DNA from: an uncultured Acidobacteriota bacterium
Lineage (GTDB): Bacteria > Acidobacteriota > Thermoanaerobaculia > UBA5066 > Gp7-AA6
Length of the DNA stretch: 64,000 nucleotides
Assembly (NCBI GenBank): GCA_963764715.1
Contig: CAVXTP010000022.1
Span: 480,001 to 544,000 of the forward strand
Direction: 5' to 3'
The number at the start of each line of letters is the position of its first letter. The first letter of the stretch is position 1. Positions 1 to 64,000 of the stretch are shown one piece after another. The position numbers and the translations under genes are program-made. The notes beneath the pieces are model-generated. The model had not been told where the DNA came from, did not search any database, and worked only from the letters and a program-made list of their open reading frames with translations.

Positions 1-917
1 GGAGTCGAGATGTTGTTGAAGAGCCCGATCGTGTGGTGGTCGACCCGCGCGCCCTGGACGGCGAAGTTGAGATCCGGGTTCTGGAACCCCGGAATCGGCT
101 CGCCCGCATCGACCGGCACCGGTGAGCCCCAGAAGTTGGTATCCCGGAACCAGAGCACGGAGGTCGTCATCTTCGTCTGCCCGAACGTGTTGTCGAACGA
201 GAGCCGGAGCTGCTCGCGCGTGAAGTCCGTGCGCTCCTGCCAGCCTCCGCCCTGGGCGATCGAGCCGTTCAGCCGGATGGCGAAGTCGGGATTCACCTGG
301 GTCCCGACGTTGACGTCGCCCCAGCCCTGGGCGAAGGCGCCGAAGCCCCCGACCGTCGCGCTGCCCCAGGTGGTTCCGCCCGTGTGGGACCGGGTGAAGA
401 TCTGCACCATCCCGGCGAAGGCCGACGTGCCGTACAGCGTGCCCTGGGGACCGCGGACGATCTCGATCCGGTCGATGTCGTCGACCGGAATCATCGCGAG
501 GTTGGGATTGAACGGCCCGCCGACCGGCACGCCGTCGAGGGTGATCATGAGGGCGTCGAACTCCTTGATGCCGTACACCCCGATGTTCGGCAGGCGCGGG
601 CCGTTGTCGGAGCCGTTGCCGGTGTCGATGCCGACGACGTTTTGCAGGGCGTCGGCGAGCGTGCGGGTGCCCCGGCGGCGAAGCTCCTCGCCGCTGACGA
701 CGCTGACCGCGTTCGGGATCTCGAGGACCTCCTCGGAAACCTTGGTGGCCGAAACGACGACGTCCTCCTCGAACGACGGGTTCGTGGCCGACGAGGGCGC
801 CGGAGTCGGCGAAGGCGTGGGCGCCGGGGTCGTGGTCTGCCCGCTCAGGGCGGCGCCCGAGCCGAGCAGGATGGCCGTCAACGCGCCGGCGAGCCGGCGC
901 GCAATTCTCCACTTCAT
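1..917 (-). CDS. TonB-dependent receptor, N-terminal part (runs off the window)
   Basis: Not in the ORF track; read by hand. AAGGAG RBS, then MKWRIARRLAGALTAILLGSG signal peptide, TonB-box-like EEDVVVSATK and plug motif IDRIEIVRGPQGTLYG. Confidence 0.9.
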   Translation of the reverse strand, partial: MKWRIARRLAGALTAILLGSGAALSGQTTTPAPTPSPTPAPSSATNPSFEEDVVVSATKVSEEVLEIPNAVSVVSGEELRRRGTRTLADALQNVVGIDTGNGSDNGPRLPNIGVYGIKEFDALMITLDGVPVGGPFNPNLAMIPVDDIDRIEIVRGPQGTLYGTSAFAGMVQIFTRSHTGGTTWGSATVGGFGAFAQGWGDVNVGTQVNPDFAIRLNGSIAQGGGWQERTDFTREQLRLSFDNTFGQTKMTTSVLWFRDTNFWGSPVPVDAGEPIPGFQNPDLNFAVQGARVDHHTIGLFNNIST

Positions 918-918
918 G

Positions 919-970
919 GACTTCTCCTTCGAATTTGAATTGGGACGAAGCCGCGGGAACGGAGAAGGTC
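919..970 (-). promoter_or_regulatory. RBS-sequestering hairpin between the PLRL ORF stop codon and the TonB receptor start
   Basis: On the mRNA, GACCUUCUCC-G-UUC (970-957, starting at the G of the UAG stop) pairs with GAA-GGAGAAG-UC (930-919), which contains the AAGGAG SD. Confidence 0.6.
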
Positions 971-1641
971 TAAAGGCGGAGAGGAAGAGGCGGCGGGATG
1001 GGGACGGCGGCTTCGCGCCGCGCGGCGGGGGACGGCGCGACGGCGGAGCGAGCACCGATTCTCGACGGCGCCGGCGGGCCGAAGGCGCCGGGGTCGGGCT
1101 CCTCGGCGTCGCCGTGCGCGGCCCGGCGCTCGGACCACGCGGGCTCGCGCCCCAGGCTCTGATCCAGGAAATCTTCGGCGTCGAACTCCGCGAGCGCCTC
1201 GCGAGTCCACCACTCCGCCGCACCGCGCGTCAGTCCGGCGCCGTCGGGGCCCGCGCCGGCGACGATCGCGAACCGCGCGCTCACGAGAACGACGCGCTCC
1301 TCGCCGGGCTCCCCGTCCCGTCCCCTCCGCAGGCCCAGCCGCGCTCGGGTTGTCGCGACGTCCGGGACCCGCCAGGCGTGACCCGAGAGGCACGCAGGCA
1401 TTTCGCCCGTCAGCCGGATGGGAAACGTGCGGCCGTCGTCGAGCGACAGCACGAGCTCGCCCTCGTGCTCGCGGTCCCGGTCGCACGGCGCGGTCCACGA
1501 CGCCTCGACGGTCGTTCCCGCCGAAAACGACGCTGCCGCGCCGGGGAACCGGAAGCCTTCGGCGGCCGCGGCGAGCGCGCACGCCAGGAGGCCGAGGACG
1601 CCGACGGCGAGCGTCCGGGGTCGGAGCATTGACCGGGACAT
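970..1641 (-). CDS. Secreted Ig-like-domain protein ending in PLRL (paralog 1)
   Basis: Signal peptide; motifs LSLDDGRTFPIR, WRVP and EWW shared with 1868-2557; TAGAAT 8 nt before ATG 1641. Confidence 0.75.
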   Translation of the reverse strand: MSRSMLRPRTLAVGVLGLLACALAAAAEGFRFPGAAASFSAGTTVEASWTAPCDRDREHEGELVLSLDDGRTFPIRLTGEMPACLSGHAWRVPDVATTRARLGLRRGRDGEPGEERVVLVSARFAIVAGAGPDGAGLTRGAAEWWTREALAEFDAEDFLDQSLGREPAWSERRAAHGDAEEPDPGAFGPPAPSRIGARSAVAPSPAARREAAVPIPPPLPLRL

Positions 1642-1695
1642 TTCGGGAGATTCTAAGGGAGCCCCGGCGCAAACGGCACGACGATTCGCTGGCCG

Positions 1696-1738
1696 AAGAA
1701 AAAGGCGGCCCGTGCGGACGGAGGGCCGCACGAGCCGC
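1696..1738 (-). terminator. Intrinsic terminator downstream of PLRL paralog 2
   Basis: Minus strand GCGGCTCGTGCGG-loop-CCGCACGGGCCGC followed by CTTTTTCTT. Confidence 0.7.
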
Positions 1739-1867
1739 ATGAAAGACCGGGATGAGCTCGGCGAAAAGGACGTGAGATCAGCCCGGGAAAACGTTCGCGG
1801 TGCGGCGCCTCACGAGGCGCGCGCCGCGCTCGCCATCCCGGACCGAAGCTCCCGACCGAAGAGGGGT

Positions 1868-2557
1868 CTAGAGCCGCAGCGGAGCGGCGGCGACGGGGCG
1901 GAAGGAGAGAACGGACCCGCCGCGAGGAGCGGAGCCGGCGGAATGCGCGATGCCGACGACCGCTCGGCCGATCTCCCGCCCGGTGGCCGGCGACGGGGCG
2001 CCGGCGATCTCGGTCGCGACGAAGGGGACGAGGATGCGTCCGGCCGCGGAGGACATCGCGCCGCCGAACAGGTCCTCCGCCGTCAGCACGGTCGCTTCGG
2101 GGGGCGTCCACCATTCGGCGGTCCGCCGGTAGAGCTCCTGGACCCGGCCGTCGACGTCCGACAGGATCCGGAAGTCGCCGCTGACGGCCCGGAGGCGTTC
2201 GGTCCTCCCCAGACCCTCGGATCCCGTGCGGAGCGCGAGGCGAGCTCGGCCCGTCGCCAGCGCGGGCACACGCCAGAGGTAGCTGGTCGCGCACGGGTGG
2301 AGCTCGTTGGACACGCGGATCGGGAACGTGAGACCGCCGTCGAGCGAGAGGACGACCTCGGCTTCGTCGGCGCTATCGCCGGTCGCGCTCGCGCTCGCGC
2401 AGGCCGACGCCCAGCGCACCTCGACGATCGATCCCGGAGCGAGGGATTCGCCGCGGCCCGGCGAGAGAAACGGCGACGACACCTCGCCACGCGCCGCCAA
2501 CGCGGCCGCGAGCGAGACGAGGACCGCGAGCCCCGTCCTCCATCGCCCCGATGACAT
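1868..2557 (-). CDS. Secreted Ig-like-domain protein ending in PLRL (paralog 2)
   Basis: Signal peptide; motifs LSPGRGESL..VRW, LSLDGGLTFPIR, SYLWRVP, EWW; TATAGT 7 nt before ATG 2557. Confidence 0.75.
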   Translation of the reverse strand: MSSGRWRTGLAVLVSLAAALAARGEVSSPFLSPGRGESLAPGSIVEVRWASACASASATGDSADEAEVVLSLDGGLTFPIRVSNELHPCATSYLWRVPALATGRARLALRTGSEGLGRTERLRAVSGDFRILSDVDGRVQELYRRTAEWWTPPEATVLTAEDLFGGAMSSAAGRILVPFVATEIAGAPSPATGREIGRAVVGIAHSAGSAPRGGSVLSFRPVAAAPLRL

Positions 2558-2600
2558 TGCGCGGACTATAACCCGCAGGGGACTGTTCCGGCCAACGCGA

Positions 2601-2990
2601 TCAGTGAGGAGCGGGCGTGGGGCCGGGAGCCGCATACCCTTCGCGGCGCGTGCCGTCCGGGTTCAGAGGCGCCGGGCCGCAGATGTAGGCCTCCCCCAGG
2701 CGGCCGTCGCCACGCACCAGCACCGTGTCGGCGCCCGCGAGCACGGCCTGCGTCCGGAAGTAGTCGGGCACCTGGGAGGGAGCCGGGACCAGGACCGGGT
2801 CGTACTGCGGCTCGATGTTCTTGACGAATTTGCAGGTTCCCTGGACCTTCTCCGCGTCCTCGGTGAGGCGGACGGCGTACTTGCCCTTCGTCGTCGCCTC
2901 CTCCTTGGCCTTGTCGGCTTCCTTCATGCTCGTGCAGGCGGCCATCACGAGGATCGCCGCCAGGCCGGCCGCCGCCGTTCTCATCTTCAT
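2601..2990 (-). CDS. Small lipoprotein (possibly DUF4156-like)
   Basis: MKMRTAAAGLAAILVMAAC lipobox; CKFV...GADTV...AYIC pattern. Confidence 0.65.
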   Translation of the reverse strand: MKMRTAAAGLAAILVMAACTSMKEADKAKEEATTKGKYAVRLTEDAEKVQGTCKFVKNIEPQYDPVLVPAPSQVPDYFRTQAVLAGADTVLVRGDGRLGEAYICGPAPLNPDGTRREGYAAPGPTPAPH

Positions 2991-3327
2991 GACGTCAGTA
3001 TCGCACCGATCGCCACCTCGTAATTCCCCCAGTCGATCGCGGGACCCGCGACGGGTACATTCCGCCGGTCCGGCCGGGCCGGTCCGAGTGGTCGGCCCCC
3101 GGACGTCCGTAGAGTTTTTGCTCTCGCGAGCATCGGGCGCGGCGACAGCCGCGCCCACCTTTTTCCGATCAACTCGAGACCTGGGGCCTCGGCAATTCGA
3201 GAGAAATGTGATTCGGCGGTCACTGGTCGGTCCCCGGGGGATTTCTTCGCTGTCCATGGGGCGGACACAATCCGTCGGGATTGCGTGCCGGCGAAATGTG
3301 CGTCCCCATCCGGCTGTTGAAGGCGGC

Positions 3328-3864
3328 ATGCCCATCACGGACGGAGGCCCGCTTTCCGGGCGGACGTGCCCGGCGTTTCGTTTACTGACCCTCCTTTCCG
3401 CCGGCTTCGCGCTGGCGGCAACCGCCGCCCCCGTACCGGCCGAAAAACCCGACGTCCGGGCACGGATCGTCGCCGTCCCCAGCCAGCCCGCCGGCGATCG
3501 GACCGTCGTCACCGTGGAGCTCTCGATCGGCCCGGGGTGGCACGTCAACAGCCACACTCCTCTGGACGCCTTTCTCATCCCGACCGACCTTTCGCTCGCG
3601 GCGTCGGCCGGCACCCTCTCGCCTGTTCGTTACCCCGAACCCCGGGAACGGAATTTCTCCTTTTCCGAGAAGCCGCTCAGCGTGTACGAGGGAACCGTGA
3701 GTCTCGAAATGGACCTCCAGCTTCCGACGGCGAGCGGAAAGGTCCATCTCTCGGGGAACCTCACGTATCAGGCCTGCAACGATCGGCAATGCTTCGCCCC
3801 GGCGACTCTCTCGCTCGAATCGAACATCACGACCACGGACGCCCCGCCGTCCTCCGGCCCGTGA
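3328..3864 (+). CDS. Stand-alone DsbD N-terminal domain protein
   Basis: Signal peptide; GWHVNS, VRYP, VYEG and YQACNDRQCFAP motifs of nDsbD. Confidence 0.85.
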   Translation: MPITDGGPLSGRTCPAFRLLTLLSAGFALAATAAPVPAEKPDVRARIVAVPSQPAGDRTVVTVELSIGPGWHVNSHTPLDAFLIPTDLSLAASAGTLSPVRYPEPRERNFSFSEKPLSVYEGTVSLEMDLQLPTASGKVHLSGNLTYQACNDRQCFAPATLSLESNITTTDAPPSSGP

Positions 3865-4068
3865 GACCGAAGCTCCTTTCGCTTGTCGTCGCGAAGACGC
3901 CCGCGCGTTCCCTCCATGGGACACGCCGCCCCCGCCGGAGGTCACCCTGGTCGATCCCCGGAGCGCCGATGGTTCGGCTACAGGTCTCGCGAATGGGCGG
4001 TTTGCAATGATTTCACCGATGGTCGAAAGTGGCCCTGCGATTGCAGGAGCTCGATCTCTCGAAAACTG

Positions 4069-4803
4069 ATGCAGCCAGGGCGAGGGTCCGGCAAGGGGTT
4101 CCGACGGGGCATGGCACTTGGCGGCCTGCTGTCGCTCCTTCTTGGGATCCTCGGACCGGGCGCAGCGCTCGCCGCCGACCCCGCCGGAAGTGTCGATTTG
4201 CATCGGCTCGACGGCAACCCCCTCGCCCTCGACGCTCTCAGGGGCAGGGTGGTCATTCTCGATTTCTGGGCCTCCTGGTGCGTACCGTGCCGGACGAGCT
4301 TTCCGTTCTTCGACGCTCTCCAGCGAAAGTACGCGTCCCAGGGGCTGACCGTCATCGGACTGACGCTCGAGACCAGCGAGCACACGATCAAAGCCTTCCT
4401 CGATACCGTGCCCGTCGACTTCACCATCGCCCGCGATCCGACGGGACGGGCCGGCGTGGCGTTCGACGTCGTCGCCATGCCCACGACGTTGCTCCTCGAC
4501 CGGGAGGGCCGGGTGGCCGCTCGCTTCGAAGGAGGCGACAAGGAGACTCACGCGAAGCTCGAGGCGGCGGTCGCGCTCCTCCTCGCCGGCGATGCCCTGC
4601 CGAAGGGAACGGGAGTGCGCGTCTCGGGGGATCTCGAAGCGACGGGCACGATCAAGGCGTGGCAACGCGGATACCTCGCCGACCCGATCATGAGCCTCGA
4701 CGGCGACCCGGCGAGTCGCATCTTCAAAGAACACATCCACGCGAGCAAGGAGGCGGCCGCCGGCGACGGCGGCGCGGCGGGGGGCGGCTGTGGCTGCAAC
4801 TAA
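4069..4803 (+). CDS. TlpA/ResA-like thioredoxin fused to DUF4266
   Basis: DFWASWCVPC thioredoxin motif; C-terminal KAWQRGYLADPIM...GGGCGCN DUF4266 signature. Start is 4069 or 4111. Confidence 0.85.
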   Translation: MQPGRGSGKGFRRGMALGGLLSLLLGILGPGAALAADPAGSVDLHRLDGNPLALDALRGRVVILDFWASWCVPCRTSFPFFDALQRKYASQGLTVIGLTLETSEHTIKAFLDTVPVDFTIARDPTGRAGVAFDVVAMPTTLLLDREGRVAARFEGGDKETHAKLEAAVALLLAGDALPKGTGVRVSGDLEATGTIKAWQRGYLADPIMSLDGDPASRIFKEHIHASKEAAAGDGGAAGGGCGCN

Positions 4804-6010
4804 CCCTGTTCCGAACCCCGTGGCGCGACACGGTCGGCGCTCGTTCGGTGACGTTCCATGGATCGCCGCCGGGCTGGGAGCCCTCGCCGCGCGGCACGCG
4901 CAGGCACAGTCCTCGGTCGATGCGCAATTTCTGTTCTACAAGGAGTCCGGGGGACGAACCCAGGTCCTCAACCCCCTGATTCTCTGGAACCAGGACTTTG
5001 GAAAGACCGGCGGCGAGCTCGGTCTGACGCTCGGCTACGACTCGATTTCCGGAGCCTCGCCCACGGGGGGCTACCCCACGTCGGACGTGACCACGTCGGC
5101 ATCCGGCACGGTGACCCAAAGCGGGAACATTCCCCAGGCCGAGTACCAGGACACGCGCAAGTCCGTGGGACTCACCTACGGGCGTCGGTTCGGGGCCAAC
5201 CTTCCGAACGTCAATCTCGCCTACGCCCAGGAGAACGACTACACCGCGCGTGGCATCGGGCTCTCCGATTCGTGGACGCTGGTGGGAGGCCGGGCCACCC
5301 TCCACTTCGGGGCCGCCCTCTCGCGCGACACCGTCTCGCCTGTGTCTGGCCCGGAGGTCGGGCAGCACCTGCCCAAGAACACGAACGGGTTTTCCATCGG
5401 TTGGAGCTGGATCTTCGGCGAGAAGGACCTCGCGGACATCTCGGTCTCCCTGATGAATCTGTCGGGCTATCTCAACGACCCGTACAAGATCGTTCCGATC
5501 GGAGGGAGCGATTCCACGGAAACCGTTCCGGACTCGCGGCCGAGCACGCGCTCGCGCCGCGCGGTGGTCGCCAAGTACAGTCACTCTTTCGGAGGGGATG
5601 CATCGGTCAACTTCTTGTACCGCTACTACGGGGACGACTGGTCCGTTCACGCCAATACGCTCGACGTGACTTACAACCAGAAGCTCGGTGCCGACTGGAT
5701 CGTCTCCCCCGAGATCCGCCTCTACACGCAAACCGGCGCTTACTTCTTCGGTAACCGCTTCCTGGTCGTTCAGCCCTACATGTCGGCCGACTACAGGCTG
5801 TCGCCGTTTGGGAGCTTCCTCGGCGGCCTGACCCTCACTCGTCGCCTCCAGGACTCCCTCAGCGCGAACGTGGGGGCGACTTTTCTTTCCCAGCACGGGC
5901 GCGATCGCATCATCCTTCCGCCCACCGGCGAGACTCGCGGCGTGACTTCAGTGTCGGCGGCCGACATGAGCGTCAGCACCGTCACGTTCGGTCTCGTCTG
6001 GAGCTACTGA
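4790..6010 (+). CDS. DUF3570 outer-membrane beta-barrel-like protein, probable flavinylation substrate
   Basis: Start overlaps the GCGCN end; DSISGAS and DVTTSAS motifs; SADYRLS; aromatic C-terminus; lies between DUF4266 and apbE. Confidence 0.8.
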   Translation: MAATNPVPNPVARHGRRSFGDVPWIAAGLGALAARHAQAQSSVDAQFLFYKESGGRTQVLNPLILWNQDFGKTGGELGLTLGYDSISGASPTGGYPTSDVTTSASGTVTQSGNIPQAEYQDTRKSVGLTYGRRFGANLPNVNLAYAQENDYTARGIGLSDSWTLVGGRATLHFGAALSRDTVSPVSGPEVGQHLPKNTNGFSIGWSWIFGEKDLADISVSLMNLSGYLNDPYKIVPIGGSDSTETVPDSRPSTRSRRAVVAKYSHSFGGDASVNFLYRYYGDDWSVHANTLDVTYNQKLGADWIVSPEIRLYTQTGAYFFGNRFLVVQPYMSADYRLSPFGSFLGGLTLTRRLQDSLSANVGATFLSQHGRDRIILPPTGETRGVTSVSAADMSVSTVTFGLVWSY

Positions 6011-6054
6011 CGGAGCCCGCCGGACGCGTCCTGTATACGCGCCGCTTCCCCCTC

Positions 6055-6981
6055 ATGGGAGGAAGCGCGGTCGTCGAATTCGTGGACGACAGGGGCAGGG
6101 ACAGGGCCGAAGCCCTGGCCCGCGCGGTCGAAGCCGAGGCACGCCGCATCGAGAGGAAGTTCTCCCGCTACCTCGAATCGAGCGTGGTCTCGGAAATCAA
6201 CCGGAGCGCGGGTCGCACGCCCGTCGCGGTCGATCAGGAAACCGAGATGCTCGTTCTCGCCGCTCTCGACATGACGCGCATGACCGGCGGGCGCTTCGAC
6301 CCGACGGTGGGGGTGCTCCGACGCGTCTGGGACTTCAAGAGCCATCGCGTGCCGACCCCGGACGAGGTGGCCGCCGTCCTCCTCCTGGTGGACGCCGGCG
6401 CGGTGGCGGTGCGCGACCGCACCGTGTTCCTGCGAAAGCCGGGTATGGAAATCGACCTCGGCGGAGTGGGGAAAGAGTACGCCGTCGACCGGGCGGCACG
6501 GATTCTCGAGCGCGAAGGCATCCGCTCCGCCATCGTGAACTTCGCGGGCGATGTCCGTACGATTGGAAGCCGCGGGGACGGGCAACCCTGGAAGGTGGGC
6601 GTGGCGGATCCTCGCGAAAGAGGTCGCTGCCGCTTCGCGGTTCGGACTCTCGCGGGCGCCGGCATCGCCACGTCGGGTGACTACGAGCGCGGATTCGTCC
6701 AGGACGGCGTTCGCTATCACCACATTCTGGACGCGCGGACCGGCTGGCCGGCCCGGGGCCTGGCGTCGGTTACCGCAATCGCTGCCTCGGCCTTTCGCGC
6801 GGGCCGCTTTGCGACCGTGGCCTTTCTGCTGGGAGCGGAGGCGGGTCTCGCCCTCCTCGAAGACACCCCCGGGATCGAGGGCACCCTGATCACGGACGCA
6901 GGCGCCATCCTGGCCACGGCCGGGATGAAGATTCTCTCGGACCTGCCCGGCAGCCTCTGGGCGGCGCTGCAGCTGTTCTGA
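6055..6981 (+). CDS. apbE: FAD:protein FMN transferase
   Basis: FDPTVG, IDLGGVGKEYAVD, ATSGDYER and YHHILDARTGWP motifs. Frame is open back to CTG at 6007; no signal peptide seen. Confidence 0.92.
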   Translation: MGGSAVVEFVDDRGRDRAEALARAVEAEARRIERKFSRYLESSVVSEINRSAGRTPVAVDQETEMLVLAALDMTRMTGGRFDPTVGVLRRVWDFKSHRVPTPDEVAAVLLLVDAGAVAVRDRTVFLRKPGMEIDLGGVGKEYAVDRAARILEREGIRSAIVNFAGDVRTIGSRGDGQPWKVGVADPRERGRCRFAVRTLAGAGIATSGDYERGFVQDGVRYHHILDARTGWPARGLASVTAIAASAFRAGRFATVAFLLGAEAGLALLEDTPGIEGTLITDAGAILATAGMKILSDLPGSLWAALQLF

Positions 6982-7044
6982 AGCGACACGCGAGCTTGAC
7001 GGGGAGTGGTGGCCCCAACGGGAATCGAACCCGTGCTCCGGCCT
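6982..7044 (-). repeat. Tandem copy of the tRNA-Glu 3' half plus trailer (period 126 bp)
   Basis: 7004-7044 is identical to 7130-7170; trailer 6982-7006 matches 7108-7132 at 20 of 25 positions. Confidence 0.9.
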
Positions 7045-7132
7045 CCGGGGGCTCGGGGGCCGCAAGGCCCCCGCTCAAGGAGCCGGCCGTGTCCGACACG
7101 GCGGACCAGCGAGACGTGAGGGTGACGGAGAG

Positions 7133-7207
7133 TGGTGGCCCCAACGGGAATCGAACCCGTGCTCCGGCCTTGAAAGAGCCGTGTCCTAACCGTTAGACGA
7201 TGGGGCC
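7133..7207 (-). tRNA. tRNA-Glu(TTC)
   Basis: GGCCCCATCGTCTAACGGTTAGGACACGGCTCTTTCAAGGCCGGAGCACGGGTTCGATTCCCGTTGGGGCCACCA folds as a cloverleaf with encoded CCA. Confidence 0.97.
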
Positions 7208-7241
7208 GTCCGGGGTCGAAAAATAGCACGCCGGCCTGCAC

Positions 7242-7274
7242 AAAAACAGAACGGGCGGGGTCGACCCCCGCCCG
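7242..7274 (-). terminator. Intrinsic terminator
   Basis: Minus strand CGGGCGGGGG-TCGA-CCCCGCCCG followed by TTCTGTTTTT, downstream of 7300-7596. Confidence 0.75.
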
Positions 7275-7299
7275 ATCGAAACACCGCGTGATTCCGACG

Positions 7300-7596
7300 T
7301 TACTTCTTGGGCTGCATCGCTCCGACGTGCACCGAGCTGGCCCAGGTCTTGCCGTCCTTGTCGGCGGCCTTGACGTGAACCATCTCCCCTTCCTTCGGCG
7401 TGCCCTGGACCTTCGTCGTGTCGTTCCAGTAGATCGTCGTTTCCTTGCCGTCGGCGGTCTTGACGACCATCGACTTGCCCGCCATGTCGACCTTCGAGAT
7501 CGTGCCCGAGATCGACTTGCCGTCCATGTGCTGGCCGGCGAGACCGACGACCGCGCAGAACACCGCAACCACCGCAAGAGCCAGAACCTTTTTCAT
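7300..7596 (-). CDS. Small secreted OB-fold-like protein (DUF5666/CusF-like)
   Basis: GGAGG RBS, signal peptide, and beta-rich GTISKVD...VKTADGKETTI...PKEGEMVHV. Confidence 0.75.
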   Translation of the reverse strand: MKKVLALAVVAVFCAVVGLAGQHMDGKSISGTISKVDMAGKSMVVKTADGKETTIYWNDTTKVQGTPKEGEMVHVKAADKDGKTWASSVHVGAMQPKK

Positions 7597-7763
7597 TTGA
7601 TCCTCCGAATGCGCCGGCGCTCTATTGCGCCGTACGACCGAGGGTCACGTTAGCGGCGCGAGCGTGAACGAAGGATGAACGCCGCAAGTCGTTCGCCCGC
7701 AAAGGCGTTTGACTTGCCCGACCCCCAAAAACATAATCCGCCCCGCCCCGGAAGGGCACAACC

Positions 7764-9758
7764 TTGCCCACGACAATCAAGACCATTCTCGTCGGGAAGG
7801 CCCGGGATCCGATGGATCCTCGAGTCTTTCACGCCGTCTCGCTCGCCGCCTTCCTCGCCTGGGTGGGCCTCGGCGCCGACGGCCTCTCGTCCTCGGCCTA
7901 CGGCCCGGAGGAAGCGTTCAAGGCGCTCGGGTCCCACGCCTACCTGTCGGTCTTCCTCGCGCTGATGATCGCGGCCACCGTCCTCATCATCTCGGCCTGC
8001 TACAGCAAGGTCATCGAGCTCTTCCCCGGCGGGGGTGGCGGTTACCTGGTCGCCACCAAGCTCCTCGGCCCGCGCTTCGGCGTGGTCTCGGGCTGCGCCC
8101 TCATCTTCGACTACGTGCTCACGATTTCGACATCGGTGGCCTCCGGAATCGACCAGATCTTCAGCTTCCTGCCGCTGTCGTGGAGCGGCTACCGGTTCGT
8201 GTTCAAGCTGCTGATCCTCGGCGTCCTCGTGCTGCTCAACCTCCGGGGCGTCAAGGAAAGCGTCCAGATCCTCGTTCCGATCTTCATCGTCTTCGTCGTC
8301 ACCCACTTCCTCATGGTCGTCGTGGCGGTCGGTCAGCACCTGTTCGACCTTCCGCGCATCTACCTCGGGGCGATTCGGGAAGCGCAGGGGACGGCGAGCG
8401 AGATCGGGGGGCTCGCCACGCTCTTCATCATCTTCCGGGCCTACTCGCTCGGTGCCGGTGCGTATACGGGCATCGAGGCCGTGTCGAACGGCGTTCAGAT
8501 TCTCCGCGAGCCCAAGGTCGCCAACGCAAAGCGAACCATGGCTTACATGGCCACCTCGCTGGCGGTCATGGCGGCCGGCATTATCCTCGGCTACCTGCTG
8601 ACCGACGCGCGTCCGACTCCCGGCCGCGTCATGAACGCGATCCTCGCCGAGAAGGTGTTCGGCGGCTGGACGATCGGCGGATTCGGCATCGGGCATGTCA
8701 TAGTGGTCCTGACGCTCGCCGCCGCGGGCTCGATTCTCTTCGTTGCGGCCCAGACGGGCTTTCTCGACGGACCGCGGATTCTGGCCAACATGGCGGTCGA
8801 CTCCTGGGCCCCCCGCCGGTTCGCCCAGCTCTCCGACCGTCTCGTGACGAACAACGGCGTTCTCCTCATGGGGATCGCCGCGGCGGCAACGCTCGTCTAC
8901 ACCCGCGGCTCCGTGTCGAGCCTGCTCGTCATGTACGCGATCAACGTGTTCGTGACGTTCAGCCTCACGCTCATCGGGATGACGCGCCACTGGTGGCAGG
9001 AGCGCGGGCGCGACGCCGCCTGGAAGAAAGGCTTCGCGCTCCAGGGCTTCGGAGCGGTCCTCTGCATCGGGATCCTCATCATCACGGTCTACGAGAAGGC
9101 CTACGAGGGCGGCTGGATGACGATCGTCGTGACGACGCTGCTCGTGACCCTCGCCTTTTCGATCAAGCGCCATTACCTGCGCGTCCGAGACCAGCTCCGG
9201 CGGCTCGACGAGCAGCTCCTCGACATTCCCGTGCGTCCCCACCCGCAAGAGGCCGGGGAGATCTCTCGGGAGGAGCCGCTCGCCGTGATGCTGGTCAATG
9301 GATTCTCGGGTCTCGGCGTCCACACGGTGCTGTCCGTTCAGACACTCTTCCCGCACCAGTACAAGAGCTACCTCTTCGTCTCGGTGGGCGTCATCGATTC
9401 GGCGATCTTCAAGGGCCATTCCGAAATCGAGGCCCTCGAGAAGCACACGGTCGAGGACCTGAAGAAGTACGTGGACTTCGCCCGCAAGCTCGGCTTCAAG
9501 GCGGACTACCGGTACAAGATCGGCACCGAGGCGGTCGAGGCGGTCGTCGACGTCTGCGAGGACGTTGGCAAGGAATTCCCGAGATCCATCTTCTACCTCG
9601 GCCAGCTCGTCTTCGAAAACGACAAGTTCTACTACCGCCTGCTCCACAACGAGACGGCATTCGCCATCCAGCGCCGCCTCCAGTTTGCAGGGCTGCAGGC
9701 GGTCGTGCTGCCGATCCGGGTGCTGGAGTCGAGGAAACGCCTCAAGAAGGCGTCCTGA
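7764..9758 (+). CDS. APC-family transporter, KimA/YdaO-like
   Basis: DGLSSSAYGPEE, GGGGYLVA and TGIEAVSNGV motifs; about 12 TM helices plus a cytoplasmic C-terminal domain; TTG start. Confidence 0.85.
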   Translation: MPTTIKTILVGKARDPMDPRVFHAVSLAAFLAWVGLGADGLSSSAYGPEEAFKALGSHAYLSVFLALMIAATVLIISACYSKVIELFPGGGGGYLVATKLLGPRFGVVSGCALIFDYVLTISTSVASGIDQIFSFLPLSWSGYRFVFKLLILGVLVLLNLRGVKESVQILVPIFIVFVVTHFLMVVVAVGQHLFDLPRIYLGAIREAQGTASEIGGLATLFIIFRAYSLGAGAYTGIEAVSNGVQILREPKVANAKRTMAYMATSLAVMAAGIILGYLLTDARPTPGRVMNAILAEKVFGGWTIGGFGIGHVIVVLTLAAAGSILFVAAQTGFLDGPRILANMAVDSWAPRRFAQLSDRLVTNNGVLLMGIAAAATLVYTRGSVSSLLVMYAINVFVTFSLTLIGMTRHWWQERGRDAAWKKGFALQGFGAVLCIGILIITVYEKAYEGGWMTIVVTTLLVTLAFSIKRHYLRVRDQLRRLDEQLLDIPVRPHPQEAGEISREEPLAVMLVNGFSGLGVHTVLSVQTLFPHQYKSYLFVSVGVIDSAIFKGHSEIEALEKHTVEDLKKYVDFARKLGFKADYRYKIGTEAVEAVVDVCEDVGKEFPRSIFYLGQLVFENDKFYYRLLHNETAFAIQRRLQFAGLQAVVLPIRVLESRKRLKKAS

Positions 9759-9768
9759 GGAGGGGCCG

Positions 9769-10756
9769 CTACTCGGGCCGCAGGGCCCGCTTCATCAGGC
9801 CGTCGACGGCCTCGCGCGCCGGAACGCCCTCGTAGAGCACCTGGACGACCGCCTCCGCGATCGGCGCGTCGGAGCCCCCGGCCGCGGCGAGCCGCGGGAC
9901 CGCGAGGCACGTCCGCGCGCCCTCGGCGACTTCGGGCATCTCGACGAGCACCTCGGAGAGCGTTCGGCCCCGGCCGATCTGCTCGCCGACGAAACGGTTC
10001 CGCGACTGCTGCCCCATGCACGTCAGCATGAGATCGCCGATCCCCGCGAGGCCATGGATCGTGCGGTCCTGCCCTCCCCCGGCCCGCACGATCCGTCCGA
10101 TCTCGGCGAGGCCGCGCGTCACGAGGGCCGCGAGCGTGTTCGGCCCGAAGCCCAGGCCCGCGACGATGCCGGCCGCGATCGCGACGACGTTCTTCAGCGC
10201 TCCGGCGAGCTCGACGCCCACGACGTCGTCGGAGCGGTAGAGGCGAAAGCACGGGCTCGAGAGCGCCTCCTGGAGCTCCTGGGCGAAGCCCCCGTCGCCG
10301 GACGCGACGACGGCGGCCGTCGGGTCGCCCCTCGCCACGCCCTCCGCGAAGGTCGGGCCCCGACAGCGCGGCCACGACGGCGCCCGGATAGTGCTCCCGC
10401 ATGATCTCGGTCATCCGCCGCAGGGTGTCGGGCTCGATGCCCTTGGCCGTCGAAACGAGCCGCAGCGGCCGTCCCTCGGCGGCCGGGGACAGGGAGAGCA
10501 GGGGGCGGAGCGACGCGCAGGGCACGGCGACGAAGATGGTCTCGCTGAACGCGAACGCCTCGGCGAGGTCCGACGACGTCCTCGTCGACGACGGGATCGG
10601 GTAGCCCGCGAGCCGGCGCGGGTGCCGGCCGTCGGCTTCGATGCGCGCCGCGACCTCCGGATCGCGGCCCCAGAGAAGGACGTCGTGCCCGGACCGCGCG
10701 AACTCGATCGCGAGCGCGGTGCCCCAGGAGCCCGCCCCGAGGATGCCGACCCTCAC
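9769..10756 (-). CDS. gpsA: NAD(P)H-dependent glycerol-3-phosphate dehydrogenase (one frameshift near 10358)
   Basis: GAGSWGTALA, KGIE, LSGP(TFA), GALKNVVAIAAG and GIGDLMLTC..SRN motifs split across two frames. Confidence 0.92.
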
Positions 10757-11350
10757 CGGGCCCCCAGCTTGCGTTCCGTCCCGGAGGCGAGCCGCCCGAG
10801 GTTGTCTCGATGCTTCAGGACGACGAGCACCGCCGTGGCGGCGGCCGCGAGGACGACCGGGCGGGGGGCATGGAACGACCAGCCCGGCGATCGGGGGCAG
10901 GAGGACGATCGCGACGACCGAGCCGAGCGAGACGTAACGGGTGACGGCGACGACGAGTACGAAGATCCCGACGCACACGAGCGTCGGCCACGGCGCCAGC
11001 ACGAGGAACGCGCCGACGGCCGTCGCGACGCCCTTCCCGCCGCGAAAGCCGTAGAAGAGGGGGAACACGTGCCCGAGCACGGCCGCGAAGGCCGCCGCCG
11101 CGGCGTAGCGCGGGTCCGCCGTCGCCAGACGCACGAGGACGACCGCGAGGGCTCCCTTGGCGATGTCGAGCGCGGCCACGGCGAGCCCGAGGCCCTTGCC
11201 GTGGGCCCGGAGGACGTTGGTCGCACCGGCGTTTCCGGAGCCCTCGGTGCGGATGTCCTTGCCGGTCGAAAGGCGCACGAGGAGGACCGCGAACGCCACC
11301 GACCCGAGCAGGTAGGCGACTCCGACGAGCGCCGCCGCGGCCGGGTTCAT
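10753..11350 (-). CDS. plsY: Glycerol-3-phosphate acyltransferase (frameshift near 10880)
   Basis: AYLLGS, GSGNAGATNV, GHVFP..FRGGKGVAT and KHRDNLGRL motifs. Confidence 0.92.
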
Positions 11351-11935
11351 GCGCCTACCGCCTGGCGCGCGCCGGCGAAGACGAGCGTCCGGAGCGGCGT
11401 GTGGACCGCGCCCGACGGCTCGAGCCGGCTCTCGTACAGCACGCAGGAGCGCGCGTCCCAGGGGGGCAGCTCCCACCCGTCCGACGTCGCGCCGGAACTC
11501 CTCGACGGCCGTCGCGGTCCACGGATCGCGCAGCCGGGCGAGGGTCAGGTGAGGATGGAAGGAGCGGCCTTCCCCGGCGAGGCCGGCCCGCCGGGCCGCC
11601 GCTTCGACGGCCGCCGCGAAGGACTCGAGCGCCGCGACACCGTCCGAGGGAAGGAAGCCGAGCCCGAGAACGCGGGGCCGCCCGCGCGGAGGGAAGACGA
11701 CCGCGCCGCCCTTCTCGAGTCGCATCGCGCCGGCTCCCCCGGCGATCGACGCGAGATCGTCGGCGAGGCGTTCCGCGGCCGCGGCCTCGATCTCGCCCAG
11801 GAACTTCAGGGTGAGGTGCCAGGCTTCCGGGCGGGTCCACGACGCTCTCGGCAGGGAGCCTCGCAGCCGTACCGCGAGCCGGCCGGCGCCCTCGACCCAC
11901 GCGGGGTCGGGCGGCACGGCCAGAAACGCCCTCAC
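11347..11935 (-). CDS. thpR: RNA 2',3'-cyclic phosphodiesterase, 2H family (frameshift near 11478)
   Basis: Two HxT motifs, HLTLKFLG and FHPHLTLAR; LYESRL after the frameshift. Confidence 0.88.
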
Positions 11936-13200
11936 CGGCCGGCCTCGCCGCCGACGAGGCGCCGGCGCAGGAGCTCGAGCGCGTGGATCGCCGCGGCGCG
12001 GCGGATGACGAGCCGGTCGCCGCCGAAGAGCCGCTTCTTTGCGGTCTCCGCTCCGCCGCGCTCGGCGAGGGCGAAGAACACGGTCCCGACCGGCTTTTCC
12101 GCGGACCCCCCGTCGGGCCCGGCGATCCCGGTAATCGCCACGGCGAAGTCCGAGCCGAACCGCTCGAGCGTGCCGCGCGCCATCTCGGCGGCCGATTCGG
12201 CCGACACGGCGCCGTGCGCGCGCAGCGTCTCCGCCGAGACCCCGAGGAGCTGCCGCTTCGCCTCGTCGGCATAGGACACGACCGATCCCAGAAAGTAGGC
12301 GCTCGAGCCCGGCACGTCGGTGAGCATGGACGACGCCAGGCCGCCCGTGCAGGACTCGGCGAAGGCGATCGTCCGGGAGGACTCGCGCAGCAGGCGCCCG
12401 ACGACGGCCGCGAGATCGTCCGCGTCGGCGCCGAAGATGCGGTCGCCGAGGATCGCCCGGAAGTCCTTCTCCATCGCCGAGAGCCGCGCCTCGGCCATGT
12501 CGGCTTCGCCCCGCACGGCCAGATGCAGCTGCACCTCTCCCGGCGACGCGAGGATCGTGACCGGGTCGTCCTTCCACCGGGCGTACACCGGCGCGACGAG
12601 CTCCTCCACGGCCGACTCCCCCATCCCGGCGATCCGGAGCACCCGGCGGCGGCCCACGGTGCCGCCCGCGCTCTCCCGCAGTTCCGGGAGGACGCGGTTC
12701 TCGAAGATCTCCTTCATCTCCGACGGGACGCCGGGGAGGATGATGATCTCCGTCTCTCCGCGCTTCGCCCGGAACCCCGGGGCCGTGCCGTTGGGGTTCT
12801 CGAGGACTCGCGCGCCCACGATGAAGTCGGCCTGCTTCTCGTTGCAGGCGGGCATCGCGATCCCGCGGCGCTCGAAGCGCCGGCGCATGCCCGCCAGGAA
12901 TTCCTCGTTGCGCTCGAGGTCGGCGGGAAGCCAGGCCGCGACCGACGCCACGGTGACGTCGTCGGCCGTGGGCCCGAGGCCGCCGGTCGTCACGACGAGG
13001 GCCGCGGCGCGCGAGGCGCTCTCGAGCTCGTCGGCGATCAGGGCCGGGTCGTCGCCCACGATCGACTTGCGCACCACCGGGATCCCGATCTCCTCGAGGC
13101 GCGCCGAAAGCCAGAGGGAGTTGGTGTCCTGGCGCAGGGGCCCCAGCATCTCGCTGCCGATCGCGATGATCGCGGCCGAGGACGGGCGGCTCGAGGTCAC
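11932..13200 (-). CDS. cinA: Competence/damage-inducible protein A (NMN deamidase)
   Basis: IGSEML..DTN, TTGGLGPTADDVT, AESCTGG and ITGIAGPDGG motifs. Confidence 0.92.
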   Translation of the reverse strand: MTSSRPSSAAIIAIGSEMLGPLRQDTNSLWLSARLEEIGIPVVRKSIVGDDPALIADELESASRAAALVVTTGGLGPTADDVTVASVAAWLPADLERNEEFLAGMRRRFERRGIAMPACNEKQADFIVGARVLENPNGTAPGFRAKRGETEIIILPGVPSEMKEIFENRVLPELRESAGGTVGRRRVLRIAGMGESAVEELVAPVYARWKDDPVTILASPGEVQLHLAVRGEADMAEARLSAMEKDFRAILGDRIFGADADDLAAVVGRLLRESSRTIAFAESCTGGLASSMLTDVPGSSAYFLGSVVSYADEAKRQLLGVSAETLRAHGAVSAESAAEMARGTLERFGSDFAVAITGIAGPDGGSAEKPVGTVFFALAERGGAETAKKRLFGGDRLVIRRAAAIHALELLRRRLVGGEAGR

Positions 13201-15171
13201 GATTCGCGCGGCACGGCCTTCTCGGACTCTTCCGAGAGGCGGGCCCACTCCTCGACCAGGCCGTCGAGCTCGGCCTTGAGACCCGACTTCTTCGTCGCGA
13301 GCTCGTGCGCGGCGACGGGGCCGAGGGTCAAAGCCTCCTCCCAGAGCCGCGTCTCGAGGGATTCGATCTCCGTCTCGAGCGACTCGATCTTCTCCTCCAG
13401 CGTGCGGATGCGCCGCCGGCGGCGGGCGGACTCCTTGTCTTCGGAGCTCTCGGCCTTCCGGACCGGGCGCGGCGCGGGCTTTGCCGGCGCGGGCTCGACC
13501 GGTCGCGGAGGCGACCCCGGCTCGACCCGCGTCGAAGCGGCCGGCCCCGGCGAGGGCTCCGGATACTTGCGGCGCTCCGCCCGGGCCTCGGCCGTTTCCG
13601 TGTAGTTGCCCGGATAGAGGCGCGCCCGGCCCTCCCGCAGGTCGATGACCCGGGTCGCGAGGCGGTCGATGAACGCGCGGTCGTGCGAGACGAACACGAT
13701 CGACCCCGGAAACTCCTCGAGGGACTCCTCGAGGGCCTCCCGCGAGTCGAGGTCGAGATGGTTGGTCGGCTCGTCGAGGAGCAGCAGGTTGTGCCGCTGC
13801 TGCATGACGACGGCGAGCGTCAGGCGGCCCTTCTCGCCGCCGGAGAGCCCCGCGATCGGGAGGAAGACGTCGTCGCCCGCGGAAGGCGAAGCGCGCGAGG
13901 TAGGAGCGCATGGCGCCCTCGGTCTCGGACGGCCGGCCGTCCCAGACGGCGTCGATCGCCCGGCCCCGGGGATCGAGGTCCGAGAGCTCCTGGTCGTAGT
14001 AGCCGATCGACACGTCGTGCCCCGTCGTGGCCGAGCCGGCGAGGGCAGGCAGGCGGCCGGCGAGCGTCTTCAGCAGCGTCGTCTTCCCCGTCCCGTTCTC
14101 GCCCAGGATCGCCAGGCGCTCGCCGCGAAGCAGCTCGAAGCCGACGTCCCGCACGATCGGTTCGCCCGCAGCGTAGCCCACGTCGAGGTGGTTGCGCCCG
14201 CAGGAAGCTGCGGCCGCCGATGCGGGCCGCGTCGAACCGGAAGCTCACGGCCGTCGTGTCCTCGGTCGGCTTCTCCAGCCGCTCGACCCGCGCGAGCTTG
14301 GTGCGGCGGCCCTTGGCCTGGCGGGAGTTCTGCGCCGGCGATGTTCCGGCGGATGTACTCCTGCTCCTTGTCGATGAAGTCCTGCTGCTTGTCGAAGGCC
14401 CGCGTCGCCGTCAGGATCCGCTCGGCCTTCTGCCTCCGGTAGGAGGTGTAGCCGCCGGAGTAGGACGACAGCCTCCCGTTCTCGAGGTCGATGATCTCCT
14501 CGGCGACCCGATCGAGAAACCGGCGGTCGTGGGTCACGACGAGATAGGCCCGCCGCGACTTCGCCAGGTACTCCTCGAGGAACTCGACGGCCTGGAAGTC
14601 GAGGTGGTTCGTCGGCTCGTCGAGCAGCAGCACGTCCGGCGACGAGAGGATCGCGCGCGCGAGCATCGCCCGGTTCTTCTGGCCGCCCGAGAGCTCGGCG
14701 AGCGGACGCTCGAAGTCCGTCTTGTCGAACCCGAGGCCCGACAGGGTCTTGTCGACCTCGGCGACCATGTCGTAGCCGCCCTCGTTCTCGAAGCGGTGCG
14801 TCAGGCGCGTCGTAGCGGTCGTGGAGCGCGACGGAGGCGTCGCCCTCGGCCATGCGGTGCTCCATCGAGCGCAGCTCCGCCTCGATCGCGTGGAGGTGGG
14901 CGAAGGCGCTCGCCGCGAAGTCGTGGAGCCGCTCGGCGAGGTCCGCCTCCAGGGCCTGGTCCACCGTCGCGATCCGCACGGCGTTGGCCTTGACGAACTC
15001 CCCCGCGTCCGGTTCCTCGCGACCGAGGGCGATCCGCAGGAGCGTGGTCTTGCCGGCCCCGTTGCGGCCCACGAGGCCGACCTTCTGCCCGGGGTTGTGC
15101 TGCCAGCTGACGTCCCGGAGGACCTCCTTCGGGCCGTAGCTCTTGCGCACGTGATCGAACCGGTACAGCAC
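13197..15171 (-). CDS. ABC-F family ATP-binding protein (four frameshifts)
   Basis: Two ABC domains (GRNGAGKTT, LSGGQK, LLLDEPTNHLD; GENGTGKTT, LSGGEK) and a C-terminal coiled coil. +1 shifts near 14804, 14334, 14194 and 13882. Confidence 0.88.
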
Positions 15172-15191
15172 GGGCGGATTGTATCGGGAGA

Positions 15192-16346
15192 CTAGAACCG
15201 GGCCCGATTCGCGTCGTACGTCCGGCCGCGCCAGTGGACCTCGCGGTGCAGGAAGCGGCGCGCGAGGGACCGCACGGTGATTCCCGCCCAGACGGCCGCG
15301 GTGATCGGCTGGGTCACCGCCGTCCAGGCCGGGTAGCGCAGGTAGGCGCCCATCGCCAGGCGCGCGACGACCGTCAACCCGAAGGCCGTCGCGGCGAGGG
15401 CGACGTCCCGGGAGGGAATGCGCACGCCGACCGCGGCGACCCCGAGGACGACCGCCGGGAGCGTCCACGCCAGGAATGTGAAGAAGGTCGACACGGCGAG
15501 AAACACGCCCATGGCGCCTTCGAAGACGCAGGCCATGTTCTTCGTGAAGCCGTCGACGACCTCGCGGAAGCCGCGGTACATGCGGAGGCGGACGCGATGG
15601 TCGGCCATCGCCATTCGGCAGCGGCCCCCGGCGCGGCGAACGCGGATCGCGAGCCCGATGTCGTCGATGACCGACTGCTTGAGCGCCTCGTGGCCGCCCG
15701 CCGCCCGGTAGGCCGAGGCGCGGACGAGCATTCCGGCGCCGCCCCCCGCCGCGTACCGCTTCTGGAGGTCCGAGTTGACCCAGAAGGCCGGACCGAAGAA
15801 GTAGGACACCGCGAGGTAGGGCATCAGCGCGTTCTCCCAGAAGCCCCGCATCTCGACGCGCGGGAAGAGCGCGAGGAAGTCGATGCGCTTGCGCTCGAGC
15901 ATCGCGATCGCTTCGGAGAGGGCGGGCGGGTCGTAGTGGACGTCGGCGTCGGCGAACAGGATGACGTCCCCCGTGGCGCGGGACGCCCCCTGGAACAGGG
16001 CGTGGGGCTTCCCCAGCCAGCCCTCGGGCGGCTCGACGCCCGGGACGACGGTCAGGCGCAGGTTCTCGGCCTCCAGCCGCGCGAGGATCCCGGCCGTGCC
16101 GTCCGTCGAGCGGTCGTCGACGACGATCACCTCGAACGACGGGTAGTCCTGGGCGAGGTGCGAGCGGACGGCCGCCTCGATGTCCGCGGCCTCGTTGCGC
16201 GCCGGGACGACGATCGAGACGCGCGGCGCTCCCGGGGGGAAACCGCCGGCGGGCGCGAGCCGACGGATCGCGAGGACGTTGATCGCCAGGAAGACGAGCG
16301 AGATGGCCGCGAGGGCGGCCGACGCGACGAGCGCCCCGTGGACGAA
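15192..16346 (-). CDS. Family 2 glycosyltransferase (HpnI/CrtQ-like); start codon not identified
   Basis: VSIVVPARNE, VVDDRSTDGT, GWLGKPHAL, FADAD and WRGR motifs. The frame extends through an N-terminal TM to about 16346 without ATG/GTG/TTG. Confidence 0.8.
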   Translation of the reverse strand, partial: FVHGALVASAALAAISLVFLAINVLAIRRLAPAGGFPPGAPRVSIVVPARNEAADIEAAVRSHLAQDYPSFEVIVVDDRSTDGTAGILARLEAENLRLTVVPGVEPPEGWLGKPHALFQGASRATGDVILFADADVHYDPPALSEAIAMLERKRIDFLALFPRVEMRGFWENALMPYLAVSYFFGPAFWVNSDLQKRYAAGGGAGMLVRASAYRAAGGHEALKQSVIDDIGLAIRVRRAGGRCRMAMADHRVRLRMYRGFREVVDGFTKNMACVFEGAMGVFLAVSTFFTFLAWTLPAVVLGVAAVGVRIPSRDVALAATAFGLTVVARLAMGAYLRYPAWTAVTQPITAAVWAGITVRSLARRFLHREVHWRGRTYDANRARF

Positions 16347-16348
16347 GC

Positions 16349-17044
16349 CTACGACAGCGGGACCTTCTGCCGGGCGTCGGCGCGGTAGGGCGAGTTCGGG
16401 TAGTCGGTGATCAGCCGCTGGTACGTGGCGCGGGCGTCGGCGGCGGCGCCGCTCGCCTCGTAGATCTGGGCGAGCGTGAAGAGCAGCGCGTCCTTGGGGG
16501 CGGCGGTCGACGCGGAGTCGATGGCCCGCTTCAGCCGGTCGACGGCCTCGGTCGTTTTGCCGTCGGCCGCGAGGAGCTTCGCCGCGTCGATTTCCGCGGC
16601 GGCCGCGGCCTCGGAGCGCCCCTTGCGGGCCGCGTTCTCGAAGGACTGCACCGCCTCGGCGGGCTTCTGCGAGCCGGCGGCCGCGAGGATCACCTGCGCC
16701 GCACGGCCCGACGGCGTCGAGCCGCGGGCCGCCGCCTTGCGCAGGAAGGGCTCGGCCTCCGCCTGGCGCGCCGCGGCGTTCGGATACGTCTTGGCGGCGC
16801 TCGGCTGCTCGGTCACGAGCGGCGTCGAGAGGATGGCGAGGGCCTCGGAAAGGTTCCGGCCGGCCGAGCGGTCCGCCCAGGCGCGGTAGGCGAAGAACGC
16901 GGCCACCAGGACGGCGAGCCCCACGGCGATCGCCACGGACTCGGCGACGCCCTTCTTGTGCCCGCTGACGTAGTCGACCGTCTTGCCGACGGTCTCGGCG
17001 AGCTCGTTGCGCTTCATGTCCCGGCGGGTGATCCTCTGCGTCAT
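16349..17044 (-). CDS. Membrane-anchored TPR protein (YfgM-like)
   Basis: ITRRDMKRNE N-terminus, one TM helix, TPR end ARATYQRLITDYPNSPY. Confidence 0.8.
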   Translation of the reverse strand: MTQRITRRDMKRNELAETVGKTVDYVSGHKKGVAESVAIAVGLAVLVAAFFAYRAWADRSAGRNLSEALAILSTPLVTEQPSAAKTYPNAAARQAEAEPFLRKAAARGSTPSGRAAQVILAAAGSQKPAEAVQSFENAARKGRSEAAAAAEIDAAKLLAADGKTTEAVDRLKRAIDSASTAAPKDALLFTLAQIYEASGAAADARATYQRLITDYPNSPYRADARQKVPLS

Positions 17045-17124
17045 GTCGGCCTGCTCTCCGAAAAACGGGGCATTATGTCCGAGCCGGCGAGGCCCGTCAA
17101 TCGCGGCGCTATACTCGATCGGGC

Positions 17125-17718
17125 ATGGGCATGGACGAGATCAAGATCACCGGCGAGCCGTCGCGCGCCGGAGACCGTTGCGCGTTCACCGTCGACCGGC
17201 CCCTGCTCCCCGGGGACTCGGCGCACTTCGCGGGGCCGGGCGAGTCCCGCCACTCCCCTCTCGCCGCGGAGCTGCTGGCCATCCCCGGCGTCGAGGGGGT
17301 GCTCTTGGCCGACAACACCGTGACGGTGTCCTCGGCCCACCCGGTCGACTGGCCGGCCCTCGGCATCGGAAACGTCATCCGCAGGCACCTCCGGACCGGG
17401 GCGCCGGTCGTCTCGCCGGCGTACTTCGAAGAGCTCCCGTCGGAAGGCGACCTGAAGTGGGCGATCCGCGACCTGCTCGACCGCGAGATCAATCCGGCCG
17501 TCGGGCAGCACGGCGGGTTCGTCGAGCTGATCGACGTCCGGAAGAACAACGTGTACCTGCGCCTGGGCGGCGGGTGCCAGGGCTGCGGCGCCGCCGACGT
17601 CACGCTGAAGCAGGGCATCGAGAAGGCGATCCGGGGTCTCGCGCCCACGATCGGCGAGGTCCTCGACACGACCGACCACGCCGCCGGCCGCAACCCCTTC
17701 TACGCCCCGGCCAAGTGA
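17125..17718 (+). CDS. nfuA: NifU/NfuA-type Fe-S carrier
   Basis: Nfu_N (SPLAAELLAIPGVEGV) plus INPAVGQHGG...GGGCQGC and DTTDH..G.NPFY. Confidence 0.85.
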   Translation: MGMDEIKITGEPSRAGDRCAFTVDRPLLPGDSAHFAGPGESRHSPLAAELLAIPGVEGVLLADNTVTVSSAHPVDWPALGIGNVIRRHLRTGAPVVSPAYFEELPSEGDLKWAIRDLLDREINPAVGQHGGFVELIDVRKNNVYLRLGGGCQGCGAADVTLKQGIEKAIRGLAPTIGEVLDTTDHAAGRNPFYAPAK

Positions 17719-17736
17719 CGCCGGCGCGCTCGCGCG

Positions 17737-18969
17737 TCAACCCACTCGAAACGTGAGCCGGCGGTGCGCCTCGCGCAGGGCCGCCTCTGCCTGGGCGGGG
17801 CCCGCGCACCGCGCGAAGATGAATCCCGGGTAGCGGGAGCCCTCGGGCCAGGCAACGAGCCTTTCCCCGGGGTGGGCGGAGATCGTGACCTCTTCGATGC
17901 CGTCGACTGCGCGCGCGGCGTCGAGGCCCTCGACCTCCTCGAGCACTCCTTCCCGCGGCACCGGGATCATCATCACGCCCGCGGCCCGTCCGTCGAGGCT
18001 CCCCTCCGGTCGTTCGAGGCCGAGGGCCTGCCGGAGGACGAGCTCCTCGAGCGACATCCCGGTCCCGAACCGCAGCGTCCTCGAGCAGAGCCCGCCGATC
18101 GAGCGGGCCGCGAGCTCGATGATCCAGGCGCCGCGGGCGTTCCAGCGGAGCTCGGCATGGACGGGCCCGTCCGTCAGCGACAGGGCCCGCGCTCCGGCCT
18201 CCGCCGCGGCCCGGATCGACGCCTGCGCCTCCTCCGGGAGGCGGGACGGGGTCACGTAGATCGTCTCCTCGAAGAAGGGGCCGTCGAGCGGATCGGGCTT
18301 GTCGAAGAGCGCCAGCGTCTCGAGGCGCCCGCCGGCGAGCAGGCCTTCGAGCGCGACCTCGACGCCGCCGACGAAGTCCTCGACGAGGATCTCCCGCGCG
18401 GCCTGTCCCCCGCGGCGGGCGAGGTCGGGCGCCGAGAGCAGCGCCGCGATCCGCCGCCATGCCGCCTCGAATCCGGCGGGATCGTCGGCGCGGATGACGC
18501 CCCGGCTTCCCGCGAGAAACGTCGGCTTGAGCACGCACGGGTACGTCACGGACCGGGCGGCCTGGCCGGGGTCGTCGTCGAGCGTGAAGATCCGGTGCGG
18601 CGGCGAGGGCGCGCCGGCCCGCGCGAGCGCCTCGCGGAGCCTCCCCTTGTGGCGCGCGGCGGCGACGGCTTCGCGGGGGTTGTGCGGCAGCCCGAGCGCC
18701 TCGGCGATCGCGGCCGCCGCCACGACGGTGTCTTCGTCGACGCCGACGACCGCGTCGACCCGCGTCCGCCGGGCCCAGACGGCCGCCGCGAGGGCGCAGG
18801 CCTCCGGATCCCGGAAGTCGAGCGTCAGGAGACCCGCCGGGTTCAAGTGCTCGAGCGCGCTCGTCTCCTCGACGCCGACGGACACCTCGACGCCGAGCGC
18901 CTGCGCCGCCCGCATGAAGTCCGGCGTCCGGTAGCTCGTCGTCGGCAGAAGGAGAAGAACGCGCGCCAC
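17737..18969 (-). CDS. ATP-grasp domain protein
   Basis: YPCVLKP..LAGSRGV, LVEDFVGGVEVALEG, HAELR and IELAARSIGG motifs. Confidence 0.85.
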   Translation of the reverse strand: MARVLLLLPTTSYRTPDFMRAAQALGVEVSVGVEETSALEHLNPAGLLTLDFRDPEACALAAAVWARRTRVDAVVGVDEDTVVAAAAIAEALGLPHNPREAVAAARHKGRLREALARAGAPSPPHRIFTLDDDPGQAARSVTYPCVLKPTFLAGSRGVIRADDPAGFEAAWRRIAALLSAPDLARRGGQAAREILVEDFVGGVEVALEGLLAGGRLETLALFDKPDPLDGPFFEETIYVTPSRLPEEAQASIRAAAEAGARALSLTDGPVHAELRWNARGAWIIELAARSIGGLCSRTLRFGTGMSLEELVLRQALGLERPEGSLDGRAAGVMMIPVPREGVLEEVEGLDAARAVDGIEEVTISAHPGERLVAWPEGSRYPGFIFARCAGPAQAEAALREAHRRLTFRVG

Positions 18970-19034
18970 CGGGCGATCCTAGCCGGATCTTGACGCCCGT
19001 GCGCGGCCACGCGCCGCACTGATACGGTCGGCCG

Positions 19035-20480
19035 GTGGGCCTCATCCTTCTGACCGGAGCGACCGGGTACGTCGGCGGACGACTCCGCGTCGAGCTCGAG
19101 CGCCGGGGCGTTCCCCTCCGCTGTTTCGCCCGGCACCCGGAGGTCCTGCGGGCCCGGGTGGCGCCGGCGACCGAGGTCGCGGGCGGGGACGCCCTCGACG
19201 CGGCGGCCGTGGGGCAGGCGCTCCGCGGAGTCGACGTCGCCTACTACCTCATCCACTCGATGGCCTCGGGCGAGGACTTCGCGGCCCGCGACCGGGAGGC
19301 GGCGCGGATCTTCGGGGCCGCGGCGGCGCAGGCGGGCGTGCGCCGGATCGTCTACCTCGGCGGGCTCGGCGAGAGCTCGGCCCCGCTCTCCGAGCACCTG
19401 CGCAGCCGCCAGGAGACGGGCGACATCCTCCGCGCCTCGGGCGTTCCGGTCGTCGAGTTCCGCGCCTCGGTCGTGCTCGGCTCGGGCAGCCTGTCGTTCG
19501 AGATGATCCGCGCCCTGGTCGAACGGCTTCCCGTGATGATCTGCCCCCGCTGGGTGGGCGTCGAGACCCAGCCGATCGCCGTCGAGGACGCGATCGCCTA
19601 TCTGGCGGACGCCATCGACCTTCCCGCCGGCGCCGAGCGCGTCTACGAGATCGGCGGCCCGGACCGCGTGACGTATGGCGACCTGATGCGCGAGTACGCC
19701 CGCCAGCGGGGCCTGCGCCGCTGGCTGATCCCGGTCCCGGTGCTCACGCCGCGTCTCTCGAGCCTCTGGCTCGGCCTGGTGACCCCGCTCTACGCCCGGG
19801 TCGGCCGCAAGCTCGTCAACAGTCTCCGGAATCCCACGATCGTTCGCGATCCGGCGGCGCGCACCGCGTTCTCCGTCCGTCCGCGCCCGACCGGAGAGGC
19901 GATCGCGCGCGCCCTGCGGAACGAGGACCGCGAGTTTGCACAGACGCGGTGGTCGGACGCCTTCTCCGCCGCCGGTCTCCGGGACGCCACGGGCCTCGAG
20001 CGGATCGGAACGCGACTCGTCGATTCGCGCGCGATCTCGGTCGCCGTCCCCGCGGAAGCGGCCTTCGCCGTCGTGCGCCGGATCGGCGGCCGGAGCGGCT
20101 GGTACTACGGGAACTGGATGTGGCGGGTGCGCGGATTCCTCGACCTGCTCGCCGGGGGCATCGGTCTGCGGCGCGGCCGGCGCGACCCCGAGAACCTCGC
20201 GCCCGGGGACGCCGTCGACTTCTGGCGCGTCGAAGGGTTCGAGCCGGACCGCCTCCTGCGGCTGAAGGCGGAGATGAAGCTGCCCGGCCGGGCCTGGCTG
20301 CAGTTCGAGACGACGCCCGAGGCGAGGGGATGCCGGATCCGGCAGACCGCGATTTTCGACGCCTCGGGGCTCGCGGGCCTCGCCTACTGGTACGCGCTCT
20401 ATCCGTTTCACCGCCTCGTTTTCGCGGGCATGCTGCGGGCGATCGCGGCGCGGGCCGCGGGCGGTACGATCGCGCCATGA
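19035..20480 (+). CDS. NAD(P)-binding SDR-like protein with DUF2867 (YbjT-like)
   Basis: TGATGYVGG, YYLIHSM, VDFWRVE and AEMKLPGRAWLQF motifs. Confidence 0.88.
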   Translation: MGLILLTGATGYVGGRLRVELERRGVPLRCFARHPEVLRARVAPATEVAGGDALDAAAVGQALRGVDVAYYLIHSMASGEDFAARDREAARIFGAAAAQAGVRRIVYLGGLGESSAPLSEHLRSRQETGDILRASGVPVVEFRASVVLGSGSLSFEMIRALVERLPVMICPRWVGVETQPIAVEDAIAYLADAIDLPAGAERVYEIGGPDRVTYGDLMREYARQRGLRRWLIPVPVLTPRLSSLWLGLVTPLYARVGRKLVNSLRNPTIVRDPAARTAFSVRPRPTGEAIARALRNEDREFAQTRWSDAFSAAGLRDATGLERIGTRLVDSRAISVAVPAEAAFAVVRRIGGRSGWYYGNWMWRVRGFLDLLAGGIGLRRGRRDPENLAPGDAVDFWRVEGFEPDRLLRLKAEMKLPGRAWLQFETTPEARGCRIRQTAIFDASGLAGLAYWYALYPFHRLVFAGMLRAIAARAAGGTIAP

Positions 20481-20632
20481 AGAGGAAAACCGGGAAGGCC
20501 AGGCCGAAGGGCGGAAAGGCGAAGGGGCGGCGCGCGAAACCGATCATGCGCCACTCCAAGGAGGGCCTGCGGGAAGCTACGAGTGGAGGTCCTCGAAGTA
20601 CCCGTGGAGGTCGCGCAAAGCCTGGCGGTTGA
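20477..20632 (+). CDS. Possible small Lys/Arg-rich protein (51 aa)
   Basis: ATGA overlap with the upstream stop and TACGAT 6 nt before the ATG; overlaps the convergent gene by 56 nt. Confidence 0.3.
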   Translation: MKRKTGKARPKGGKAKGRRAKPIMRHSKEGLREATSGGPRSTRGGRAKPGG

Positions 20633-21683
20633 TCTCCTGGCGGCGGGCCGACTCGCGAAGAAGCGAGAGCGCGGCCATGCCTTCGGGCGCCATCTTCAGC
20701 TCCGAGATGATCGGGAGCGCCACGGCGATCTCGCGCTGCGCCTCGGCGTCGCGCCCGCTCTCGAGCAGGAGGTCCGCCACGACGAGGTTGAGCGCGGCGA
20801 CGTCCGCCCGCATGCCGATCGCGGCGAACTCCTCCTGCGCCCGGCGGTAGGCCTCGATCGAGGCGTCGATCCGCCCGGTCTCGCGCAGGAGCGTGGCGAC
20901 GCCCCACTGCACCTTCGCGAGTGAGATCAGGTCCTTCTGGCGCCGGAGAACCGGAATGGCCTTCGCCGAGGCGGCCAGGGCGGCGTCGGCGTTGCCGAGC
21001 ATCGCGTGAAGGTGCGTCAGGTTGCAGTAGGCGCTCCCGAGCAGCTTCGCGTTGCCGAGCGCCTCGGCCTCGTCCACGATCGCCTCGAAGACCCGCATCG
21101 CGGCGGAGAGCTCGTCGGACTCCATCAGCGCCAGCCCCTCGAGGAAGCGGCACTTCAGGGCGTCGTCGCGCATCTCCAGGCCGCGGAAGCTCTCGATGAG
21201 CGGCGGCAGCATTTCGAGGACGACGTCGATCTGCCGCTCCTCCAGCCGCTCGGCCAGGCGCTGATAGCCGAGGCGCGACAGGTCTCCGGCGGCATTCACC
21301 GTGTGCCGGAACCCGGCCTCCGCCCGATCGAACCAGATGTGCACCTCCTCGCGCCGGGACAGTTGCCGGCAGGCCGTTCCGGCGAGAAGCGCCGTCTCGC
21401 CCAGGAAGTACTCGCGTTCGTCGAAGAGGCCGATCTCGCGGCGCGGCGACTCGATGAAGCGGTACAGGAACTCCGCCTCATCGCGCACGACCGCCGGAGA
21501 GGAGTCCATCCGCTGTCGGAGCAGGCTGCAGAGGGACAGCAGCGTCTCGGGATCCTCGAGCTGCAGGGTCTCCGCGAGAGCGAAGCGGTCTTCGATCGGC
21601 GTGGCGAGGACCTTTTCGGCGGCGGATGCGCCGGCCTCCGACGACAGCGGCACGCGCGGAAAGTGGATGACCTTGCCGGTCAC
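20577..21683 (-). CDS. Tetratricopeptide-repeat protein
   Basis: GTGA-coupled start; helical repeats such as LLGSAYCNLTHLHAMLGNADAALA and LAKVQWGVATLLRETGRIDASIEAYRRA. Confidence 0.8.
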   Translation of the reverse strand: MTGKVIHFPRVPLSSEAGASAAEKVLATPIEDRFALAETLQLEDPETLLSLCSLLRQRMDSSPAVVRDEAEFLYRFIESPRREIGLFDEREYFLGETALLAGTACRQLSRREEVHIWFDRAEAGFRHTVNAAGDLSRLGYQRLAERLEERQIDVVLEMLPPLIESFRGLEMRDDALKCRFLEGLALMESDELSAAMRVFEAIVDEAEALGNAKLLGSAYCNLTHLHAMLGNADAALAASAKAIPVLRRQKDLISLAKVQWGVATLLRETGRIDASIEAYRRAQEEFAAIGMRADVAALNLVVADLLLESGRDAEAQREIAVALPIISELKMAPEGMAALSLLRESARRQEINRQALRDLHGYFEDLHS

Positions 21684-22048
21684 GACCGCTCCTCCTCGAA
21701 GCGCCGGTCGAGGTCGGTGGCCACGTCGTCCGGCTCGCGCGCCAGCAGGTCGTTCAGGTCGGAGTCGGGAGACTGCTCGCCGCCGAGCTTCCAGAGCTGG
21801 AAGGACCGGCCGTACTGGCACGCCGCCGAGAGCAGCGAAAGCCGCATCAGTTTGGCGGGCATCTGTCCGGATCCTCCACGGCGGGCGAGCCGCTGGAACC
21901 ACATCCAGAGGTCTTCTTCGGCTCCCTTCGCCTCGGCTTCGCTCAGCCGATAGTACGAAACGAGAGCCGAATGGATGACATTCAGCGCCCGATCGAAAAC
22001 GGTCTGAATGTCGCTCGAAGTTCGGGCCGACGGTTCTTCCACCCGCAC
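21680..22048 (-). CDS. Hypothetical protein with weak sigma-70 region-2-like pattern
   Basis: YYRLSEAEAKGAEEDLWMWF...LLSAACQYGR resembles ECF sigma2 (dAEDlvqevF...l..ia.n); translationally coupled to the TPR gene. Confidence 0.6.
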   Translation of the reverse strand: MRVEEPSARTSSDIQTVFDRALNVIHSALVSYYRLSEAEAKGAEEDLWMWFQRLARRGGSGQMPAKLMRLSLLSAACQYGRSFQLWKLGGEQSPDSDLNDLLAREPDDVATDLDRRFEEERS

Positions 22049-22139
22049 GCTCTTCGGCTCAGATTACACCAAGGGCGTCGGCGGCCTCCGGTCGGCTGCG
22101 GGGAGCAGGCGGAAGGTCCTCGGCAGGCAGGCTTTAGCT

Positions 22140-22280
22140 TCAGCTCGGGATCGTGCCGGCGATCTTGATGACGAAACGCGAGGGCTTGCGCTGGGGCCAC
22201 GTGGCCGGATGAGAACCGGACTCGCGGGTCGCGGGCTGGGAGCGCTCGGGAACCCGAACGGGGGTGAGCGGCGTCGACAT
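22140..22280 (-). CDS. Small peptide (46 aa) MSTPLTPVRVPERSQPATRESGSHPATWPQRKPSRFVIKIAGTIPS
   Basis: Strong GAAAGGAG RBS 7 nt before ATG 22280; fills an otherwise empty intergenic region. Confidence 0.55.
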   Translation of the reverse strand: MSTPLTPVRVPERSQPATRESGSHPATWPQRKPSRFVIKIAGTIPS

Positions 22281-22421
22281 GGATGATCTCCTTTCACCGG
22301 GCTCGGAAACGCCGAGCGCAAAAGAATCAGCCCCCATTCCACCACAACGGACGGCCGGCTGTCCCGGGTCTTTTTTCGAGGCTTCCCCGGGCGGGACCGG
22401 CCGGAGGATCATGGGCCGGTC

Positions 22422-23696
22422 ATGGCCGCGCCCGCCGCCCATCACGTCGTCGTCGTCGGCGCCGGCTTCGGCGGTCTGGAGGCCGCGCGCGGCCTGTCCG
22501 ACGGGCCAGTGCGCGTGACCGTCGTCGACCGGCGCAATCACTACCTGTTCCAGCCGCTTCTCTACCAGGTCGCGACGGCGGCGCTCTCCCCCGCCGACAT
22601 CGCCTACCCGATCCGCTCGATCCTCCGCCGGCAGAAGAACGCCGACGTGATCCTCGCGGAGGTGCGCTCGGTCGACCCGGCGCGGCGGGAGGTGCGCCTC
22701 GCCGACGGAAGCTCGATCGCCTACGACACGCTCGTCGTCGCGGCCGGCGCGCGGCACGCCTATTTCGGCCACGAGGCCTGGGAGGCCCGCGCCCCGGGAC
22801 TCAAGAGCCTCGAGGACGCCCTCGAGATCCGCCGCCGCATCCTGCTGGCGTTCGAAGAGGCCGACCGCGCCTCCGACCCCGCCCGCCGGCGGGCGCTCCT
22901 GACCTTCGCGATCGTCGGAGGCGGCCCGACGGGCGTCGAGCTCGCCGGCGCCATCGCCGAAATCTCCCGGCACGTCCTCGTCGACGACTTCCGCCACGTC
23001 GACCCGCGCGAAGCCCGGATCGTTCTCGTCGAGGCCGGCCCGCGGGTCCTGCCGACCTACTCCGAGGCCTCGTCGGAGAACGCCCGGGCCGAGCTCGTCC
23101 GGCTCGGCGCCGAGGTCCGAACCGGCGCTCCCGTCACCGCCGTCGACGCCGACGGCATCGCGATCGGAGACGGCGAGAGAATCGAGGCGGCGACCGTGCT
23201 CTGGGCCGCGGGCGTCGCAGCGTCGCCGGTCGGAAGTTTCCTCGGCGTTCCGCTCGACCGCAACGGCCGCGTCGTGGTCGAGCCCGACCTCACCGTGCCC
23301 GGCCGCCCCGAGATCTTCGTGATCGGCGATCTCGCGCTCTTCACGCACCAGGGAGGCCGGCCGCTCCCGGGCGTCAGCCCGGTCGCCATGCAGCAGGGCC
23401 GGCACGTGGCGCGGTCGATCCGGCGGCGGCTCGGCGGAGGGGCGGCCGAGCCGTTCCACTACCTCGACAAGGGCAGCATGGCGGTCGTGGGGCGCTCCGC
23501 CGCGGTCGCCGAGATCTTCGGCCTGAAGCTCCGGGGCCTGCCCGCCTGGCTCGCCTGGTGCTTCCTCCACATCTTCTACCTCATCGGGTTCCGCAACCGC
23601 TTCGTCGTCATGTTCGAGTGGGCCTGGTCCTACGTCAGCTACCAGCGCGGAGCGCGTCTCATCACGGGCGACCTCGCGGGGCCGAGGCCGCGATAG
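22422..23696 (+). CDS. ndh: Type II NADH dehydrogenase
   Basis: GAGFGG, FQPLLYQVAT, GGGPTGVELAG, WAAGV and DKGSMA motifs. Confidence 0.92.
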   Translation: MAAPAAHHVVVVGAGFGGLEAARGLSDGPVRVTVVDRRNHYLFQPLLYQVATAALSPADIAYPIRSILRRQKNADVILAEVRSVDPARREVRLADGSSIAYDTLVVAAGARHAYFGHEAWEARAPGLKSLEDALEIRRRILLAFEEADRASDPARRRALLTFAIVGGGPTGVELAGAIAEISRHVLVDDFRHVDPREARIVLVEAGPRVLPTYSEASSENARAELVRLGAEVRTGAPVTAVDADGIAIGDGERIEAATVLWAAGVAASPVGSFLGVPLDRNGRVVVEPDLTVPGRPEIFVIGDLALFTHQGGRPLPGVSPVAMQQGRHVARSIRRRLGGGAAEPFHYLDKGSMAVVGRSAAVAEIFGLKLRGLPAWLAWCFLHIFYLIGFRNRFVVMFEWAWSYVSYQRGARLITGDLAGPRPR

Positions 23697-23754
23697 GATC
23701 TCCGCAACCGATCCCGGGAACCGAAGCCCGTTCGACTTTTCGCCGGAGGTGGCC

Positions 23755-25050
23755 ATGCGCGTCGACCGCAGGACCCTGTTCCGTGGCCTGGGGGCCGGGG
23801 CGGCGCTCGCCGCGTTCCGCGCCGACGCGATCGCCCGGGTCGGAGAGGCCGGGAAGGCCGCCGCCGGGAAAACTCCCGCCGCCCTGGCCTCGGACGAGGC
23901 CTACTGGTTCGAGGTCGCCCAGGCGTTCGACGTCGACCGCACGCTCGTCAACCTCAACAACGGAGGGTGCAGCCCGGCGCCCGCCCACGTCCTGAACGCC
24001 ATGATCCAGGACCTGCGCTTCTCCAACGAGATCCCCGTCTACCACATGTGGACCGTGCTCGAGCCCCGCATCGAGTCGTGCCGCCGGGAGCTCGCGGCCG
24101 AGTTCGGCTGCGACCCCGAGGAGATGGCGATCACGCGCAACGCCTCCGAGTCCCTCGAGACGCTGATCTTCGGCGTCGACCTGAAGGCCGGCGACGAGGT
24201 CGTCTACACGAACCAGAACTACCCCCGCATGATCACCTCCTGGGAGCAGCGCGCGCGGCGGGACGGCATCGTGCTCAAGCCGATCAGCTTCCCGGTCCCG
24301 CCGAAGTCGTCCGCGGAGGTCGTCGCCCGGTTCCGCGCCGCGATCACGCCGAAGACCCGCGTCATCGAGGTCACGCACATCACCAACCTGACCGGCCAGA
24401 TCCTTCCCGTGCGCGACATCGTCCGGCTCGGGCGGGAGCACGGGATCGAGGTCTTCGTCGACGGCGCCCACGCCTTCGCGCACTTCCCGTTCACGCGCGA
24501 CGAGCTCGAGTGCGACTACTACGCCACGAGCCTCCACAAGTGGCTCTTCGCGCCGATCGGGACCGGGTTCCTCTACGTCCGACGGAACAAGATCAAGAGC
24601 ATCTGGCCCCTGATGGCCGCGCCCGCCAAGATGGACGAGGACATCCGCAAGTACGAGGAGATCGGGACCCACCCCGCCGCCAACCACAACGCGATCGCTG
24701 CGGCGATCGCCTTCCACCGCGGGATCGGCGTCGAGCGCAAGGCCGCGCGCCTGCGCTGGCTGCGCGACCGATGGGCCATCCGGCTCACGGCGGCCGACCC
24801 CCGCGTCCGGGTCCTGACGCCCCTGAACGACACCGAGTCCTGCGGGATCGCACTCATCTCGATCACGGGCTTTGACACCAACAAGCTGCACGCGTATCTC
24901 TGGGACAAGCACCGCATCATGACGACGCCGATCATCCACGACGAGTTCCAGGGCCTGCGGATCACCCCCAACGTCTACACGTCCGCGGCCGAGATCGACG
25001 TGTTCTGCGACCGGATGGAGAAGACCCTCAAGACCGGGATCCCGGCCTAG
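23755..25050 (+). CDS. Class V PLP aminotransferase (isopenicillin-N-epimerase-like) with Tat signal
   Basis: DRRTLF twin-arginine; NLNNGG, VDGAH and SLHKW (PLP lysine). Confidence 0.88.
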   Translation: MRVDRRTLFRGLGAGAALAAFRADAIARVGEAGKAAAGKTPAALASDEAYWFEVAQAFDVDRTLVNLNNGGCSPAPAHVLNAMIQDLRFSNEIPVYHMWTVLEPRIESCRRELAAEFGCDPEEMAITRNASESLETLIFGVDLKAGDEVVYTNQNYPRMITSWEQRARRDGIVLKPISFPVPPKSSAEVVARFRAAITPKTRVIEVTHITNLTGQILPVRDIVRLGREHGIEVFVDGAHAFAHFPFTRDELECDYYATSLHKWLFAPIGTGFLYVRRNKIKSIWPLMAAPAKMDEDIRKYEEIGTHPAANHNAIAAAIAFHRGIGVERKAARLRWLRDRWAIRLTAADPRVRVLTPLNDTESCGIALISITGFDTNKLHAYLWDKHRIMTTPIIHDEFQGLRITPNVYTSAAEIDVFCDRMEKTLKTGIPA

Positions 25051-25071
25051 CCCCCGCCCTCCCGTCGGCCG

Positions 25072-25098
25072 GGAACTTCCGCGGGGTCCCGGTGTCCT
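25072..25098 (+). promoter_or_regulatory. ECF sigma promoter (GGAACT-N16-GTC)
   Basis: GGAACT at 25072-25077, 16-nt spacer, GTCCT at 25094; heads the operon that contains the ECF sigma. Confidence 0.55.
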
Positions 25099-25119
25099 TT
25101 CCTGGCGGAGGGACAGTTC

Positions 25120-25914
25120 ATGAGCCGCCACGCCCGGTCGCGTCTTCTCGCTCTCGCATTCGCCGGCCTCGCGGGGCCTCTCGCCGCGGCCGACCAGAAC
25201 GGTTTCCAGCTCTCCGTCCGCATCGACGGCGCCCCCGCCGAGGAATACGCGGCCCGGGGGCGCGTCTACATCGAGGCCCTGAAGGGGCGAGAGTTCGTCG
25301 TCCGCCTCTCCAACCCCGGCCCCGAGCGGGTCGCCGTCGCCCTCTCCGTCGACGGCCGCAACGTGATCGACGCCAAGCGCACGAGCGCGCTCGACGCGGC
25401 CAAGTGGATCCTGGCCCCCGGCCAGACGATCGACGTTCCCGGCTGGCAGATCTCGGGCGCCGCCGCGCGCAAGTTCTTCTTCACCGAGACGTCGAAGTCC
25501 TACGCGAAGTGGCTCGGCGACACGGCGAACGTCGGCACGATCGAGGCCGTGTTCTATCGCGAGAAGCGCCGCCCGACCGCCGTGATGCCGAACGACGAGC
25601 TCGACGACCCGCGCCGCGAGGCGGGGGCGTCGGGCCGCGCGGATTCCCGGGCGCCGTCGGCCCCGTCCGCCCAGAGCAAGGAGCGCTCGGCCGAGAGCTT
25701 CGCCGCGACCGGGATCGGCGACAAGACCGACTTCGCCGTCCAGTGGATCGCCTTCGAGGAGGAGAAGGCGCCGTCGGCCCGGATCGCCCTCCGGTACGAG
25801 TTTCGGACCGAGCTCGTCCGGCTCGGTGTCCTGCCCCGCGGGGAGGACCTCTTCGCCCGCGACCGGGCCCATGGCTTCGAGCACGATTACGCACCCGATC
25901 CGTACCGGCGCTGA
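25120..25914 (+). CDS. Secreted hypothetical protein
   Basis: Signal peptide; VALSVDGRNVIDAK, IDVPGWQIS, FFFT and NVGTIEAVFYRE blocks. Confidence 0.75.
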   Translation: MSRHARSRLLALAFAGLAGPLAAADQNGFQLSVRIDGAPAEEYAARGRVYIEALKGREFVVRLSNPGPERVAVALSVDGRNVIDAKRTSALDAAKWILAPGQTIDVPGWQISGAAARKFFFTETSKSYAKWLGDTANVGTIEAVFYREKRRPTAVMPNDELDDPRREAGASGRADSRAPSAPSAQSKERSAESFAATGIGDKTDFAVQWIAFEEEKAPSARIALRYEFRTELVRLGVLPRGEDLFARDRAHGFEHDYAPDPYRR

Positions 25915-25975
25915 AGGCGCTCCGCGGATTCGCCGTAGAATCGAGGCGCAGCCGCCCCTGCGGCGGCAGTCGCCT

Positions 25976-26554
25976 TTGACGCAACCCGAGCGGACCGACG
26001 AAGAGCTTCTCGACTCGGCCCGGGAGGGCGACGAGGAAGCGTTCGGCGCCTTCGTCCGCAGGCACACGGCGACGGTCCACCGGTGGATGGCCCGAGCCGT
26101 CGGCGAGGGCGACGCGGACGACATGACCCAGGATGTGTTTCTCAAGGCGTACCGGGGGCTGCCCCGCTTCCGCGGCGAGGCGCCGCCGAGGGCCTGGCTC
26201 GCCTCGATCGCCGACAACGCCGTGAAGAACCGCTACCGCTCGCGCAGCCGCTTCCGACGCATCTTCGCCGGTTCGAGCGACGCCCGCCCGGAGCTCGATC
26301 CCGCCGCGACCGCCGCGGGGCCCGAGGACGAGGCCCGCGCCGGGGAATCTCGGCGGCTCGTCGCCGAGGCGCTGAAGAGCCTCGAACCGGAGTTTCGAAT
26401 GCCGGTCGTCCTGCGCGATCTCGAAGAATGGAGCTACGAGGAGATCGCCGTCTCGCTCGCCCTGCCGGTCGGCACGGTGAAGTCGCGGATCGCCCGCGGG
26501 AGGGGACGGCTGAAGGAAGTCCTGACGCCACTGATCACGGGAAGGCACGCATGA
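25976..26554 (+). CDS. ECF RNA polymerase sigma factor
   Basis: DDMTQDVFLKAY, WLASIADN and SYEEIA..L.LPVGTVKSRIARGR motifs; TTG start. Confidence 0.92.
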   Translation: MTQPERTDEELLDSAREGDEEAFGAFVRRHTATVHRWMARAVGEGDADDMTQDVFLKAYRGLPRFRGEAPPRAWLASIADNAVKNRYRSRSRFRRIFAGSSDARPELDPAATAAGPEDEARAGESRRLVAEALKSLEPEFRMPVVLRDLEEWSYEEIAVSLALPVGTVKSRIARGRGRLKEVLTPLITGRHA

Positions 26555-27645
26555 TCTCGACGGAAATCCACCCGGCCGAATCGGCCGAGTTCCTCTCGCG
26601 TCTCCACGACGGCGACCTCGAGCCGGCCGAGGCGGCGGCTTTCGAATCGCACCGGGCCGAGTGCGCCGACTGCCGCGCGTCGGTCGCCGCCTTCGAGCGC
26701 GCTCTCTCGGCCTACCGCGAAGCGCCGGTTCCCCCGGTCGCCTCGGACCTCTCGGCGAGGATCCTCAGGAAGATCCGGGCCACGACCCCGTCGCGGCGGC
26801 CGTTCGGCGTCACCTTCGGGATCGACGTGCGCTGGGCCGGAGTGCTGGCCGCGGCGCTCCTCGTGCTCATCATCGGCGCGCCGGTCTTCTCCCGTCACCC
26901 GTTCGCCCGAACTCCCGCGGCGCCGCCTCGTCCCGCGGCCCCGGTCCCGGAGGCGATCTCCGCCTACGTGGTCGACGCCGCGGAGGCGCCGCGGGCCGCC
27001 GACGAGGTCGCTCCGGCCGCGCCTCCCGCCGCCGAGCTCCGCGCCCCCCCGAAGGTCGCACCCGCCGCACCGGCCCGGCCGCCCCGCGTGGCGGAGTCCC
27101 GCAGGGAGGAGTCCCGACAGGAACCGGGCTTCGCCGCTCCGCCGCCCGCCGCCGCGCCACGCGAGGACGCCGCCGCCGCGCGGCCCGACGCTGCCGGGAA
27201 CGTCGCGCCGGCCGGGCCCGAGGCCGACTCCGATTCGCGCGCGGCCGGCAGGCTCGCGAAGGAGAACGCGCCGAGCCTCCGCGCCCGGCGGCCGTCGGCC
27301 TCCGCCGAGCCGCCCGGAGTCGAGGCCGGCCAGGCGGGCGCCCTCGAAGCGCGCCTCGAGGTCCGCCTGGCGATCCGCGCGATCGACGGCGAAGGCACGG
27401 CGCCCGGCGTCCTCCGGACCCCGCCCGACGACCGTCTCGCGCCGCTCCGCGGCCGCGAGTTCGTCCTGCTCGTCGAGACCGGCGGCCGCGTCCGCTCCGT
27501 CGAGGAGCGGCCCGAGCGCAAGGCGAAAGACGAGGCTTCCGCCGCGCCGGCGCCCTCCTCCACGGAGGACCCGGGCGCGGTTCTGCGGGAGCTCGTCTTC
27601 CAGCCCGGCGACCGCTCGCGCCGCCTGACAGTCCTCGTCCAGTAG
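26551..27645 (+). CDS. Zinc-finger (HxxxCxxC) anti-sigma factor
   Basis: HRAECADC, one TM helix, Pro/Ala-rich periplasmic region; ATGA-coupled to the sigma gene. Confidence 0.85.
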   Translation: MISTEIHPAESAEFLSRLHDGDLEPAEAAAFESHRAECADCRASVAAFERALSAYREAPVPPVASDLSARILRKIRATTPSRRPFGVTFGIDVRWAGVLAAALLVLIIGAPVFSRHPFARTPAAPPRPAAPVPEAISAYVVDAAEAPRAADEVAPAAPPAAELRAPPKVAPAAPARPPRVAESRREESRQEPGFAAPPPAAAPREDAAAARPDAAGNVAPAGPEADSDSRAAGRLAKENAPSLRARRPSASAEPPGVEAGQAGALEARLEVRLAIRAIDGEGTAPGVLRTPPDDRLAPLRGREFVLLVETGGRVRSVEERPERKAKDEASAAPAPSSTEDPGAVLRELVFQPGDRSRRLTVLVQ

Positions 27646-27651
27646 GTCGCG

Positions 27652-28647
27652 TCAGTCGAGCGTCAGCACGGCCGCGCCGTGGACGGCGCCGCGCTTGACC
27701 CGCACCAGGGCCTCGTTCGCCTCTTCGAGCGCGTAGCGCTCGACCTCGGCCCGGACCGGGATCTCGGCGGCGAGCGCGAGAAAGTCCTCCGCGTCCCGCC
27801 GCGTGAAGTTCATGACGCTCCGCACGCCCCGCTCGCCGGCGAGCGTCGCGTACGGGAAGGACGGGATGGGGCTCATGTGGATCGCGTTGACGGCGACCGT
27901 TCCGCCCCGCGCCAGGCGCGCGAGCGCCGCCGGCACGAGCTCGCCCGCCGGAGCGAAGGTCACCGCCGCGTCGAGCGGAACGCCCGGGTCCCCGTCCGCC
28001 GGTCCCGCCCAGGCGGCGCCCATCTGAATCGCGAGCTCCCGGTGGTGCGCTTCGCGCGTGAACGCGTACACCGAGCAGCCCCAGTGTCGCGCGACCTGGA
28101 TGGCGAGATGGGCGGACGCTCCGAACCCGAACAGGCCGAGCCGGCCGCCCGGCGCGATTCCCGAGAGCCGCAGGGACCGGAACCCGATCACACCCGCGCA
28201 CAGCAACGGCGCGGCCTGCGCCGCCGTGAAGCCCTCGGGGAGGCGGTACGTCCAGCGCGCTTCGGCGGTCATGCGCTCGGCGTACCCGCCGTCGCGATCG
28301 CAACCCGTGAAGCGCGCCGTCGCGCAGAGGTTTTCCCGTCCCGAGACGCAGAACGCGCACCGGCCGCACGTCGAGGCGATCCAGCCGACCCCGACGGGAT
28401 CGCCGGGAGCGAGATCCTCGACTCCCGCGCCGACCGCGACCACGCGGCCCGCAGCCTGGTGGCCGGGAACGACGGGGAGCCGGGCCGGTACCTCTCCTTC
28501 CAGGATGTGGAGATCGGTCCGGCAGACGCCGCAGGCCTCGACGGCGATCTCCACCTCGCCCTCGCCGGGCGGCGTCGCGGGCCGGTCCTCCGCGACGAGC
28601 GGCCGCTCCTCCGGGGGACCCGTGCGAGAAAGCCGCATCGCCCGCAT
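27652..28647 (-). CDS. Zinc-dependent alcohol dehydrogenase family protein
   Basis: CGVCRTDLH, PGHQ, CGRCAFC..ENLC and GFGASAH motifs. Confidence 0.92.
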   Translation of the reverse strand: MRAMRLSRTGPPEERPLVAEDRPATPPGEGEVEIAVEACGVCRTDLHILEGEVPARLPVVPGHQAAGRVVAVGAGVEDLAPGDPVGVGWIASTCGRCAFCVSGRENLCATARFTGCDRDGGYAERMTAEARWTYRLPEGFTAAQAAPLLCAGVIGFRSLRLSGIAPGGRLGLFGFGASAHLAIQVARHWGCSVYAFTREAHHRELAIQMGAAWAGPADGDPGVPLDAAVTFAPAGELVPAALARLARGGTVAVNAIHMSPIPSFPYATLAGERGVRSVMNFTRRDAEDFLALAAEIPVRAEVERYALEEANEALVRVKRGAVHGAAVLTLD

Positions 28648-28669
28648 TCGAAAACTATAATCGTCGCGG
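28648..28669. promoter_or_regulatory. Bidirectional overlapping -10 elements for leaderless genes
   Basis: Plus TATAAT 28656-28661 lies 8 nt from ATG 28670; minus TATAGT 28659-28654 lies 6 nt from ATG 28647. Confidence 0.65.
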
Positions 28670-29116
28670 ATGAAGCGCGTCGACGCCCTCCTCGGCGACT
28701 ACGCCTCGAGCCACCGGACTCGCGGGAACCTCGCCTGTCACGCGGCGGGCATCACGCTGATCGTCTTCGGCGTCTTCTCGCTCCTCGGCACGGTTCCCCT
28801 CGGCCGGGGCTGGACCGCGAGCGAGGCGCTCATCGGCCTCGCGTTCTTGGCGTACGCCGCCCTCGACCTGCCGCTCGCCCTCGGGGTCCTCGGGTTCGCC
28901 GCCGTGCTCGACCTCGCGGCGCGGTCGATCGGCGACTGGCGCGCCGGGGCGTGCGCCTTCGCCGCGGGGTGGATCTTCCAGGCGGTCGGCCACGCGGTGT
29001 ACGAGAAGAACAAGCCGGCCTTCTTCCGGAACCTCGTTCATCTGCTGGTCGGCCCGGCCTATCTCGTCGCGGAGGCCCTCGGCCTGCGGCGCCGCGCCGC
29101 GGGACCGCGCGCCTGA
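28670..29116 (+). CDS. DUF962/Mpo1-like membrane protein
   Basis: YASSH...N..CH and GWIFQAVGHAVYEKNKPAF motifs. Confidence 0.85.
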   Translation: MKRVDALLGDYASSHRTRGNLACHAAGITLIVFGVFSLLGTVPLGRGWTASEALIGLAFLAYAALDLPLALGVLGFAAVLDLAARSIGDWRAGACAFAAGWIFQAVGHAVYEKNKPAFFRNLVHLLVGPAYLVAEALGLRRRAAGPRA

Positions 29117-29120
29117 CCGT

Positions 29121-29432
29121 TCAGCAGAACGTCGTCATCACGGCGTCGGGATGCTCGAGGCGGAAGCCGTCGCCCGCGGGGTCCGGATCGACCTCGAGGA
29201 CCGCGCCCTGGAGCCTCCGGAACGCGTGCTCGTCCATGACGACCGGGATGCCCGACGCCGTGAAGCGGTGGCCCTCGTCCGGAACGTTTTCCTCGACCGA
29301 GATCCGGAACCCGGACCCGCCGCAGCCGAGCATGTGGCGGACGCAGAGGACCGCGCGCGAGAAGTCCGCCTCGCCCCGCAGCCGCTCCGCGGCCTCCGGG
29401 GTGATCGTCAGGGGAACGCCGTCGCCGGACAT
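29121..29432 (-). CDS. IscA/HesB-family Fe-S assembly accessory protein (divergent)
   Basis: LTITPEAAERL, GCGGSG and LQGAVLEVD motifs; ends in a single Cys. Confidence 0.75.
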   Translation of the reverse strand: MSGDGVPLTITPEAAERLRGEADFSRAVLCVRHMLGCGGSGFRISVEENVPDEGHRFTASGIPVVMDEHAFRRLQGAVLEVDPDPAGDGFRLEHPDAVMTTFC

Positions 29433-29446
29433 AGGATGATTCTATG
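29430..29446. promoter_or_regulatory. Near-palindromic bidirectional leaderless promoter
   Basis: CAT-AGGATGATTCT-ATG reads TAGGAT-N6-ATG on plus and TAGAAT-N6-ATG on minus. Confidence 0.65.
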
Positions 29447-30247
29447 AGCAAGCGGCCGCCGACCGCCGTGTCGATCGCCACGTCCGACTCCGGAGGCGGG
29501 GCGGGGATCCAGGCGGACCTGCTGACGTTCGCGGCGCACGGCGTCTACGGCGCCACCGTGCTCGCCGCCGGCACCGCGCAGAGCACGCGGGGCGTCACGG
29601 GGATCGAGACGTTCTCGGCGCGCTTCCTGACGCGCCAGCTCGACGCGGTCTTCTCCGACCTGCGCCCGCGCGCCGTCAAGATCGGGATGCTCTTCGACGC
29701 GCCGCGCATCCGGGCCGTGGCCCGCGGGCTCGCCCGCCATGGCGCCGTCAACGTCGTGCTCGATCCCGTCATGGTCTCGAAGAGCGGCGCCCGCCTGCTC
29801 GCCCGCCCCGCGGTCGCGAGCCTCGAGCGGGACCTGCTCCCGCTCTGCGACCTCGTGACGCCGAACCTTCCGGAGGCGGCCGCCCTGACGGGACTCCGCG
29901 TGTCCTCGCCCGCCGAGCGGCGGGTCGCCGCGGGAGCGATCGCGGCCCTGGGCGCCCGGACGGTCCTGATCAAGGGGGGGCACGGCCGGGGAAACGAGGT
30001 CCGCGATCTCTTCTTCGACGGGCGTTTCTTCACGGAGTTCGTGTCGCCGCGCATCCGGACCCGCGCCACCCACGGGACCGGATGCACGCTCTCGTCTGCG
30101 ATCGCGGCGAACCTCGCCCTCGGCCGGCCGCTCGAGGACGCGATCCTCCGGGCCATCCACTACCTGCGGGCGGGGCTGGCGCGCGGCCTCTTTCCCGGCG
30201 GCGGGTTCGGCGTTCCCGATCACTTCCCTCCGCGTCCCTGGAAGTGA
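29444..30247 (+). CDS. thiD: Hydroxymethylpyrimidine/phosphomethylpyrimidine kinase
   Basis: SDSGGGAGIQADL, KIGML, DPVM, TPNLPEA and THGTGCTLSSA motifs. Confidence 0.95.
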   Translation: MSKRPPTAVSIATSDSGGGAGIQADLLTFAAHGVYGATVLAAGTAQSTRGVTGIETFSARFLTRQLDAVFSDLRPRAVKIGMLFDAPRIRAVARGLARHGAVNVVLDPVMVSKSGARLLARPAVASLERDLLPLCDLVTPNLPEAAALTGLRVSSPAERRVAAGAIAALGARTVLIKGGHGRGNEVRDLFFDGRFFTEFVSPRIRTRATHGTGCTLSSAIAANLALGRPLEDAILRAIHYLRAGLARGLFPGGGFGVPDHFPPRPWK

Positions 30248-30272
30248 GGCGGGGCGGCGAACCGCCCCCGCC
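30248..30272. terminator. GC hairpin between convergent genes
   Basis: GGCGGGGCGG-CGAA-CCGCCCCCGCC; no clear U-tract. Confidence 0.4.
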
Positions 30273-30277
30273 GCGGG

Positions 30278-30700
30278 CTACCTGATGTAGTAGCCCGAGA
30301 CCCTCCAGGTCCCGTCGGGGTCCTTCATCGGCGTCACCGTCTCGGTCATCCCCTTGCGCTTCTCGAAGTCGGTGGCGTACTGGAGGACGACGTACTCCCC
30401 CGCCGGCGCACCCGGAAGCTGCGTCGCAGGCTGGCTCGACGCGAGACTTCGCGAAACGACGCGGCCGAGGGGAGCGCGGGCCTTCTCGAGCGCCGCCTCC
30501 CACTGCGGCTTCGTCAGGGACTTGCGGAAGAGCGCCGCCGAGGCGTCCCAGCTTGCGCCGTACCGGCCGGCGTCGACGATCGCGAGCCAGGTCCGGGACG
30601 CCGTTTCGGCGGCCTTCCCCGCGTTCTCACCGCCGGCCGCGCCACCTGCGGCGAGCAGCGCTCCCGCCAGGGCCAGCCCGAGGATCCGCCGCATGCTCAT
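30278..30700 (-). CDS. DUF4019 domain secreted protein
   Basis: WLAIVDAGRY..SW, LPGAPAGEYVVLQY.T.F and DGTWRVSGYYIR motifs. Confidence 0.85.
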   Translation of the reverse strand: MSMRRILGLALAGALLAAGGAAGGENAGKAAETASRTWLAIVDAGRYGASWDASAALFRKSLTKPQWEAALEKARAPLGRVVSRSLASSQPATQLPGAPAGEYVVLQYATDFEKRKGMTETVTPMKDPDGTWRVSGYYIR

Positions 30701-32463
30701 TCCCACAGGGGGAACCCGTACCCGAGTGCCGTGTACGCCGTCTCGGAGATCGCGGTTTGCTGGGCGTCCCGGTTCTTGTCCATCTCCTTCAGGTGGCCGA
30801 CCATCCGGTACTTGGCTCCCTGGACGAACGCCTTCGCGAGGCGCACCTCCTCGGCCGCCTTCTCGGCCCCGGAGCGGCCGATCGCCGCGGTCGCACGCGA
30901 GAGAACGGCGAGCGAACCGTACAGGTCGATCGCCACGTTGGCGAGCCGCTCCTGGTGGTACTCCTTCTCGATGACGCCCTTGCCGTACTTCCGCAGCAGC
31001 GTCTCGGCCGCGTTGCCGGCGGCACGGGAGTACTTCGCGACGAAATCGCCTTCCACGGCGAGCTCCGGCGCGAGCTTCGTCAGGCGCCCCGGCACGACGC
31101 CCCGGATCTTGCGCACGGCGTAGTCCGAGAGGATCCCGAGCGAGGAGAGCGGCGCCTTGAGCGCCCGTCCGACCTCCTTCAGGTCCTCGCCCACGTCGCG
31201 CATCCCCGAGAGGGCGACGAGAACGCGGAGGATCTCGTTCGTCCCTTCGAAGATCATGTTGATGCGCGAGTCGCGCAGGGCCTTCTCGTACGGATACTCC
31301 TCCATGAAACCGTTGCCGCCCGCGATCTGGAGGGCGTCGTTGATGTTGGACCAGACGGTCTCCGTGCCGAAGATCTTGCAGCAGGCTCCCTCCAGCGAGT
31401 AGTCCTGGAGCCCGCGGTCGATGAGGCCGGCCGTCAGGTAGACCATGGACTCGAGGGCGTAGGTCGACACGACCATCCGGGCGAACTTGGCCCGGATCAT
31501 CTCGAAGTCCGCGATCCGGGTGCCGAACTGCTTGCGCTGCGTGGCATGGAGCGCCGCTTCGCGGAGCATCGCCTTGCAGCCGCCGATGCATCCCGCCGCG
31601 AGCGACGTGCGTCCGGTGTTGAGGATCTCCACCGCCATCTTGAACCCCTGCCCCCGCTGTCCGAGGACGTTCGAGGCCGGGACGCGGACGTTCTGGAGCT
31701 CGATCGGGACGGTGGAGGAGCCCTTGAGCCCGAGCTTGCGCTCCTCCTTGCCGGGAACGACGCCGCCGAGGTCCTTGGTGACGACGAAGGCCGTGATCCG
31801 CCGGTGCTCGTCCTTCTCGGGAAGGTTCACGTCCTTCGCGAACACCGTGAAGAACTCGGCGAACCCGCCGTTGGAGATCCAGTGCTTGGATCCGTTCAGG
31901 AGAAACGTGTCGGTCTTTTCGTCGTACACGGCGGTCGTGCGGATCGAGGCGGCGTCCGAGCCGGCCTCGGGCTCCGTCAGCGCGAAGGCCGCCAGCATCT
32001 CGCCCGAGGCGAGCTTCGGGAGCCAGCGGCGCTTCTGCTCCTCGGTCCCGTAGAGGATCAGCCCCTTCAGGCCGATGGATTGGTGGCCGCCGACGAGGAT
32101 GCCGAGCGACGCGTCGACCGTGCCGATCTCCTCGGTCACGCGGCAGTAGGCGGCGGAGGAAAAGCCGTAGCCGCCGTACTCCTCCGGGATCGTCATCCCG
32201 AAGGTGCCGAGCTCGGCGAGGCCCTTCACGACCTCCGGCGGGACGCGGTGGTCGCGCTCGATCTCGGCCGGCCGGATGTGGTCCTTCGCGAAGCCGCGGA
32301 AGGACTCGAGGAAGGTCGACACGACCTCCCGCTCCGCGGCGCCGATCTCGGGGAAGGGAAAGACGGTGTCCTCCGGGATCTGACCCGCGAAGAGGGACTT
32401 GACGACCGGCATCAAGCGCGGGTCGGTCACGGTCGCGACGACGCCCGTCAGTCGGCTGCTCAT
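30697..32463 (-). CDS. Acyl-CoA dehydrogenase (VLCAD/ACAD9-like)
   Basis: HQSIG, AFALTEPEAGSDA, NGSKHWISNG and RDSRINMIFEGTNEI motifs. Confidence 0.93.
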   Translation of the reverse strand: MSSRLTGVVATVTDPRLMPVVKSLFAGQIPEDTVFPFPEIGAAEREVVSTFLESFRGFAKDHIRPAEIERDHRVPPEVVKGLAELGTFGMTIPEEYGGYGFSSAAYCRVTEEIGTVDASLGILVGGHQSIGLKGLILYGTEEQKRRWLPKLASGEMLAAFALTEPEAGSDAASIRTTAVYDEKTDTFLLNGSKHWISNGGFAEFFTVFAKDVNLPEKDEHRRITAFVVTKDLGGVVPGKEERKLGLKGSSTVPIELQNVRVPASNVLGQRGQGFKMAVEILNTGRTSLAAGCIGGCKAMLREAALHATQRKQFGTRIADFEMIRAKFARMVVSTYALESMVYLTAGLIDRGLQDYSLEGACCKIFGTETVWSNINDALQIAGGNGFMEEYPYEKALRDSRINMIFEGTNEILRVLVALSGMRDVGEDLKEVGRALKAPLSSLGILSDYAVRKIRGVVPGRLTKLAPELAVEGDFVAKYSRAAGNAAETLLRKYGKGVIEKEYHQERLANVAIDLYGSLAVLSRATAAIGRSGAEKAAEEVRLAKAFVQGAKYRMVGHLKEMDKNRDAQQTAISETAYTALGYGFPLWE

Positions 32464-34619
32464 GGCGTGATCTCCACTGTTTGCGCCGCGTCCGAATAGA
32501 ACCCGCGGCGCGAGTTGGCGAGCTGGCGGATGGTCTCCGAGGGTGCGAAGCGGGGACCCAGGCGTTCGGCGAGGTCGTCGAGACGAGCGAAGACGCGGTG
32601 GGCCCCGAGGGAGTCGGCGTAGCGCAGCAGGCCTCCCCGGAAGGGCGGGAACCCCGTCCCGAAGATCATCGCGAGGTCCAGCCGCGCGGGGTCCCGCACG
32701 ATCTCGTCCTCGAGGCAGAAGGAGGCTTCGTTGATCATGGGGAGCACGAGGCGCGACTCGATGACCTCGGCGGGCAGCGGCGAGCGGTCCCGCCGCGGGG
32801 CGCGCAGGGCCACGTAGGCCTCCGGCGCGGGGGCGACGCGCGTCGTCCCCTCGTAGGAGTAGAAGCCCTTGCCGTTCTTGCGTCCCAGGCGGCCGGCCGC
32901 GACCAGGGCCTCCTCCCCTCCGAGCTTCATCCGCTCCGGGAAGGCCGTCTGCATGACCTCGCCGGCCTTGGCCGCGACGTCCAACCCGACGTCGTCGAGG
33001 AGCGCCAGGGGCCCGACCGGCATTCCGAAGGCCGTCATCGTCGCGTCCACGTCCTCGATGCGACAGCCGTCGAGCACGAGACGCACGGCTTCCGAGAGGT
33101 AGGGCGCGAGGATCCGGTTGACCAGGAATCCCGGGGCGTCGCGGACGACGACCGGCGTCTTGCCGAGCGTCTTCGCGAGGGCGAAGATCGTCGCCACCGT
33201 CTCGTCCGTCGTGCGCTCTCCCCGGATGACCTCGACGAGCGGCATCCGGTGCACGGGGTTGAAGAAGTGCATCCCGACGACGCGCCCCGGCTCGAGGGCC
33301 CCCGCGGCGATCTCGGTGATCGGCAGCGTCGAGGTGTTCGAGGCGAAGATCGCCGACGCCGGTACCGCGGCCTCCCAGTCCTTCAACACGGCCCGCTTGA
33401 CGGAAAGCTTCTCGACGACCGCCTCGATCGTGACCTCGCAGCGCCGGAAGCCGGAGTAGTCGAGCGTGCCGGAGAGGAGCCCCATCTTCAGGCCCATCTC
33501 GCGCCGCGTCATCCGCCGCTTCTTGACCACCTCGCGCCAGACAGCGGCCGCCGCGGCATAGCCGTGGGCCAGGGCCGCGGCCTCGATGTCCTTCATCCGC
33601 GCCGGAAGGCCCTTGTCGGCCGCGAGCTGCGCGATCCCTCCGCCCATGACCCCCGCCCCGAGGACGCCGACCCGCGTCACCTCGAGCGGCCGCACCGCCG
33701 GATCCGACACCCCGGTCTCCTTCTTGACCTCCTCGGTCAGGAAGAAGATGTTGAGAAGGTTGCGCTGGACCTCGCCCCCGAACACGAACCCGATGTGGCG
33801 CGCCTCGGCCTCCAGCCCCGCAGCGACCGGCTTGCCGAAGCCTTCCTCGATCGCCTCGAGGGCCTCGAGCGGCGCCGGGTAGTGCCCGCCGGTCTGCTTC
33901 ATCACCCCCTCGCGCGCCTTCGCGAAGATCGCCTTGCGCCCGGGGGGCGTCAGCTCGAGGAGGCGCTGCGGGAAGGGACGCGGCCCGCGGCGCGAAGGCG
34001 GTTTTCGTCCGCCGAGCTTCTCCCGGGCGAAGCGCCGGGCCCACGCTTCGAAGATCGCCGCCGGAACGACCTCGTCGGCGAGGCCGATCTTCTTCGCCCT
34101 CCGGCCGTCGAGGGACTTCCCGGTCAGGATCAGGTCGAGCGCGGCCGGAAGCCCGACGACACGCGGCAGCCGCGTGCAGCCTCCCCACGCGGGAAAGATG
34201 CCGAGCCGGACCTCGGGCAGCCCGATCTGGGCCTTCTTCGAATCCGACATCAGCCGGTAGTCGCAGGCGAGCGCGAGCTCCGTGCCGCCGCCGAGGCAGG
34301 CCCCGTCGATCGCCGCGACCGTCGGGTACGGGAGATTGGCGAGCTGCTCGAAGAGGGCCTGGACGCGCTCGACCGCCGTGCGCGCGTCCTCGGGCTTGAT
34401 GCGGGTGAACTCCTTCACGTCCGCCCCGGCGATGAACACGTCCGGCTTGCCGCTCCGGACGAGGAGGCCCCGGATGCGGGCCTCGCGGGCGAGGCGCACG
34501 AGCAGGTCGCCGAGCTCGGCGATGACCTCCGTCGAGAACTTGTTGACCTTCTCGCCCGGCAGGTCGAACGTCAGCACCGCGAGCCCGTCGTCCTCGACCT
34601 TGAGGTCGAAGGCCGTCAT
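32460..34619 (-). CDS. fadJ: Fatty acid oxidation complex alpha subunit (enoyl-CoA hydratase / 3-hydroxyacyl-CoA dehydrogenase)
   Basis: FIAGAD, CLGGGTE, GAGVMGGGIA, SNTS and GMHFFNPV motifs. Confidence 0.9.
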   Translation of the reverse strand: MTAFDLKVEDDGLAVLTFDLPGEKVNKFSTEVIAELGDLLVRLAREARIRGLLVRSGKPDVFIAGADVKEFTRIKPEDARTAVERVQALFEQLANLPYPTVAAIDGACLGGGTELALACDYRLMSDSKKAQIGLPEVRLGIFPAWGGCTRLPRVVGLPAALDLILTGKSLDGRRAKKIGLADEVVPAAIFEAWARRFAREKLGGRKPPSRRGPRPFPQRLLELTPPGRKAIFAKAREGVMKQTGGHYPAPLEALEAIEEGFGKPVAAGLEAEARHIGFVFGGEVQRNLLNIFFLTEEVKKETGVSDPAVRPLEVTRVGVLGAGVMGGGIAQLAADKGLPARMKDIEAAALAHGYAAAAAVWREVVKKRRMTRREMGLKMGLLSGTLDYSGFRRCEVTIEAVVEKLSVKRAVLKDWEAAVPASAIFASNTSTLPITEIAAGALEPGRVVGMHFFNPVHRMPLVEVIRGERTTDETVATIFALAKTLGKTPVVVRDAPGFLVNRILAPYLSEAVRLVLDGCRIEDVDATMTAFGMPVGPLALLDDVGLDVAAKAGEVMQTAFPERMKLGGEEALVAAGRLGRKNGKGFYSYEGTTRVAPAPEAYVALRAPRRDRSPLPAEVIESRLVLPMINEASFCLEDEIVRDPARLDLAMIFGTGFPPFRGGLLRYADSLGAHRVFARLDDLAERLGPRFAPSETIRQLANSRRGFYSDAAQTVEITP

Positions 34620-34640
34620 GGGCGGCCTCCAGGCGAATCG

Positions 34641-34734
34641 GGGCGGGGACAAGCCCCGCCCCCACGACGAGAGGGCTGGACGGTCAGGGGGACTCTCCGG
34701 GCCGGGGTCGTAGGGGCGGCCCTTGTGGCCGCCC
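34641..34734. repeat. Pair of GTAG-family REP palindromes
   Basis: GGGCGGGGACAAGCCCCGCCCCCAC (34641-34665) and GTAGGGGCGGCCCTTGTGGCCGCCC (34710-34734) match the copies at 41418-41469 and 51499. Confidence 0.8.
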
Positions 34735-34746
34735 GATCACCGGGCG

Positions 34747-36027
34747 TCACATCAGCTCCACGACCACCGCGCCGCCCTGTCCCCCGCCGATGCACATCGT
34801 CGCGAGGCCGAACTGGGTCCCCCGCCGCTTCATCTCCTTCAGCAGCGTCGTCACGAGGCGGTTGGCGGAGGATCCGACGGGATGCCCGAGCGCGATCGCG
34901 CCGCCGTTCACGTTGGTCTTCTCCCAGTCGATCTCGCCGATCGGTCCGTCGGTGTGGTACTTCGCGTGCCAGGAGGGCGACGGGAAGACGCGGGCGCAGG
35001 CCAGGACCTGCGCGGCGAACGCCTCGTTGATCTCGACGAGGCCGATGTCCTTCCAGGCGACGCCGGCCCGCTTCAGGGCGAGCGGAGTGGCCACGGCCGG
35101 CCCGAGGCCCATCCGCTCGGGCTCGAGCGCGCAGAACGCGAAGCCCCGGATCCGGCCGAGCGGCGAATACCCGCGCGCGCGGGCCGCCGAGGCGCTCATC
35201 AGAAGCGTCGCCGCGCCGCCGTCGGTGATCTGCGAGGAGTTCCCGGCGGTCACGGTGCCGAATTTCCGGTCGAAGTAGGGCTTGAGCTTCGCGAGGGCCT
35301 CCATCGTCTGGTTCTCGCGCACGCCGTTGTCCTGGACCGAAACGGTCTCGTATTTCGGCGGGACCGGAACGGGGACGATCTCCTCGGCGAGCTTCTTGCG
35401 CGCCATGACGACGCGCTGGTGGGAGCGCAGGGAGAACGCGTCCTGCTCCTCCCGGGTGATCCCGTGCTCCTTGGCGAGCACCTCGGCGGTCTCCCCCATG
35501 TTCAGCCCGCAGACCGCGTCCGTCAGGCCCATCAGGAGGCCGATCTCGGGCTTGAAGTGCCGCGGGCGGAACTTCGCGGCGGCGGCGAGCCGCGCGGACA
35601 GGTCCCGGGCGGCGAAGACCTCGGTGAAGACCTCCTGGCTCTCGTGCGAGTACAGAAGCGGGATGTTGGACATCGACTCGACGCCGCCCGCCAGGATCGC
35701 CTCCGCGTCGCCGCCGGCGATCCGGTAGTGCGCGTCCACGATCGACTGGAGGCCGGAGCCGCAGAGCCGGTTCACGGTGAAGGCCGGAACCCGCCTCGGT
35801 ATCCCGGCCTTCAGCGAGGCGACCCGGGCCACGTTCACGGCGTCGGGCGGCTGGGCGATGTTGCCGAAGATCACCTCGTCGAGGCCCTCGGGGTCGAAAT
35901 CCGTGCGCGCGAGCAGCTCGCCGGCCACGATTCGGCCGAGCTCGTCGGCCGGAACGTCCTTCAGGTCCGTGCCGGCCCGTGCGTACGGCGTGCGAAGCCC
36001 GTCGACGACGACGACGTCACGCGACAT
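34747..36027 (-). CDS. fadI: Acetyl-CoA C-acyltransferase (thiolase)
   Basis: NRLCGSG, NEAFA, GGAIALGHP and CIGGGQG motifs. Confidence 0.9.
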   Translation of the reverse strand: MSRDVVVVDGLRTPYARAGTDLKDVPADELGRIVAGELLARTDFDPEGLDEVIFGNIAQPPDAVNVARVASLKAGIPRRVPAFTVNRLCGSGLQSIVDAHYRIAGGDAEAILAGGVESMSNIPLLYSHESQEVFTEVFAARDLSARLAAAAKFRPRHFKPEIGLLMGLTDAVCGLNMGETAEVLAKEHGITREEQDAFSLRSHQRVVMARKKLAEEIVPVPVPPKYETVSVQDNGVRENQTMEALAKLKPYFDRKFGTVTAGNSSQITDGGAATLLMSASAARARGYSPLGRIRGFAFCALEPERMGLGPAVATPLALKRAGVAWKDIGLVEINEAFAAQVLACARVFPSPSWHAKYHTDGPIGEIDWEKTNVNGGAIALGHPVGSSANRLVTTLLKEMKRRGTQFGLATMCIGGGQGGAVVVELM

Positions 36028-37828
36028 GCGATCGCCCGGCGGCCTCGTACATCCCTTCGATGAGGGAGTGATAGCGGTTCTCGAGGATCCGGCGCTTCAC
36101 CTTCAGGGTCGGGGTGATGGAGCCGTCTTCGATGGTCAGGTCCGACGGAAGGATCGCGAAGGCCCGGATCTGCTCGTGGTGCGGCTTCTCGGCGTTGTAG
36201 GCGTCGATCTCCCGCTGAAAGAGCGCGCGGATCGCGGGGTGCGCGTCGATCGCGTCCCAGCGCACGTCCGTCGCGCCGTTCGCCGACACCCAGTCCCGGA
36301 GCCGGTCGAAGTTGGGAACGATGAGCGCCGCCAGGAACTTCTGCCGGTCCCCCACGACGATCGGCAGGGCCACGTACGGCGACTTCTTCAGCTCGTTCTC
36401 GATCGGCTGCGGAGCGGCCTTCTTTCCGCCGGCCAGCACGATCAGGTCCTTCTTCCGGTCGGTGATCGCGAGGAACCCGTCCGTCAGGTTCCCGATGTCG
36501 CCGGTGTGGAACCAGCCCTCGGCGTCGATCGCCTCGGCGGTCTCCTGGGGCTTGTTGAAGTAGCCCTTCATCACGTGCGGGCCGCGCGTCAGGATCTCGC
36601 CGTCGGCGGCGATCTTCACCTCGACGTCCCGCAGGGCCCGGCCCACGGTCCCCGGGCGCCAGCGGCCCGGGCCGTTCACCGTGATGACGGGCGAGGTCTC
36701 CGTCAGGCCGTACCCCTCGTAGATCGCGACCCCGGCGCCGATGAAGAACTCCGCGAGCTCCTTCGACAGCGGCGCGCCGCCCGAGACGGCGAACCGGAAG
36801 TTCGTCCCGAGCGCGGCGCGGATCTTCTTGAAGACGAGGGCGTCGGCGATCTTCGCCTTGCGGGCGAGGGCCGCCGGCAACGGCTTGCCCTCCGTGACGT
36901 ACGGAACGCGCTCCTTCCCCACCCCAACCGCCCACGCGAAGATCTTCTTCTTGATGGGGCTGCCCGCGTCCGCCCTGGCCATGATCCGCGCGTGGACCTT
37001 TTCGTAGACCCGCGGCACCGCCCCGAAACAGTGCGGGTTGACCTCCGTGAAGTTGGCCGCCAGCTTGTCGATCGATTCGGCGTAGGCGATCGAGGCGGTC
37101 TTGTAGAGGTACGCGTAGTCGAGCATCCGCTCGAAGACGTGGGACAGCGGGAGGAACGAGAGCGCCACCGCGTCGGCGGTGAACGGGATGACCTCGCAGC
37201 CGGTGACGGCGTTCGACGTCAGGTTCCCGTGGGTCAGCATCGAGCCCTTGGGCTCCCCCGTCGTTCCGGAGGTGTAGATGATGGTCGCGACGTCCTCGGG
37301 CCGGACCCGCCCGGCGCGCTGCGCGAAGATGGCCGGGCTCATCTCGAGGGTCGAGCGCCCGCGGTCGACGACCCCGTGGAAGGTCGTGTAGCCGGGCTCT
37401 CCCGGCGGGTTGCCGTCGACGAGGATGACGTGGTCGAGCGCCGGGCACTGTGCCTTGATCGTCAGGATCTTCCCGAGCTGCTCGAGGGTCGACACGACGA
37501 TCGCCTTCGCCCCGCAGTCGTTCAGGAGCGGCGTGATCTGTCCCGCCGGCAGCGTCGGGTAGATCGGCACCGACCAGGCGCCGGCGCAGAGGATCGCGTA
37601 GTCCGCCATGGCCCATTCCGGCCGGTTCTCGGCGAGGATCGCGACGCGGTCTCCGGGCTGCACCCCGAGCCCGTTCAAGCCGAGCGACAGGGCCCGCACG
37701 GTGAACCCGAAGTCGGCCGCCGAGATCGGCTTCCAGACGCCGTCGACCTTGGAGATCAGGAGATTGGGCTTTCCGCTCGCTGCGGCGATCGTGAAGATGT
37801 CGCACAGGGTCCGCGGCTCGTTCGCCAT
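36017..37828 (-). CDS. fadD: Long-chain fatty acid-CoA ligase
   Basis: YTSGTTGEPKG, EGYGLTETSP, WFHTGDIG and TPTLKVKR motifs. Confidence 0.92.
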   Translation of the reverse strand: MANEPRTLCDIFTIAAASGKPNLLISKVDGVWKPISAADFGFTVRALSLGLNGLGVQPGDRVAILAENRPEWAMADYAILCAGAWSVPIYPTLPAGQITPLLNDCGAKAIVVSTLEQLGKILTIKAQCPALDHVILVDGNPPGEPGYTTFHGVVDRGRSTLEMSPAIFAQRAGRVRPEDVATIIYTSGTTGEPKGSMLTHGNLTSNAVTGCEVIPFTADAVALSFLPLSHVFERMLDYAYLYKTASIAYAESIDKLAANFTEVNPHCFGAVPRVYEKVHARIMARADAGSPIKKKIFAWAVGVGKERVPYVTEGKPLPAALARKAKIADALVFKKIRAALGTNFRFAVSGGAPLSKELAEFFIGAGVAIYEGYGLTETSPVITVNGPGRWRPGTVGRALRDVEVKIAADGEILTRGPHVMKGYFNKPQETAEAIDAEGWFHTGDIGNLTDGFLAITDRKKDLIVLAGGKKAAPQPIENELKKSPYVALPIVVGDRQKFLAALIVPNFDRLRDWVSANGATDVRWDAIDAHPAIRALFQREIDAYNAEKPHHEQIRAFAILPSDLTIEDGSITPTLKVKRRILENRYHSLIEGMYEAAGRSHVA

Positions 37829-37897
37829 GCTCCCCCCTCGAACCGATTGTGTCGCGCCCCCCCGGGCCGGTCAACCGCGTTATAGGCTCGGCAGCCG

Positions 37898-38413
37898 ATG
37901 GCGATCGCGCTCCTGGCCGGAACCGTGCTGGCCCTCGCCGGTTTCCTGCTCACTTCGGTGCAGGGGTTCGCACTGACGACCCACCTCGCCGCGAGCCATC
38001 CGGAGGCGCGGCTCCTCGTGACCAAGCACGTGGTCTACGCGATCCCCACCGTGCTCCTTTCGCTCTTTTCGCAATCGATGGTCATCTTCTTCTTCATCGG
38101 GACCGGCCGGCTCGTCAAGGACGAGATCGCGGGCTATCCCGAGCCCCAGCGCCGCGTCGTGCTCGACGCCCTGCGCGACTTCAAGCGGCGGACCTCGCCC
38201 CCCGCCACGTTCGCGCTCCTTTCGGCGATTGCCGTGTTCGTCGTCGGCGGCGCGGCCCACGTCCGGGCCCTGCCCTCCTGGGTCCACCTCGCCGCCTCGC
38301 TCGCGGCCGTCGGCACGCACCTCTGGGCGCTGGGTTCCGAGTGGGACGCGTTCGTCGAGAACGGCCGCCTCATGGCGAATCCCGCGAAGTACCAGCCGCG
38401 GAGCCGGCGGTGA
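37898..38413 (+). CDS. Hypothetical four-TM membrane protein
   Basis: Four hydrophobic segments with His residues; FFIGTGRLVK; TAGGCT upstream of the ATG. Confidence 0.7.
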   Translation: MAIALLAGTVLALAGFLLTSVQGFALTTHLAASHPEARLLVTKHVVYAIPTVLLSLFSQSMVIFFFIGTGRLVKDEIAGYPEPQRRVVLDALRDFKRRTSPPATFALLSAIAVFVVGGAAHVRALPSWVHLAASLAAVGTHLWALGSEWDAFVENGRLMANPAKYQPRSRR

Positions 38414-39150
38414 CCCCGGCGCCTCTCGCCGGGAAGGTTGCCCTCGTGACCGGCGCGGGCGTGCGGGTGGGCCGCGCGATCGCCCTGGCGCTCGCCGGGG
38501 CCGGAGCCGACGTGGCGGTCCACTACAACGCCTCGGCCGGCCCGGCGGAAGAGGCCGCGTCGAGGATCCGTGCGCTCGGGCGCCGCGCCGCGTCTCTCGC
38601 GGCCGACCTCTCGGACGCCGAGGAGCCCGCCGGGCTCGTGCGACGCACGCTCGAGTCGCTCGGAGGGCTCGACCTGCTCGTCCACTCCGCGGCCAACTTC
38701 CAGCGGCTCCCGCTCGAGGACACCGACGCGGCGGTCTGGGACCGGTCGATGAACCTGAACGCCCGCGCCGGGATGCTGCTCGCTCGCGCCGCGGCGCCCT
38801 CGCTGCGCGAGCGTCGGGGGCGAGTCGTTCTCGTCTCGGACTTCATCGCCCTCCAGCCGATCCGAGGCTACGTGGCGCACTCCGTCTCGAAGGCCGCCGC
38901 CGAAGGCCTCGTCCGGGCGCTCGCCGTGGAGCTGGCGCCGGAAGTCTCGGTCAACGGCGTGGCGCCGGGCACGGTCCTCGTGCCCGAGGGAACCTCGGCC
39001 GAGCAGGCCGAGCGCTGGGCGCGCGAATCGCTCCTGAAGCGCAACGGCGAACCCGCCGACGTGGCCGCCGCGGTCGTCTTCCTGTGCGGCGGCCCGTCCT
39101 TCGTCACGGGCCAGATTCTTCGGGTCGACGGAGGTAAGTCCCTGACCTGA
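38410..39150 (+). CDS. SDR oxidoreductase, pteridine-reductase-like
   Basis: TGAGVRVGRAIA, VHYN and VTGQILRVDGG motifs; HSVSK replaces YxxxK. Confidence 0.85.
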   Translation: MTPAPLAGKVALVTGAGVRVGRAIALALAGAGADVAVHYNASAGPAEEAASRIRALGRRAASLAADLSDAEEPAGLVRRTLESLGGLDLLVHSAANFQRLPLEDTDAAVWDRSMNLNARAGMLLARAAAPSLRERRGRVVLVSDFIALQPIRGYVAHSVSKAAAEGLVRALAVELAPEVSVNGVAPGTVLVPEGTSAEQAERWARESLLKRNGEPADVAAAVVFLCGGPSFVTGQILRVDGGKSLT

Positions 39151-39203
39151 TTCGGCCTCCCGGTCGGAGTTACCATGGAGCCACATTCGATTAAGGAGGC
39201 TCC

Positions 39204-40790
39204 ATGTTTCCGGCTGCCGCGCGGCGGTCCGCGCTGCTCTTCGGACTGGGTTATGCCTGCGCGGCGGGCGCTCGCGGCGTCCCGCCGGCCGAGCCGGCCT
39301 GCGGCCCCGTGGCCGTGACCCAGAACGCGAGCGCGACGCCCGAGCCGGACACCGGGAACTCGTGCCTCCTCAGCGGGACTCTGTTTCACCTCGCCAACAG
39401 CTGGTACCGGGCGTTTCCGTCGCCGGGCCCGGCATTCGAGGTCTGCGCCGTCGAGTTCGCCGTCGAGACCGCGCAGAGCGGCGGCGGAGACGGCCAGCCG
39501 CTGACGGTCAAGGTCTACGCCAACCCGGACCAGGCCTTTCCGGACAACTTCGCCTGCCTGCCGGCGCAGCTCGTCGGCACCGCCACGCTCTCCCTCACCG
39601 ATCAGACGATGACGACCGTCCTCGTCCCCCTCGCGGCCTCGATTCCCGCGGGGGCCCAGATGATCGTCGAGATCTACGTGCCGGACGGCTCGCTCACGAA
39701 CGACGTCTTCTACCCCGGATCCAACTCGCAGGCGCAGTCGGACCCGACCTGGGTCTACGCGCCCGGCTGCGGCGGGACCTCGCCGGTCGACCTCGCCGAC
39801 CTCGGCGACCCCTCGTCCCACGTCTTCATGTCCGTCCAGGGCACGCTCGACGACCGGCAGCCCGCCGCGCTCTCCGTGCCGGGAGCCGCGGACGGCGTCA
39901 TCGATCCCGGCGAGGTCGTCGTCCTCGCGCCGTCCTGGAAGAACGTGTCGGGGTCCGACCTGTCGCTGACGGGGACGGCGTCGAACCTCACGGGCCCCGC
40001 CGGGCTGACCCTGGAGCTTCTCGACTCGACCGCCGACTACGGGACGATCCCCGCCGGCGCAACGGCGGACTGCGCGGTCGCGACGGAGGACTGCTATAGC
40101 GTCCTCATCAGCGGTTCGACGATCGGCCACCGCGACGCGAGCTTCGACGAAACGACCGCGCCGGGAGCCGCGATCGCCGGCTTCGCCACGCGTCACCGGG
40201 TGCTGCACGTCGGGGCGAGCTTCGGCGACGTGCCGTCCTCGAACCTCTTCTACCCGTACATCGAGAACGTCCTCCACAACGGCGTGACGGGGGGCTGCGC
40301 CACTCCGGGGTACTTCTGCCCGGCGAGCACGACGCTGCGCCAGCAGATGGCGGTCTTCCTCCTGAAGGCCGCCCTGGGCCCCTGCTACGTTCCCCCGCCG
40401 GCGAAGGGCGGCTTCGCCGACGTCCCGGCCTCGAACCCGTTCGCGCCGTGGATCGAAGACCTCGCGGGCCGCGGCATCACCACCGGCTGCGGACCGCAGC
40501 TCTTCTGCCCCGTCCAGCCGGTGACGCGCAAGCAGATGGCGGTCTTCCTCCTCAAGACGCTCCTCGGGTCGTGGTATCTGCCCCCGGCCCCCACGGGCAT
40601 CTTCGACGACGTCGCTCCCGACGCCTTCCGGCCCTGGATCGAGGACCTCTACGCGCGCGGGATCACGGGCGGCTGCGCGGGCGGGCCGCTTCCGGCCCCG
40701 ATCTCCTACTGCCCCGACAACCTCATCACCCGCGGCCAGATGGCGGCCTTCCTGGTCAAGACGTTCGGGCTCTCGCTCTATCGCCCGTAG
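39204..40790 (+). CDS. S-layer homology (SLH) domain secreted protein
   Basis: TAAGGAGG RBS; three repeats of F.DV...WIE.L...GIT.GC...CP...TR.QMA.FL.K. Confidence 0.85.
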   Translation: MFPAAARRSALLFGLGYACAAGARGVPPAEPACGPVAVTQNASATPEPDTGNSCLLSGTLFHLANSWYRAFPSPGPAFEVCAVEFAVETAQSGGGDGQPLTVKVYANPDQAFPDNFACLPAQLVGTATLSLTDQTMTTVLVPLAASIPAGAQMIVEIYVPDGSLTNDVFYPGSNSQAQSDPTWVYAPGCGGTSPVDLADLGDPSSHVFMSVQGTLDDRQPAALSVPGAADGVIDPGEVVVLAPSWKNVSGSDLSLTGTASNLTGPAGLTLELLDSTADYGTIPAGATADCAVATEDCYSVLISGSTIGHRDASFDETTAPGAAIAGFATRHRVLHVGASFGDVPSSNLFYPYIENVLHNGVTGGCATPGYFCPASTTLRQQMAVFLLKAALGPCYVPPPAKGGFADVPASNPFAPWIEDLAGRGITTGCGPQLFCPVQPVTRKQMAVFLLKTLLGSWYLPPAPTGIFDDVAPDAFRPWIEDLYARGITGGCAGGPLPAPISYCPDNLITRGQMAAFLVKTFGLSLYRP

Positions 40791-40808
40791 CGGGCGCGCA
40801 ATCCGCTC

Positions 40809-41366
40809 TCAGCGCGGCCCGAACTCGGCGTGCTCGGCCCGGAGCCGGCCCGCGAACTTCCGCATGAGCGCGCACCGCGCCTCGGCCAGACGCCGCCCGG
40901 CGTCCGTCCGGAGCGGAGCCGCGGCCGCCGCCTCGATCGCGTCCGCCATCTCGAGGATGTCGAGCCGCTCGCGGTACGCGTCGGCGAGGCCGCGGGCGAT
41001 CCCGTAGGCCCCCATCGTCTCGAGCTTCAGCGCGTCGTGCACGACCTCCTCCTCGGGCGAGGCGGGCGCCGTCTCGAACCGCGAGAGCGCCGTGAAGACG
41101 CGGCGGACCGTCTTCGGCGCAACGCCAAGCGATCCCAGGAAGATCTCCGTGCGGCTCCGGTGGCCCATCCGGGAGACCCACTTCTCCTGCCCCGAGAAGA
41201 CGGCGAGCAGGAAGAGGAGGTCGGCGTCCAGGCCTTCCGTTCCGGCGGCGATCGTCTGCGTGGCGGAAACCATGCGCTCGACGTCGCCGTAATTCGTGAC
41301 GCCGTCCAGCCCGACGGCGAGCGGCTTGACGTAGTCGAGTATCGATTTTCGCGCCGCGGCATCCAT
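40809..41366 (-). CDS. Degenerate HD-domain-like protein
   Basis: VHDALKLETMGAYGIAR and LRTDAGRRLAEAR match the HD-family C-terminus, but the HD dyad is absent (LLAVFSG). Confidence 0.65.
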   Translation of the reverse strand: MDAAARKSILDYVKPLAVGLDGVTNYGDVERMVSATQTIAAGTEGLDADLLFLLAVFSGQEKWVSRMGHRSRTEIFLGSLGVAPKTVRRVFTALSRFETAPASPEEEVVHDALKLETMGAYGIARGLADAYRERLDILEMADAIEAAAAAPLRTDAGRRLAEARCALMRKFAGRLRAEHAEFGPR

Positions 41367-41417
41367 GAAGGGGATACTAGTGTTCTCATGACCGATGTTG
41401 CTACGCGGCTTCCGTAC

Positions 41418-41469
41418 GTAGGGGCGGCCCTTGCGGCCGCCCTCGGGCGGGGACAAGCCCCGCCCCTAC
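41418..41469. repeat. REPIN-like inverted doublet of GTAG REPs
   Basis: GTAGGGGCGGCCCTTGCGGCCGCCC-TC-GGGCGGGGACAAGCCCCGCCCCTAC. Confidence 0.85.
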
Positions 41470-41513
41470 TTCCCGCGGACGGCAGCGCCACGCCGGCAAG
41501 GAAGTTCCAGGCC

Positions 41514-42122
41514 ATGATCATTCGGAAGAACCCGAACATCCGTTTTCCCAATCCCGATCCCTCGCGGGTGCCGCCGGGCCAGTTCGTCACGCCGCAGTGG
41601 CCGGTCCTCCACTTCGGCTCGATCCCGAAGGTCGATCTCGCGACGTGGAAGTTCTCCGTTTGGGGAGAGGTCGAGAACCCGGTCGCCTGGACCTGGGAGG
41701 AGTTTCAGAAGCTCCCCCGCGCCGCCCGCCGGAACGACGTTCACTGCGTGACGCACTGGACGAAGCTCGACAACGAATGGGAAGGCGTTCCCGTCCGCGA
41801 AGTCCTGAAGATCGCCCGACCGAAGCCTTCGGCCCGGTTCGTCATCGAGCACGCCATCGGCGGCTGGACGACGAACGTTCCGCTCGCCGACTTCGACCGC
41901 GACGAGAACCTCCTCGCCACGCACCACGGCGGAGCGCCGCTGTCATTCGAGCACGGCGCGCCGATGCGCATCGTGATCCCGCACCTCTACTTCTGGAAGG
42001 GCGCCAAGTGGGCGAGCGGGCTCGAGCTGACGGCCGAGGACCAGGCCGGGTTCTGGGAAGTCAACGGGTACCACATGCGCGGCGACCCGTGGAAGGAAGA
42101 GCGCTTCCGCGACGACCTGTAA
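41514..42122 (+). CDS. Sulfite-oxidase-like molybdopterin oxidoreductase (YuiH-like)
   Basis: RVPPGQ, DVHCVTHW, EHGAPMR, YFWKGAKW and GFWE.NGYH..GDPWKEER motifs. Confidence 0.9.
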   Translation: MIIRKNPNIRFPNPDPSRVPPGQFVTPQWPVLHFGSIPKVDLATWKFSVWGEVENPVAWTWEEFQKLPRAARRNDVHCVTHWTKLDNEWEGVPVREVLKIARPKPSARFVIEHAIGGWTTNVPLADFDRDENLLATHHGGAPLSFEHGAPMRIVIPHLYFWKGAKWASGLELTAEDQAGFWEVNGYHMRGDPWKEERFRDDL

Positions 42123-42153
42123 CAGGGAGGGACCAGCCCCTCCCCCGCGGCGG

Positions 42154-42645
42154 CTAGGCCGGCGTCCGCCGCCGCGGCGGCGGCGTCGGAGCGTCCTCGA
42201 GGTCCGAGGCGGCCCCGTCGCGGAGCTGGCGGCGCCGCCGCTGCATCATGGCCCGCGCGTTCTCCCGCATCCGGACGAGCTTCTCCCGCTGCTCGGGCGT
42301 GAGGACCGCCTTCATGTCGAGCTCCATCAGGGCGAGCTCCTTCTGCAGCGCCGCGCGGGATTGCTCCCGGGCCTCGATCTTCGCCTCGAGGGCCTTCCGG
42401 TCGACGTCGTCGCCCTGCATCGCCTGGTCGTAGTCGAACTGCTTCTTCTCGAAGTCCGCCCGCAGGTCGATGAGCTTCGGCTTGGCGGCGGCGAAGATCT
42501 TCTCGAGCTTCTCGCCCTGCTCGGGCGTCAGCGCGAGCTCCTGCGCGATCCGCGGACGCTTCCACCATTTCCCTTCGGCGACGCCCTGCGCCCGCAGCGC
42601 CGCGGCGGCGAGGAGCAGGAGCGCGACGCACGCGGTCCGCCTCAC
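42154..42645 (-). CDS. Spy/CpxP/ZraP-like periplasmic protein
   Basis: Signal peptide; KWWK, ELALTPEQ and VLTPEQREKL (LTxxQ motifs). Confidence 0.85.
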   Translation of the reverse strand: MRRTACVALLLLAAAALRAQGVAEGKWWKRPRIAQELALTPEQGEKLEKIFAAAKPKLIDLRADFEKKQFDYDQAMQGDDVDRKALEAKIEAREQSRAALQKELALMELDMKAVLTPEQREKLVRMRENARAMMQRRRRQLRDGAASDLEDAPTPPPRRRTPA

Positions 42646-43130
42646 AGGCTCTCCTCGAGCGCCAGGTCCGGCTCGTCCCCGCCCTGCGCGATGAACTCCG
42701 TGTCCCGCAGGAGGGCGTCGTCATCGCGGTCCGCCGCCGACGCGAAGCCCATGTCCGCGGAGGCTCCGGAGGCGGCCGGGGCCGGGCGCGAGCGCCGCGC
42801 CGGCATCGCGAGCGCGACGAGCAGGACGACCGCGGCGGCGCCGGCGATCCAGCGGACGGAAGCCCCCGCCCGGCGAGGGCGCGCGCGGCGGACCGCCGAC
42901 ATCGTGGCCTCGCGCGCCGCGGCCCACTCCTCTTCCGGCCGGTCGTCGATCGCCGCGACGTCTTCCCGCGCGAGCTCGCGCATCGCTCCGCGCCACTCCT
43001 GCAGCGCCCGGGCGCACGCCTCGCAGCGCGACAGGTGCTGCGGCAGCGGCTGCGGCTCCCCCGACGCCGGGGCGGCGAGCCCGAAGAGCTCGGCGTCGGT
43101 CAGGTGCGGCCCGGGTCCCCTCGTTTCCAT
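42642..43130 (-). CDS. Anti-sigma factor (HxxxCxxC)
   Basis: HLSRCEAC, one TM helix, DDALL motif. Confidence 0.8.
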   Translation of the reverse strand: METRGPGPHLTDAELFGLAAPASGEPQPLPQHLSRCEACARALQEWRGAMRELAREDVAAIDDRPEEEWAAAREATMSAVRRARPRRAGASVRWIAGAAAVVLLVALAMPARRSRPAPAASGASADMGFASAADRDDDALLRDTEFIAQGGDEPDLALEESL

Positions 43131-43136
43131 CGTTCC

Positions 43137-43736
43137 CTACTCCCGGAAGTCCGAGAGCCGCTCCCGCATCTTCTGGGCGGCCCGGAAGAGATGGGACTTG
43201 ATCGTTCCCGCGTCGAGGCCGGTGACCTCGGCGATGTCCGGGATCGACATTTCCTCGAAGTGTTTCATCATGAAGATCGAGCGCTGGCGCGGCGAGAGAG
43301 CCTCCATGGCGAGGCGCATTCTCTCGCGGATCTCCCGTCCGGCGGTCCGCCGCTCCGCCGAGGGCTCGCGGCTGACGGCGAGCTCCTGCGGCCCCTCCGA
43401 CTCGTCGTCCCCGTCGCGCCGGGGGGCTTGATGGAAGTAGAGGACGAGACGGCGCCGCTTCAACCGGTCCTTGCACCAGTTGATGCAGATCCGCGTCAGC
43501 CACGTCTCGAACGTCGAGCCTTCGCGGAAGCTCTCGAGGCTCTGGTACGCGCGCAGGAAGCTCTCCTGCGCGGCACAGTCCGCCTCGCCGACGTCGCGCA
43601 GGAACCGGTACGCGATCCGCGTGACCTTCTTCTGGTACTGCCGCACGAAGTACTCGTAGAGCTCCGTCCGGCCGGCCAGGATTTCCCGGATCAGCTGCCC
43701 TTCGTCGACGGGGGCCGAGGTCTCGTGCGGAATCAT
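43137..43736 (-). CDS. ECF RNA polymerase sigma factor
   Basis: AQESFLRAY, TWLTRICIN and GTIKSHLFRA motifs. Start placed at 43736 because of the promoter position; 43757 is the alternative. Confidence 0.92.
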   Translation of the reverse strand: MIPHETSAPVDEGQLIREILAGRTELYEYFVRQYQKKVTRIAYRFLRDVGEADCAAQESFLRAYQSLESFREGSTFETWLTRICINWCKDRLKRRRLVLYFHQAPRRDGDDESEGPQELAVSREPSAERRTAGREIRERMRLAMEALSPRQRSIFMMKHFEEMSIPDIAEVTGLDAGTIKSHLFRAAQKMRERLSDFRE

Positions 43737-43759
43737 GGCCAGAGCCGGCACGAGCATTG

Positions 43760-43785
43760 GACGAGCGGGCAGACCGCCGGTTTAC
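43760..43785 (-). promoter_or_regulatory. ECF autoregulatory promoter (GTAAAC-N16-CGTC)
   Basis: AAC -35 and CGT -10 elements with a 16-nt spacer, directly upstream of the ECF gene. Confidence 0.6.
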
Positions 43786-43867
43786 GCCCCCGCGCACCCG
43801 CGCGCGGCCCCCAACCGTCTCGCCGAGAGCGGTTTGCGGCCATGAGCGGCAAGGGTAACATCGGCCG

Positions 43868-44713
43868 GTGACCGTCCCGCAGGTGATCCTCGTCACGGGC
43901 TGCTCCTCCGGGATCGGCCGCGCGACGGCCCTCGAGGCGTCCCGGCGGGGCCACCGGGTCTTCGCCTCGGCCCGCAACCGCAGCGACCTCGCGGATCTCG
44001 AGCGGCGGGACAACCTCACGGCGCTCGCCCTCGACGTCACGGATCCGGCCTCCGTCCGCGCCGCCGTCGAGCTCGTCCTCGCCCGCGCGGGCCGGATCGA
44101 TGCCCTCGTCAACAACGCCGGCTACGCGCAGTACGGGGCGGTCGAGGAGGTGACGCCCGAGGAGTGGCGCGCCGTGTTCGAGGTCAACTTTTTCGGGCTG
44201 CTGGACGTGACGCGCGCCGTCCTGCCCGCGATGCGCGCCGCCCGACGCGGCACGATCGTGCTGATCTCCTCGCTCGGCGGCCGGGTCAGCGTTCCCTTCG
44301 CCTCCCCGTACTGCGCCTCGAAGCACGCGCTGGAGGCCGTCGCCGACGCCCTCCGCGTCGAAACGGCGCCCTTCGGCGTGCGCGTCGCGACCGTCGAGCC
44401 CGGGCCGATCGACACCCGTTTCGCCGACCGGGCGCGGTCGATCGTCGGTCCCCTGATCGCCCGGCCGGGGCCGTACCGGGCCTTCTACGCGAACGCCGAG
44501 CGCGCGATGGATGGCGACTTCCGCCGGGGCCACCTTCCGCCCGAGGCGGTCGCGCGCGTCGTGGTCGCCGCGATCGAGTCGCCGCGCCCGCGCCCGCGCT
44601 ACCGGGTGACCTGGCTCGCCCGCGTGCTCATCCTGATGAAGACGGTCCTCCCGGACCGCTGGCTCGACCGGGTCATGCGGTCCTCCCTGAAGCTCCCGGC
44701 CGGCCCCGGCTGA
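43868..44713 (+). CDS. Short-chain dehydrogenase/reductase
   Basis: TGCSSGIG, NNAG and YCASK motifs. Confidence 0.92.
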   Translation: MTVPQVILVTGCSSGIGRATALEASRRGHRVFASARNRSDLADLERRDNLTALALDVTDPASVRAAVELVLARAGRIDALVNNAGYAQYGAVEEVTPEEWRAVFEVNFFGLLDVTRAVLPAMRAARRGTIVLISSLGGRVSVPFASPYCASKHALEAVADALRVETAPFGVRVATVEPGPIDTRFADRARSIVGPLIARPGPYRAFYANAERAMDGDFRRGHLPPEAVARVVVAAIESPRPRPRYRVTWLARVLILMKTVLPDRWLDRVMRSSLKLPAGPG

Positions 44714-44716
44714 GCG

Positions 44717-45889
44717 ATGCCCGTCCGGCGGACTCTCGCCTCGCGCGTCCCGATCAAGGTCTGGACCGACGACGTCGAAGCCTCGGCCGCGGCGCAGCTC
44801 GTCCGGACCGGCGCCCTGCCCTTCGTCTTCCGGCACGTCGCGGCGATGGCCGACACCCACTGGGGGATGGGCGCGACCGTCGGGAGCGTCATCGCCACGA
44901 AGGGCGCGATCTGCCCGGCGGCCGTCGGCGTGGACATCGGCTGCGGCATGGCGGCGGTCCGGACCTCGCTCGACGCTTCCGCCCTGGACGGGAAGCTCCC
45001 CCGCCTCCGCGCCTCGATCGAGCGGGGCATCCCGGTCGGGTTCCACCAGCGCTCGGAAGTCCACCCGCGGGCGGCGGCGCTTCTCCGGGCCGCGGAGAAC
45101 GCGGATCTCCCGGCGGTCGCCTCGGAGGCCGAGAAGAAGAAGGCCGCCCACCAGTGCGGGACGCTCGGCGGCGGCAACCATTTCATCGAGATCTGCGTGG
45201 GCGAGGACGATGCCCGCGTCTGGGTGCTCCTCCACTCGGGCTCGCGCAACATCGGCAAGGTGACCGCCGAGAGGCACATCGGACGGGCGAAGGGCGTCAT
45301 GAAGCGCCTCGCCGTCGACCTGCCGGACCCGGACCTCGCGTACTTCGCGACCGGGACGACGGAGTTCGACGACTACGTCCGGGACCTCCGCTGGTGTCAG
45401 GACTTCGCCCGCACGAACCGCGACATCATGGTCGAGGAGGTCCTCAAGGACCTGCGCCACGTCACCGGGCCCTTCGAGACCGAGCCCGCGATCAACTGTC
45501 ATCACAACTACGTCGCCTGGGAGCGCCACTTCGGCGAGGATGTCATGGTCACGCGCAAGGGGGCGATCCGGGCCCGGCGCGGCGACCTCGGCATCATTCC
45601 CGGCTCGATGGGCACCGGCTCCTTCATCGTCCGCGGGCTCGGCCAGCCGGACTCCTTCGACAGCGCCCCGCACGGCGCGGGCCGGAGGATGTCCCGCGGC
45701 GAGGCCCGCCGCCGCTTCACCCGCGAGGACCTCGCCGCGCAGACCGAGGGCGTCGAGTGCCGCAAGGACGCCGGCGTCATCGACGAGATCCCCGGGGCGT
45801 ACAAGCCGATCGGCGAGGTGATCGAGAACTCCTCCGACCTCGTCGAGGTCGTCGCGCGGCTCAAGCAAGTGGTGTGCGTCAAGGGGTGA
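44717..45889 (+). CDS. rtcB: RNA 2',3'-cyclic phosphate / 5'-OH ligase
   Basis: MADTH.G.G, VGVDIGCG, GTLGGGNHFIE, HSGSR, HHNY, IPGSMG, HGAGR and EIPGAYK motifs. Confidence 0.95.
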   Translation: MPVRRTLASRVPIKVWTDDVEASAAAQLVRTGALPFVFRHVAAMADTHWGMGATVGSVIATKGAICPAAVGVDIGCGMAAVRTSLDASALDGKLPRLRASIERGIPVGFHQRSEVHPRAAALLRAAENADLPAVASEAEKKKAAHQCGTLGGGNHFIEICVGEDDARVWVLLHSGSRNIGKVTAERHIGRAKGVMKRLAVDLPDPDLAYFATGTTEFDDYVRDLRWCQDFARTNRDIMVEEVLKDLRHVTGPFETEPAINCHHNYVAWERHFGEDVMVTRKGAIRARRGDLGIIPGSMGTGSFIVRGLGQPDSFDSAPHGAGRRMSRGEARRRFTREDLAAQTEGVECRKDAGVIDEIPGAYKPIGEVIENSSDLVEVVARLKQVVCVKG

Positions 45890-45954
45890 TGCGCCGATGC
45901 TCCGCGCCCGGCCGCCGCTCGAGCGGCCAGATCGAGAAGTCCGCGCTCGAGAAT

Positions 45955-46031
45955 TGGTGGGACCGGCCGGAGTCGAACCGGCGACCTAGAGTTTAGGAAA
46001 CTCTTGCTCTATCCAACTGAGCTACGGCCCC
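45955..46031 (-). tRNA. tRNA-Arg(CCT)
   Basis: GGGGCCGTAGCTCAGTTGGATAGAGCAAGAGTTTCCTAAACTCTAGGTCGCCGGTTCGACTCCGGCCGGTCCCACCA folds as a cloverleaf. Confidence 0.97.
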
Positions 46032-46131
46032 TCCGCTTCATGATCCCACAGGCCGAACGCGGATCGCAGACGGGCCGCGCCGGGTCGAGAGCGCCGCGGC
46101 CGCCATCGCGAACCGCCGCATGGCGGGGACT

Positions 46132-47826
46132 CTACCGCGCCGTGCGGATCCGGCCGGTGAACTCGCGGGCGGGCTCGGAGGCGGGCCGGTCGGTGGGCAC
46201 GCCGAGATAGAAGCCCTGGCCGTAAGGAATGCCGAGGGCACGGCACTCCTCGAGGTCCTCCGGGGTCTCGATCCCTTCCGCCACGCACACGGCGTCGATC
46301 CGGCCGGAGAGGTTGACGAGCATCTCGACGACGTCGCGCTTGATCGAGTCGGTCCGGAGGCCCGTGACGAGGGTGTTGGCCACCTTGATGAAGTCGGGCT
46401 TGAGCTCGGCGATGGCCTGGAGCGAGGCGTAGCCCGAGCCGGCGTCGTCGATCGCGATGCGGAACCCGAGCTCGCGCAGCCGCGCCAGGGCACTGCGGAA
46501 GACGGCGACGTCCCGGATCGCGGAACGCTCGGTGACCTCGAGGACGATCGAGTGCTTCTGGGCGAAGAGCGGGGGGACGGCCTGGGGGCCGTTCTTCGAC
46601 AGGGTCGCGATCGTGTCGGCCTCGATGTTGATGAAGAGGTTCCCGGGGCTCGCGGGCGAGTAGTTCGAGGCCGAGGACGCGAGGCAGAGCTGCTCGAGCT
46701 CCCACACCGACTCGTTCTCGCCGGCGAACTGGAAGAGGAGCTCCGGGCTCTCGAAGGCGGTGTCCGCCGGGCCGCGGGTCAGGGCCTCGTGGCCGAAGAC
46801 CTCGAGCTTCTCGAGCTGGAAGATGGGCTGGTAGACCGTCCGGATCCGGCCCCGGCGGAGGATGTCGCCGAAGCTCTCCCGCAGGAGGCTCTGGCGCTCC
46901 TCCTCCTTGGTCGTCGCCACGGCGATGGCCTGGCGGAGCCCCTTGTAGACGAGGCGCTCGACCCGCATCTGCGGGTTCGGCCGCAGGAGCGCATGCCCCA
47001 CGAACACGCCGATGCGCTTGTGGATGCGGGCCCCGAAGGCCTCGTCGAGCGAGCCGCGCAGCGATTCCTCGACCTGGCGGGCCTTGCGCTGGAGCCGCGT
47101 GGAGGCGTCCTCGCCCGGCTCGAGGCTCGCGAAGACGTAGAAGTCGGAGCCGCCCGCGCGGTTGACCGCGACGAAGTCCTCGGTCGCGAACACCGTCCCG
47201 ACCATCCGCCGGAGGGTCCGCGCGGTGTGCTTCAGGAGGCCGTCGAAGACCTCCCATCCGTAAGCCTCCTCGATGTGGCTGTACTGCTCGACGTCGATGT
47301 ACAGGACCCCCATCTCCCGGTTGTCGAGCAGCCGGTCGCGCAGGGCGTCGATGATCACCGGGACGGTCGGAAGCTCCGTCACCGCGTCGAAGAGCAGGTT
47401 GTGAAAGCGGACCTCTTCGTTCTCCGAGCCGAGGAAGGACGGCGGGGTCTCGCGCTTCTCGTCGAGGAGCCGCCGCACCGTCGTCAGGAGCTTCTTCCGG
47501 GTGAAGGGCTTGGTGATGTAGTCGTCGGCCCCGACCTGCATGCCCGTGATGAGGTCGCGGATCTCGCTCTTGACCGTCAGCATCGCGATCGGGATCTGGC
47601 GGGTCTCCGGCGCGCTCTTGAGGGTCGTGCAGACCTCCCAGCCCGAGAGCTCCGGCATCATCACGTCGAGGAGGATCAGGTCGGGCTGGCCGTCGATCGC
47701 CTTCTCGACAGCCTCGCGGCCGTTGCGCGCCAGCACCGCCGTATATCCGGCGTTGTCGAGGATTGTCTGAACGATGAGAAGGACGTCTTCGTCATCGTCG
47801 ACGATGAGGATTCGCTCGGCAGCCAT
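46132..47826 (-). CDS. Response regulator with degenerate GGDEF and EAL phosphodiesterase domains
   Basis: ILIVDD, LLDVMMP, KPF; GGSDF; HEALTRGP, EVTE, DDAGSGYASL, AEGIE, QGF. Confidence 0.9.
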   Translation of the reverse strand: MAAERILIVDDDEDVLLIVQTILDNAGYTAVLARNGREAVEKAIDGQPDLILLDVMMPELSGWEVCTTLKSAPETRQIPIAMLTVKSEIRDLITGMQVGADDYITKPFTRKKLLTTVRRLLDEKRETPPSFLGSENEEVRFHNLLFDAVTELPTVPVIIDALRDRLLDNREMGVLYIDVEQYSHIEEAYGWEVFDGLLKHTARTLRRMVGTVFATEDFVAVNRAGGSDFYVFASLEPGEDASTRLQRKARQVEESLRGSLDEAFGARIHKRIGVFVGHALLRPNPQMRVERLVYKGLRQAIAVATTKEEERQSLLRESFGDILRRGRIRTVYQPIFQLEKLEVFGHEALTRGPADTAFESPELLFQFAGENESVWELEQLCLASSASNYSPASPGNLFINIEADTIATLSKNGPQAVPPLFAQKHSIVLEVTERSAIRDVAVFRSALARLRELGFRIAIDDAGSGYASLQAIAELKPDFIKVANTLVTGLRTDSIKRDVVEMLVNLSGRIDAVCVAEGIETPEDLEECRALGIPYGQGFYLGVPTDRPASEPAREFTGRIRTAR

Positions 47827-47844
47827 CTTGGAGGAGTGCGCGAA

Positions 47845-48360
47845 TTATAGCATCAGCACCGCGTGCAGCGGGTGGTGGCCGAGCTTCGCGCGGCCCTCCA
47901 GCGCGACGAGCTCGATGAAGACGCTGACGCCGATCACTCTCCCGCGGAGCTTCTCGACGAGATCGGCCGCGGCCTTCGCCGTCCCGCCGGTCGCCAGCAC
48001 GTCGTCGACGACGAGGATCCGTTCTCCGGGAGCGAAAGCGTCGGCGTGGACCTCGAGGCTGTCCTTGCCGTACTCGAGCCCGTACGAGACGCGCTCGGCC
48101 TTGCGCGGGAGCTTCCCGGGCTTGCGCGCGGGGACGATCCCCACGCCGAGCTCCCGCGCGAGCGCGGTCCCGAAGAGAAAGCCGCGCGCCTCGATGCCGA
48201 GGATCTTGTCGGGCGGCGAAGCGCGGAAGGGCTCCGCCATCGCCCGCGCCGCGTCGCCGAACGCCTGCGCCGACGCGAGCAGCGGCGTGACGTCGCGGAA
48301 CAGGATCCCGGGCGCGGGAAAGTCGGGCACGTCGTGGATGAACGCGCGGAAGTCCGTCAT
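47845..48360 (-). CDS. apt: Adenine phosphoribosyltransferase
   Basis: PDFP.PGILFRD, EARGF, RKPGKLP and VDDVLATGGT motifs. Confidence 0.95.
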   Translation of the reverse strand: MTDFRAFIHDVPDFPAPGILFRDVTPLLASAQAFGDAARAMAEPFRASPPDKILGIEARGFLFGTALARELGVGIVPARKPGKLPRKAERVSYGLEYGKDSLEVHADAFAPGERILVVDDVLATGGTAKAAADLVEKLRGRVIGVSVFIELVALEGRAKLGHHPLHAVLML

Positions 48361-48626
48361 CGCGTGATCTCGAACCGGGAGAAACCCTGGGGCGGCTCCT
48401 CGGCGACCTCGATCCGGTCGACGCGCGAGGAGACCGGCCCGCGCTTGAGGCGCTCGAGGAAGGTCTCGAGCGCCGCGTCGTCGCCCTCGGCGAGGGCCTC
48501 GACGGAGCCGTCCGGCCGGTTGCGCACCCAGCCGCGGACACCGAGCTCCCGCGCGGCGCGCTCGGCGAAGAACCGGAAGCCGACGCCCTGCACGCGCCCC
48601 TGGACGATCGCCCTCCGGGCCGTCAC
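48357..48626 (-). CDS. acyP: Acylphosphatase
   Basis: GRVQGVGFR and GWVRNRPDGSVE motifs. Confidence 0.93.
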   Translation of the reverse strand: MTARRAIVQGRVQGVGFRFFAERAARELGVRGWVRNRPDGSVEALAEGDDAALETFLERLKRGPVSSRVDRIEVAEEPPQGFSRFEITR

Positions 48627-49300
48627 GCGGGCGTTCCCGCGAACCGGCCCAGCAGCGGAACGAACGTCACGTCCTCGCCCTCCTCCTGCGCGAAGTCGGT
48701 CTTGCGCCGGCGGATGACGCGCAGCCGCTGCTTGCCGGCCGGCCCGATCGGCACGACCAGGCGCCCTCCCATCGCGAGCTGCGCGAGCAGGGGCTCCGGG
48801 ACGGTCTCGGTCCCGGCCGTGACGATGATCCGGTCGTAGGGCGCGGCGGCGGGATAACCGTAGGTCCCGTCGAAGGCCTTGATGGAGACGTTGTGGTACC
48901 CGAGCGAGGCCAGGAGGGCCGAGGCGCCGCGGGCGAGCTCGTCGATCCGCTCCAGCGAGTAGACGCTGCGGGCGAGACGCCCCAGGACGGCCGTCTGGTA
49001 GCCCGAGCCCGATCCGATCTCGAGGACCTTGTGCTCGGGAGAGACGCCGAGCCTTTGGGTCATCACGCCGACGACGTAGGGCTGGGAGATCGTCTGGCCG
49101 AAGCCGATCGGCAGCGAGTGGTCGCCGTAGGCCCGGGAGCGCAGCGGCGCCGGCACGAACAGGTGGCGCGGGACGTCCTGCATCGCGGCGAGCACCTTCG
49201 GATCGTCGACACCGCGCGTCGCCACGAACCGGGTGACCATCTCGCGCCGCTGGGCGTCTTCCCGGCCGGCGGCCGGGTCGCGGGCGTCGCGCGAGGGCAT
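48623..49300 (-). CDS. pcm: Protein-L-isoaspartate O-methyltransferase
   Basis: VPRHLFV, GQTISQPY, VLEIGSGSGYQ and APYDRIIVTA motifs. Confidence 0.95.
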   Translation of the reverse strand: MPSRDARDPAAGREDAQRREMVTRFVATRGVDDPKVLAAMQDVPRHLFVPAPLRSRAYGDHSLPIGFGQTISQPYVVGVMTQRLGVSPEHKVLEIGSGSGYQTAVLGRLARSVYSLERIDELARGASALLASLGYHNVSIKAFDGTYGYPAAAPYDRIIVTAGTETVPEPLLAQLAMGGRLVVPIGPAGKQRLRVIRRRKTDFAQEEGEDVTFVPLLGRFAGTPA

Positions 49301-49424
49301 TGCCCGCATGATAGCAGGGCGGCCTGGAATCCGGCGCGCGCTCCGTGCGTTCCGGCTCCCTGGCGGAACGGTAGAATGGTCGGCCGATTCGACCGGGTTC
49401 TGATTCGAAGCGTTTCGCTGGAGG

Positions 49425-51491
49425 ATGGGTTTGGCAAGTTCGCAGGAGGTGGCCGAGACCGGCCGTGAGACCCGCATCGCCGGGGTTTCCCGGGAAGAAG
49501 TCCGGAAGTGGTACGGCCTCATGCACCTCGCGCGGGTGCTCGACGACAAGGCTCCCAACTACCTCAAGCAGGGGCTCGGCTGGAGCTACCACGCGCCGTG
49601 CGCGGGACACGACGCGATCCAGCTCGCCCTCGGGATGACGTTCCGGCCCGGCCGGGACTACCTCTTCCCCTACTACCGCGACCTCGCCACCTGTGTCGCC
49701 GCCGGGATGACCGCGGAGGAGATCCTGTTGAACGGCATGTCCAAGGCGGACGACGTCGCCTCGGGCGGCCGGCACATGTCGAACCACTTCGCCAAGCCCT
49801 CGATCGGCATCCAGAACGTCTCCTCCTGCGTCTCCAACCACTCCCAGCATTCCGCGGGCCTCGCCCGGGCGATCAAGACGTACCGGAAGGACGCGATCGT
49901 CTTCTGCTCGGTCGGCGAGTCGTCGACGTCCGAGGGCTACTTCTACGAGGCCGTCAACGGCGCCTCGCGCGAGAAGCTCCCGGTCGTCTTCGTCGTCCAG
50001 GACAACTCCTACGGAATCTCGGTCCCGAAGTCGGACCAGACGGCGAACCTCTATGCCTCCGACAACTTCGCGGGCTTCAAGAACCTCAAGATCATCCACT
50101 GCGACGGCCTCGACGTCTTCGACTCCTTCCGCGCGATGCGGGAGGCCATCGCGTTCGTGCGCTCGGGCGCCGGCGCCGCCATCGTCCACGCGACCTGCGT
50201 GCGCATCCACTCGCACTCCAACTCGGACCGCCAGGAGCTCTACCGGACGCCGGAGGAGCTCGCCGAAGCGAAGGCGTCGGATCCGCTGCCCCGCTTCCGG
50301 CGGCTGCTCGTCGAGACGGGCCTCCTGCCCGAGGACGAGCTGCGGTCGATCGAGCAGCAGAACGAGCGGACGTACGAGGAGGCCGCCGACCGGGCGAAGG
50401 CCGCGCCGGACCCCGATCCCGCGACGATCCACGACTTCGTGGTCCCGGCGCCCTGGATGCCGGCGGCCTGGCCGGAGGGGATCCCCGACGGCTCGGGCGA
50501 GGAGATGACGCTCGTCCACGCGCTGAACGAGACGCTCAAGGAGGAGTTCCGGCACAACCCCGATACCTACATCTGGGGACAGGACGTCGCCTACCGCGAC
50601 AAGGGCGGCGTCTTCAACGTCACCAAGGGCATGCAGCCGGAGTTCGGCCCCGCCCGCGTCTTCAACGCGCCGATCGCCGAGGACCACATCATGGGCACGG
50701 CCGACGGGTTCTCGCGCCTCGACGACCGCATCCGGATCGTCGTCGAGGGCGCGGAGTTCGCGGACTATTTCTGGCCGGCAGCCGAGCAGATGATCGAGAT
50801 GTCCCACGAGTACTGGAGGACGAAGGGCCAGTTCGTCCCCAACGTGACCGTGCGCCTGCCCTCGGGCGGCTACATCGGCGGCGGCCTCTACCACTCGCAG
50901 AACCTGGAGGGCTGGCTCTCGACGCTGCCCGGAATCCGGATCGTCGTGCCGGCCTTCGCCGACGACGCCGCCGGACTCCTGCGCACGGCGATCCGCTCGC
51001 GCGGGATCACGCTCTACCTCGAGCCGAAGTTTCTCTACAACAACCCGATGGCGAAGGCGAAAGTCCCGAAGGAGTTCGCCGTGCCGTTCGGGAAGGCGCG
51101 CGTCCGGCGCGAGGGCGCCGACCTCACGATCGTGGCGTACGGGACGCCGGTCCACTTCGCCCTCGAGGCCGCGAAGGTCCTCGCAGCTGAGGGTCGGTCG
51201 GTCGAAGTCGTCGACCTGCGGTCCCTCGTGCCTCTCGACTGGGAGACCGTGCTGGCCTCGGTGCGCAAGACGAGCCGCGCGCTCGTCGCCCACGAGGACA
51301 AGGTCCACGGCGGCTTCGGCGGCGAGATCGCGGCCCAGATCCAGGAGCGCGCCTTCGAGTCGCTCGACGCCCCGGTCGGGCGGGTCGGGTCCGAGTTCAC
51401 GCCGGTCGGGTTCTCGAGAATCCTCGAGCGGGCCATCCTGCCGTCGAGCGACAAGGTGCTGGAGGCGGCGCGGAAGGTGCTGGCGTACTGA
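49425..51491 (+). CDS. 2-oxoacid (probably branched-chain) dehydrogenase E1, fused alpha/beta subunits
   Basis: PYYRD, ThDP motif GESSTSEG...N, HSNSD, GQDV...GGVF, YHSQ and EPK motifs. Confidence 0.9.
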   Translation: MGLASSQEVAETGRETRIAGVSREEVRKWYGLMHLARVLDDKAPNYLKQGLGWSYHAPCAGHDAIQLALGMTFRPGRDYLFPYYRDLATCVAAGMTAEEILLNGMSKADDVASGGRHMSNHFAKPSIGIQNVSSCVSNHSQHSAGLARAIKTYRKDAIVFCSVGESSTSEGYFYEAVNGASREKLPVVFVVQDNSYGISVPKSDQTANLYASDNFAGFKNLKIIHCDGLDVFDSFRAMREAIAFVRSGAGAAIVHATCVRIHSHSNSDRQELYRTPEELAEAKASDPLPRFRRLLVETGLLPEDELRSIEQQNERTYEEAADRAKAAPDPDPATIHDFVVPAPWMPAAWPEGIPDGSGEEMTLVHALNETLKEEFRHNPDTYIWGQDVAYRDKGGVFNVTKGMQPEFGPARVFNAPIAEDHIMGTADGFSRLDDRIRIVVEGAEFADYFWPAAEQMIEMSHEYWRTKGQFVPNVTVRLPSGGYIGGGLYHSQNLEGWLSTLPGIRIVVPAFADDAAGLLRTAIRSRGITLYLEPKFLYNNPMAKAKVPKEFAVPFGKARVRREGADLTIVAYGTPVHFALEAAKVLAAEGRSVEVVDLRSLVPLDWETVLASVRKTSRALVAHEDKVHGGFGGEIAAQIQERAFESLDAPVGRVGSEFTPVGFSRILERAILPSSDKVLEAARKVLAY

Positions 51492-51498
51492 CCGGTTC

Positions 51499-51523
51499 GT
51501 AGGGGCGGCCCTTGCGGCCGCCC
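51499..51523 (+). repeat. Single GTAG REP
   Basis: GTAGGGGCGGCCCTTGCGGCCGCCC, identical to 41418-41442. Confidence 0.85.
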
Positions 51524-51542
51524 TTCCCTGCCCCCTCCCTGT

Positions 51543-51556
51543 ATGACCGGCATCAT
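51543..51556. promoter_or_regulatory. Crp/Fnr-type operator ATGACCGGCATCAT
   Basis: FNR-box-like palindrome centred 42.5 bp before ATG 51592; nearly identical to 56842-56855. Confidence 0.7.
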
Positions 51557-51591
51557 GGCCGGCCCTGCGTCCCGGCGACACGATACGGGTC

Positions 51592-53367
51592 ATGAACGCC
51601 ACACCCCGTTTCGACCCGAACACTCCCGTCAGGGACATCCTCGCGCGCTATCCGCAGCTCTCCTCGGCGCTCGCGGCGCACGGACTCGACTCCTGCTGCG
51701 GGGGCGAGCACCCGCTCGGCGATGCCTGCCGGGCGAAGGGCATCGCGCTCGATGACGTCGTCCGCGACCTCGAGGACGCCTGGCAGGCGGTCGAGGCCCA
51801 TAGCGTCGTGCCCCCGACGATGTCGATCCGCGAGATGACCCGCCGCTTTCCGGCGACCCGCCCGGTGCTCGAGCGTTACGGCCTCGGGGACTGCGGGGGG
51901 GCCGACGGACCGGAGGAGCCGCTGGCCTGGTTCGCGACGGTCCACCGGCTTCCGCTCGAGGACTTTCTCCGCGACGTGCGCGCGGCCGCCGTCAAGGACG
52001 TCGCCGCGGCGCCGCCCGACGTCTCGGCGAAGCCCGTCACCCTCTTCTCGCCCCATTTCGTGGCCGGCGCGCTCTTCCTGACGCTCACCCTCGGCGCCAC
52101 GACCGGGATGATCAACCTGCTCCGGATCGCGGCCGGCGGCGAGGTCCCGATCGACCACCGCCAGGTCCACGGACACACGCAGGTCCTGGGCTTCGCGGCG
52201 CTCTTCCTCATGGGCATCGCCTACCACGCGCTTCCCCGGATCCTCGGCGTCGGCGCCTTCGGCAGCCGCGCCCTCATCCGCTCGAGCTTCTGGCTCATGT
52301 TCTTCGGCGTGATCCTGCGCAACGCCGGGCAGCTCTTCGGCCTCTATCCCTTCGGCCGGCTGTCCTCGCTGCTCTCGGGCGGGATGGAGCTCGCGTCGGG
52401 CGCGATCTTCGTCCGGTTCGTCTTTTCGCTGCTCGCGCGCGTCCGGGAGGGCAAGTACGACCGGAAGGATCCCCTCCTCCGCTTCGTGCGAGCGGGCACC
52501 CTCTGCTTCGCCGTCGCGATCGGTCTGAGCGCGGCCCAGGGCCTCTGGCTCGGGGGCCACATCGACACGGTCCTCCCCGCCTCGCTCAACGAGTCCTTCT
52601 ACTTCGTGGCGCTCTACGGCTTCCTGCTCGCCTGGATCTACGGCTTCGGCCACCGGCTCGTCTCGCTCTTCCTCGGCGTCGGCCCGGCGGCGCCCTTCGC
52701 GGCTCCGCTGACGCTCGCGGCCCAGATGACGGGCGTGCTCCTCTATTCCGCGGGATGGGTCCCGGGCGTCCCGGACGCCGCCGCGCTCGCCCTGCGCGAC
52801 GCCGGGCTCTTCCTCGCCGCCGCCTCGGCCCTCGTCTTCCTCGCCGGCAACGGCTTTCTCTGGCGGCGCTCGGACCTTCCGATGCTGCGGACGCCCGGAA
52901 ATCCCACGTTCGCGATCCGCGCCGCCTTCGCGTCGCTCGGCCTGTGGGCGGTCCTCGAGGTCGCCGCCGTTCTCCTCACCCGCCTGACCCGCCTGCCGGC
53001 CCAGAACCTCTGGTGGGCCGACGCCGGGCGGCACGTCTTCACGATCGGCTTCGTGACGCTCCTGATCGTGGGGATGAGCTTCCGGATCCTGCCGGTCTTC
53101 TCCGGGAAGACCCTCTGGTCGCCGCGGCTGGCGCACGCGACGTACGCCCTCCTTCTCGTCGGCGTGGCGATGCGCCTGCTCCAGTACCCGGCGGCGTTCC
53201 TGCCCGTGTTCTACGAGATCGGCTCGTACATGGGGATCCCGGTCGTCCTGGCGCTCGTCCTCTTCGTGTTCAACCTCGTCCGCACGATGCGCGGGCGCCC
53301 GGCGCCGGAGAAGGCCTCGGCCCGACTGGCCACCGCCCGATTCGCCTCGACGCTCCCGGTGCGATAA
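51592..53367 (+). CDS. ScdA_N (DUF542) / DUF1858-like / NnrS-family membrane protein
   Basis: GLDSCCGG..L..AC..KG, a second related small domain, then a polytopic region with HGHTQVLGF and RHVFTIGF..LIVGM. Confidence 0.75.
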   Translation: MNATPRFDPNTPVRDILARYPQLSSALAAHGLDSCCGGEHPLGDACRAKGIALDDVVRDLEDAWQAVEAHSVVPPTMSIREMTRRFPATRPVLERYGLGDCGGADGPEEPLAWFATVHRLPLEDFLRDVRAAAVKDVAAAPPDVSAKPVTLFSPHFVAGALFLTLTLGATTGMINLLRIAAGGEVPIDHRQVHGHTQVLGFAALFLMGIAYHALPRILGVGAFGSRALIRSSFWLMFFGVILRNAGQLFGLYPFGRLSSLLSGGMELASGAIFVRFVFSLLARVREGKYDRKDPLLRFVRAGTLCFAVAIGLSAAQGLWLGGHIDTVLPASLNESFYFVALYGFLLAWIYGFGHRLVSLFLGVGPAAPFAAPLTLAAQMTGVLLYSAGWVPGVPDAAALALRDAGLFLAAASALVFLAGNGFLWRRSDLPMLRTPGNPTFAIRAAFASLGLWAVLEVAAVLLTRLTRLPAQNLWWADAGRHVFTIGFVTLLIVGMSFRILPVFSGKTLWSPRLAHATYALLLVGVAMRLLQYPAAFLPVFYEIGSYMGIPVVLALVLFVFNLVRTMRGRPAPEKASARLATARFASTLPVR

Positions 53368-53375
53368 TCCGCGGC

Positions 53376-54062
53376 GTGCCGCCGAGGCCGCCGATCCCGT
53401 TCAACGCCATCCCCATCCTCGCGCCCCTGACGGGCGAGGATCGCGCCGCGCTCGACCCGATCTGCGAGCTCAAGGCCTACGAGAAGGGCGAGGTGCTCTT
53501 CGAGGAAGGCTCGCCCGCGCTCTTCATCCAGTTCGTCTTCGTGGGACGCGTCAAGATCGTCAAGGCCGCCCCGGACCGCGACCTCATCCTCGAGATCCTC
53601 GGCCCCGGCGAGCCGGTCGGCGCGGTCGCGGTCTTCGAGCAGCGCCCCTACCCCGCCTCCGCCATCGCCCTCGAGCCGAGCGGAACGATCGCGATTCCCG
53701 AGCGCGAGTTCTTCCGCCTCGTCGAGAAGCGGCCCGAGATCACCCGCCGCCTGCTCGCGGGCCTCACGATGCGCCTCATGGCCTTGAACCGCCGGCTCGC
53801 CGACATGACCGGGTCCGTCGAATACCGCGCGGCGCGGCTCTTCTCGACGCTCGCGGAGCGGGCCGGCCGCAAGCAGGCCGACGGGATCTTCGTGCCGATC
53901 CACCTCTCCCGCCAGGACATCGCCGACCTCGCCGGGACGACGATCGAGACGGCCATCCGGATCATGAGCCGCTGGCAGAAGGAGGGGCTCGTCGAGACCG
54001 AGAAAGACGGGTTCCTGATCCGGCAGATCGCCGCCCTGCGCGAGCTCGCTCCGGCCGAATAG
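53376..54062 (+). CDS. Crp/Fnr family transcriptional regulator (DNR/NnrR/HcpR-like)
   Basis: LFEEG, GRVKI, YPASA and HTH SRQDIADLAGTTIETAIR; no FNR Cys cluster. Confidence 0.92.
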   Translation: MPPRPPIPFNAIPILAPLTGEDRAALDPICELKAYEKGEVLFEEGSPALFIQFVFVGRVKIVKAAPDRDLILEILGPGEPVGAVAVFEQRPYPASAIALEPSGTIAIPEREFFRLVEKRPEITRRLLAGLTMRLMALNRRLADMTGSVEYRAARLFSTLAERAGRKQADGIFVPIHLSRQDIADLAGTTIETAIRIMSRWQKEGLVETEKDGFLIRQIAALRELAPAE

Positions 54063-54096
54063 CCGCGCGCGCCCGCGCGCCGGCGCCCCGGCGCTC

Positions 54097-55485
54097 CTAG
54101 TGCAGGTGCGCCGAGGGGTTGCCCGGAGGCAGAGCGGCGAAGGCCGGGTGCTCCGGGTTGCCGCGGGTCAGGATCATCGCGTAGAGGAAGGGCCCGAAGC
54201 TCGTCCCGCGGCGGCCGTTGACGGCGACGATCGGCGTCCCGTCGGAGTCGAACTGCGCGGCGGCCGCGAGGTCCTGCTGCAGCGCGGCCTGGGTCGCGGG
54301 CGAGGCAATGCAGGCGGCCAGCTTCTCGGGGGCCATGAATGGCGCGGCGATCGCCAGCACCGCGTTGCGATTCAGGTCCTTCTGCTTCGCAAAGAGGGCG
54401 GCCGCGAATTCGGGCTCCTTGCCCGACGGCTCCATGCAGATGCGCGCGGACGCCGCCACGCAGCGGACGTCGTCGCCCTTTCCGCCTTCGAAGGCGGGGT
54501 TGCACCGGCCGTCCAGCGGGTACTGCCGCGCGTCGACGCTGAAGCTTCCGGGGTCCGTGTGCTCGCGCAGCGTCTGCATCGTCTCCTGGAGGCCGGCGCA
54601 GTGCTCGCAGAGGATGTCGGTGAACTCCGTGATCCGGACCGGCGCCACGGCCGAGCCCACGAGCGCGCGCGGCGCGGGCAGCATGGCCGGGGGGGCGCTC
54701 CGGTAGATCGCGAGCGAGTCGGCGAGCATCTGGCGTCCGGCCGGGTCGAGGGTCGCCACGAGCTCCGCGAGCTTGCGGTCCTTCAGCTCGTCTCCGGTCC
54801 CGGTCGAGGCGGCCGACGGGGCCGCGGCCGGCTCGGACGCCGCCGTCCCGCCCGAGGTGGCGGCCTCCGCAATCGCCCGCCGGCCGGCTTCCCCGCTCGT
54901 CTTCGGCGTGCGCAGCCCCGGGTACAGCAGCAGCGCGAATGCCGCGGCCATGCAGCCGAGAGCGAGAGTCCAGCCCCGGCCGGCCTCCGGCAGACCCTCG
55001 CGCCGCCAGCCGAGGAGCGCGATCGCCGCGTAGGCTCCGACCACCAGATACGTCCCGATGCATCCGACGCAGATCGTCCCCGCCGCCGCGCTCGCGGCGA
55101 GAAGGACGGCGACGGCGAGGATCCCGGCCCCGGCCGTCAGGCGCACGGCCGAGACGAGCGCCGCGGGCGGCCGGCCCGACGCGATCCGGGCGAGACCGGC
55201 GAGCGGAAGGACGAAGGCGGCGACGCTCCACACGAGCCCCCAGCCCGAGATCGGGAGTCCCGTCAGCCGGTGGACGGAGGAGGCGAGGGCGCCGTTCCAG
55301 AGGGCCGTGCAGTCGAACTTCCCGCCGAAGCCGCAAAACGAGCCGCCGCCCGAGCGCGCAACGACCAGCTCCGCCCACAGGAAGAGGGACCAGAGCGCGG
55401 AGAGCGCGCCGAGGGCCGTCAGCTTCACCCAGGATTTCGCGGCGAGGGGACCGGTCGGTCGAGCTCCCGTATCGGCTTTAGCCAT
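54097..55485 (-). CDS. VKOR-DsbA/thioredoxin fusion
   Basis: FCG...FDC loop cysteines, TM helices with CVGC, then FTDILCEHC and GTP..AVNG. Confidence 0.88.
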   Translation of the reverse strand: MAKADTGARPTGPLAAKSWVKLTALGALSALWSLFLWAELVVARSGGGSFCGFGGKFDCTALWNGALASSVHRLTGLPISGWGLVWSVAAFVLPLAGLARIASGRPPAALVSAVRLTAGAGILAVAVLLAASAAAGTICVGCIGTYLVVGAYAAIALLGWRREGLPEAGRGWTLALGCMAAAFALLLYPGLRTPKTSGEAGRRAIAEAATSGGTAASEPAAAPSAASTGTGDELKDRKLAELVATLDPAGRQMLADSLAIYRSAPPAMLPAPRALVGSAVAPVRITEFTDILCEHCAGLQETMQTLREHTDPGSFSVDARQYPLDGRCNPAFEGGKGDDVRCVAASARICMEPSGKEPEFAAALFAKQKDLNRNAVLAIAAPFMAPEKLAACIASPATQAALQQDLAAAAQFDSDGTPIVAVNGRRGTSFGPFLYAMILTRGNPEHPAFAALPPGNPSAHLH

Positions 55486-55504
55486 GCCCGAATCTTGACA
55501 CGGC

Positions 55505-56731
55505 TCAGGATGCGGCGGCGGGGCGCGCCTTCCAGGAGACGTAGGGCCGGGCGAGCAGGCGAAGGGCCGAGAGCTTCCCCTCGTACAGCCGCCCGGCGAG
55601 CGAGCTCGGAACGAGCCCCCGGGCCTCCTCCGGCTGAACGACGAGCGACACTTCGATCGGCAGGATCCCGATCGGAAGCCCGGCGTCGCGGCAGGCCTCG
55701 TAGAGATGGGCGAAAACTTCCCGCATGGCGCCGGGGTCGGGGGGCGCCTCGTGCTCGAGCTCGCTCCCGATCGTCGGCCGGAAGATGCAGACCGTGGGAA
55801 ACGCTCCGGCCTCGACGATGCGGTCGATCCCGCGCATCGTCGCCTGGATCGGCTCGAGACCGGCGATGATCTCGCCCGAGACGCGGCCCCGCCCGAGCTT
55901 CTTCGCGGTGTACTCCATCGCCTCGAAGAACCCCTCCTGGCCGACCGACCGCGCCTTTCCAGGGCAGATCAGCTCGAACCAGCGGGGATCCTCGAGCTCG
56001 TAGCAGAACGAGAAGTGGTCCGTGCCGGCCTCGATCAGCGCGTCGTACTCCGAGAACTTGTTCCGCGGGACGGGGTGGGCCTGGACGCCGATGAATCCCC
56101 CGACCTCCGCGCGAATCGCCCGCACGTACGGCTCGCACTGGCGAAGGCCGTGGATCGGCTCGAGCCGGTCGACCTCCTCGAAGTGGTAGCCCGTGTTGAG
56201 GTGGGTGAAGACCGAGCCCGACTCGTCCCGGGCGGCGCGGGCGACCTCGACGACGTCCTCGACCTTCTTGCGCGCCTGCTCGTTGACGCCGACGTTCTTT
56301 CCGGTGGTGCAGAAGCGGCAGGCCTCGTTCCGGGCCCAGTACAGGCACGCGTTCGAGACGTACACCCCGAGGTAGTTGCCCTGCAGGACGCCGATGCGGT
56401 TCATCGGGATGCCCGAGGAGGTGGAGCGGCTGTACCAGGCGGGCTCCTCGGGGATCACCACCGGGTAGGACTCGCGGTCCCGGTCGTCGACGACGCAATA
56501 GCCGGTTTCCGTCCGGACGAGCTCGAACGGCGACGTCCACGCGAAGACCTCGACGACGGGCACGTTGACCCAGATCGGCTTGCGGCTCGAGGGAATGACG
56601 ATCTCGAGGCCCGAGCCGAGACCAGCGCGGGTCCGCGAGATCCGCCGGCCGTCCTGCTCGACGGTCGAGTTCTCCGGAAGCCGCAGGCCCCGGCAGAAAA
56701 GCTCGATTTCCAGTTCGACGGGCGACAACAC
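55505..56731 (-). CDS. Radical SAM protein with extended Cx8CxxC motif
   Basis: CLYWARNEACRFC, LNTG, ICPGK and IIAGLEP motifs. Start is GTG 56731 (promoter-supported) or TTG 56740. Confidence 0.85.
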   Translation of the reverse strand: MLSPVELEIELFCRGLRLPENSTVEQDGRRISRTRAGLGSGLEIVIPSSRKPIWVNVPVVEVFAWTSPFELVRTETGYCVVDDRDRESYPVVIPEEPAWYSRSTSSGIPMNRIGVLQGNYLGVYVSNACLYWARNEACRFCTTGKNVGVNEQARKKVEDVVEVARAARDESGSVFTHLNTGYHFEEVDRLEPIHGLRQCEPYVRAIRAEVGGFIGVQAHPVPRNKFSEYDALIEAGTDHFSFCYELEDPRWFELICPGKARSVGQEGFFEAMEYTAKKLGRGRVSGEIIAGLEPIQATMRGIDRIVEAGAFPTVCIFRPTIGSELEHEAPPDPGAMREVFAHLYEACRDAGLPIGILPIEVSLVVQPEEARGLVPSSLAGRLYEGKLSALRLLARPYVSWKARPAAAS

Positions 56732-56766
56732 CGATTTCAAGCTAGAGCCTGCCCGAACCGGGCGCC

Positions 56767-56780
56767 ATGATGCAAATCAT
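56767..56780. promoter_or_regulatory. Crp/Fnr-type operator ATGATGCAAATCAT
   Basis: Perfect ATGAT-N4-ATCAT centred 42.5 bp from GTG 56731; minus-strand -10 TAGCTT. Confidence 0.7.
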
Positions 56781-56841
56781 CCAGATGGAGCGAGAGCTCA
56801 CGCCGGCGTGAACCGCAAAAATCGGTGAAATCGAGCCGGAC

Positions 56842-56855
56842 ATGACGGGCATCAT
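56842..56855. promoter_or_regulatory. Crp/Fnr-type operator ATGACGGGCATCAT
   Basis: 13 of 14 positions identical to 51543-51556; upstream of the nosZ-containing operon. Confidence 0.7.
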
Positions 56856-56897
56856 AAGCCCCTCACCGGCCCCCGCGGGATCGTTCGATCGAGAACG

Positions 56898-57122
56898 ATG
56901 AGCAGGCCCCCCAAGCCGACCGCCCCCCCCGCCGCACGGGAATTCCTTTCGACGGGCGAAGTCGCGCGCCTCTTCGGCGTCTCGCCGTCGGCCGTGACCC
57001 GCTGGGCGCGCACCGGGGTCCTCAAGGCCGTCCGCACGCCCGGGGGGCACTACCGATTCCGCGCGAGCACGCTGCGCCGGGCCGCGATCGAGATCCCCGA
57101 CGAGCCGCAGCGCCTGGACTGA
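56898..57122 (+). CDS. BldC/excisionase-like small HTH protein
   Basis: LSTGEVARLFGVSPSAVTRWARTGVLKAVRTPGGHYRF. Confidence 0.85.
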   Translation: MSRPPKPTAPPAAREFLSTGEVARLFGVSPSAVTRWARTGVLKAVRTPGGHYRFRASTLRRAAIEIPDEPQRLD

Positions 57123-57126
57123 CGCC

Positions 57127-59052
57127 GTGCCGATCGCCGCCCGCCTTCCCGATCTCGCCCACTGGAAAGCCCAGGTCAAGTGCCAGGCCGGCTGCCCCGT
57201 CGCGACGGACGCCGGGCGATACGTCCAGCTGATCGCCGACGGGCGCGACGAGGATGCGTTCCTCGTCGCCCGGGCGCCGAACCCCTTCGCCTCGGTCTGC
57301 GGCCGCGTCTGCGCGGCGCCCTGCGAGGACGCCTGCCGTCGGGGCGCGATCGACTCGCCGATCTCGATCCGCGCGCTCAAGCGCTTCGTGACCGAGAAGT
57401 ACGGCGTCGAGTCGATCCGGCCAGCCACCCAGGACGTCCTGCGCGACGCTCTCGTGACCGAGGGCAATCGCTACGCCGGGCACCTTCCCGTGCATCCCCT
57501 CTCGGGAAACGGCGGGAAAGCGCGCGTGCGGGTCGCCGTCATCGGAGCCGGCCCGTCGGGCCTCTCGGCCGCGCACGACCTGGCCCTCCTCGGCTACGCC
57601 GTCACGGTCTTCGAAGCCTCCGAGGAGCCCGGCGGCATGATGCGCTTCGGCATCCCGGAGTACCGGCTTCCCCGCACGCTCATCCGCGCGGAGATCGAAA
57701 AGATCCTCTCGCTCGGCGTCACGCTGAAGCTCCGGACGCCGCTCTCGCCCGACTTCGGTCTCGCTGCGCTCCGGGCCGAAGGGTTCGAGTCCGTCTTCCT
57801 TTCGGTCGGAGTCTCCCGCGGCCGCGACCTGCAGGTGCCGGGCGTCGAGAAGGACGGCGTCGTCAAGGCCGTCGACTACCTCTTGAACGTCAACCGGGGC
57901 TTCCGGATGGACCTCGGGCGCCGCGTCGTCGTCATCGGCGGCGGCTTCGTCGCCTTCGACGCCGCGCGCACGGCGCTCCGTCTCGGACGGGAGGCGGACG
58001 TCGACCGCCTCGAAGCGGATTTCGACGCCGCCGACGAGAGCGCCCGGATGAAGGAGGCGCTCGACTCGGCGCGCGCGGCGATCCGGGGAGGCGCGGCCGA
58101 GGTCACGATCGTGTCGCTCGAGAGCTTCGAGGAGATGCCCGTCCTCCGGACGACCCAGGGGCACGAGGAGTTCGAGGAAGCGAAGAAAGAGGGCGTCGTA
58201 TTCGTCCCCCGGCGCGGTCCGAGCCGTTTCCTGGGCGGCAATCGCCTCGAGGCCGTCGAGCTGAAGCGGGTCGTCTCCGTCTTCGACGAGAACGGCCGGT
58301 TCGCCCCGCGCTACGACGAGACCGACCTCATCTCGCTTCCGGCCGACGCCTGCGTTTTGGCCATCGGGCAGCAGCCCGACCTCTCGTTCCTCAAGCCCGC
58401 GGACGGCGTCGCGCTGTCGCCGGGCGGGACCATCAAGGTCGACCCCGCGACCCTCGCGACCTCCGCCCCCGGCATCTTCGCGGGGGGCGACGTCGCGTTC
58501 GGCCCCCGCAACCTCATCGAGGCCGTCGCCAACGGAAAGCTCGCCGCGCGCTCGATCCACGAGCGCCTCTCGCGGGAGACCCCGCGCCTCGAGTCGCATC
58601 TGGAGGTCGAAAAGATCCCGACCGCGAGCTATCGGATGGTCGCGGGCTTCGAGATCTTCGACCGCGAGTCCCCCCCGATGCTCGACGTCGGCCGGCGCAC
58701 CGGCATCGCCGAGGTCGAAACGGGCTACGCCGAGGTCGAGGCCCGCCGCCAGGCCGCGCGGTGCCTCGTCTGCCACGTCCAGACGATCTACGACCCGGAG
58801 AAGTGCGTCCTCTGCAACCGCTGCGTGGACATCTGCCCCGAATACTGCCTGTCGATCGTTCCCTTCGAGGCGCTCGACCTGCCCGCCGAGGAGCGCGCCG
58901 CGCTCGCGGCCCGCGCGGAGGCCGACGGGCTGCCGCTCTCGGCCATGGTCAAGGACGACGAGCGCTGCATCCGGTGCGGCCTCTGCGCGATCCGCTGCCC
59001 GACCGACGCGATGACGATGGAGCGCTTCTCGATCACGGAGCGATTCCGGTGA
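57127..59052 (+). CDS. GltD/DsrL-like FAD/NAD(P) oxidoreductase with C-terminal 2x[4Fe-4S] domain
   Basis: CQAGCP...CGRVCAAPCEDACRR, GAGPSG, FGIPEYRLP, GGGFVAFD, RCLVC, CVLCNRCVDICP and CIRCGLCAIRCP motifs. Confidence 0.9.
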   Translation: MPIAARLPDLAHWKAQVKCQAGCPVATDAGRYVQLIADGRDEDAFLVARAPNPFASVCGRVCAAPCEDACRRGAIDSPISIRALKRFVTEKYGVESIRPATQDVLRDALVTEGNRYAGHLPVHPLSGNGGKARVRVAVIGAGPSGLSAAHDLALLGYAVTVFEASEEPGGMMRFGIPEYRLPRTLIRAEIEKILSLGVTLKLRTPLSPDFGLAALRAEGFESVFLSVGVSRGRDLQVPGVEKDGVVKAVDYLLNVNRGFRMDLGRRVVVIGGGFVAFDAARTALRLGREADVDRLEADFDAADESARMKEALDSARAAIRGGAAEVTIVSLESFEEMPVLRTTQGHEEFEEAKKEGVVFVPRRGPSRFLGGNRLEAVELKRVVSVFDENGRFAPRYDETDLISLPADACVLAIGQQPDLSFLKPADGVALSPGGTIKVDPATLATSAPGIFAGGDVAFGPRNLIEAVANGKLAARSIHERLSRETPRLESHLEVEKIPTASYRMVAGFEIFDRESPPMLDVGRRTGIAEVETGYAEVEARRQAARCLVCHVQTIYDPEKCVLCNRCVDICPEYCLSIVPFEALDLPAEERAALAARAEADGLPLSAMVKDDERCIRCGLCAIRCPTDAMTMERFSITERFR

Positions 59053-59063
59053 AGGAGCCGAAG

Positions 59064-59570
59064 ATGACCGAGACCAAGGACCGCCGGGAGTTCCTCTTGA
59101 AGATCGGCATCGGGAGCGGGATCGCCGCCCTCGGCGCGCAGACCGTCGCCTCGATGCGGTCCCTCGTCCCGAACGTCTCGTACGACGCCCCGACGACCGT
59201 CAAGATCGGCGCGCCGAACGACTTTCCGGACGGCCTGCAGTTCCTGCCGGACCAGCGCCTCTACGTCTTCCGGGACGGCCGGACGTTCCACGCGATCTCG
59301 GCGGTCTGCACGCACCTCGGCTGCACCGTCCGCGCGGAGGCCCTCGCGAAGATCGAGACGGCGACGGTCGACGGCCAGCCGCTCCGGCTGACCCACCGGT
59401 TCCTCTGCCCGTGCCACGGCTCCCGGTACAACGGCGACGGCACGAACGTCTCCGGTCCCGCCCCGAAGCCCCTGACCTGGTTCCACCTGTCCGTCGCCCC
59501 CGAGGACGGCCAGCTCGTCGTCGACCTCGCCCGTCCCGTCGACCGCGACTTCCGCCTGACCGTGGCCTGA
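59064..59570 (+). CDS. Rieske [2Fe-2S] subunit
   Basis: Tat DRREFL, CTHLGC, CPCHGSRY and GPAP motifs; AAGGAG RBS. Confidence 0.93.
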   Translation: MTETKDRREFLLKIGIGSGIAALGAQTVASMRSLVPNVSYDAPTTVKIGAPNDFPDGLQFLPDQRLYVFRDGRTFHAISAVCTHLGCTVRAEALAKIETATVDGQPLRLTHRFLCPCHGSRYNGDGTNVSGPAPKPLTWFHLSVAPEDGQLVVDLARPVDRDFRLTVA

Positions 59571-59580
59571 AGGAGACCGC

Positions 59581-60963
59581 ATGAGCGCCAAGCCCGAAAA
59601 GACCCAGCCTCCCGCCGCTCCGGGCGTGCACCCGCGGCGCTGGTGGAGCTTTCGTCCCGCCTCCGACCGGCAGGCCGGCGACGCGATCGTGTCCAACTTC
59701 ATGCTGCACTGGTTCCCGGCCAAGAGCTTCAAAGCCTCGATGGCGTGGAGCTACTCCTTCTGGCTCGGCACGGTCTCCGCGGCGCTCCTCTTCCTGCTCG
59801 TCCTCTCGGGCCTGCCGCTCCTCTTCCTCTACATCCCCTCGGTCGAGCGCGCCTACGCCTCGGTCAAGGACATCGAGTACGTCATCACGTTCGGCTCGTG
59901 GATCCGCGCGGTGCACCGGATCTCGGCGCACCTGATGGTGGCCGCGGTCTTCCTCCACCTCGTCCGGGTCTTCCTGACCGGCGCCTACAAGAACGGCGTC
60001 GTGAGGGGGGCCGGAGGGGACCAACGGTCCCCCCTTCATGGAAGCGGCCAGAAGCGGCAATGGAACTGGGTCATCGGCGTCGTGATGCTGCTCCTGACCC
60101 TCTTCCTCTCGTTCACCGGGTACCTCCTTCCCTGGGACCAGCTCGCCTACTGGGCGGTCACGGTCGGAACCAACATCGCCTCCTCCGTCCCCTACGTCGG
60201 CCCCGCGATCCGGGAGCTCCTGATCGGGGGACGCACGATCGAGCAGGCGACGCTCATCCGGTTCTACGTCCTCCACGTCCTCTTCCTGCCGATGCTCATC
60301 GGCGTCCTCTTCGGCTACCACATGTGGCGCGTCCGGAAGGACGGCGGGCTCGCCCGCGCCGACGGCGCGCGGCTCGCGGAATCCAAGACCGACGCCCCTC
60401 CCTCGAAGTCCAAGACGTACACGCTCCTCGGCATCGCCCGGGGGACGTCGCCGCACGTGAAGGCCTCGACGCTCGAGGCCCCCGAGACGACCGTCAACTC
60501 CGTCCCGGACCTGACGCGCCGCATCGCGATCGTGATCCTCGGGACGATCGCGCTCGTCGGCATCCTCTCGGTCTTCGTCCGCTCGCCGCTCGAGGAGCCG
60601 GCGAACCCGCTGATCACGCCGAACCCCGCCAAGGCGCCCTGGTATTTCCTGTGGCTCCAGGAAATCGTGACCGACACGACGGTCCACATCGGCTCCTTCA
60701 CGATCAACGGCGCGTTCCTCGGCGGGGTCCTGCTGCCGGGCGCGCTCCTCGCCCTGATGACCATCTGGCCGTGGCTCGACCGGAGCCCCGCCGCCGCGAC
60801 GGGCGCCTGGTTCGCGAAGACCCGCCGCCGGCAGAACCTCCTCTTCCTCCTTCTCGTCGCGGCCGTGCTCGCCCTGACGGTCGTCGGCACCTTCCTGCGC
60901 GGCCCCTACTGGCACTTCTACTGGCCCTGGCAGCCCTGGCCCGAGCTGCCCTCGAGGATCTGA
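59581..60963 (+). CDS. Cytochrome b (b6-like plus subunit IV, fused)
   Basis: HRISAHLMV..LH, FTGYLLPWDQ, RFYVLH-x14-H and EEPANP..TPNPAKAPWYF motifs. Confidence 0.92.
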   Translation: MSAKPEKTQPPAAPGVHPRRWWSFRPASDRQAGDAIVSNFMLHWFPAKSFKASMAWSYSFWLGTVSAALLFLLVLSGLPLLFLYIPSVERAYASVKDIEYVITFGSWIRAVHRISAHLMVAAVFLHLVRVFLTGAYKNGVVRGAGGDQRSPLHGSGQKRQWNWVIGVVMLLLTLFLSFTGYLLPWDQLAYWAVTVGTNIASSVPYVGPAIRELLIGGRTIEQATLIRFYVLHVLFLPMLIGVLFGYHMWRVRKDGGLARADGARLAESKTDAPPSKSKTYTLLGIARGTSPHVKASTLEAPETTVNSVPDLTRRIAIVILGTIALVGILSVFVRSPLEEPANPLITPNPAKAPWYFLWLQEIVTDTTVHIGSFTINGAFLGGVLLPGALLALMTIWPWLDRSPAAATGAWFAKTRRRQNLLFLLLVAAVLALTVVGTFLRGPYWHFYWPWQPWPELPSRI

Positions 60964-60964
60964 C

Positions 60965-62191
60965 ATGGAACAGAGAACCGATTCCCCCTATCCGAAGAAG
61001 GACCGGCCGATCCTCGCGATCGTCGGCGTGCTGCTCGTCGTCTCGACGGTCCTCTTCGCGTGGAGCGACCGCAAGCACGACTGGCGCTACTACCAGTACG
61101 CCTTCCGCGCCCAGGTGACCGAGAAGCTCGGGGCGGAGAAGGCCGCGACCATCCCGAAGGGCGTCCAACAGATCTGGGTCTCCGAGATGCGCCGCGCCGA
61201 CCGCTGCATCACCTGTCACCAGGCGATGCTCTGGAAGGGCTTCGAGAAGGCCGAGAACCCCTACAAGTCGCACCCCGTCGAGCCCCTCAAGGGGCATCCA
61301 ATCGAGAAGTACGGCTGCACCGCCTGCCACGGCGGCCAGGGCTGGGCCATCGACGACGTCGCCGCGCACGGCCCGGTCGAGCACTGGGAGGAGCCCCTCC
61401 TGGGGTCGCAGCTCGGCGAGGCCTACACGCTCTCGGCCCAGAAGTCGGCGCTCATGCAGATGAACTGCAACGTGTGCCACCGCTTCGACCGCGAGACGAA
61501 GGGGGCCGACGAGATCAACCTGGCGAAGAAGCTCGTCCTCGAGAAGGGCTGCCGCGCCTGCCACGTGATCAACGGCCGCGGCGGAACGATCGGCCCCGAC
61601 CTCACGTGGGTCGGCGACAAGGCACCCGAGCAGTACGAGTACGGGCGGCTCTCGGGCCAGAAGAGCGCCTACGCCTGGCACGTCGCCCACTTCAAGGACC
61701 CCCGGGCCCTCGTGCCGGAGACGGTCATGCCGAACTTCCACTTCACCACCCGCGACGCCCAGGCGCTGGCGATGCTGGCGCTCTCGTGGCGGCGCGCGCC
61801 GATTCCGGCCGACTACCGGCCGGGGCTCCCCCGCACCGACCCCCAGACCCCGGAGGAGATCGCCGAAGAGCAGCGGATGAAGACCGGCCCCGGCGCCTGG
61901 TTCGTCAAGACGGGCTGCTTCGTCTGCCACTCCATCCAGTCGCTCGGGGTCAAGAGCCCGGCCCAGATCGGGCCCGATCTCTCGACGGCGGTCGAGGACA
62001 CGCAGGCGCGCTTCGGCCGCACGGTCGACGACTTCCTCCGCGAGCCGACGGGAACGATGGCCGTCGTGCTGTCGCGCCAGATCGTGCTGACGCCGCAGGA
62101 GAAGGAGATCGCCGTCCAGAAGCTGCGGGAGGCGTTCGCCGAGCACCAGAAACAGAAGGCCGAGGGAAAACCCGAAGCCGGCGGCCATTGA
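60965..62191 (+). CDS. Membrane-anchored pentaheme cytochrome c
   Basis: N-terminal TM; CITCH, CTACH, CNVCH, CRACH and CFVCH. Confidence 0.92.
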   Translation: MEQRTDSPYPKKDRPILAIVGVLLVVSTVLFAWSDRKHDWRYYQYAFRAQVTEKLGAEKAATIPKGVQQIWVSEMRRADRCITCHQAMLWKGFEKAENPYKSHPVEPLKGHPIEKYGCTACHGGQGWAIDDVAAHGPVEHWEEPLLGSQLGEAYTLSAQKSALMQMNCNVCHRFDRETKGADEINLAKKLVLEKGCRACHVINGRGGTIGPDLTWVGDKAPEQYEYGRLSGQKSAYAWHVAHFKDPRALVPETVMPNFHFTTRDAQALAMLALSWRRAPIPADYRPGLPRTDPQTPEEIAEEQRMKTGPGAWFVKTGCFVCHSIQSLGVKSPAQIGPDLSTAVEDTQARFGRTVDDFLREPTGTMAVVLSRQIVLTPQEKEIAVQKLREAFAEHQKQKAEGKPEAGGH

Positions 62192-62222
62192 AACGGTAAC
62201 CCGAGAGGGAAGGAGAACGACG

Positions 62223-64000
62223 ATGAGTCAGACGAGGAAGAGCTGGATCACATGGAGCGCTCTCGCGGTCTTCGCGGTCGCCGCCGCGCTCGCCGGCCGC
62301 TGCGCGCCGAGCGCGCCGAAGGCCGGGGGCAAGAAGGGCGCCCCCGCCGGCGCGTCGGACCTCGCGGTCGCGGCGCAGAAGACCTACGTCCCGCCCGGAG
62401 ACCTCGACGAGTACTACATGTTCGCCTCGGGCGGACACTCGGGCCAGGTCTACGTCTACGGGATCCCGTCGATGCGCCACCTCTCGACGATCCCGGTCTA
62501 CACGCCCTACCCCGCCACCGGCTACGGCTTCGACGACGAGTCGAAGGCGATGCTCGGCGGCCGGCTGACGTGGGGCGACGTTCACCATCCGTCCCTCTCG
62601 GAGACGGGCGGCGACTACGACGGACGCTGGCTCTTCGTCAACGACATGAACGGCCGGGTCGCCCGCATCGACCTGCGCGACTTCAAGACCAAGCAGATCT
62701 TCGGACCCATGCCCAACATCTCGGGCAATCACGGTTCGGCTTTCGTCACGCCCAACACCGAGTACTCGGTCATGGCCTCGCGCTTTTCGATCCCGATCCC
62801 CAAGGGAACCGCCGCCCCGATCGACAATTACGCCACCGACTACAAGGGCGTCGTCGCCGCCGTGAAGATCGACCCGAAGACCGGCGAGATGACGCAGGGC
62901 TTCGAGATTCTCATGCCTCCCTTCGACTACGACCTCGGCGACGCCGGGAAAAAGGCCTCGGACGGCTGGATGTTCTTCACCTGCTACAACTCCGAGCGCG
63001 CGACCGGAAAGCTCGAGGTCACGGCCTCGCAGCGGGACCGGGACTACATCGCCGCCGTCGACTGGAAGGCCGCCGAGAAGGCGATCGCCGAGGGCAAGGG
63101 CGACATGATCGGCGGCGTCAAGGTCCTCGATCCGCGGAAGGTCCCCGGGCTCGTCTACTTCATGCCCTGCGGAAAGTCCCCCCACGGCGTCGACGTCTCG
63201 CCGGACGGCAAGTACATCATCGGCTCGGGCAAGCTCCAGGGCGTGACGACGGCCTTCAATTTCGAGAAGGTCCAGACCGCCATCCGCAACAAGGACTTCA
63301 CGGGCGACGAGGACGGGATCCCGGTCCTCAAGTACGAGTCGATCAAGGACGCGGAAGTCCCGGTCGGGCTCGGACCGCTCCACACCCAGTTCGGACCCAA
63401 CGGCGAGTGCTACACCTCGCTCTTCGTCGACAGCGCGATCGCCAAGTGGAAGCTCGGGACCTGGGAAGTGATCGACAAGGTCCCGATGTCGTACTCCATC
63501 GGGCACCTGGCGGCGGCCGAGGGCGACACCGTCTCTCCGGACGGCAAGTACCTCGTCGGACTGAACAAGCTGTCCCACGGCCGGCATCTCTCGGTCGGGC
63601 CGTCCCAGCCCGAGTCGTCGCAGCTCGTCGACATCTCCGAAGAGAAGATGAAGATCCTCTACGACGCCTTCACGGAGCCGGAGCCTCATTACGCGCAGAT
63701 CATCAAGGCCGACAAGATCAAGCCGATCGAGGTCTATCCGAAGGACGAGAACAAGAACCCGAACGCGATCTGGGACGTCAAGGATGCGGGCGTCACGCGC
63801 AAGGGCAGCGAGGTCCTCGCGAAGGTCGTCCTCGTCCGCTCGACGATCTCGCCGACGGCGATCGAGGTTGAAGAGGGCGACACGGTCAAGGTGGTCATGA
63901 CCAACATCGAGCAGACGACCGATGAGCTCCACGGGTTCGGCCTCCTCGACTACAACATCAACATCGTCTGCGACCCCGGCGAGACCAAGACCGTCACCTT
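62223..64000 (+). CDS. nosZ: Nitrous oxide reductase, clade II (Sec-dependent); truncated by the window end
   Basis: Not in the ORF track; read by hand. No twin-arginine motif; YVPPGDLDEYY.F.SGGHSGQ, WGDVHHP, GNHG, KSPHGVD, LGPLHT, SIGH, EPHY and the CuA-domain start HGF. Confidence 0.96.
   Translation, partial: MSQTRKSWITWSALAVFAVAAALAGRCAPSAPKAGGKKGAPAGASDLAVAAQKTYVPPGDLDEYYMFASGGHSGQVYVYGIPSMRHLSTIPVYTPYPATGYGFDDESKAMLGGRLTWGDVHHPSLSETGGDYDGRWLFVNDMNGRVARIDLRDFKTKQIFGPMPNISGNHGSAFVTPNTEYSVMASRFSIPIPKGTAAPIDNYATDYKGVVAAVKIDPKTGEMTQGFEILMPPFDYDLGDAGKKASDGWMFFTCYNSERATGKLEVTASQRDRDYIAAVDWKAAEKAIAEGKGDMIGGVKVLDPRKVPGLVYFMPCGKSPHGVDVSPDGKYIIGSGKLQGVTTAFNFEKVQTAIRNKDFTGDEDGIPVLKYESIKDAEVPVGLGPLHTQFGPNGECYTSLFVDSAIAKWKLGTWEVIDKVPMSYSIGHLAAAEGDTVSPDGKYLVGLNKLSHGRHLSVGPSQPESSQLVDISEEKMKILYDAFTEPEPHYAQIIKADKIKPIEVYPKDENKNPNAIWDVKDAGVTRKGSEVLAKVVLVRSTISPTAIEVEEGDTVKVVMTNIEQTTDELHGFGLLDYNINIVCDPGETKTVT

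Follow-up and report, generated by a model that had tools for sequence, protein, structure and literature searches.

A conserved P-x-R-x tail, a preferred UAG stop and a Shine-Dalgarno-masking hairpin before TonB-dependent receptor genes of uncultured Acidobacteriota: a candidate termination-stage translational switch

In classical translational coupling, the Shine-Dalgarno (SD) sequence of a downstream gene is paired with the end of the upstream cistron, and translation of that cistron opens it. SecM, VemP, and MifM are exported or inserted leaders in which arrest opens an SD-masking structure and is thought to be released by pulling force; TnaC and SpeFL, both short peptides of the cytoplasm, respond to small molecules inside the tunnel. 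To our knowledge, exported stall leaders are known from few motifs (SecM, VemP, MifM, RAPP/CruR, CutF), and all of these stall in elongation.

CutF of Rhodobacter capsulatus and CruR of Bordetella pertussis are described as exported DUF2946-type leaders; each combines a Sec signal peptide, a periplasmic sensing part, and a stall motif at the C-terminus with a stem-loop shielding the SD of the next gene, which for CruR encodes a TonB-dependent receptor (PMC12992588); according to the same source, RAPP-class monitoring substrates undergo elongation arrest with Pro-tRNA in the A site (PMC12992588). Two leaders are reported to arrest at termination: SpeFL, and PepNL, whose arrest at UGA is lifted when Trp-tRNA reads through the stop. 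On ribosomes that have already released their peptide, apidaecin and drosocin trap release factors by means of a penultimate Arg and the C-terminal carboxylate, lying in the exit tunnel in nascent-chain orientation; both trap RF2 as well as RF1, and the activity of drosocin is independent of UAG vs. UGA. Apidaecin ends in ...PRL (Pro16Leu tolerated; R17A abolishes activity; Leu18 tolerates almost no change), drosocin in Ile17-Arg18-Val19 (R18A abolishes activity; I17M gains). The authors of the drosocin and apidaecin work proposed that such peptides can have their effect in cis and that ends of this type may be found on cellular proteins; in the literature on post-release trapping, apidaecin and termination, no bacterial protein of this kind was found.

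The window, i.e., the whole stretch of 64,000 nucleotides analysed here, carries on its minus strand a leader-type gene that resembles CutF and CruR in its signal peptide (heuristically assigned) and in an SD-masking stem-loop on the same strand; the next gene encodes a TonB-dependent receptor, as in CruR. Unlike CutF and CruR, which have less than 150 aa and a Cys/His metal-binding motif, the ORF has 223 aa, an Ig-like domain with a variable Cys pair, and no DUF2946 match; PP/RAPP is not conserved in the family (the window protein has PPP at -9 to -7 and no RAPP), the type of stop codon is itself conserved, and the conserved last four residues adjoin that stop, so that any pause would fall at termination, not in elongation. 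From SecM, VemP, MifM, and the RAPP class it is set apart by a downstream gene for a TonB-dependent receptor instead of a Sec/YidC protein-localization component, by a different motif, and by a stop codon after this motif in place of a Pro-tRNA elongation arrest. Stop codon identity appears to matter as it does in PepNL; unlike TnaC, SpeFL, and PepNL, the product is a long exported protein, not a short cytoplasmic peptide. In contrast to classical coupling, masking is by an arm placed behind the stop codon and outside the coding sequence; a ribosome would have to stand at the stop or beside it to open the hairpin, and an invariant C-terminal tetrapeptide and a constant stop codon are present.

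The locus and the leader-type protein

The leader-type ORF (973..1641, minus strand; 223 aa; taken from the ORF list) belongs to an unnamed family. No Pfam or NCBIfam model matched: the Pfam scan at E<=1 gave only SEF14_adhesin, below threshold, the NCBIfam scan gave none, and the protein atlas search returned no match >=0.9. Close homologs number 17; a profile search collected 2124 proteins at E<=1e-3, mostly from uncultured Acidobacteriota. The encoded C-terminus reads ...IPPPLPLRL and is followed by the stop codon UAG (970..972, minus strand) and then A. The receptor ATG is at 915..917 (minus strand), which leaves a gap of 52 nt after the leader stop; these coordinates agree with the initial annotation, which had placed the leader end 52 nt before the receptor start.

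The N-terminal 305 aa of the TonB-dependent receptor fall in the window (3..917, minus strand); the full protein of 727 aa (L031:8737-10917, minus strand) has a Plug domain (PF07715, E 1.4e-22) and a barrel domain (PF00593, E 5.2e-30). No substrate-specific NCBIfam model reached its cut-off with the receptor, and its substrate is left unnamed. Conservation of the downstream gene type, which the initial annotation had proposed to check, was borne out: a TonB-dependent receptor gene is directly downstream of the family gene in 24/28 genome loci, receptor orthologs with 45-93% identity come after the family gene in relatives, and the stop-to-ATG distance is 53-72 nt in 29/30 junctions. A scan for σ70 promoters (window 700-3200) gave 0 sites with 0 expected, the σ70 consensus being uninformative for this phylum; an Rfam scan (window 700-3000) gave nothing relevant. 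A search of sequencing runs for the locus listed no RNA run, and the DNA runs listed had small shares. Read-through or fusion of leader and receptor was dropped, since the frames differ and the post-stop sequence has no protein conservation.

A tandem par2-type paralog of 229 aa (1871..2557, minus strand; 40% identity over 139 aa) also ends in PLRL-UAG (stop 1868-1870) and has no Pfam or NCBIfam match either. No coupled ORF stands behind the par2 gene of the window; a structured 3' element and a terminator-like hairpin (1705-1738) follow. About 28 par2-type loci keep T-P-L-R-L and TAG without an SD or an ORF behind. Since these paralogs keep PLRL-UAG without a receptor, the tail cannot serve receptor control alone, and a protein-level role is favoured.

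The leader starts with a signal-peptide-like N-terminus (residues 1-27; 1561..1641, minus strand), in which AlphaFold2 places a helix at residues 9-24; a hydrophobic 11-mer after R/K is present in 106/121 full-length-like members, by a heuristic and not by a dedicated signal-peptide predictor. An Ig-like beta-sandwich with a short helical extension is predicted for residues 28-162 (1156..1560, minus strand; AlphaFold2 pLDDT 90-98): the sandwich itself spans residues 29-127 (pLDDT ~97), helices take up 147-162, and 163-210 are disordered. The domain has a single Asp-box-like SLDxGxTF, and its residues E60, E62, G70, P93, R105, E115, and E143 are invariant in 125 sequences. With the leader as query, Foldseek against the PDB returned only generic Ig/FnIII/LPMO-like folds. 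A disordered, A/P/S/R-rich linker follows (residues 163-219; 985..1155, minus strand; pLDDT 48-60), with variable sequence (~1 bit per position) and nearly fixed length: an EW motif and the C-terminus are 78-85 aa apart in 111/112 representatives, linker length being constant within ~2 aa. The initial annotation had described a secreted Ig-like leader; signal peptide, Ig-like fold, linker, and PLRL end all stood, and the two Cys (C53 and C84 in the window protein) did not hold as a defining feature, being missing from part of the family. A lipoprotein was dropped as a candidate, the LLAC box not being conserved in the family. A complex prediction with receptor residues 45-727 and leader residues 28-223, run without controls, scored 0.00 and gave no verdict.

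C-terminal tetrapeptide and stop codon

The C-terminal tetrapeptide P-L-R-L (973..984, minus strand) is conserved across the family: 103 homologous genes from genomes and metagenomes (44 genome-set and 59 metagenome-set ORFs) have the end P-[LMRK]-R-x. In the genome set, P at -4 and R at -2 are present in 44/44 ORFs, with three synonymous codons each, and L at -3 is written with four codons; in the metagenome set the end is P.R. in 56/59 and R is at -2 in 58/59; among 123 cluster representatives with <50% identity to each other, the corresponding counts are 112/123 and 122/123. The initial annotation had called for conservation of a terminal PLR[LI]; this is what was found, at the protein level and through synonymous codons, and judging from these codons the tail is under protein-level selection. 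R222 is among only 8 invariant columns in 125 sequences. Information exceeds 2 bits at the last four positions only, positions -5 to -24 having ~1 bit each, with a composition of 17% Pro and 12% Arg. The last residue is L in 46%, E in 32%, Q in 6%, V in 4%, and I in 3% of members; R or K at -3 goes with a final E in 17/17 cases, a charge balance inside the tail. In the AlphaFold2 model the tail residues 211-220 have a pLDDT of 77 vs. 48-60 for the linker, which may point to docking of the tail on the folded domain. Among 2456 filtered ORFs of the genome no other gene with tail and TAG was found, a filter that missed both family genes too; a literature search for PLRL at a C-terminus found nothing relevant.

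Stop codons of the 103 family genes are UAG in 96, UAA in 6, and UGA in 1 (genome set: TAG 42, TAA 1, TGA 1, n = 44; metagenome set: TAG 54, TAA 5, TGA 0, n = 59). Background stops of the window's own genome are TGA 1114 (~58%), TAG 634 (33%), and TAA 158; other ORFs at the same loci have TGA 94, TAG 54, and TAA 14; the receptor genes at these loci have TAG 14, TGA 6, and TAA 3, with TGA in the window's own genome. The stop reads TAGA in 65/103 family genes vs. 119/634 TAG stops of the genome, and more distant members have TAG 13, TAA 4, and TGA 3. Three trivial origins of the preference were considered and dropped. Pairing of UAG with CUA before AUG does not account for it, because the stop codon is wholly unpaired in 14/30 minimum free energy (MFE) folds and several relatives keep TAG although UGA would pair with the UCAUG ahead of their start codon. 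A codon context of Leu or Arg was dropped because genes ending in Leu or with penultimate Arg have no TAG bias genome-wide, and prfB-type +1 slippage at CUU-UAG because CUU is used in only 3/44 members. The near-exclusion of UGA and the constant linker length, neither of which had been seen in the initial annotation, would fit a termination-stage event.

Pairing of the post-stop tract with the receptor SD

The 5' arm of the hairpin is a CU-rich anti-SD tract that starts at the G of the stop codon (961..970, minus strand; from folds), and the 3' arm is the receptor SD GGAGAAG with its spacer (919..927, minus strand; from folds and arm-swap tests). In the window MFE fold, with the U of UAG as position 1, G3-A4-C5 and U7-C11 pair with G47-C54, giving 8 pairs and, in addition, an inner helix of 5 bp; in the centroid fold the pairing is CUUCUCC/GGAGAAG. 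The hairpin of the window alone is weak (-10.9 kcal/mol, z -0.57) and not above chance (z -0.87, -1.66, and -0.57). Pairing between the tract at the stop codon and the receptor SD, as the initial annotation had claimed, is seen in the window, and exceeds chance only across relatives: in 28/30 junctions most of the SD is paired with the 25 nt that follow the stop (mean z -2.48 over the 30; z < -2 in 22/30), a level of SD pairing reached by 29% of control junctions of the same genome (n = 94). In the metagenome set, 43/47 junctions have the SD paired with this 25-nt stretch.

Covariation of the two arms, which the initial annotation had also proposed to check, was found by arm swapping. Own arms gave -18.5 kcal/mol vs. 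-15.9 kcal/mol for swapped arms, and 0/10,000 permutations reached the own value; the result was the same in the metagenome set and in 28 non-redundant junctions (0/20,000), in which segments outside the SD core covary too (14/20,000). No consensus structure emerged from MAFFT with RNAalifold for 29 junctions, because bulges shift the register, and an 11-sequence subset aligned no better; per-sequence folds and arm-swap tests were used instead. The design is kept with different letters in the low-GC lineage L040 and in L044, whose stop is UGA and pairs with UCA.

The SD core is paired in 60/70 unique junctions; its partners have median positions 9-12 from the stop U, within 20 nt of it in 57/60 junctions, and the median start of the arm is position 3. 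From footprint data, positions 9-12 are inside the mRNA channel of the terminating ribosome. The SD partners thus lie where a finishing ribosome presumably covers the message, as SD-sequestration coupling requires. The hairpin is not an intrinsic terminator, since no T-run follows the stem, and an RNase III site was dropped as a candidate, the stems having 10-14 bp with bulges.

Readings of the gene end

Tail, stop codon, linker length, gene order, and covarying hairpin are conserved. The reading that we prefer, and to which we would give an even chance, is translational coupling by a stop-codon hairpin, with PxRx-UAG lengthening the dwell of the ribosome at termination. The leader would be an exported protein and the 3' end of its gene a translational switch acting on the TonB-dependent receptor encoded downstream. 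In free mRNA, the CU-rich tract from the leader stop codon would pair with the receptor SD and mask it; a ribosome with the leader stop in its A site would cover the tract and melt the hairpin, and a 30S subunit could then load at the receptor start ~55 nt downstream. P-[LMRK]-R-x and the non-UGA stop (almost always UAG, read by RF1) would lengthen the dwell of the terminating ribosome. The disordered linker, constant at ~57-60 aa, would join the tail to the exported Ig-like domain and could pass on a pull that arises when the protein is exported, folds, or binds ligand, in the manner of SecM, CutF, and CruR; its length and the signal peptide are compatible with an arrest released by export-driven pulling. 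By inference, the hairpin would limit receptor translation, the tail would slow termination, and export or ligand would modulate this slowing. The leader-hairpin scheme put forward in the initial annotation is partly supported: the tail, the receptor order, and the covariation speak for it; the two Cys are not conserved, and the tail cannot serve receptor control alone.

Coupling may also be plain and serve stoichiometry, which we consider possible but unlikely; P-x-R-x-COOH would then be a protein-level motif at work in the mature protein of the periplasm. It could be a tethered peptide docking on a partner or on the acidic Ig-like domain of the same protein, or else a signal for sorting or degradation, and UAG would be preferred merely as a tight, non-leaky stop beside the hairpin. 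Tethered ligands are commonly designed as a disordered linker with a short motif at its end, and the four invariant Glu (E60, E62, E115, and E143) could receive the invariant Arg; the model confidence of the tail relative to the linker, the charge balance of tails with R or K at -3, and the par2-type paralogs, which keep tail and TAG with no coupled downstream ORF, speak for it as well. Such a motif does not predict a single UGA in 103 stops, nor a 5' arm that starts at the stop codon, nor a linker of constant length. In addition, no column of the folded domain covaries complementarily with the class of the last residue (a weak test), and Leu or Glu as last residue misfits the usual pockets for C-terminal peptides (PDZ class II, tail-specific protease). 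A ligand of PDZ domains or tail-specific proteases was dropped as a candidate, because Glu or Gln is the final residue of ~40% of members.

The conserved tail and stop identity, together with a hairpin geometry in keeping with a ribosome that is held at the stop, would also suit a pre-hydrolysis termination arrest that senses a small molecule (TnaC, SpeFL, or PepNL type), with export and Ig-like domain uninvolved: the PLRL-tRNA chain, perhaps together with a metabolite or a metal from the cytoplasm that sits in the tunnel, would block RF1 hydrolysis of peptidyl-tRNA. Termination-arrest leaders do exist, as PepNL (at UGA) and SpeFL indicate. We nevertheless think this improbable: the known sensors are short peptides with conserved tunnel-lining residues, whereas four residues are conserved here behind a 220-aa exported protein, and the conserved fold and constant-length linker look built to connect the tail with something outside the ribosome. 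Very improbable, in our estimate, is a hairpin with no translational control at all, be it an mRNA-stability or processing element or an anti-SD-like leftover, to which the conservation of tail and stop would be unrelated. The window fold is no better than shuffles and CU-rich tracts pair with any SD, as this account would have it; against it, pairing was stronger between own than between swapped arms in both independent sets and also in the non-redundant set, control junctions rarely show SD pairing, the spacing is narrow, L040 and L044 keep the design with different letters, and the missing T-run speaks against an intrinsic terminator.

Several observations weigh against the termination-stage switch that we prefer. 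Only four residues are conserved, vs. ~8 (PRPPHPRL) in apidaecin and most of 11-19 in drosocin; the last residue is divided between Leu and Glu, while Leu18 of apidaecin tolerates almost no change; tail and stop have a role in the par2 type with no receptor; the stops of distant members are mixed; the window hairpin is weak; and the pLDDT of the tail leaves room for docking on the folded domain. PepNL-like behaviour would account for UGA avoidance here, since the PepNL arrest is cancelled by Trp-tRNA read-through at UGA; the apidaecin/drosocin analogy itself does not, both peptides trapping RF2 as well as RF1.

The family brings a different four-residue motif exactly at the stop codon, selection on the choice of stop codon, and a ruler-like linker. 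If the pause is real, it would add a termination-stage class to the exported sensor leaders and give a direct handle on the control of a widespread receptor in these bacteria; it may also show bacteria using a release-factor-trapping chemistry that insects evolved as antibiotics.

In its most specific form, which we put forward tentatively and hold to be rather doubtful, the P-x-R-x-COOH tail would be a built-in natural counterpart of apidaecin and drosocin. After cleavage by RF1 at UAG, the last residues would remain in the tunnel, the penultimate Arg touching the Gln of the RF1 GGQ and the new carboxylate facing A76 of the P-site tRNA; the receptor SD would stay open until Sec export, folding, or ligand binding by the Ig-like domain pulls the linker out. 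No earlier regulatory arrest would then have acted once the peptide is released, and the prediction of a cellular case by the drosocin authors would be fulfilled. The peptides have 18-19 aa, come from insects, and act in trans; the present protein has 220 aa, is bacterial, and would putatively act in cis. Family and peptides have the penultimate Arg in common (44/44, 122/123, and 58/59 in the three sets), and the carboxylate is present by definition; unlike the peptides, the family lacks an extended (~8-residue) Pro/Arg tunnel-binding segment. The aliphatic last residue of the peptides has its counterpart in the L, V, and I ends of the family, but not in its E and Q ends; an aliphatic/Met-Arg-aliphatic end, PMRV included, is found in over half of members.

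Leader, receptor and protein family

The leader, a 223-aa exported-type ORF ending in IPPPLPLRL, is encoded on the minus strand at 973–1641; its TAG stop (970–972, minus) lies 52 nt before the receptor ATG (915–917, minus). The receptor is a TonB-dependent receptor, with a Plug domain in the window part and Plug plus barrel in the full-length protein of 727 aa taken from the genome; a convergent prolyl oligopeptidase gene follows, so the receptor is the last gene of the unit. Upstream of the leader, on the same strand, a tandem paralog (par2 type, 1871–2557) also ends in PLRL-TAG and is 40% identical to the leader over 139 aa. Neither leader nor paralog has a match in Pfam or NCBIfam. The AlphaFold2 model of the leader (125 aligned sequences, mean pLDDT 80.7) comprises a signal-like helix (residues 9–24), a beta-sandwich (29–127, pLDDT about 97), two short helices (147–162), a disordered stretch (163–210) and a tail region where confidence rises again to pLDDT 77 (211–220); Foldseek matched this model only to generic Ig/FnIII/LPMO-like folds.

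Seventeen relatives were found by a word-indexed search, and a profile search of 1.84 billion representatives returned 2124 proteins at E<=1e-3, of which 156 reached E<=1e-30. Among the 150 best profile matches, most are 200–250 aa long; the remainder (within P0018–P0131) are giants of 1200–6500 aa without the tail, and in giant proteins the Ig-like module (leader residues 29–104, Asp-box-like SLDxGxTF) is repeated 5–35 times. DNA was taken from Acidobacteriota/Thermoanaerobaculia genome assemblies (28 loci), from a 401-genome sample of the phylum (29 loci; match in 36 genomes) and from metagenomes (79 loci). The link to a receptor gene proposed in the initial annotation recurs in relatives: in 24 of the 28 genome loci a receptor ortholog (27–94% identity, tblastn) begins just after a family gene, and receptors (25–30% identity to that of the window) also lie behind distant members in other families of the phylum. 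Two leader–receptor pairs stand head to head beside a third, par2-type copy in four loci (L009, L010, L022, L025); the module is duplicated repeatedly within genomes.

C-terminal tail and stop codon

The tail comprises the last four residues, numbered −4 to −1 from the C-terminus. Among 44 complete genes (the two of the window and 42 from the 28 genome loci), Pro at −4 and Arg at −2 are invariant; Leu occupies position −3 in 41, with one case each of R, M and K, and the last residue is L in 34, E in 4, I in 3 and V, T or Q in one each. The terminal PLR[LI] first singled out in the window is thus conserved as P-x-R-x. Several synonymous codons are used for Pro (CCG 23, CCC 15, CCT 6), Arg (CGC 21, CGG 17, CGA 6) and Leu at −3 (CTG 30, CTC 5, CTT 5, TTG 1), so the constraint acts on the protein and not on an RNA or DNA motif. 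Cluster representatives of 150–300 aa agree (P-x-R-x end in 112/123, penultimate Arg in 122/123), as do 59 unique metagenome genes (56/59 and 58/59, respectively; the exception resembles a deletion variant). In one metagenome member (L123), PSFSNS-TAG directly precedes the conserved loop and SD (Shine-Dalgarno) sequence, and a deletion appears to have removed both tail and anti-SD arm.

In a C-terminal alignment of sequences pre-selected for R at −2, the last four positions hold 3.8, 3.2, 4.3 and 2.2 bits, and each of the 20 preceding positions, A/P/S/R-rich in composition, about 1 bit. R222 is one of eight invariant columns in 125 sequences with a mean column identity of 27%. Glu is the last residue in a third of members; by mutual information, R/K at −3 is followed by terminal Glu in 17/17 (P-[RK]-R-E), and Leu/Met at −3 by terminal Leu, Glu, Gln or Val. 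The sequence between the EW motif (E143) and the C-terminus is barely alignable; its length is 78–85 aa in 111 of 112 representatives (interquartile range 81–82). Its disordered segment of about 57–60 residues is close to the length needed to span exit tunnel and translocon, and 106 of 121 full-length-like members have a signal-like N-terminus.

TAG ends 42 of the 44 genome-set genes (TAA 1, TGA 1) and 54 of the 59 metagenome genes (TAA 5, TGA 0). TAG, TAA and TGA number 634, 158 and 1114 in own-genome ORFs of at least 200 aa (70% GC), 38, 6 and 60 in other ORFs of the genome-set loci, 16, 8 and 34 in those of the metagenome-set loci, and 14, 3 and 6 in the receptor genes of the same loci; in the window's own genome the receptor stop is TGA. 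Own-genome genes with terminal Leu or penultimate Arg have the ordinary stop-codon mix. A follows the stop in 65/103 family genes vs 119/634 TAG stops genome-wide. Distant lineages are less strict (TAG 13, TAA 4, TGA 3, including L034 from unpublished genome G024, which enters this count only and on which nothing rests). Base pairing was rejected as the cause of TAG: the stop is wholly unpaired in 14 of 30 minimum-energy folds, and several relatives with UCAUG, which would suit UGA, still have UAG.

Stem-loop at the leader–receptor junction

The SD-masking hairpin claimed in the initial annotation exists in the window, where G3–C5 and U7–C11 (from the U of UAG) pair with G47–C54, which includes GGAGAAG; judged from the window by itself, it does not outperform shuffled sequence (z −0.87, −1.66, −0.57). 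The claim holds through relatives, whose junctions pair and whose arms covary. In 28 of 30 leader–receptor junctions the SD window is predominantly base-paired to the 25 nt that follow the stop's U (mean probability 0.78; mean z −2.48, 22/30 below −2), compared with a mean probability of 0.29 (29% above 0.5) in 94 approximate same-strand own-genome junctions of 45–80 nt. Probability exceeds 0.5 in 43 of 47 metagenome junctions; a few of the 47 are par2-type sequences whose GTG start is doubtful.

Own 24-nt arms reach −18.5 kcal/mol vs −15.9 when swapped between loci (0/10,000 permutations reach the own value), a result repeated in the metagenome set and in 28 non-redundant junctions (0/20,000). 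For the segments beyond the SD core (stop codon plus 7 nt vs the 9 nt ahead of AUG) the own partner is likewise the better fit (14/20,000 permutations; non-redundant set, 46/20,000). The design is constant and the letters differ: L012, UAGAAC/GUUCUA; L009, GAUCUCUC/GAGAGAUC; L040 (low-GC lineage), AAUCCUCC/GGAGGAUU; L044 (stop UGA), UGAUC.../...GAUCA. Of 70 unique junctions, 60 have the SD core paired, with partners at median positions 9–12 from the stop's U (<=20 nt in 57/60); the 5′ arm begins at median position 3, and 29 of 30 junctions have a stop-to-ATG distance of 53–72 nt. When the stop occupies its A site, a ribosome shields about 13 nt counted from that U, a span matching the anti-SD tract, and a 30S subunit still has space at the start some 55 nt downstream.

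Because the last residues are conserved and the stop codon type is selected, the putative event is placed at termination. A ribosome with the leader stop in its A site would cover the anti-SD tract and permit 30S loading on the receptor start; from sequence comparison, such coupling of the hairpin with a termination-stage pause stands at about even chances. Exported leaders whose ribosome stalling frees a downstream SD are a known kind, with one example upstream of a TonB-dependent receptor. Copper binding by CutF reportedly delays its own co-translational export so that the stem-loop before cutO opens; stalling of CruR reportedly occurs at RAPP, and a TonB-dependent receptor is under its control (PMC12992588). 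The leader has the anatomy of CutF, CruR and SecM (exported leader, C-terminal element, SD-masking stem-loop) and may regulate the receptor likewise; unlike in these, the residues conserved are those at the extreme C-terminus, and selection also acts on the kind of stop codon. No description of the family, its motif, the position of the motif at the stop codon, the stop-codon selection or the ruler-like linker was found in the literature searched; relatives might conceivably appear in published lists of CutF-like or RAPP-like proteins, although the stated filters of those lists (<150 aa, PP or RAPP motif) would exclude the family.

As part of this coupling, the penultimate Arg and carboxylate of the tail might hold RF1 after release, a doubtful step drawn by analogy. 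Apidaecin (terminal PRPPHPRL) and drosocin (...Ile17-Arg18-Val19) both sit in the tunnel oriented like a nascent chain and keep RF1 or RF2 bound to the ribosome after release; their penultimate Arg forms a bond with Gln of the GGQ motif, the terminal carboxylate of apidaecin-type peptides nears A76 on the tRNA in the P site, and drosocin Val19, poorly ordered, displaces the tRNA CCA end. Activity is lost with R17A and R18A; the peptides tolerate, or gain from, R18K, Pro16Leu (apidaecin) and I17M (drosocin). The drosocin authors suggest that C-terminal segments of cellular proteins might stay in the tunnel after release. The ends PLRL, PLRV, PLRI and PMRV (aliphatic/Met-Arg-aliphatic) fit this warhead; the two peptides do not tell RF1 from RF2, which leaves the avoidance of UGA outside the analogy. 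UGA avoidance would be explained by read-through of the kind described for PepNL, where Trp-tRNA at a UGA stop cancels termination arrest. Against a termination pause or RF trap stand the mere four conserved residues and the Glu end in a third of members.

A tentative alternative, less likely than the pause, is plain coupling in which the tail serves as a motif at the protein level. Par2-type paralogs (about 28 loci) retain T-P-L-R-L and TAG with no SD and ORF behind; what follows is a structured 3′ element that is conserved, joined by a terminator-like hairpin in the window. Tail and stop therefore have a receptor-independent role, perhaps a function at the protein level, perhaps a pause for the sake of the protein's own export. 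The higher AlphaFold2 confidence of the tail may also mean docking on the domain, where four Glu are invariant. The mutual-information scan found no complementary partner of the tail in the folded domain. A ligand-sensing arrest before hydrolysis is unlikely, and a hairpin without regulatory role very improbable.

Par2-type 3′ element and upstream region

The par2 3′ element (about 120 nt; window 1745–1867, minus) recurs at the equivalent position of about 28 loci (e.g., L004, L009, L014, L072), whether the next gene is a leader or a convergent receptor, and has no match in Rfam. It is strongly structured (MFE −40 to −78 kcal/mol per 125 nt), with a long stem ending CG(C/T)TTTCCC(C)GGG(AA) that includes the palindrome TTCCCGGGAA; a conserved TTCGCCGAGCTC box follows. 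Between paralog and leader gene, a 13-bp GC-rich hairpin followed by CTTTTTCTTC (1705–1738, minus) looks like an intrinsic terminator, so the leader–receptor pair probably has its own promoter in the roughly 55 nt preceding 1641, where a TAGAAT stands 9 nt ahead of the leader ATG; alternatively, the site is an attenuator. Divergently upstream, a DsbD_N-domain protein (E 7e-12) is encoded at 2815–3864 (plus), followed at 3883–4803 (plus) by an ORF that, from translation alone, looks thioredoxin-type with a Gly/Cys-rich tail.

Follow-up and report, generated by a model that had tools for sequence, protein, structure and literature searches.

Sanford et al. in 2012 reportedly found genes for a Rieske protein and for cytochromes b and c in clade II nos clusters, and Hein et al. 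in 2017 are said to have described a NosGH/C1C2 system in Wolinella, together with a separate Rieske/cytochrome bc complex. The legend of Fig. 5 in PMC11096178 also gives Rieske, cy-b and cy-c genes for clade II nos clusters. Clade I nos is characterized by nosR (PMC11409646). In Geobacter, ExtO, ExtP and ExtQ are a Rieske protein, a cytochrome b and a membrane protein from the extHIJKLMNOPQS cluster (PMC5877670). Ferredoxin:NADP+ reductase is reported to bind the cytochrome b6f complex (as cited in PMC5600118).

The nearest known counterparts of the operon described here are Rieske/cytochrome b complexes that include an NAD(P) oxidoreductase subunit. These are encoded in Kuenenia stuttgartiensis by Kuste4569-4574 and Kustd1480-1485, following a proposal by Kartal et al. 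2013 (as presented in PMC12954380). All subunits of the Kuenenia complexes are reported to co-migrate (as cited in PMC12954380 and PMC5600118). In a published AlphaFold3 model, an extra b heme has His43 of Kuste4571 as a ligand (PMC12954380).

Here we describe an acidobacterial operon in a window of 64,000 nucleotides (the whole stretch of DNA analyzed), in which genes for a flavoprotein, a Rieske protein, a cytochrome b and a pentaheme cytochrome c precede nosZ. We read it as a self-contained N2O-respiration operon in which an anammox-type Rieske/cytochrome b complex would bifurcate quinol electrons between NosZ and NAD(P)+, and give this reading a probability of about 0.5. A literature search found no paper discussing NAD(P)/FAD flavoproteins of nos clusters or tying these clusters to the anammox complexes.

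Gene arrangement and conservation beside nosZ

The six co-directional, tightly spaced genes of the preliminary description are all present on the + strand at 56898..64000, in the order HTH, flavoprotein, Rieske, cytochrome b, pentaheme cytochrome c and NosZ, with gaps of 4, 11, 10, 1 and 31 bp (Table 1). A weak test for terminator-like sites on the + strand found none from the flavoprotein gene to nosY. NosZ scores 910 bits on the model for Sec-dependent NosZ, whose cut-off is 625, is single-copy in the genome and ends 107 bp past the window. Of the nos genes that the preliminary description had named as candidates beyond position 64,000, a nosB-like gene, nosD, nosF and nosY are there, with a hemerythrin-domain ORF between nosF and nosY; genes resembling nosG, nosH, nosC1 or nosC2 were not seen in the 12 kb 3' of nosZ. 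With a conserved nosB-like gene after nosZ, nosB has not been replaced.

Table 1. Genes and promoter elements of the nos operon (window coordinates)
Feature	Position	Strand	Family or pattern
HTH protein, 74 aa	56898..57122	+	Pfam HTH_17, MerR
NfnB/GltD-like flavoprotein, 641 aa	57127..59052	+	Pfam Fer4_20, Pyr_redox_2, Fer4 dicluster
Rieske [2Fe-2S] protein, 168 aa	59064..59570	+	Pfam Rieske 1.9e-11
Cytochrome b, 460 aa, 7 hydrophobic helices	59581..60963	+	Pfam Cytochrome_B + Cytochrom_B_C
Pentaheme cytochrome c, 408 aa	60965..62191	+	Pfam Cytochrom_C, five CXXCH
NosZ, clade II, 592 of 627 codons within window	62223..64000	+	TIGR04246, Pfam nos_propeller
Distal palindrome ATGAT-N4-ATCAT, 5-4-5	56767..56780	+	FNR-like pattern
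Proximal palindrome ATGAC-N4-ATCAT	56842..56855	+	candidate Crp/Fnr-family site

Two palindromes lie in the sole intergenic (promoter) region of the operon; the FNR-like pattern has 8 matches in the whole window, where 3.45 are expected. The proximal palindrome, 43 bp 5' of the HTH start codon, is kept as ATGA[CT]-N4-[AG]TCAT in all five aligned upstream regions, which come from near relatives. We infer that a regulator may bind this candidate Crp/Fnr-family site. A 14-mer identical to the distal palindrome occurs upstream in 3 of 39 nos loci, close relatives only. The HTH protein itself is of the excisionase/MerR/BldC type (Pfam HTH_17 6.5e-12, MerR 7e-10; NCBIfam HTH_BldC 62.8 bits, under the cut-off of 77), and tblastn places an HTH gene 5' of the flavoprotein gene in nine loci only.

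Is the arrangement peculiar to this genome? All 9 of the 9 orthologous loci from relatives share the order flavoprotein-Rieske-cytochrome b-pentaheme c-NosZ. This order recurs, NosZ included, in 35 of the 80 other-species loci selected through a flavoprotein profile, the remaining loci being mostly cut by contig ends or in a distinct non-nos clade. The block is found in Acidobacteriota, Anaeromyxobacter, Ignavibacteriota, Bacteroidota and Kryptoniota, and culturable Anaeromyxobacter makes an experimental test possible. Such an arrangement lies far beyond chance. Because the 80 loci were flavoprotein-selected, the share of nos-linked Rieske/cytochrome b modules that lack the flavoprotein is addressed only by a phylum sample of 401 genomes, 40 of them NosZ-bearing. 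The block is present in 18 of these 40, where the flavoprotein gene shares contig and strand with nosZ and lies some 3-5 kb before it. It accompanies every NosZ at least 64% identical to the present one (17/17) and none at 61% identity or below (0/22).

The flavoprotein tree of 90 rows has a clade of 50 composed of 41 nos-linked, 9 contig-cut and no non-nos members (SH-aLRT 95). With 55 rows the nos clade has UFboot 100 and SH-aLRT 99, and the 55-row cytochrome b tree shows a matching nos clade and a matching Planctomycetota sister (82/94). Nos-linked flavoproteins and nos-linked cytochromes b form one clade each, with no non-nos member. Pairwise identities of the flavoprotein correlate with those of cytochrome b (Spearman 0.92, 1485 pairs) and of NosZ (0.83, 595 pairs), correlations that are descriptive only because kin are not independent. 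The preliminary description had proposed a dedicated N2O-respiration module; with the block standing beside nosZ in several phyla, clades free of non-nos members and the 17 accompanied NosZ proteins, that proposal is supported, and the module is very probably the dedicated electron donor of NosZ.

Subunits and their predicted location

The Rieske protein has a twin-arginine motif (DRREFL) and a single N-terminal hydrophobic anchor. Its best matches among solved structures are 9rk4_A (Kuste4569, 8.8e-19) and 9rk3_A (Kustd1480, 3.9e-17). The cluster box, CPCHGSRY, contains both the Ser and the Tyr that act as potential-raising residues by the cluster (PMC12954380). This Tyr is found in 37 of 43 nos-linked Rieske proteins, the other 6 having Phe.

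In cytochrome b a b6-like four-helix part is fused to a subunit-IV-like three-helix part, and the best sequence matches are cytochrome b6 chains (~1e-33). Two NCBIfam models score under cut-off: ExtP reaches 224.5 bits where 290 are required, and ExtQ 79.4 where 150 are. Across an alignment of 33 sequences H112, H126, H247 and H43 are invariant (His43 in 33/33) and H232 is almost so; the heme ligands have b6-type spacing, H-x13-H and H-x14-H. The PEWY position reads KAPWYF. The column of b6 Cys35, which would provide the heme cn Cys, has Trp61 here and Cys in 0 of 33. Basic n-side residues R250, R252 and K253 are conserved. The AF2 model (pLDDT 73) has a TM of 0.64 to full-length bc1 cytochrome b. 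In cytochrome c, CXXCH motifs lie at residues 81, 118, 168, 196 and 318, five are present in each of 38 nos-linked homologues (>90% coverage), and one N-terminal hydrophobic helix (residues 16-34) is the putative membrane anchor.

The flavoprotein consists of an N-terminal 2x[4Fe-4S] domain, FAD and NAD(P) Rossmann domains and a C-terminal extension holding an RCLxC motif and a 2x[4Fe-4S] ferredoxin domain. An alignment of flavoproteins shows 17 invariant cysteines (19, 23, 58, 62, 66, 70, 546, 549, 560, 563, 566, 570, 574, 614, 617, 620 and 624) and invariant G140/G142/G145 and G271-G273 motifs. Foldseek matched its AF2 model (pLDDT 83, pTM 0.84) best to NfnABC, StnABC and NfnI; the nearest solved structures are NfnB-type modules. 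The protein is colinear with residues ~100-680 of the NfnABC large subunit 9bov_A, RCLxC and ferredoxin domain included. In its NAD(P) domain, residues 288-321 form an insert, about 35 residues long, that is modeled with low confidence.

From these features the Tat-exported Rieske protein, the seven-helix b6-like cytochrome b and the anchored pentaheme c are predicted to face or span the membrane, and Sec-type NosZ to be periplasmic. A hydropathy scan found no hydrophobic segment in the flavoprotein; since it has neither export signal nor membrane segment, the NfnB-like protein is predicted to stay cytoplasmic.

Electron path and alternative readings

How might electrons pass through such a complex? 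The genome has menaquinone genes of the MqnA/D family, and no UbiG above cut-off. Menaquinol would be oxidized at a Qo site with the invariant KAPWY motif. The first electron would go to the high-potential-type Rieske cluster and through the five c hemes to NosZ, which would reduce N2O. The second would cross the membrane via hemes bL and bH and, rather than only being recycled to quinone, would pass, perhaps via an extra heme held by His43, to the flavoprotein, which would be docked on the cytoplasmic side. There it would run through four [4Fe-4S] clusters to FAD and reduce NAD(P)+. Overall, this would be a quinol-based bifurcation whose cost is met by N2O reduction. This analysis found no sequence feature that fixes the direction of flow, and net NAD(P)+ reduction in vivo is a tentative proposal, given somewhat less than even odds. 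With complex I (NuoD) in the genome and a probably heterotrophic host, it is not obvious why NAD(P)H should have to be made from quinol.

The FeS/FAD wire is likely to be reversible, and therefore NAD(P)H could feed in too. Running in the opposite direction, the flavoprotein would be an NAD(P)H dehydrogenase input that reduces heme bH or an n-side quinone. The complex would then serve NosZ as its own NAD(P)H:cytochrome c oxidoreductase, running an internal Q cycle and bypassing complex I, akin to the preliminary description's option of NAD(P)H electrons reaching NosZ. NfnB/GltD-type modules commonly oxidize NADPH, and the conserved basic n-side residues suggest that an n-side pocket may persist. 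With potentials of about -320 mV for NAD(P)H and about -70 mV for menaquinone (PMC12954380), transfer from the former to the latter would be downhill. Complex I, however, conserves more energy, and a Rieske protein with both Ser and Tyr in a menaquinone organism better fits an uphill low-potential branch. We regard this opposite flow as unlikely.

Does the flavoprotein belong to the complex at all? It lacks a membrane segment, and adjacency of genes alone is no proof of binding; it might be a soluble co-expressed enzyme, for example an NADPH-linked ferredoxin-type reductase that serves the maturation of the nos machinery or maintains its redox state. When cytochrome b was co-folded with residues 485-641 of the flavoprotein, the score was 0.36 (runs 0.36, 0.49 and 0.19), against 0.00 for the best of three controls. 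Of 157 solved complexes, 116 reached the co-folding mark, as did 2 of 215 mismatched pairs; with scores of 0.60 or less, only 18 of the solved complexes reached it, along with both passing mismatches. Partner pLDDT was at least 72, and the runs agreed in at least 0% of contacts. For the flavoprotein/cytochrome b interface, whose absence the preliminary description had named as a refutation, the score lies above the controls, but the runs disagree on contacts and no interface is reported. This weakly supports the idea that the flavoprotein may dock on cytochrome b. Counting against a soluble enzyme is the strict link of its gene to Rieske and cytochrome b genes in several phyla, even where the order has changed to flavoprotein-cytochrome b-Rieske (Actinomycetota). 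The flavoprotein tree agrees with that of cytochrome b, the Kuenenia homologues are reported to co-migrate, and the flavoprotein/Rieske/cytochrome b module occurs without nosZ in many lineages, which speaks against a role in nos maturation. A soluble enzyme is improbable; the flavoprotein is likely a physical subunit.

Finally, NosR, the FeS flavoprotein of clade I, is absent from this nos cluster, and the flavoprotein and b hemes might take over its function as a transmembrane wire: low-potential electrons from NAD(P)H would reach the periplasm and (re)activate the NosZ CuZ site, with quinol supplying the bulk turnover electrons via Rieske. The unusually short distances from heme bP to the c hemes in Kuenenia models (PMC12954380) would allow such a leak, but we consider the idea highly improbable, as the module lacks NosZ in many lineages, moving electrons out of the cytoplasm would cost membrane potential, and no sequence evidence was obtained for a bP-to-c heme path.

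Comparison with known systems

Like known clade II nos clusters, this one has Fe-S, Rieske and b- and c-type cytochrome genes 5' of a Sec-type nosZ that is followed by nosB, nosD, nosF and nosY. In the published descriptions covered here, the gene 5' of Rieske is labeled 'Fe-S' at most. Unlike the Wolinella NosGH/C1C2 system, the cluster has no nosG/H/C1/C2 within 12 kb 3' of nosZ. With cytochrome b6f (and bc1) it shares b6-type ligand spacing, a Rieske protein as partner and a total of seven helices, the number in b6 and subunit IV together; it differs in having KAPWY for PEWY, no heme cn Cys, a pentaheme c where those complexes have cytochrome f or c1, and a dedicated FeS flavoprotein gene. 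Geobacter ExtP (for the b6-like part) and ExtQ (for the C-terminal part) are the curated families nearest its cytochrome b, at sub-cut-off scores; the ext cluster is described in PMC5877670 without mention of a flavoprotein, and it serves other acceptors.

The flavoprotein shares Fer4_20, FAD and NAD(P) domains with the NfnB/GltD small-subunit fold, NfnABC and StnABC (9n5u_A, 9bov_A, 8oh5_C, 5jca_L, 4ylf_B); as in these proteins, eight Cys of the Fer4_20 domain would hold two [4Fe-4S] clusters. Unlike the NfnABC and StnABC large subunits, it stands alone, without NfnA, NfnC or formate-dehydrogenase-like parts, its gene is grouped with those of a membrane complex, and its NAD(P) domain carries the insert.

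The likeness to anammox complexes that the preliminary description had pointed out is supported by the Rieske protein, whose two best solved matches are from Kuenenia, and by the flavoprotein, which resembles the NfnABC structures 9bov and 9bp5 reported for Kuste4570, a likeness drawn through NfnABC. Both are operons for a Rieske protein, a multiheme c, a b6-like cytochrome b accompanied by a subunit-IV-like part, and an NAD(P)/FAD/FeS protein of the cytoplasm. Ser lies beside the Rieske cluster as in Kuste4569, here with Tyr as well. The invariant His43 of cytochrome b is likened to that of Kuste4571 by equal numbering only. The subunit-IV-like part is fused and has three helices, against five in Kuenenia (PMC12954380). 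Because there is no Cys at the heme cn position, whereas the Kuenenia scheme includes heme cN, the published electron path is not simply transferable. The host, a menaquinone-type and probably heterotrophic acidobacterium, is unlike Kuenenia. Its cytochrome c is pentaheme rather than hexa- or octaheme, and synteny points to NosZ, not an HAO-like protein, as the high-potential acceptor.

The nosZ operon and its surroundings

The source genome is 4.36 Mb long and 96.8% complete, and the window corresponds to C22:480001-544000 (C22, contig CAVXTP010000022.1). Because many spurious open frames arise at the window's G+C content of about 70%, genes were assigned by domain content (see table). Six genes on one strand, from a small HTH protein through nosZ, are separated by gaps of 4, 11, 10, 1 and 31 bp, the flavoprotein-Rieske gap being 11 bp. 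The gene upstream lies on the opposite strand, so the 157-bp spacer is the sole promoter region. A sigma-70 promoter scan, uninformative at 70% G+C, returned 0 sites.

Features of the operon, its upstream neighbours and one gene beyond the window (window coordinates unless stated)
Feature	Position	Strand	Evidence
591-aa protein	51592-53367	+	ScdA_N (iron-sulfur repair, RIC-type), DUF1858, NnrS-like membrane domain
Crp/Fnr-family regulator	53400-54062	+	cNMP_binding, HTH_Crp_2
DsbA-like thioredoxin protein	54097-55485	-	
411-aa protein, no known family	55505-56740	-	14-bit Radical_SAM trace only
Spacer	56741-56897		
HTH_17/MerR/BldC-like protein, 74 aa	56898-57122	+	HTH_17, MerR (Pfam); BldC-like, below NCBIfam cut-off
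Flavoprotein, 641 aa	57127-59052	+	Fer4_20, Pyr_redox_2, C-terminal Fer4 dicluster
Rieske protein	59064-59570	+	
Cytochrome b, 460 aa	59581-60963	+	
Gly/Arg-rich insert in cytochrome b, 13 residues (~139-153)	59995-60040		
Cytochrome c, 408 aa	60965-62191	+	5 CXXCH motifs
NosZ, 627 aa, runs past window end	from 62223	+	TIGR04246
Hemerythrin-HHE-domain ORF	7177-7980 bases past window end (L002 11177-11980)		

Several neighbours deserve mention in their own right. The Crp/Fnr-family regulator lies 2.8 kb upstream of the operon and could bind the ATGA[CT]-N4-[AG]TCAT palindromes conserved in the promoter region. The 591-aa protein adjoining the nos region unusually joins two modules associated with NO stress. 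The 411-aa protein and the DsbA-like protein are both divergent from the operon.

NosZ scores 910 bits against the Sec-dependent model TIGR04246 (cut-off 625) and 441 bits against the TAT-type model, under that model's cut-off of 625. Directly after it lies a 216-aa ORF with four hydrophobic segments, which no Pfam or NCBIfam model matches. The ORF keeps this place in 35 of 40 nos loci, and the other five loci stop at a contig end. Judged from position and character, it is nosB-like. Downstream come nosD (Pfam NosD, 3e-41), nosF (ABC_tran), a hemerythrin-domain ORF and nosY (ABC2_membrane_2), and convergent genes for MauE/DoxX and rhodanese proteins close the cluster. Of the accessory nos genes that the preliminary description proposed to look for beyond position 64000, a nosB-like gene, nosD, nosF and nosY are there, and nosL and nosG/H were not found in the 12 kb that follow nosZ. 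Nor did this stretch show a nosR-like gene, and its ORFs hold no quinol dehydrogenase domains of the Wolinella type (NosG/NosH/NosC1/NosC2).

Two annotations in L002, the stretch of the source genome reaching past the window end, were rejected. Placing the NosD start at L002 8576 would make nosD overlap the nosB-like ORF; translation more likely begins near 8816, at the signal-peptide-like sequence MILPAVALL. The ORF after nosY (L002 12563/12827-13333), considered as nosL, has no Pfam match even at E=1. Its translation is low-complexity and Arg/Asp-rich, it is kept only in three close relatives, and the strand opposite carries the MauE/DoxX and rhodanese genes; we do not regard it as a gene. 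The hemerythrin ORF occurs at the same place only in near relatives (tblastn; loci L015, L017, L023, L034 and L035) and resembles RIC di-iron proteins weakly (21 bits).

What kind of organism carries this operon? The genome has MqnA/D-family genes and NuoD and no UbiG over cut-off, which indicates that it is probably a menaquinone organism with complex I. No nirK gene passes its cut-off in the genome, the sole match being the cupredoxin domain of NosZ itself, and nirS (Cytochrom_D1) gives only a 33-bit partial match. Judged from nirK and nirS, it seems to be an organism that reduces N2O without being a denitrifier. Three more cytochrome b loci (on contigs C11, C20 and C3) have no flavoprotein partner, and the organism looks to possess several complex-III-type enzymes.

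Inheritance of the module with NosZ

Living organisms are not known to remove the greenhouse gas N2O by any means other than NosZ, and no electron route to clade II NosZ is known in detail other than that of the Wolinella type. Organisms with clade II NosZ are dominant in many soils. Does the block found here belong to NosZ, or does it merely lie beside it?

Flavoprotein homologues in 41 related genomes fall into two groups. All nine loci with 75-92% flavoprotein identity keep the order flavoprotein-Rieske-cytochrome b-pentahaem cytochrome c-NosZ(-NosD-F-Y). At 42-53% identity, 9 of 10 loci have flavoprotein-Rieske-cytochrome b-multihaem cytochrome c, and NosZ is found in none of the ten. A flavoprotein profile scan of 185,579 species genomes gave at least 565 loci encoding relatives; among the 80 best, 35 keep this gene order with NosZ downstream. 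The hosts, as labelled, are Acidobacteriota of several classes, Anaeromyxobacter and other Myxococcota, Ignavibacteriota, Bacteroidota and Kryptoniota, with one metagenome-assembled genome labelled Acidimicrobiia. The flavoprotein of that last locus (L041) pairs, with full support, with that of an Acidobacteria MAG inside the acidobacterial clade, a placement that points to mis-binning or recent transfer.

Trees were built from tblastn-delimited translations that were free of stops and reached at least 90% coverage, with two duplicate loci removed. In the 90-row flavoprotein tree one clade of 50 (SH-aLRT 95) holds 41 rows with NosZ downstream, nine ended by a contig edge and none without NosZ. 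This nos clade has support of 100/99 in a 55-row flavoprotein tree and recurs in a 55-row cytochrome b tree (82/94); in both proteins its sister is a pair of Planctomycetota modules that lack NosZ. Pairwise identities correlate at a Spearman coefficient of 0.92 between flavoprotein and cytochrome b and 0.83 between flavoprotein and NosZ, values that are descriptive since kin are non-independent.

The converse test started from NosZ. A sample of 401 genomes from the phylum includes 40 that encode NosZ at E<=1e-80. In 18 of the 40, counting the source genome, a flavoprotein gene precedes nosZ by about 3-5 kb, with contig and strand shared. The module accompanies NosZ in 17 of 17 other genomes at 64% or more NosZ identity to the source protein and in 0 of 22 at 61% or less, so it travels with one NosZ subclade. 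That large subclade, which also includes Anaeromyxobacter, Ignavibacteriota, Bacteroidota and Kryptoniota, brings with it a module that resembles complex III and includes a flavoprotein of NAD(P) type.

The idea, put forward in the preliminary description, that this is a dedicated N2O-respiration module is supported: the block is kept next to nosZ in relatives and across phyla, and the nos clades contain no module known to lack NosZ. It is well supported that the module is NosZ's private quinol-oxidising electron-supply module.

A paralogous flavoprotein-Rieske-cytochrome b-multihaem cytochrome c module without nosZ (loci L024-L033 and L079-L112) exists in the same genus and order as the source, and genomes G023 and G037 carry both kinds. 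It occurs also in Geothrix, Planctomycetota, Verrucomicrobiota, Krumholzibacteriota and Actinomycetota; in the last the order is flavoprotein-cytochrome b-Rieske, with a sulfocyanin-like cupredoxin downstream. As terminal enzymes beside these modules we found only further c-type cytochromes (L026, L083, L108) or the sulfocyanin-like cupredoxin (L093), and the neighbourhood of L089 holds no recognisable terminal enzyme. Separately, the nos/Rieske block of genome G013 (L023, G013:C7) is split into many shifted frames and the flavoprotein of genome G378 (contig C2) is broken in two; these frame breaks are either assembly indel errors or signs of decaying operons.

The flavoprotein and the direction of electron flow

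The flavoprotein has no hydrophobic segment and no signal peptide in a hydropathy scan. Alignments of 14 and 33 homologues, from which residue conservation was read, have invariant glycines in an FAD motif (G140, G142, G145) and an NAD(P) motif (G271-G273), two invariant CxxCxxCxxxCP motifs, and invariant cysteines (C19, C23, C58, C62, C66, C70, C546, C549) that match two GltD/NfnB clusters as predicted ligands. The protein is of NfnB/GltD type: Pfam places a Fer4_20 domain, with cysteine ligands for two [4Fe-4S] clusters, beside FAD/NAD(P) folds (cofactors predicted). Its phmmer matches are NfnA, NfnI-L and NfnB (2e-71 to 4e-58). In phmmer alignments it is colinear with residues ~100-680 of 9bov_A, the large subunit of a Bfu-type NfnABC, and its segment 511-552 (...RCLVC) equates to the N-terminal segment of NfnB and NfnI-L. 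The AF2 model (pLDDT 83, pTM 0.84) lies nearest, by Foldseek, to NfnABC, StnABC, NfnI and NfnB (5e-42 to 4e-32).

The Rieske protein has a twin-arginine motif and one anchor helix. The two residues that raise the potential, Ser and Tyr, are both present in its box, CPCHGSRY. The Tyr is present in 37 of 43 nos-linked proteins; the remaining proteins, among which contig-cut loci are counted too, mostly have Phe there. The cytochrome c has one anchor helix, and its five CXXCH motifs are kept in 38 of 38 homologues.

Cytochrome b is closest by sequence to cytochrome b6 chains. A single chain joins its b6-like part, with four hydrophobic helices, to a subunit-IV-like part with three, seven in all, and the four haem ligands are kept with b6-type spacing. 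At the column of b6 Cys35, where haem cn attaches, the window protein has Trp61, and Cys is found in 0 of 33 aligned cytochromes b. The canonical variants of the bc1/b6f Qo motif are PEWY, PDWY and PVWY; unlike these, the motif here is KAPWYF, invariant in 33 of 33 sequences, with none of the three variants present. His43, which ends the N-terminal helix before TM-A in the AF2 model, is likewise invariant in all 33, including non-nos relatives from Planctomycetota, Verrucomicrobiota and Actinomycetota. The Gly/Arg-rich insert falls between helices B and C, in a loop on the n-side where model confidence is low. We considered it as a docking element and rejected this: it is unique to the source genome among the 33 sequences, same-genus ones included, and so has no wider meaning.

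Does the flavoprotein dock on the membrane complex? A single full-length cytochrome b chain was co-folded with flavoprotein residues 485-641, two haems and two [4Fe-4S] clusters. The score was 0.36 (runs 0.36, 0.49 and 0.19) against 0.00 for the best of three controls, a result graded as weak support and obtained with alignments and ligands that lie outside the method's calibration. Among 157 solved complexes in that calibration 116 reached the mark, as did 2 of 215 mismatched pairs; only 18 of the solved complexes did so at 0.60 or under, and so did both passing mismatches. The runs share at least 0% of contacts, with partner pLDDT at least 72. Strict co-inheritance, persistence under the changed gene order of Actinomycetota and the co-migration of subunits reported for Kuenenia (as cited in PMC12954380 and PMC5600118) make the flavoprotein, in our judgement, probably a cytoplasmic subunit of the membrane complex.

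In which direction would electrons pass through such a subunit? The main rival to quinol oxidation coupled to NAD(P)+ reduction is the opposite flow, in which NAD(P)H feeds electrons in through the flavoprotein. We slightly favour quinol-driven NAD(P)+ reduction, since a Rieske protein of high-potential type sits in what is probably a menaquinone organism. Under quinol-driven reduction, for every electron passed to NosZ and N2O another would be driven uphill via the b haems and the docked NfnB-like flavoprotein to NAD(P)H. That a Rieske/cytochrome b complex carries out such quinol-based bifurcation in N2O-reducing soil bacteria belonging to at least five phyla is a tentative proposal, to which we assign roughly one chance in three.

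If bifurcation takes place, N2O respiration would supply the cell with reducing power in addition to proton-motive force. A flavoprotein that works as a subunit would wire N2O respiration directly to the NAD(P)(H) pool, and this wiring would alter estimates of growth yield and of competition for electrons. Anammox bacteria are hard to work with; pure cultures of Anaeromyxobacter can be grown. With the operon present in this culturable genus, the mechanism proposed for anammox in 2013, if at work here, would become directly testable with a defined gaseous acceptor. Given a working flavoprotein subunit, the Anaeromyxobacter operon would also be a convenient place to examine the hypothesis that complexes of Rieske protein and cytochrome b may reduce NAD(P)+. 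Our literature search gave no usable data on N2O-induced expression in Anaeromyxobacter.

Comparison with known complexes

Genes for Rieske proteins, cytochromes b and c and 'Fe-S' proteins in clade II nos clusters were reportedly described by Sanford et al. in 2012. Such genes are also named in the Fig. 5 legend of PMC11096178, and a passage of PMC5600118 (2017) places oxidoreductase genes of this kind near cytochrome b genes 'in many other cases'. A literature search covering the running text of papers found no discussion of the NAD(P) flavoprotein in nos clusters and no link between nos clusters and the anammox complexes. The new element is the tie of the oxidoreductase/cytochrome b module to NosZ.

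The resemblance to the anammox bc complexes suggested in the preliminary description is supported by the closest solved structures. The Rieske protein matches 9rk4 best (8.8e-19) and 9rk3 next (3.9e-17), both better than the b6f Rieske proteins; according to Table 1 of PMC12954380 these are Kuste4569 and Kustd1480 of Kuenenia. The flavoprotein shares the NfnABC family: the structural homologue that PMC12954380 names for the flavoprotein Kuste4570, NfnABC 9bp5, belongs to the same sequence set as 9bov_A. That paper relates the proposal of quinol bifurcation by the Kuenenia Rieske/cytochrome b complexes to reduce NAD(P)+ and gives Rieske potentials of +303 and +335 mV. In its AlphaFold3 model an extra b haem sits at the dimer axis, bound by the His43 residues of two Kuste4571 chains, and from there a path runs to four FeS clusters and FAD.

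How far does the parallel extend? The operon's cytochrome b has an invariant His at the same number, 43, a candidate counterpart of the Kuste4571 residue. Unlike the Kuenenia scheme, in which a haem cN is drawn (Fig. 8 legend of that paper), it has no Cys for haem cn, and the Kuenenia electron path therefore cannot be transferred unchanged. The overall plan is alike. Both systems combine a Rieske protein with a b6-like cytochrome b and a subunit-IV-like part, the membrane parts being fused here in one chain. Both encode in the same operon an NAD(P)/FAD/multi-[4Fe-4S] protein without an export signal, and in both a multihaem cytochrome c, here with five haems, replaces cytochrome f or c1.
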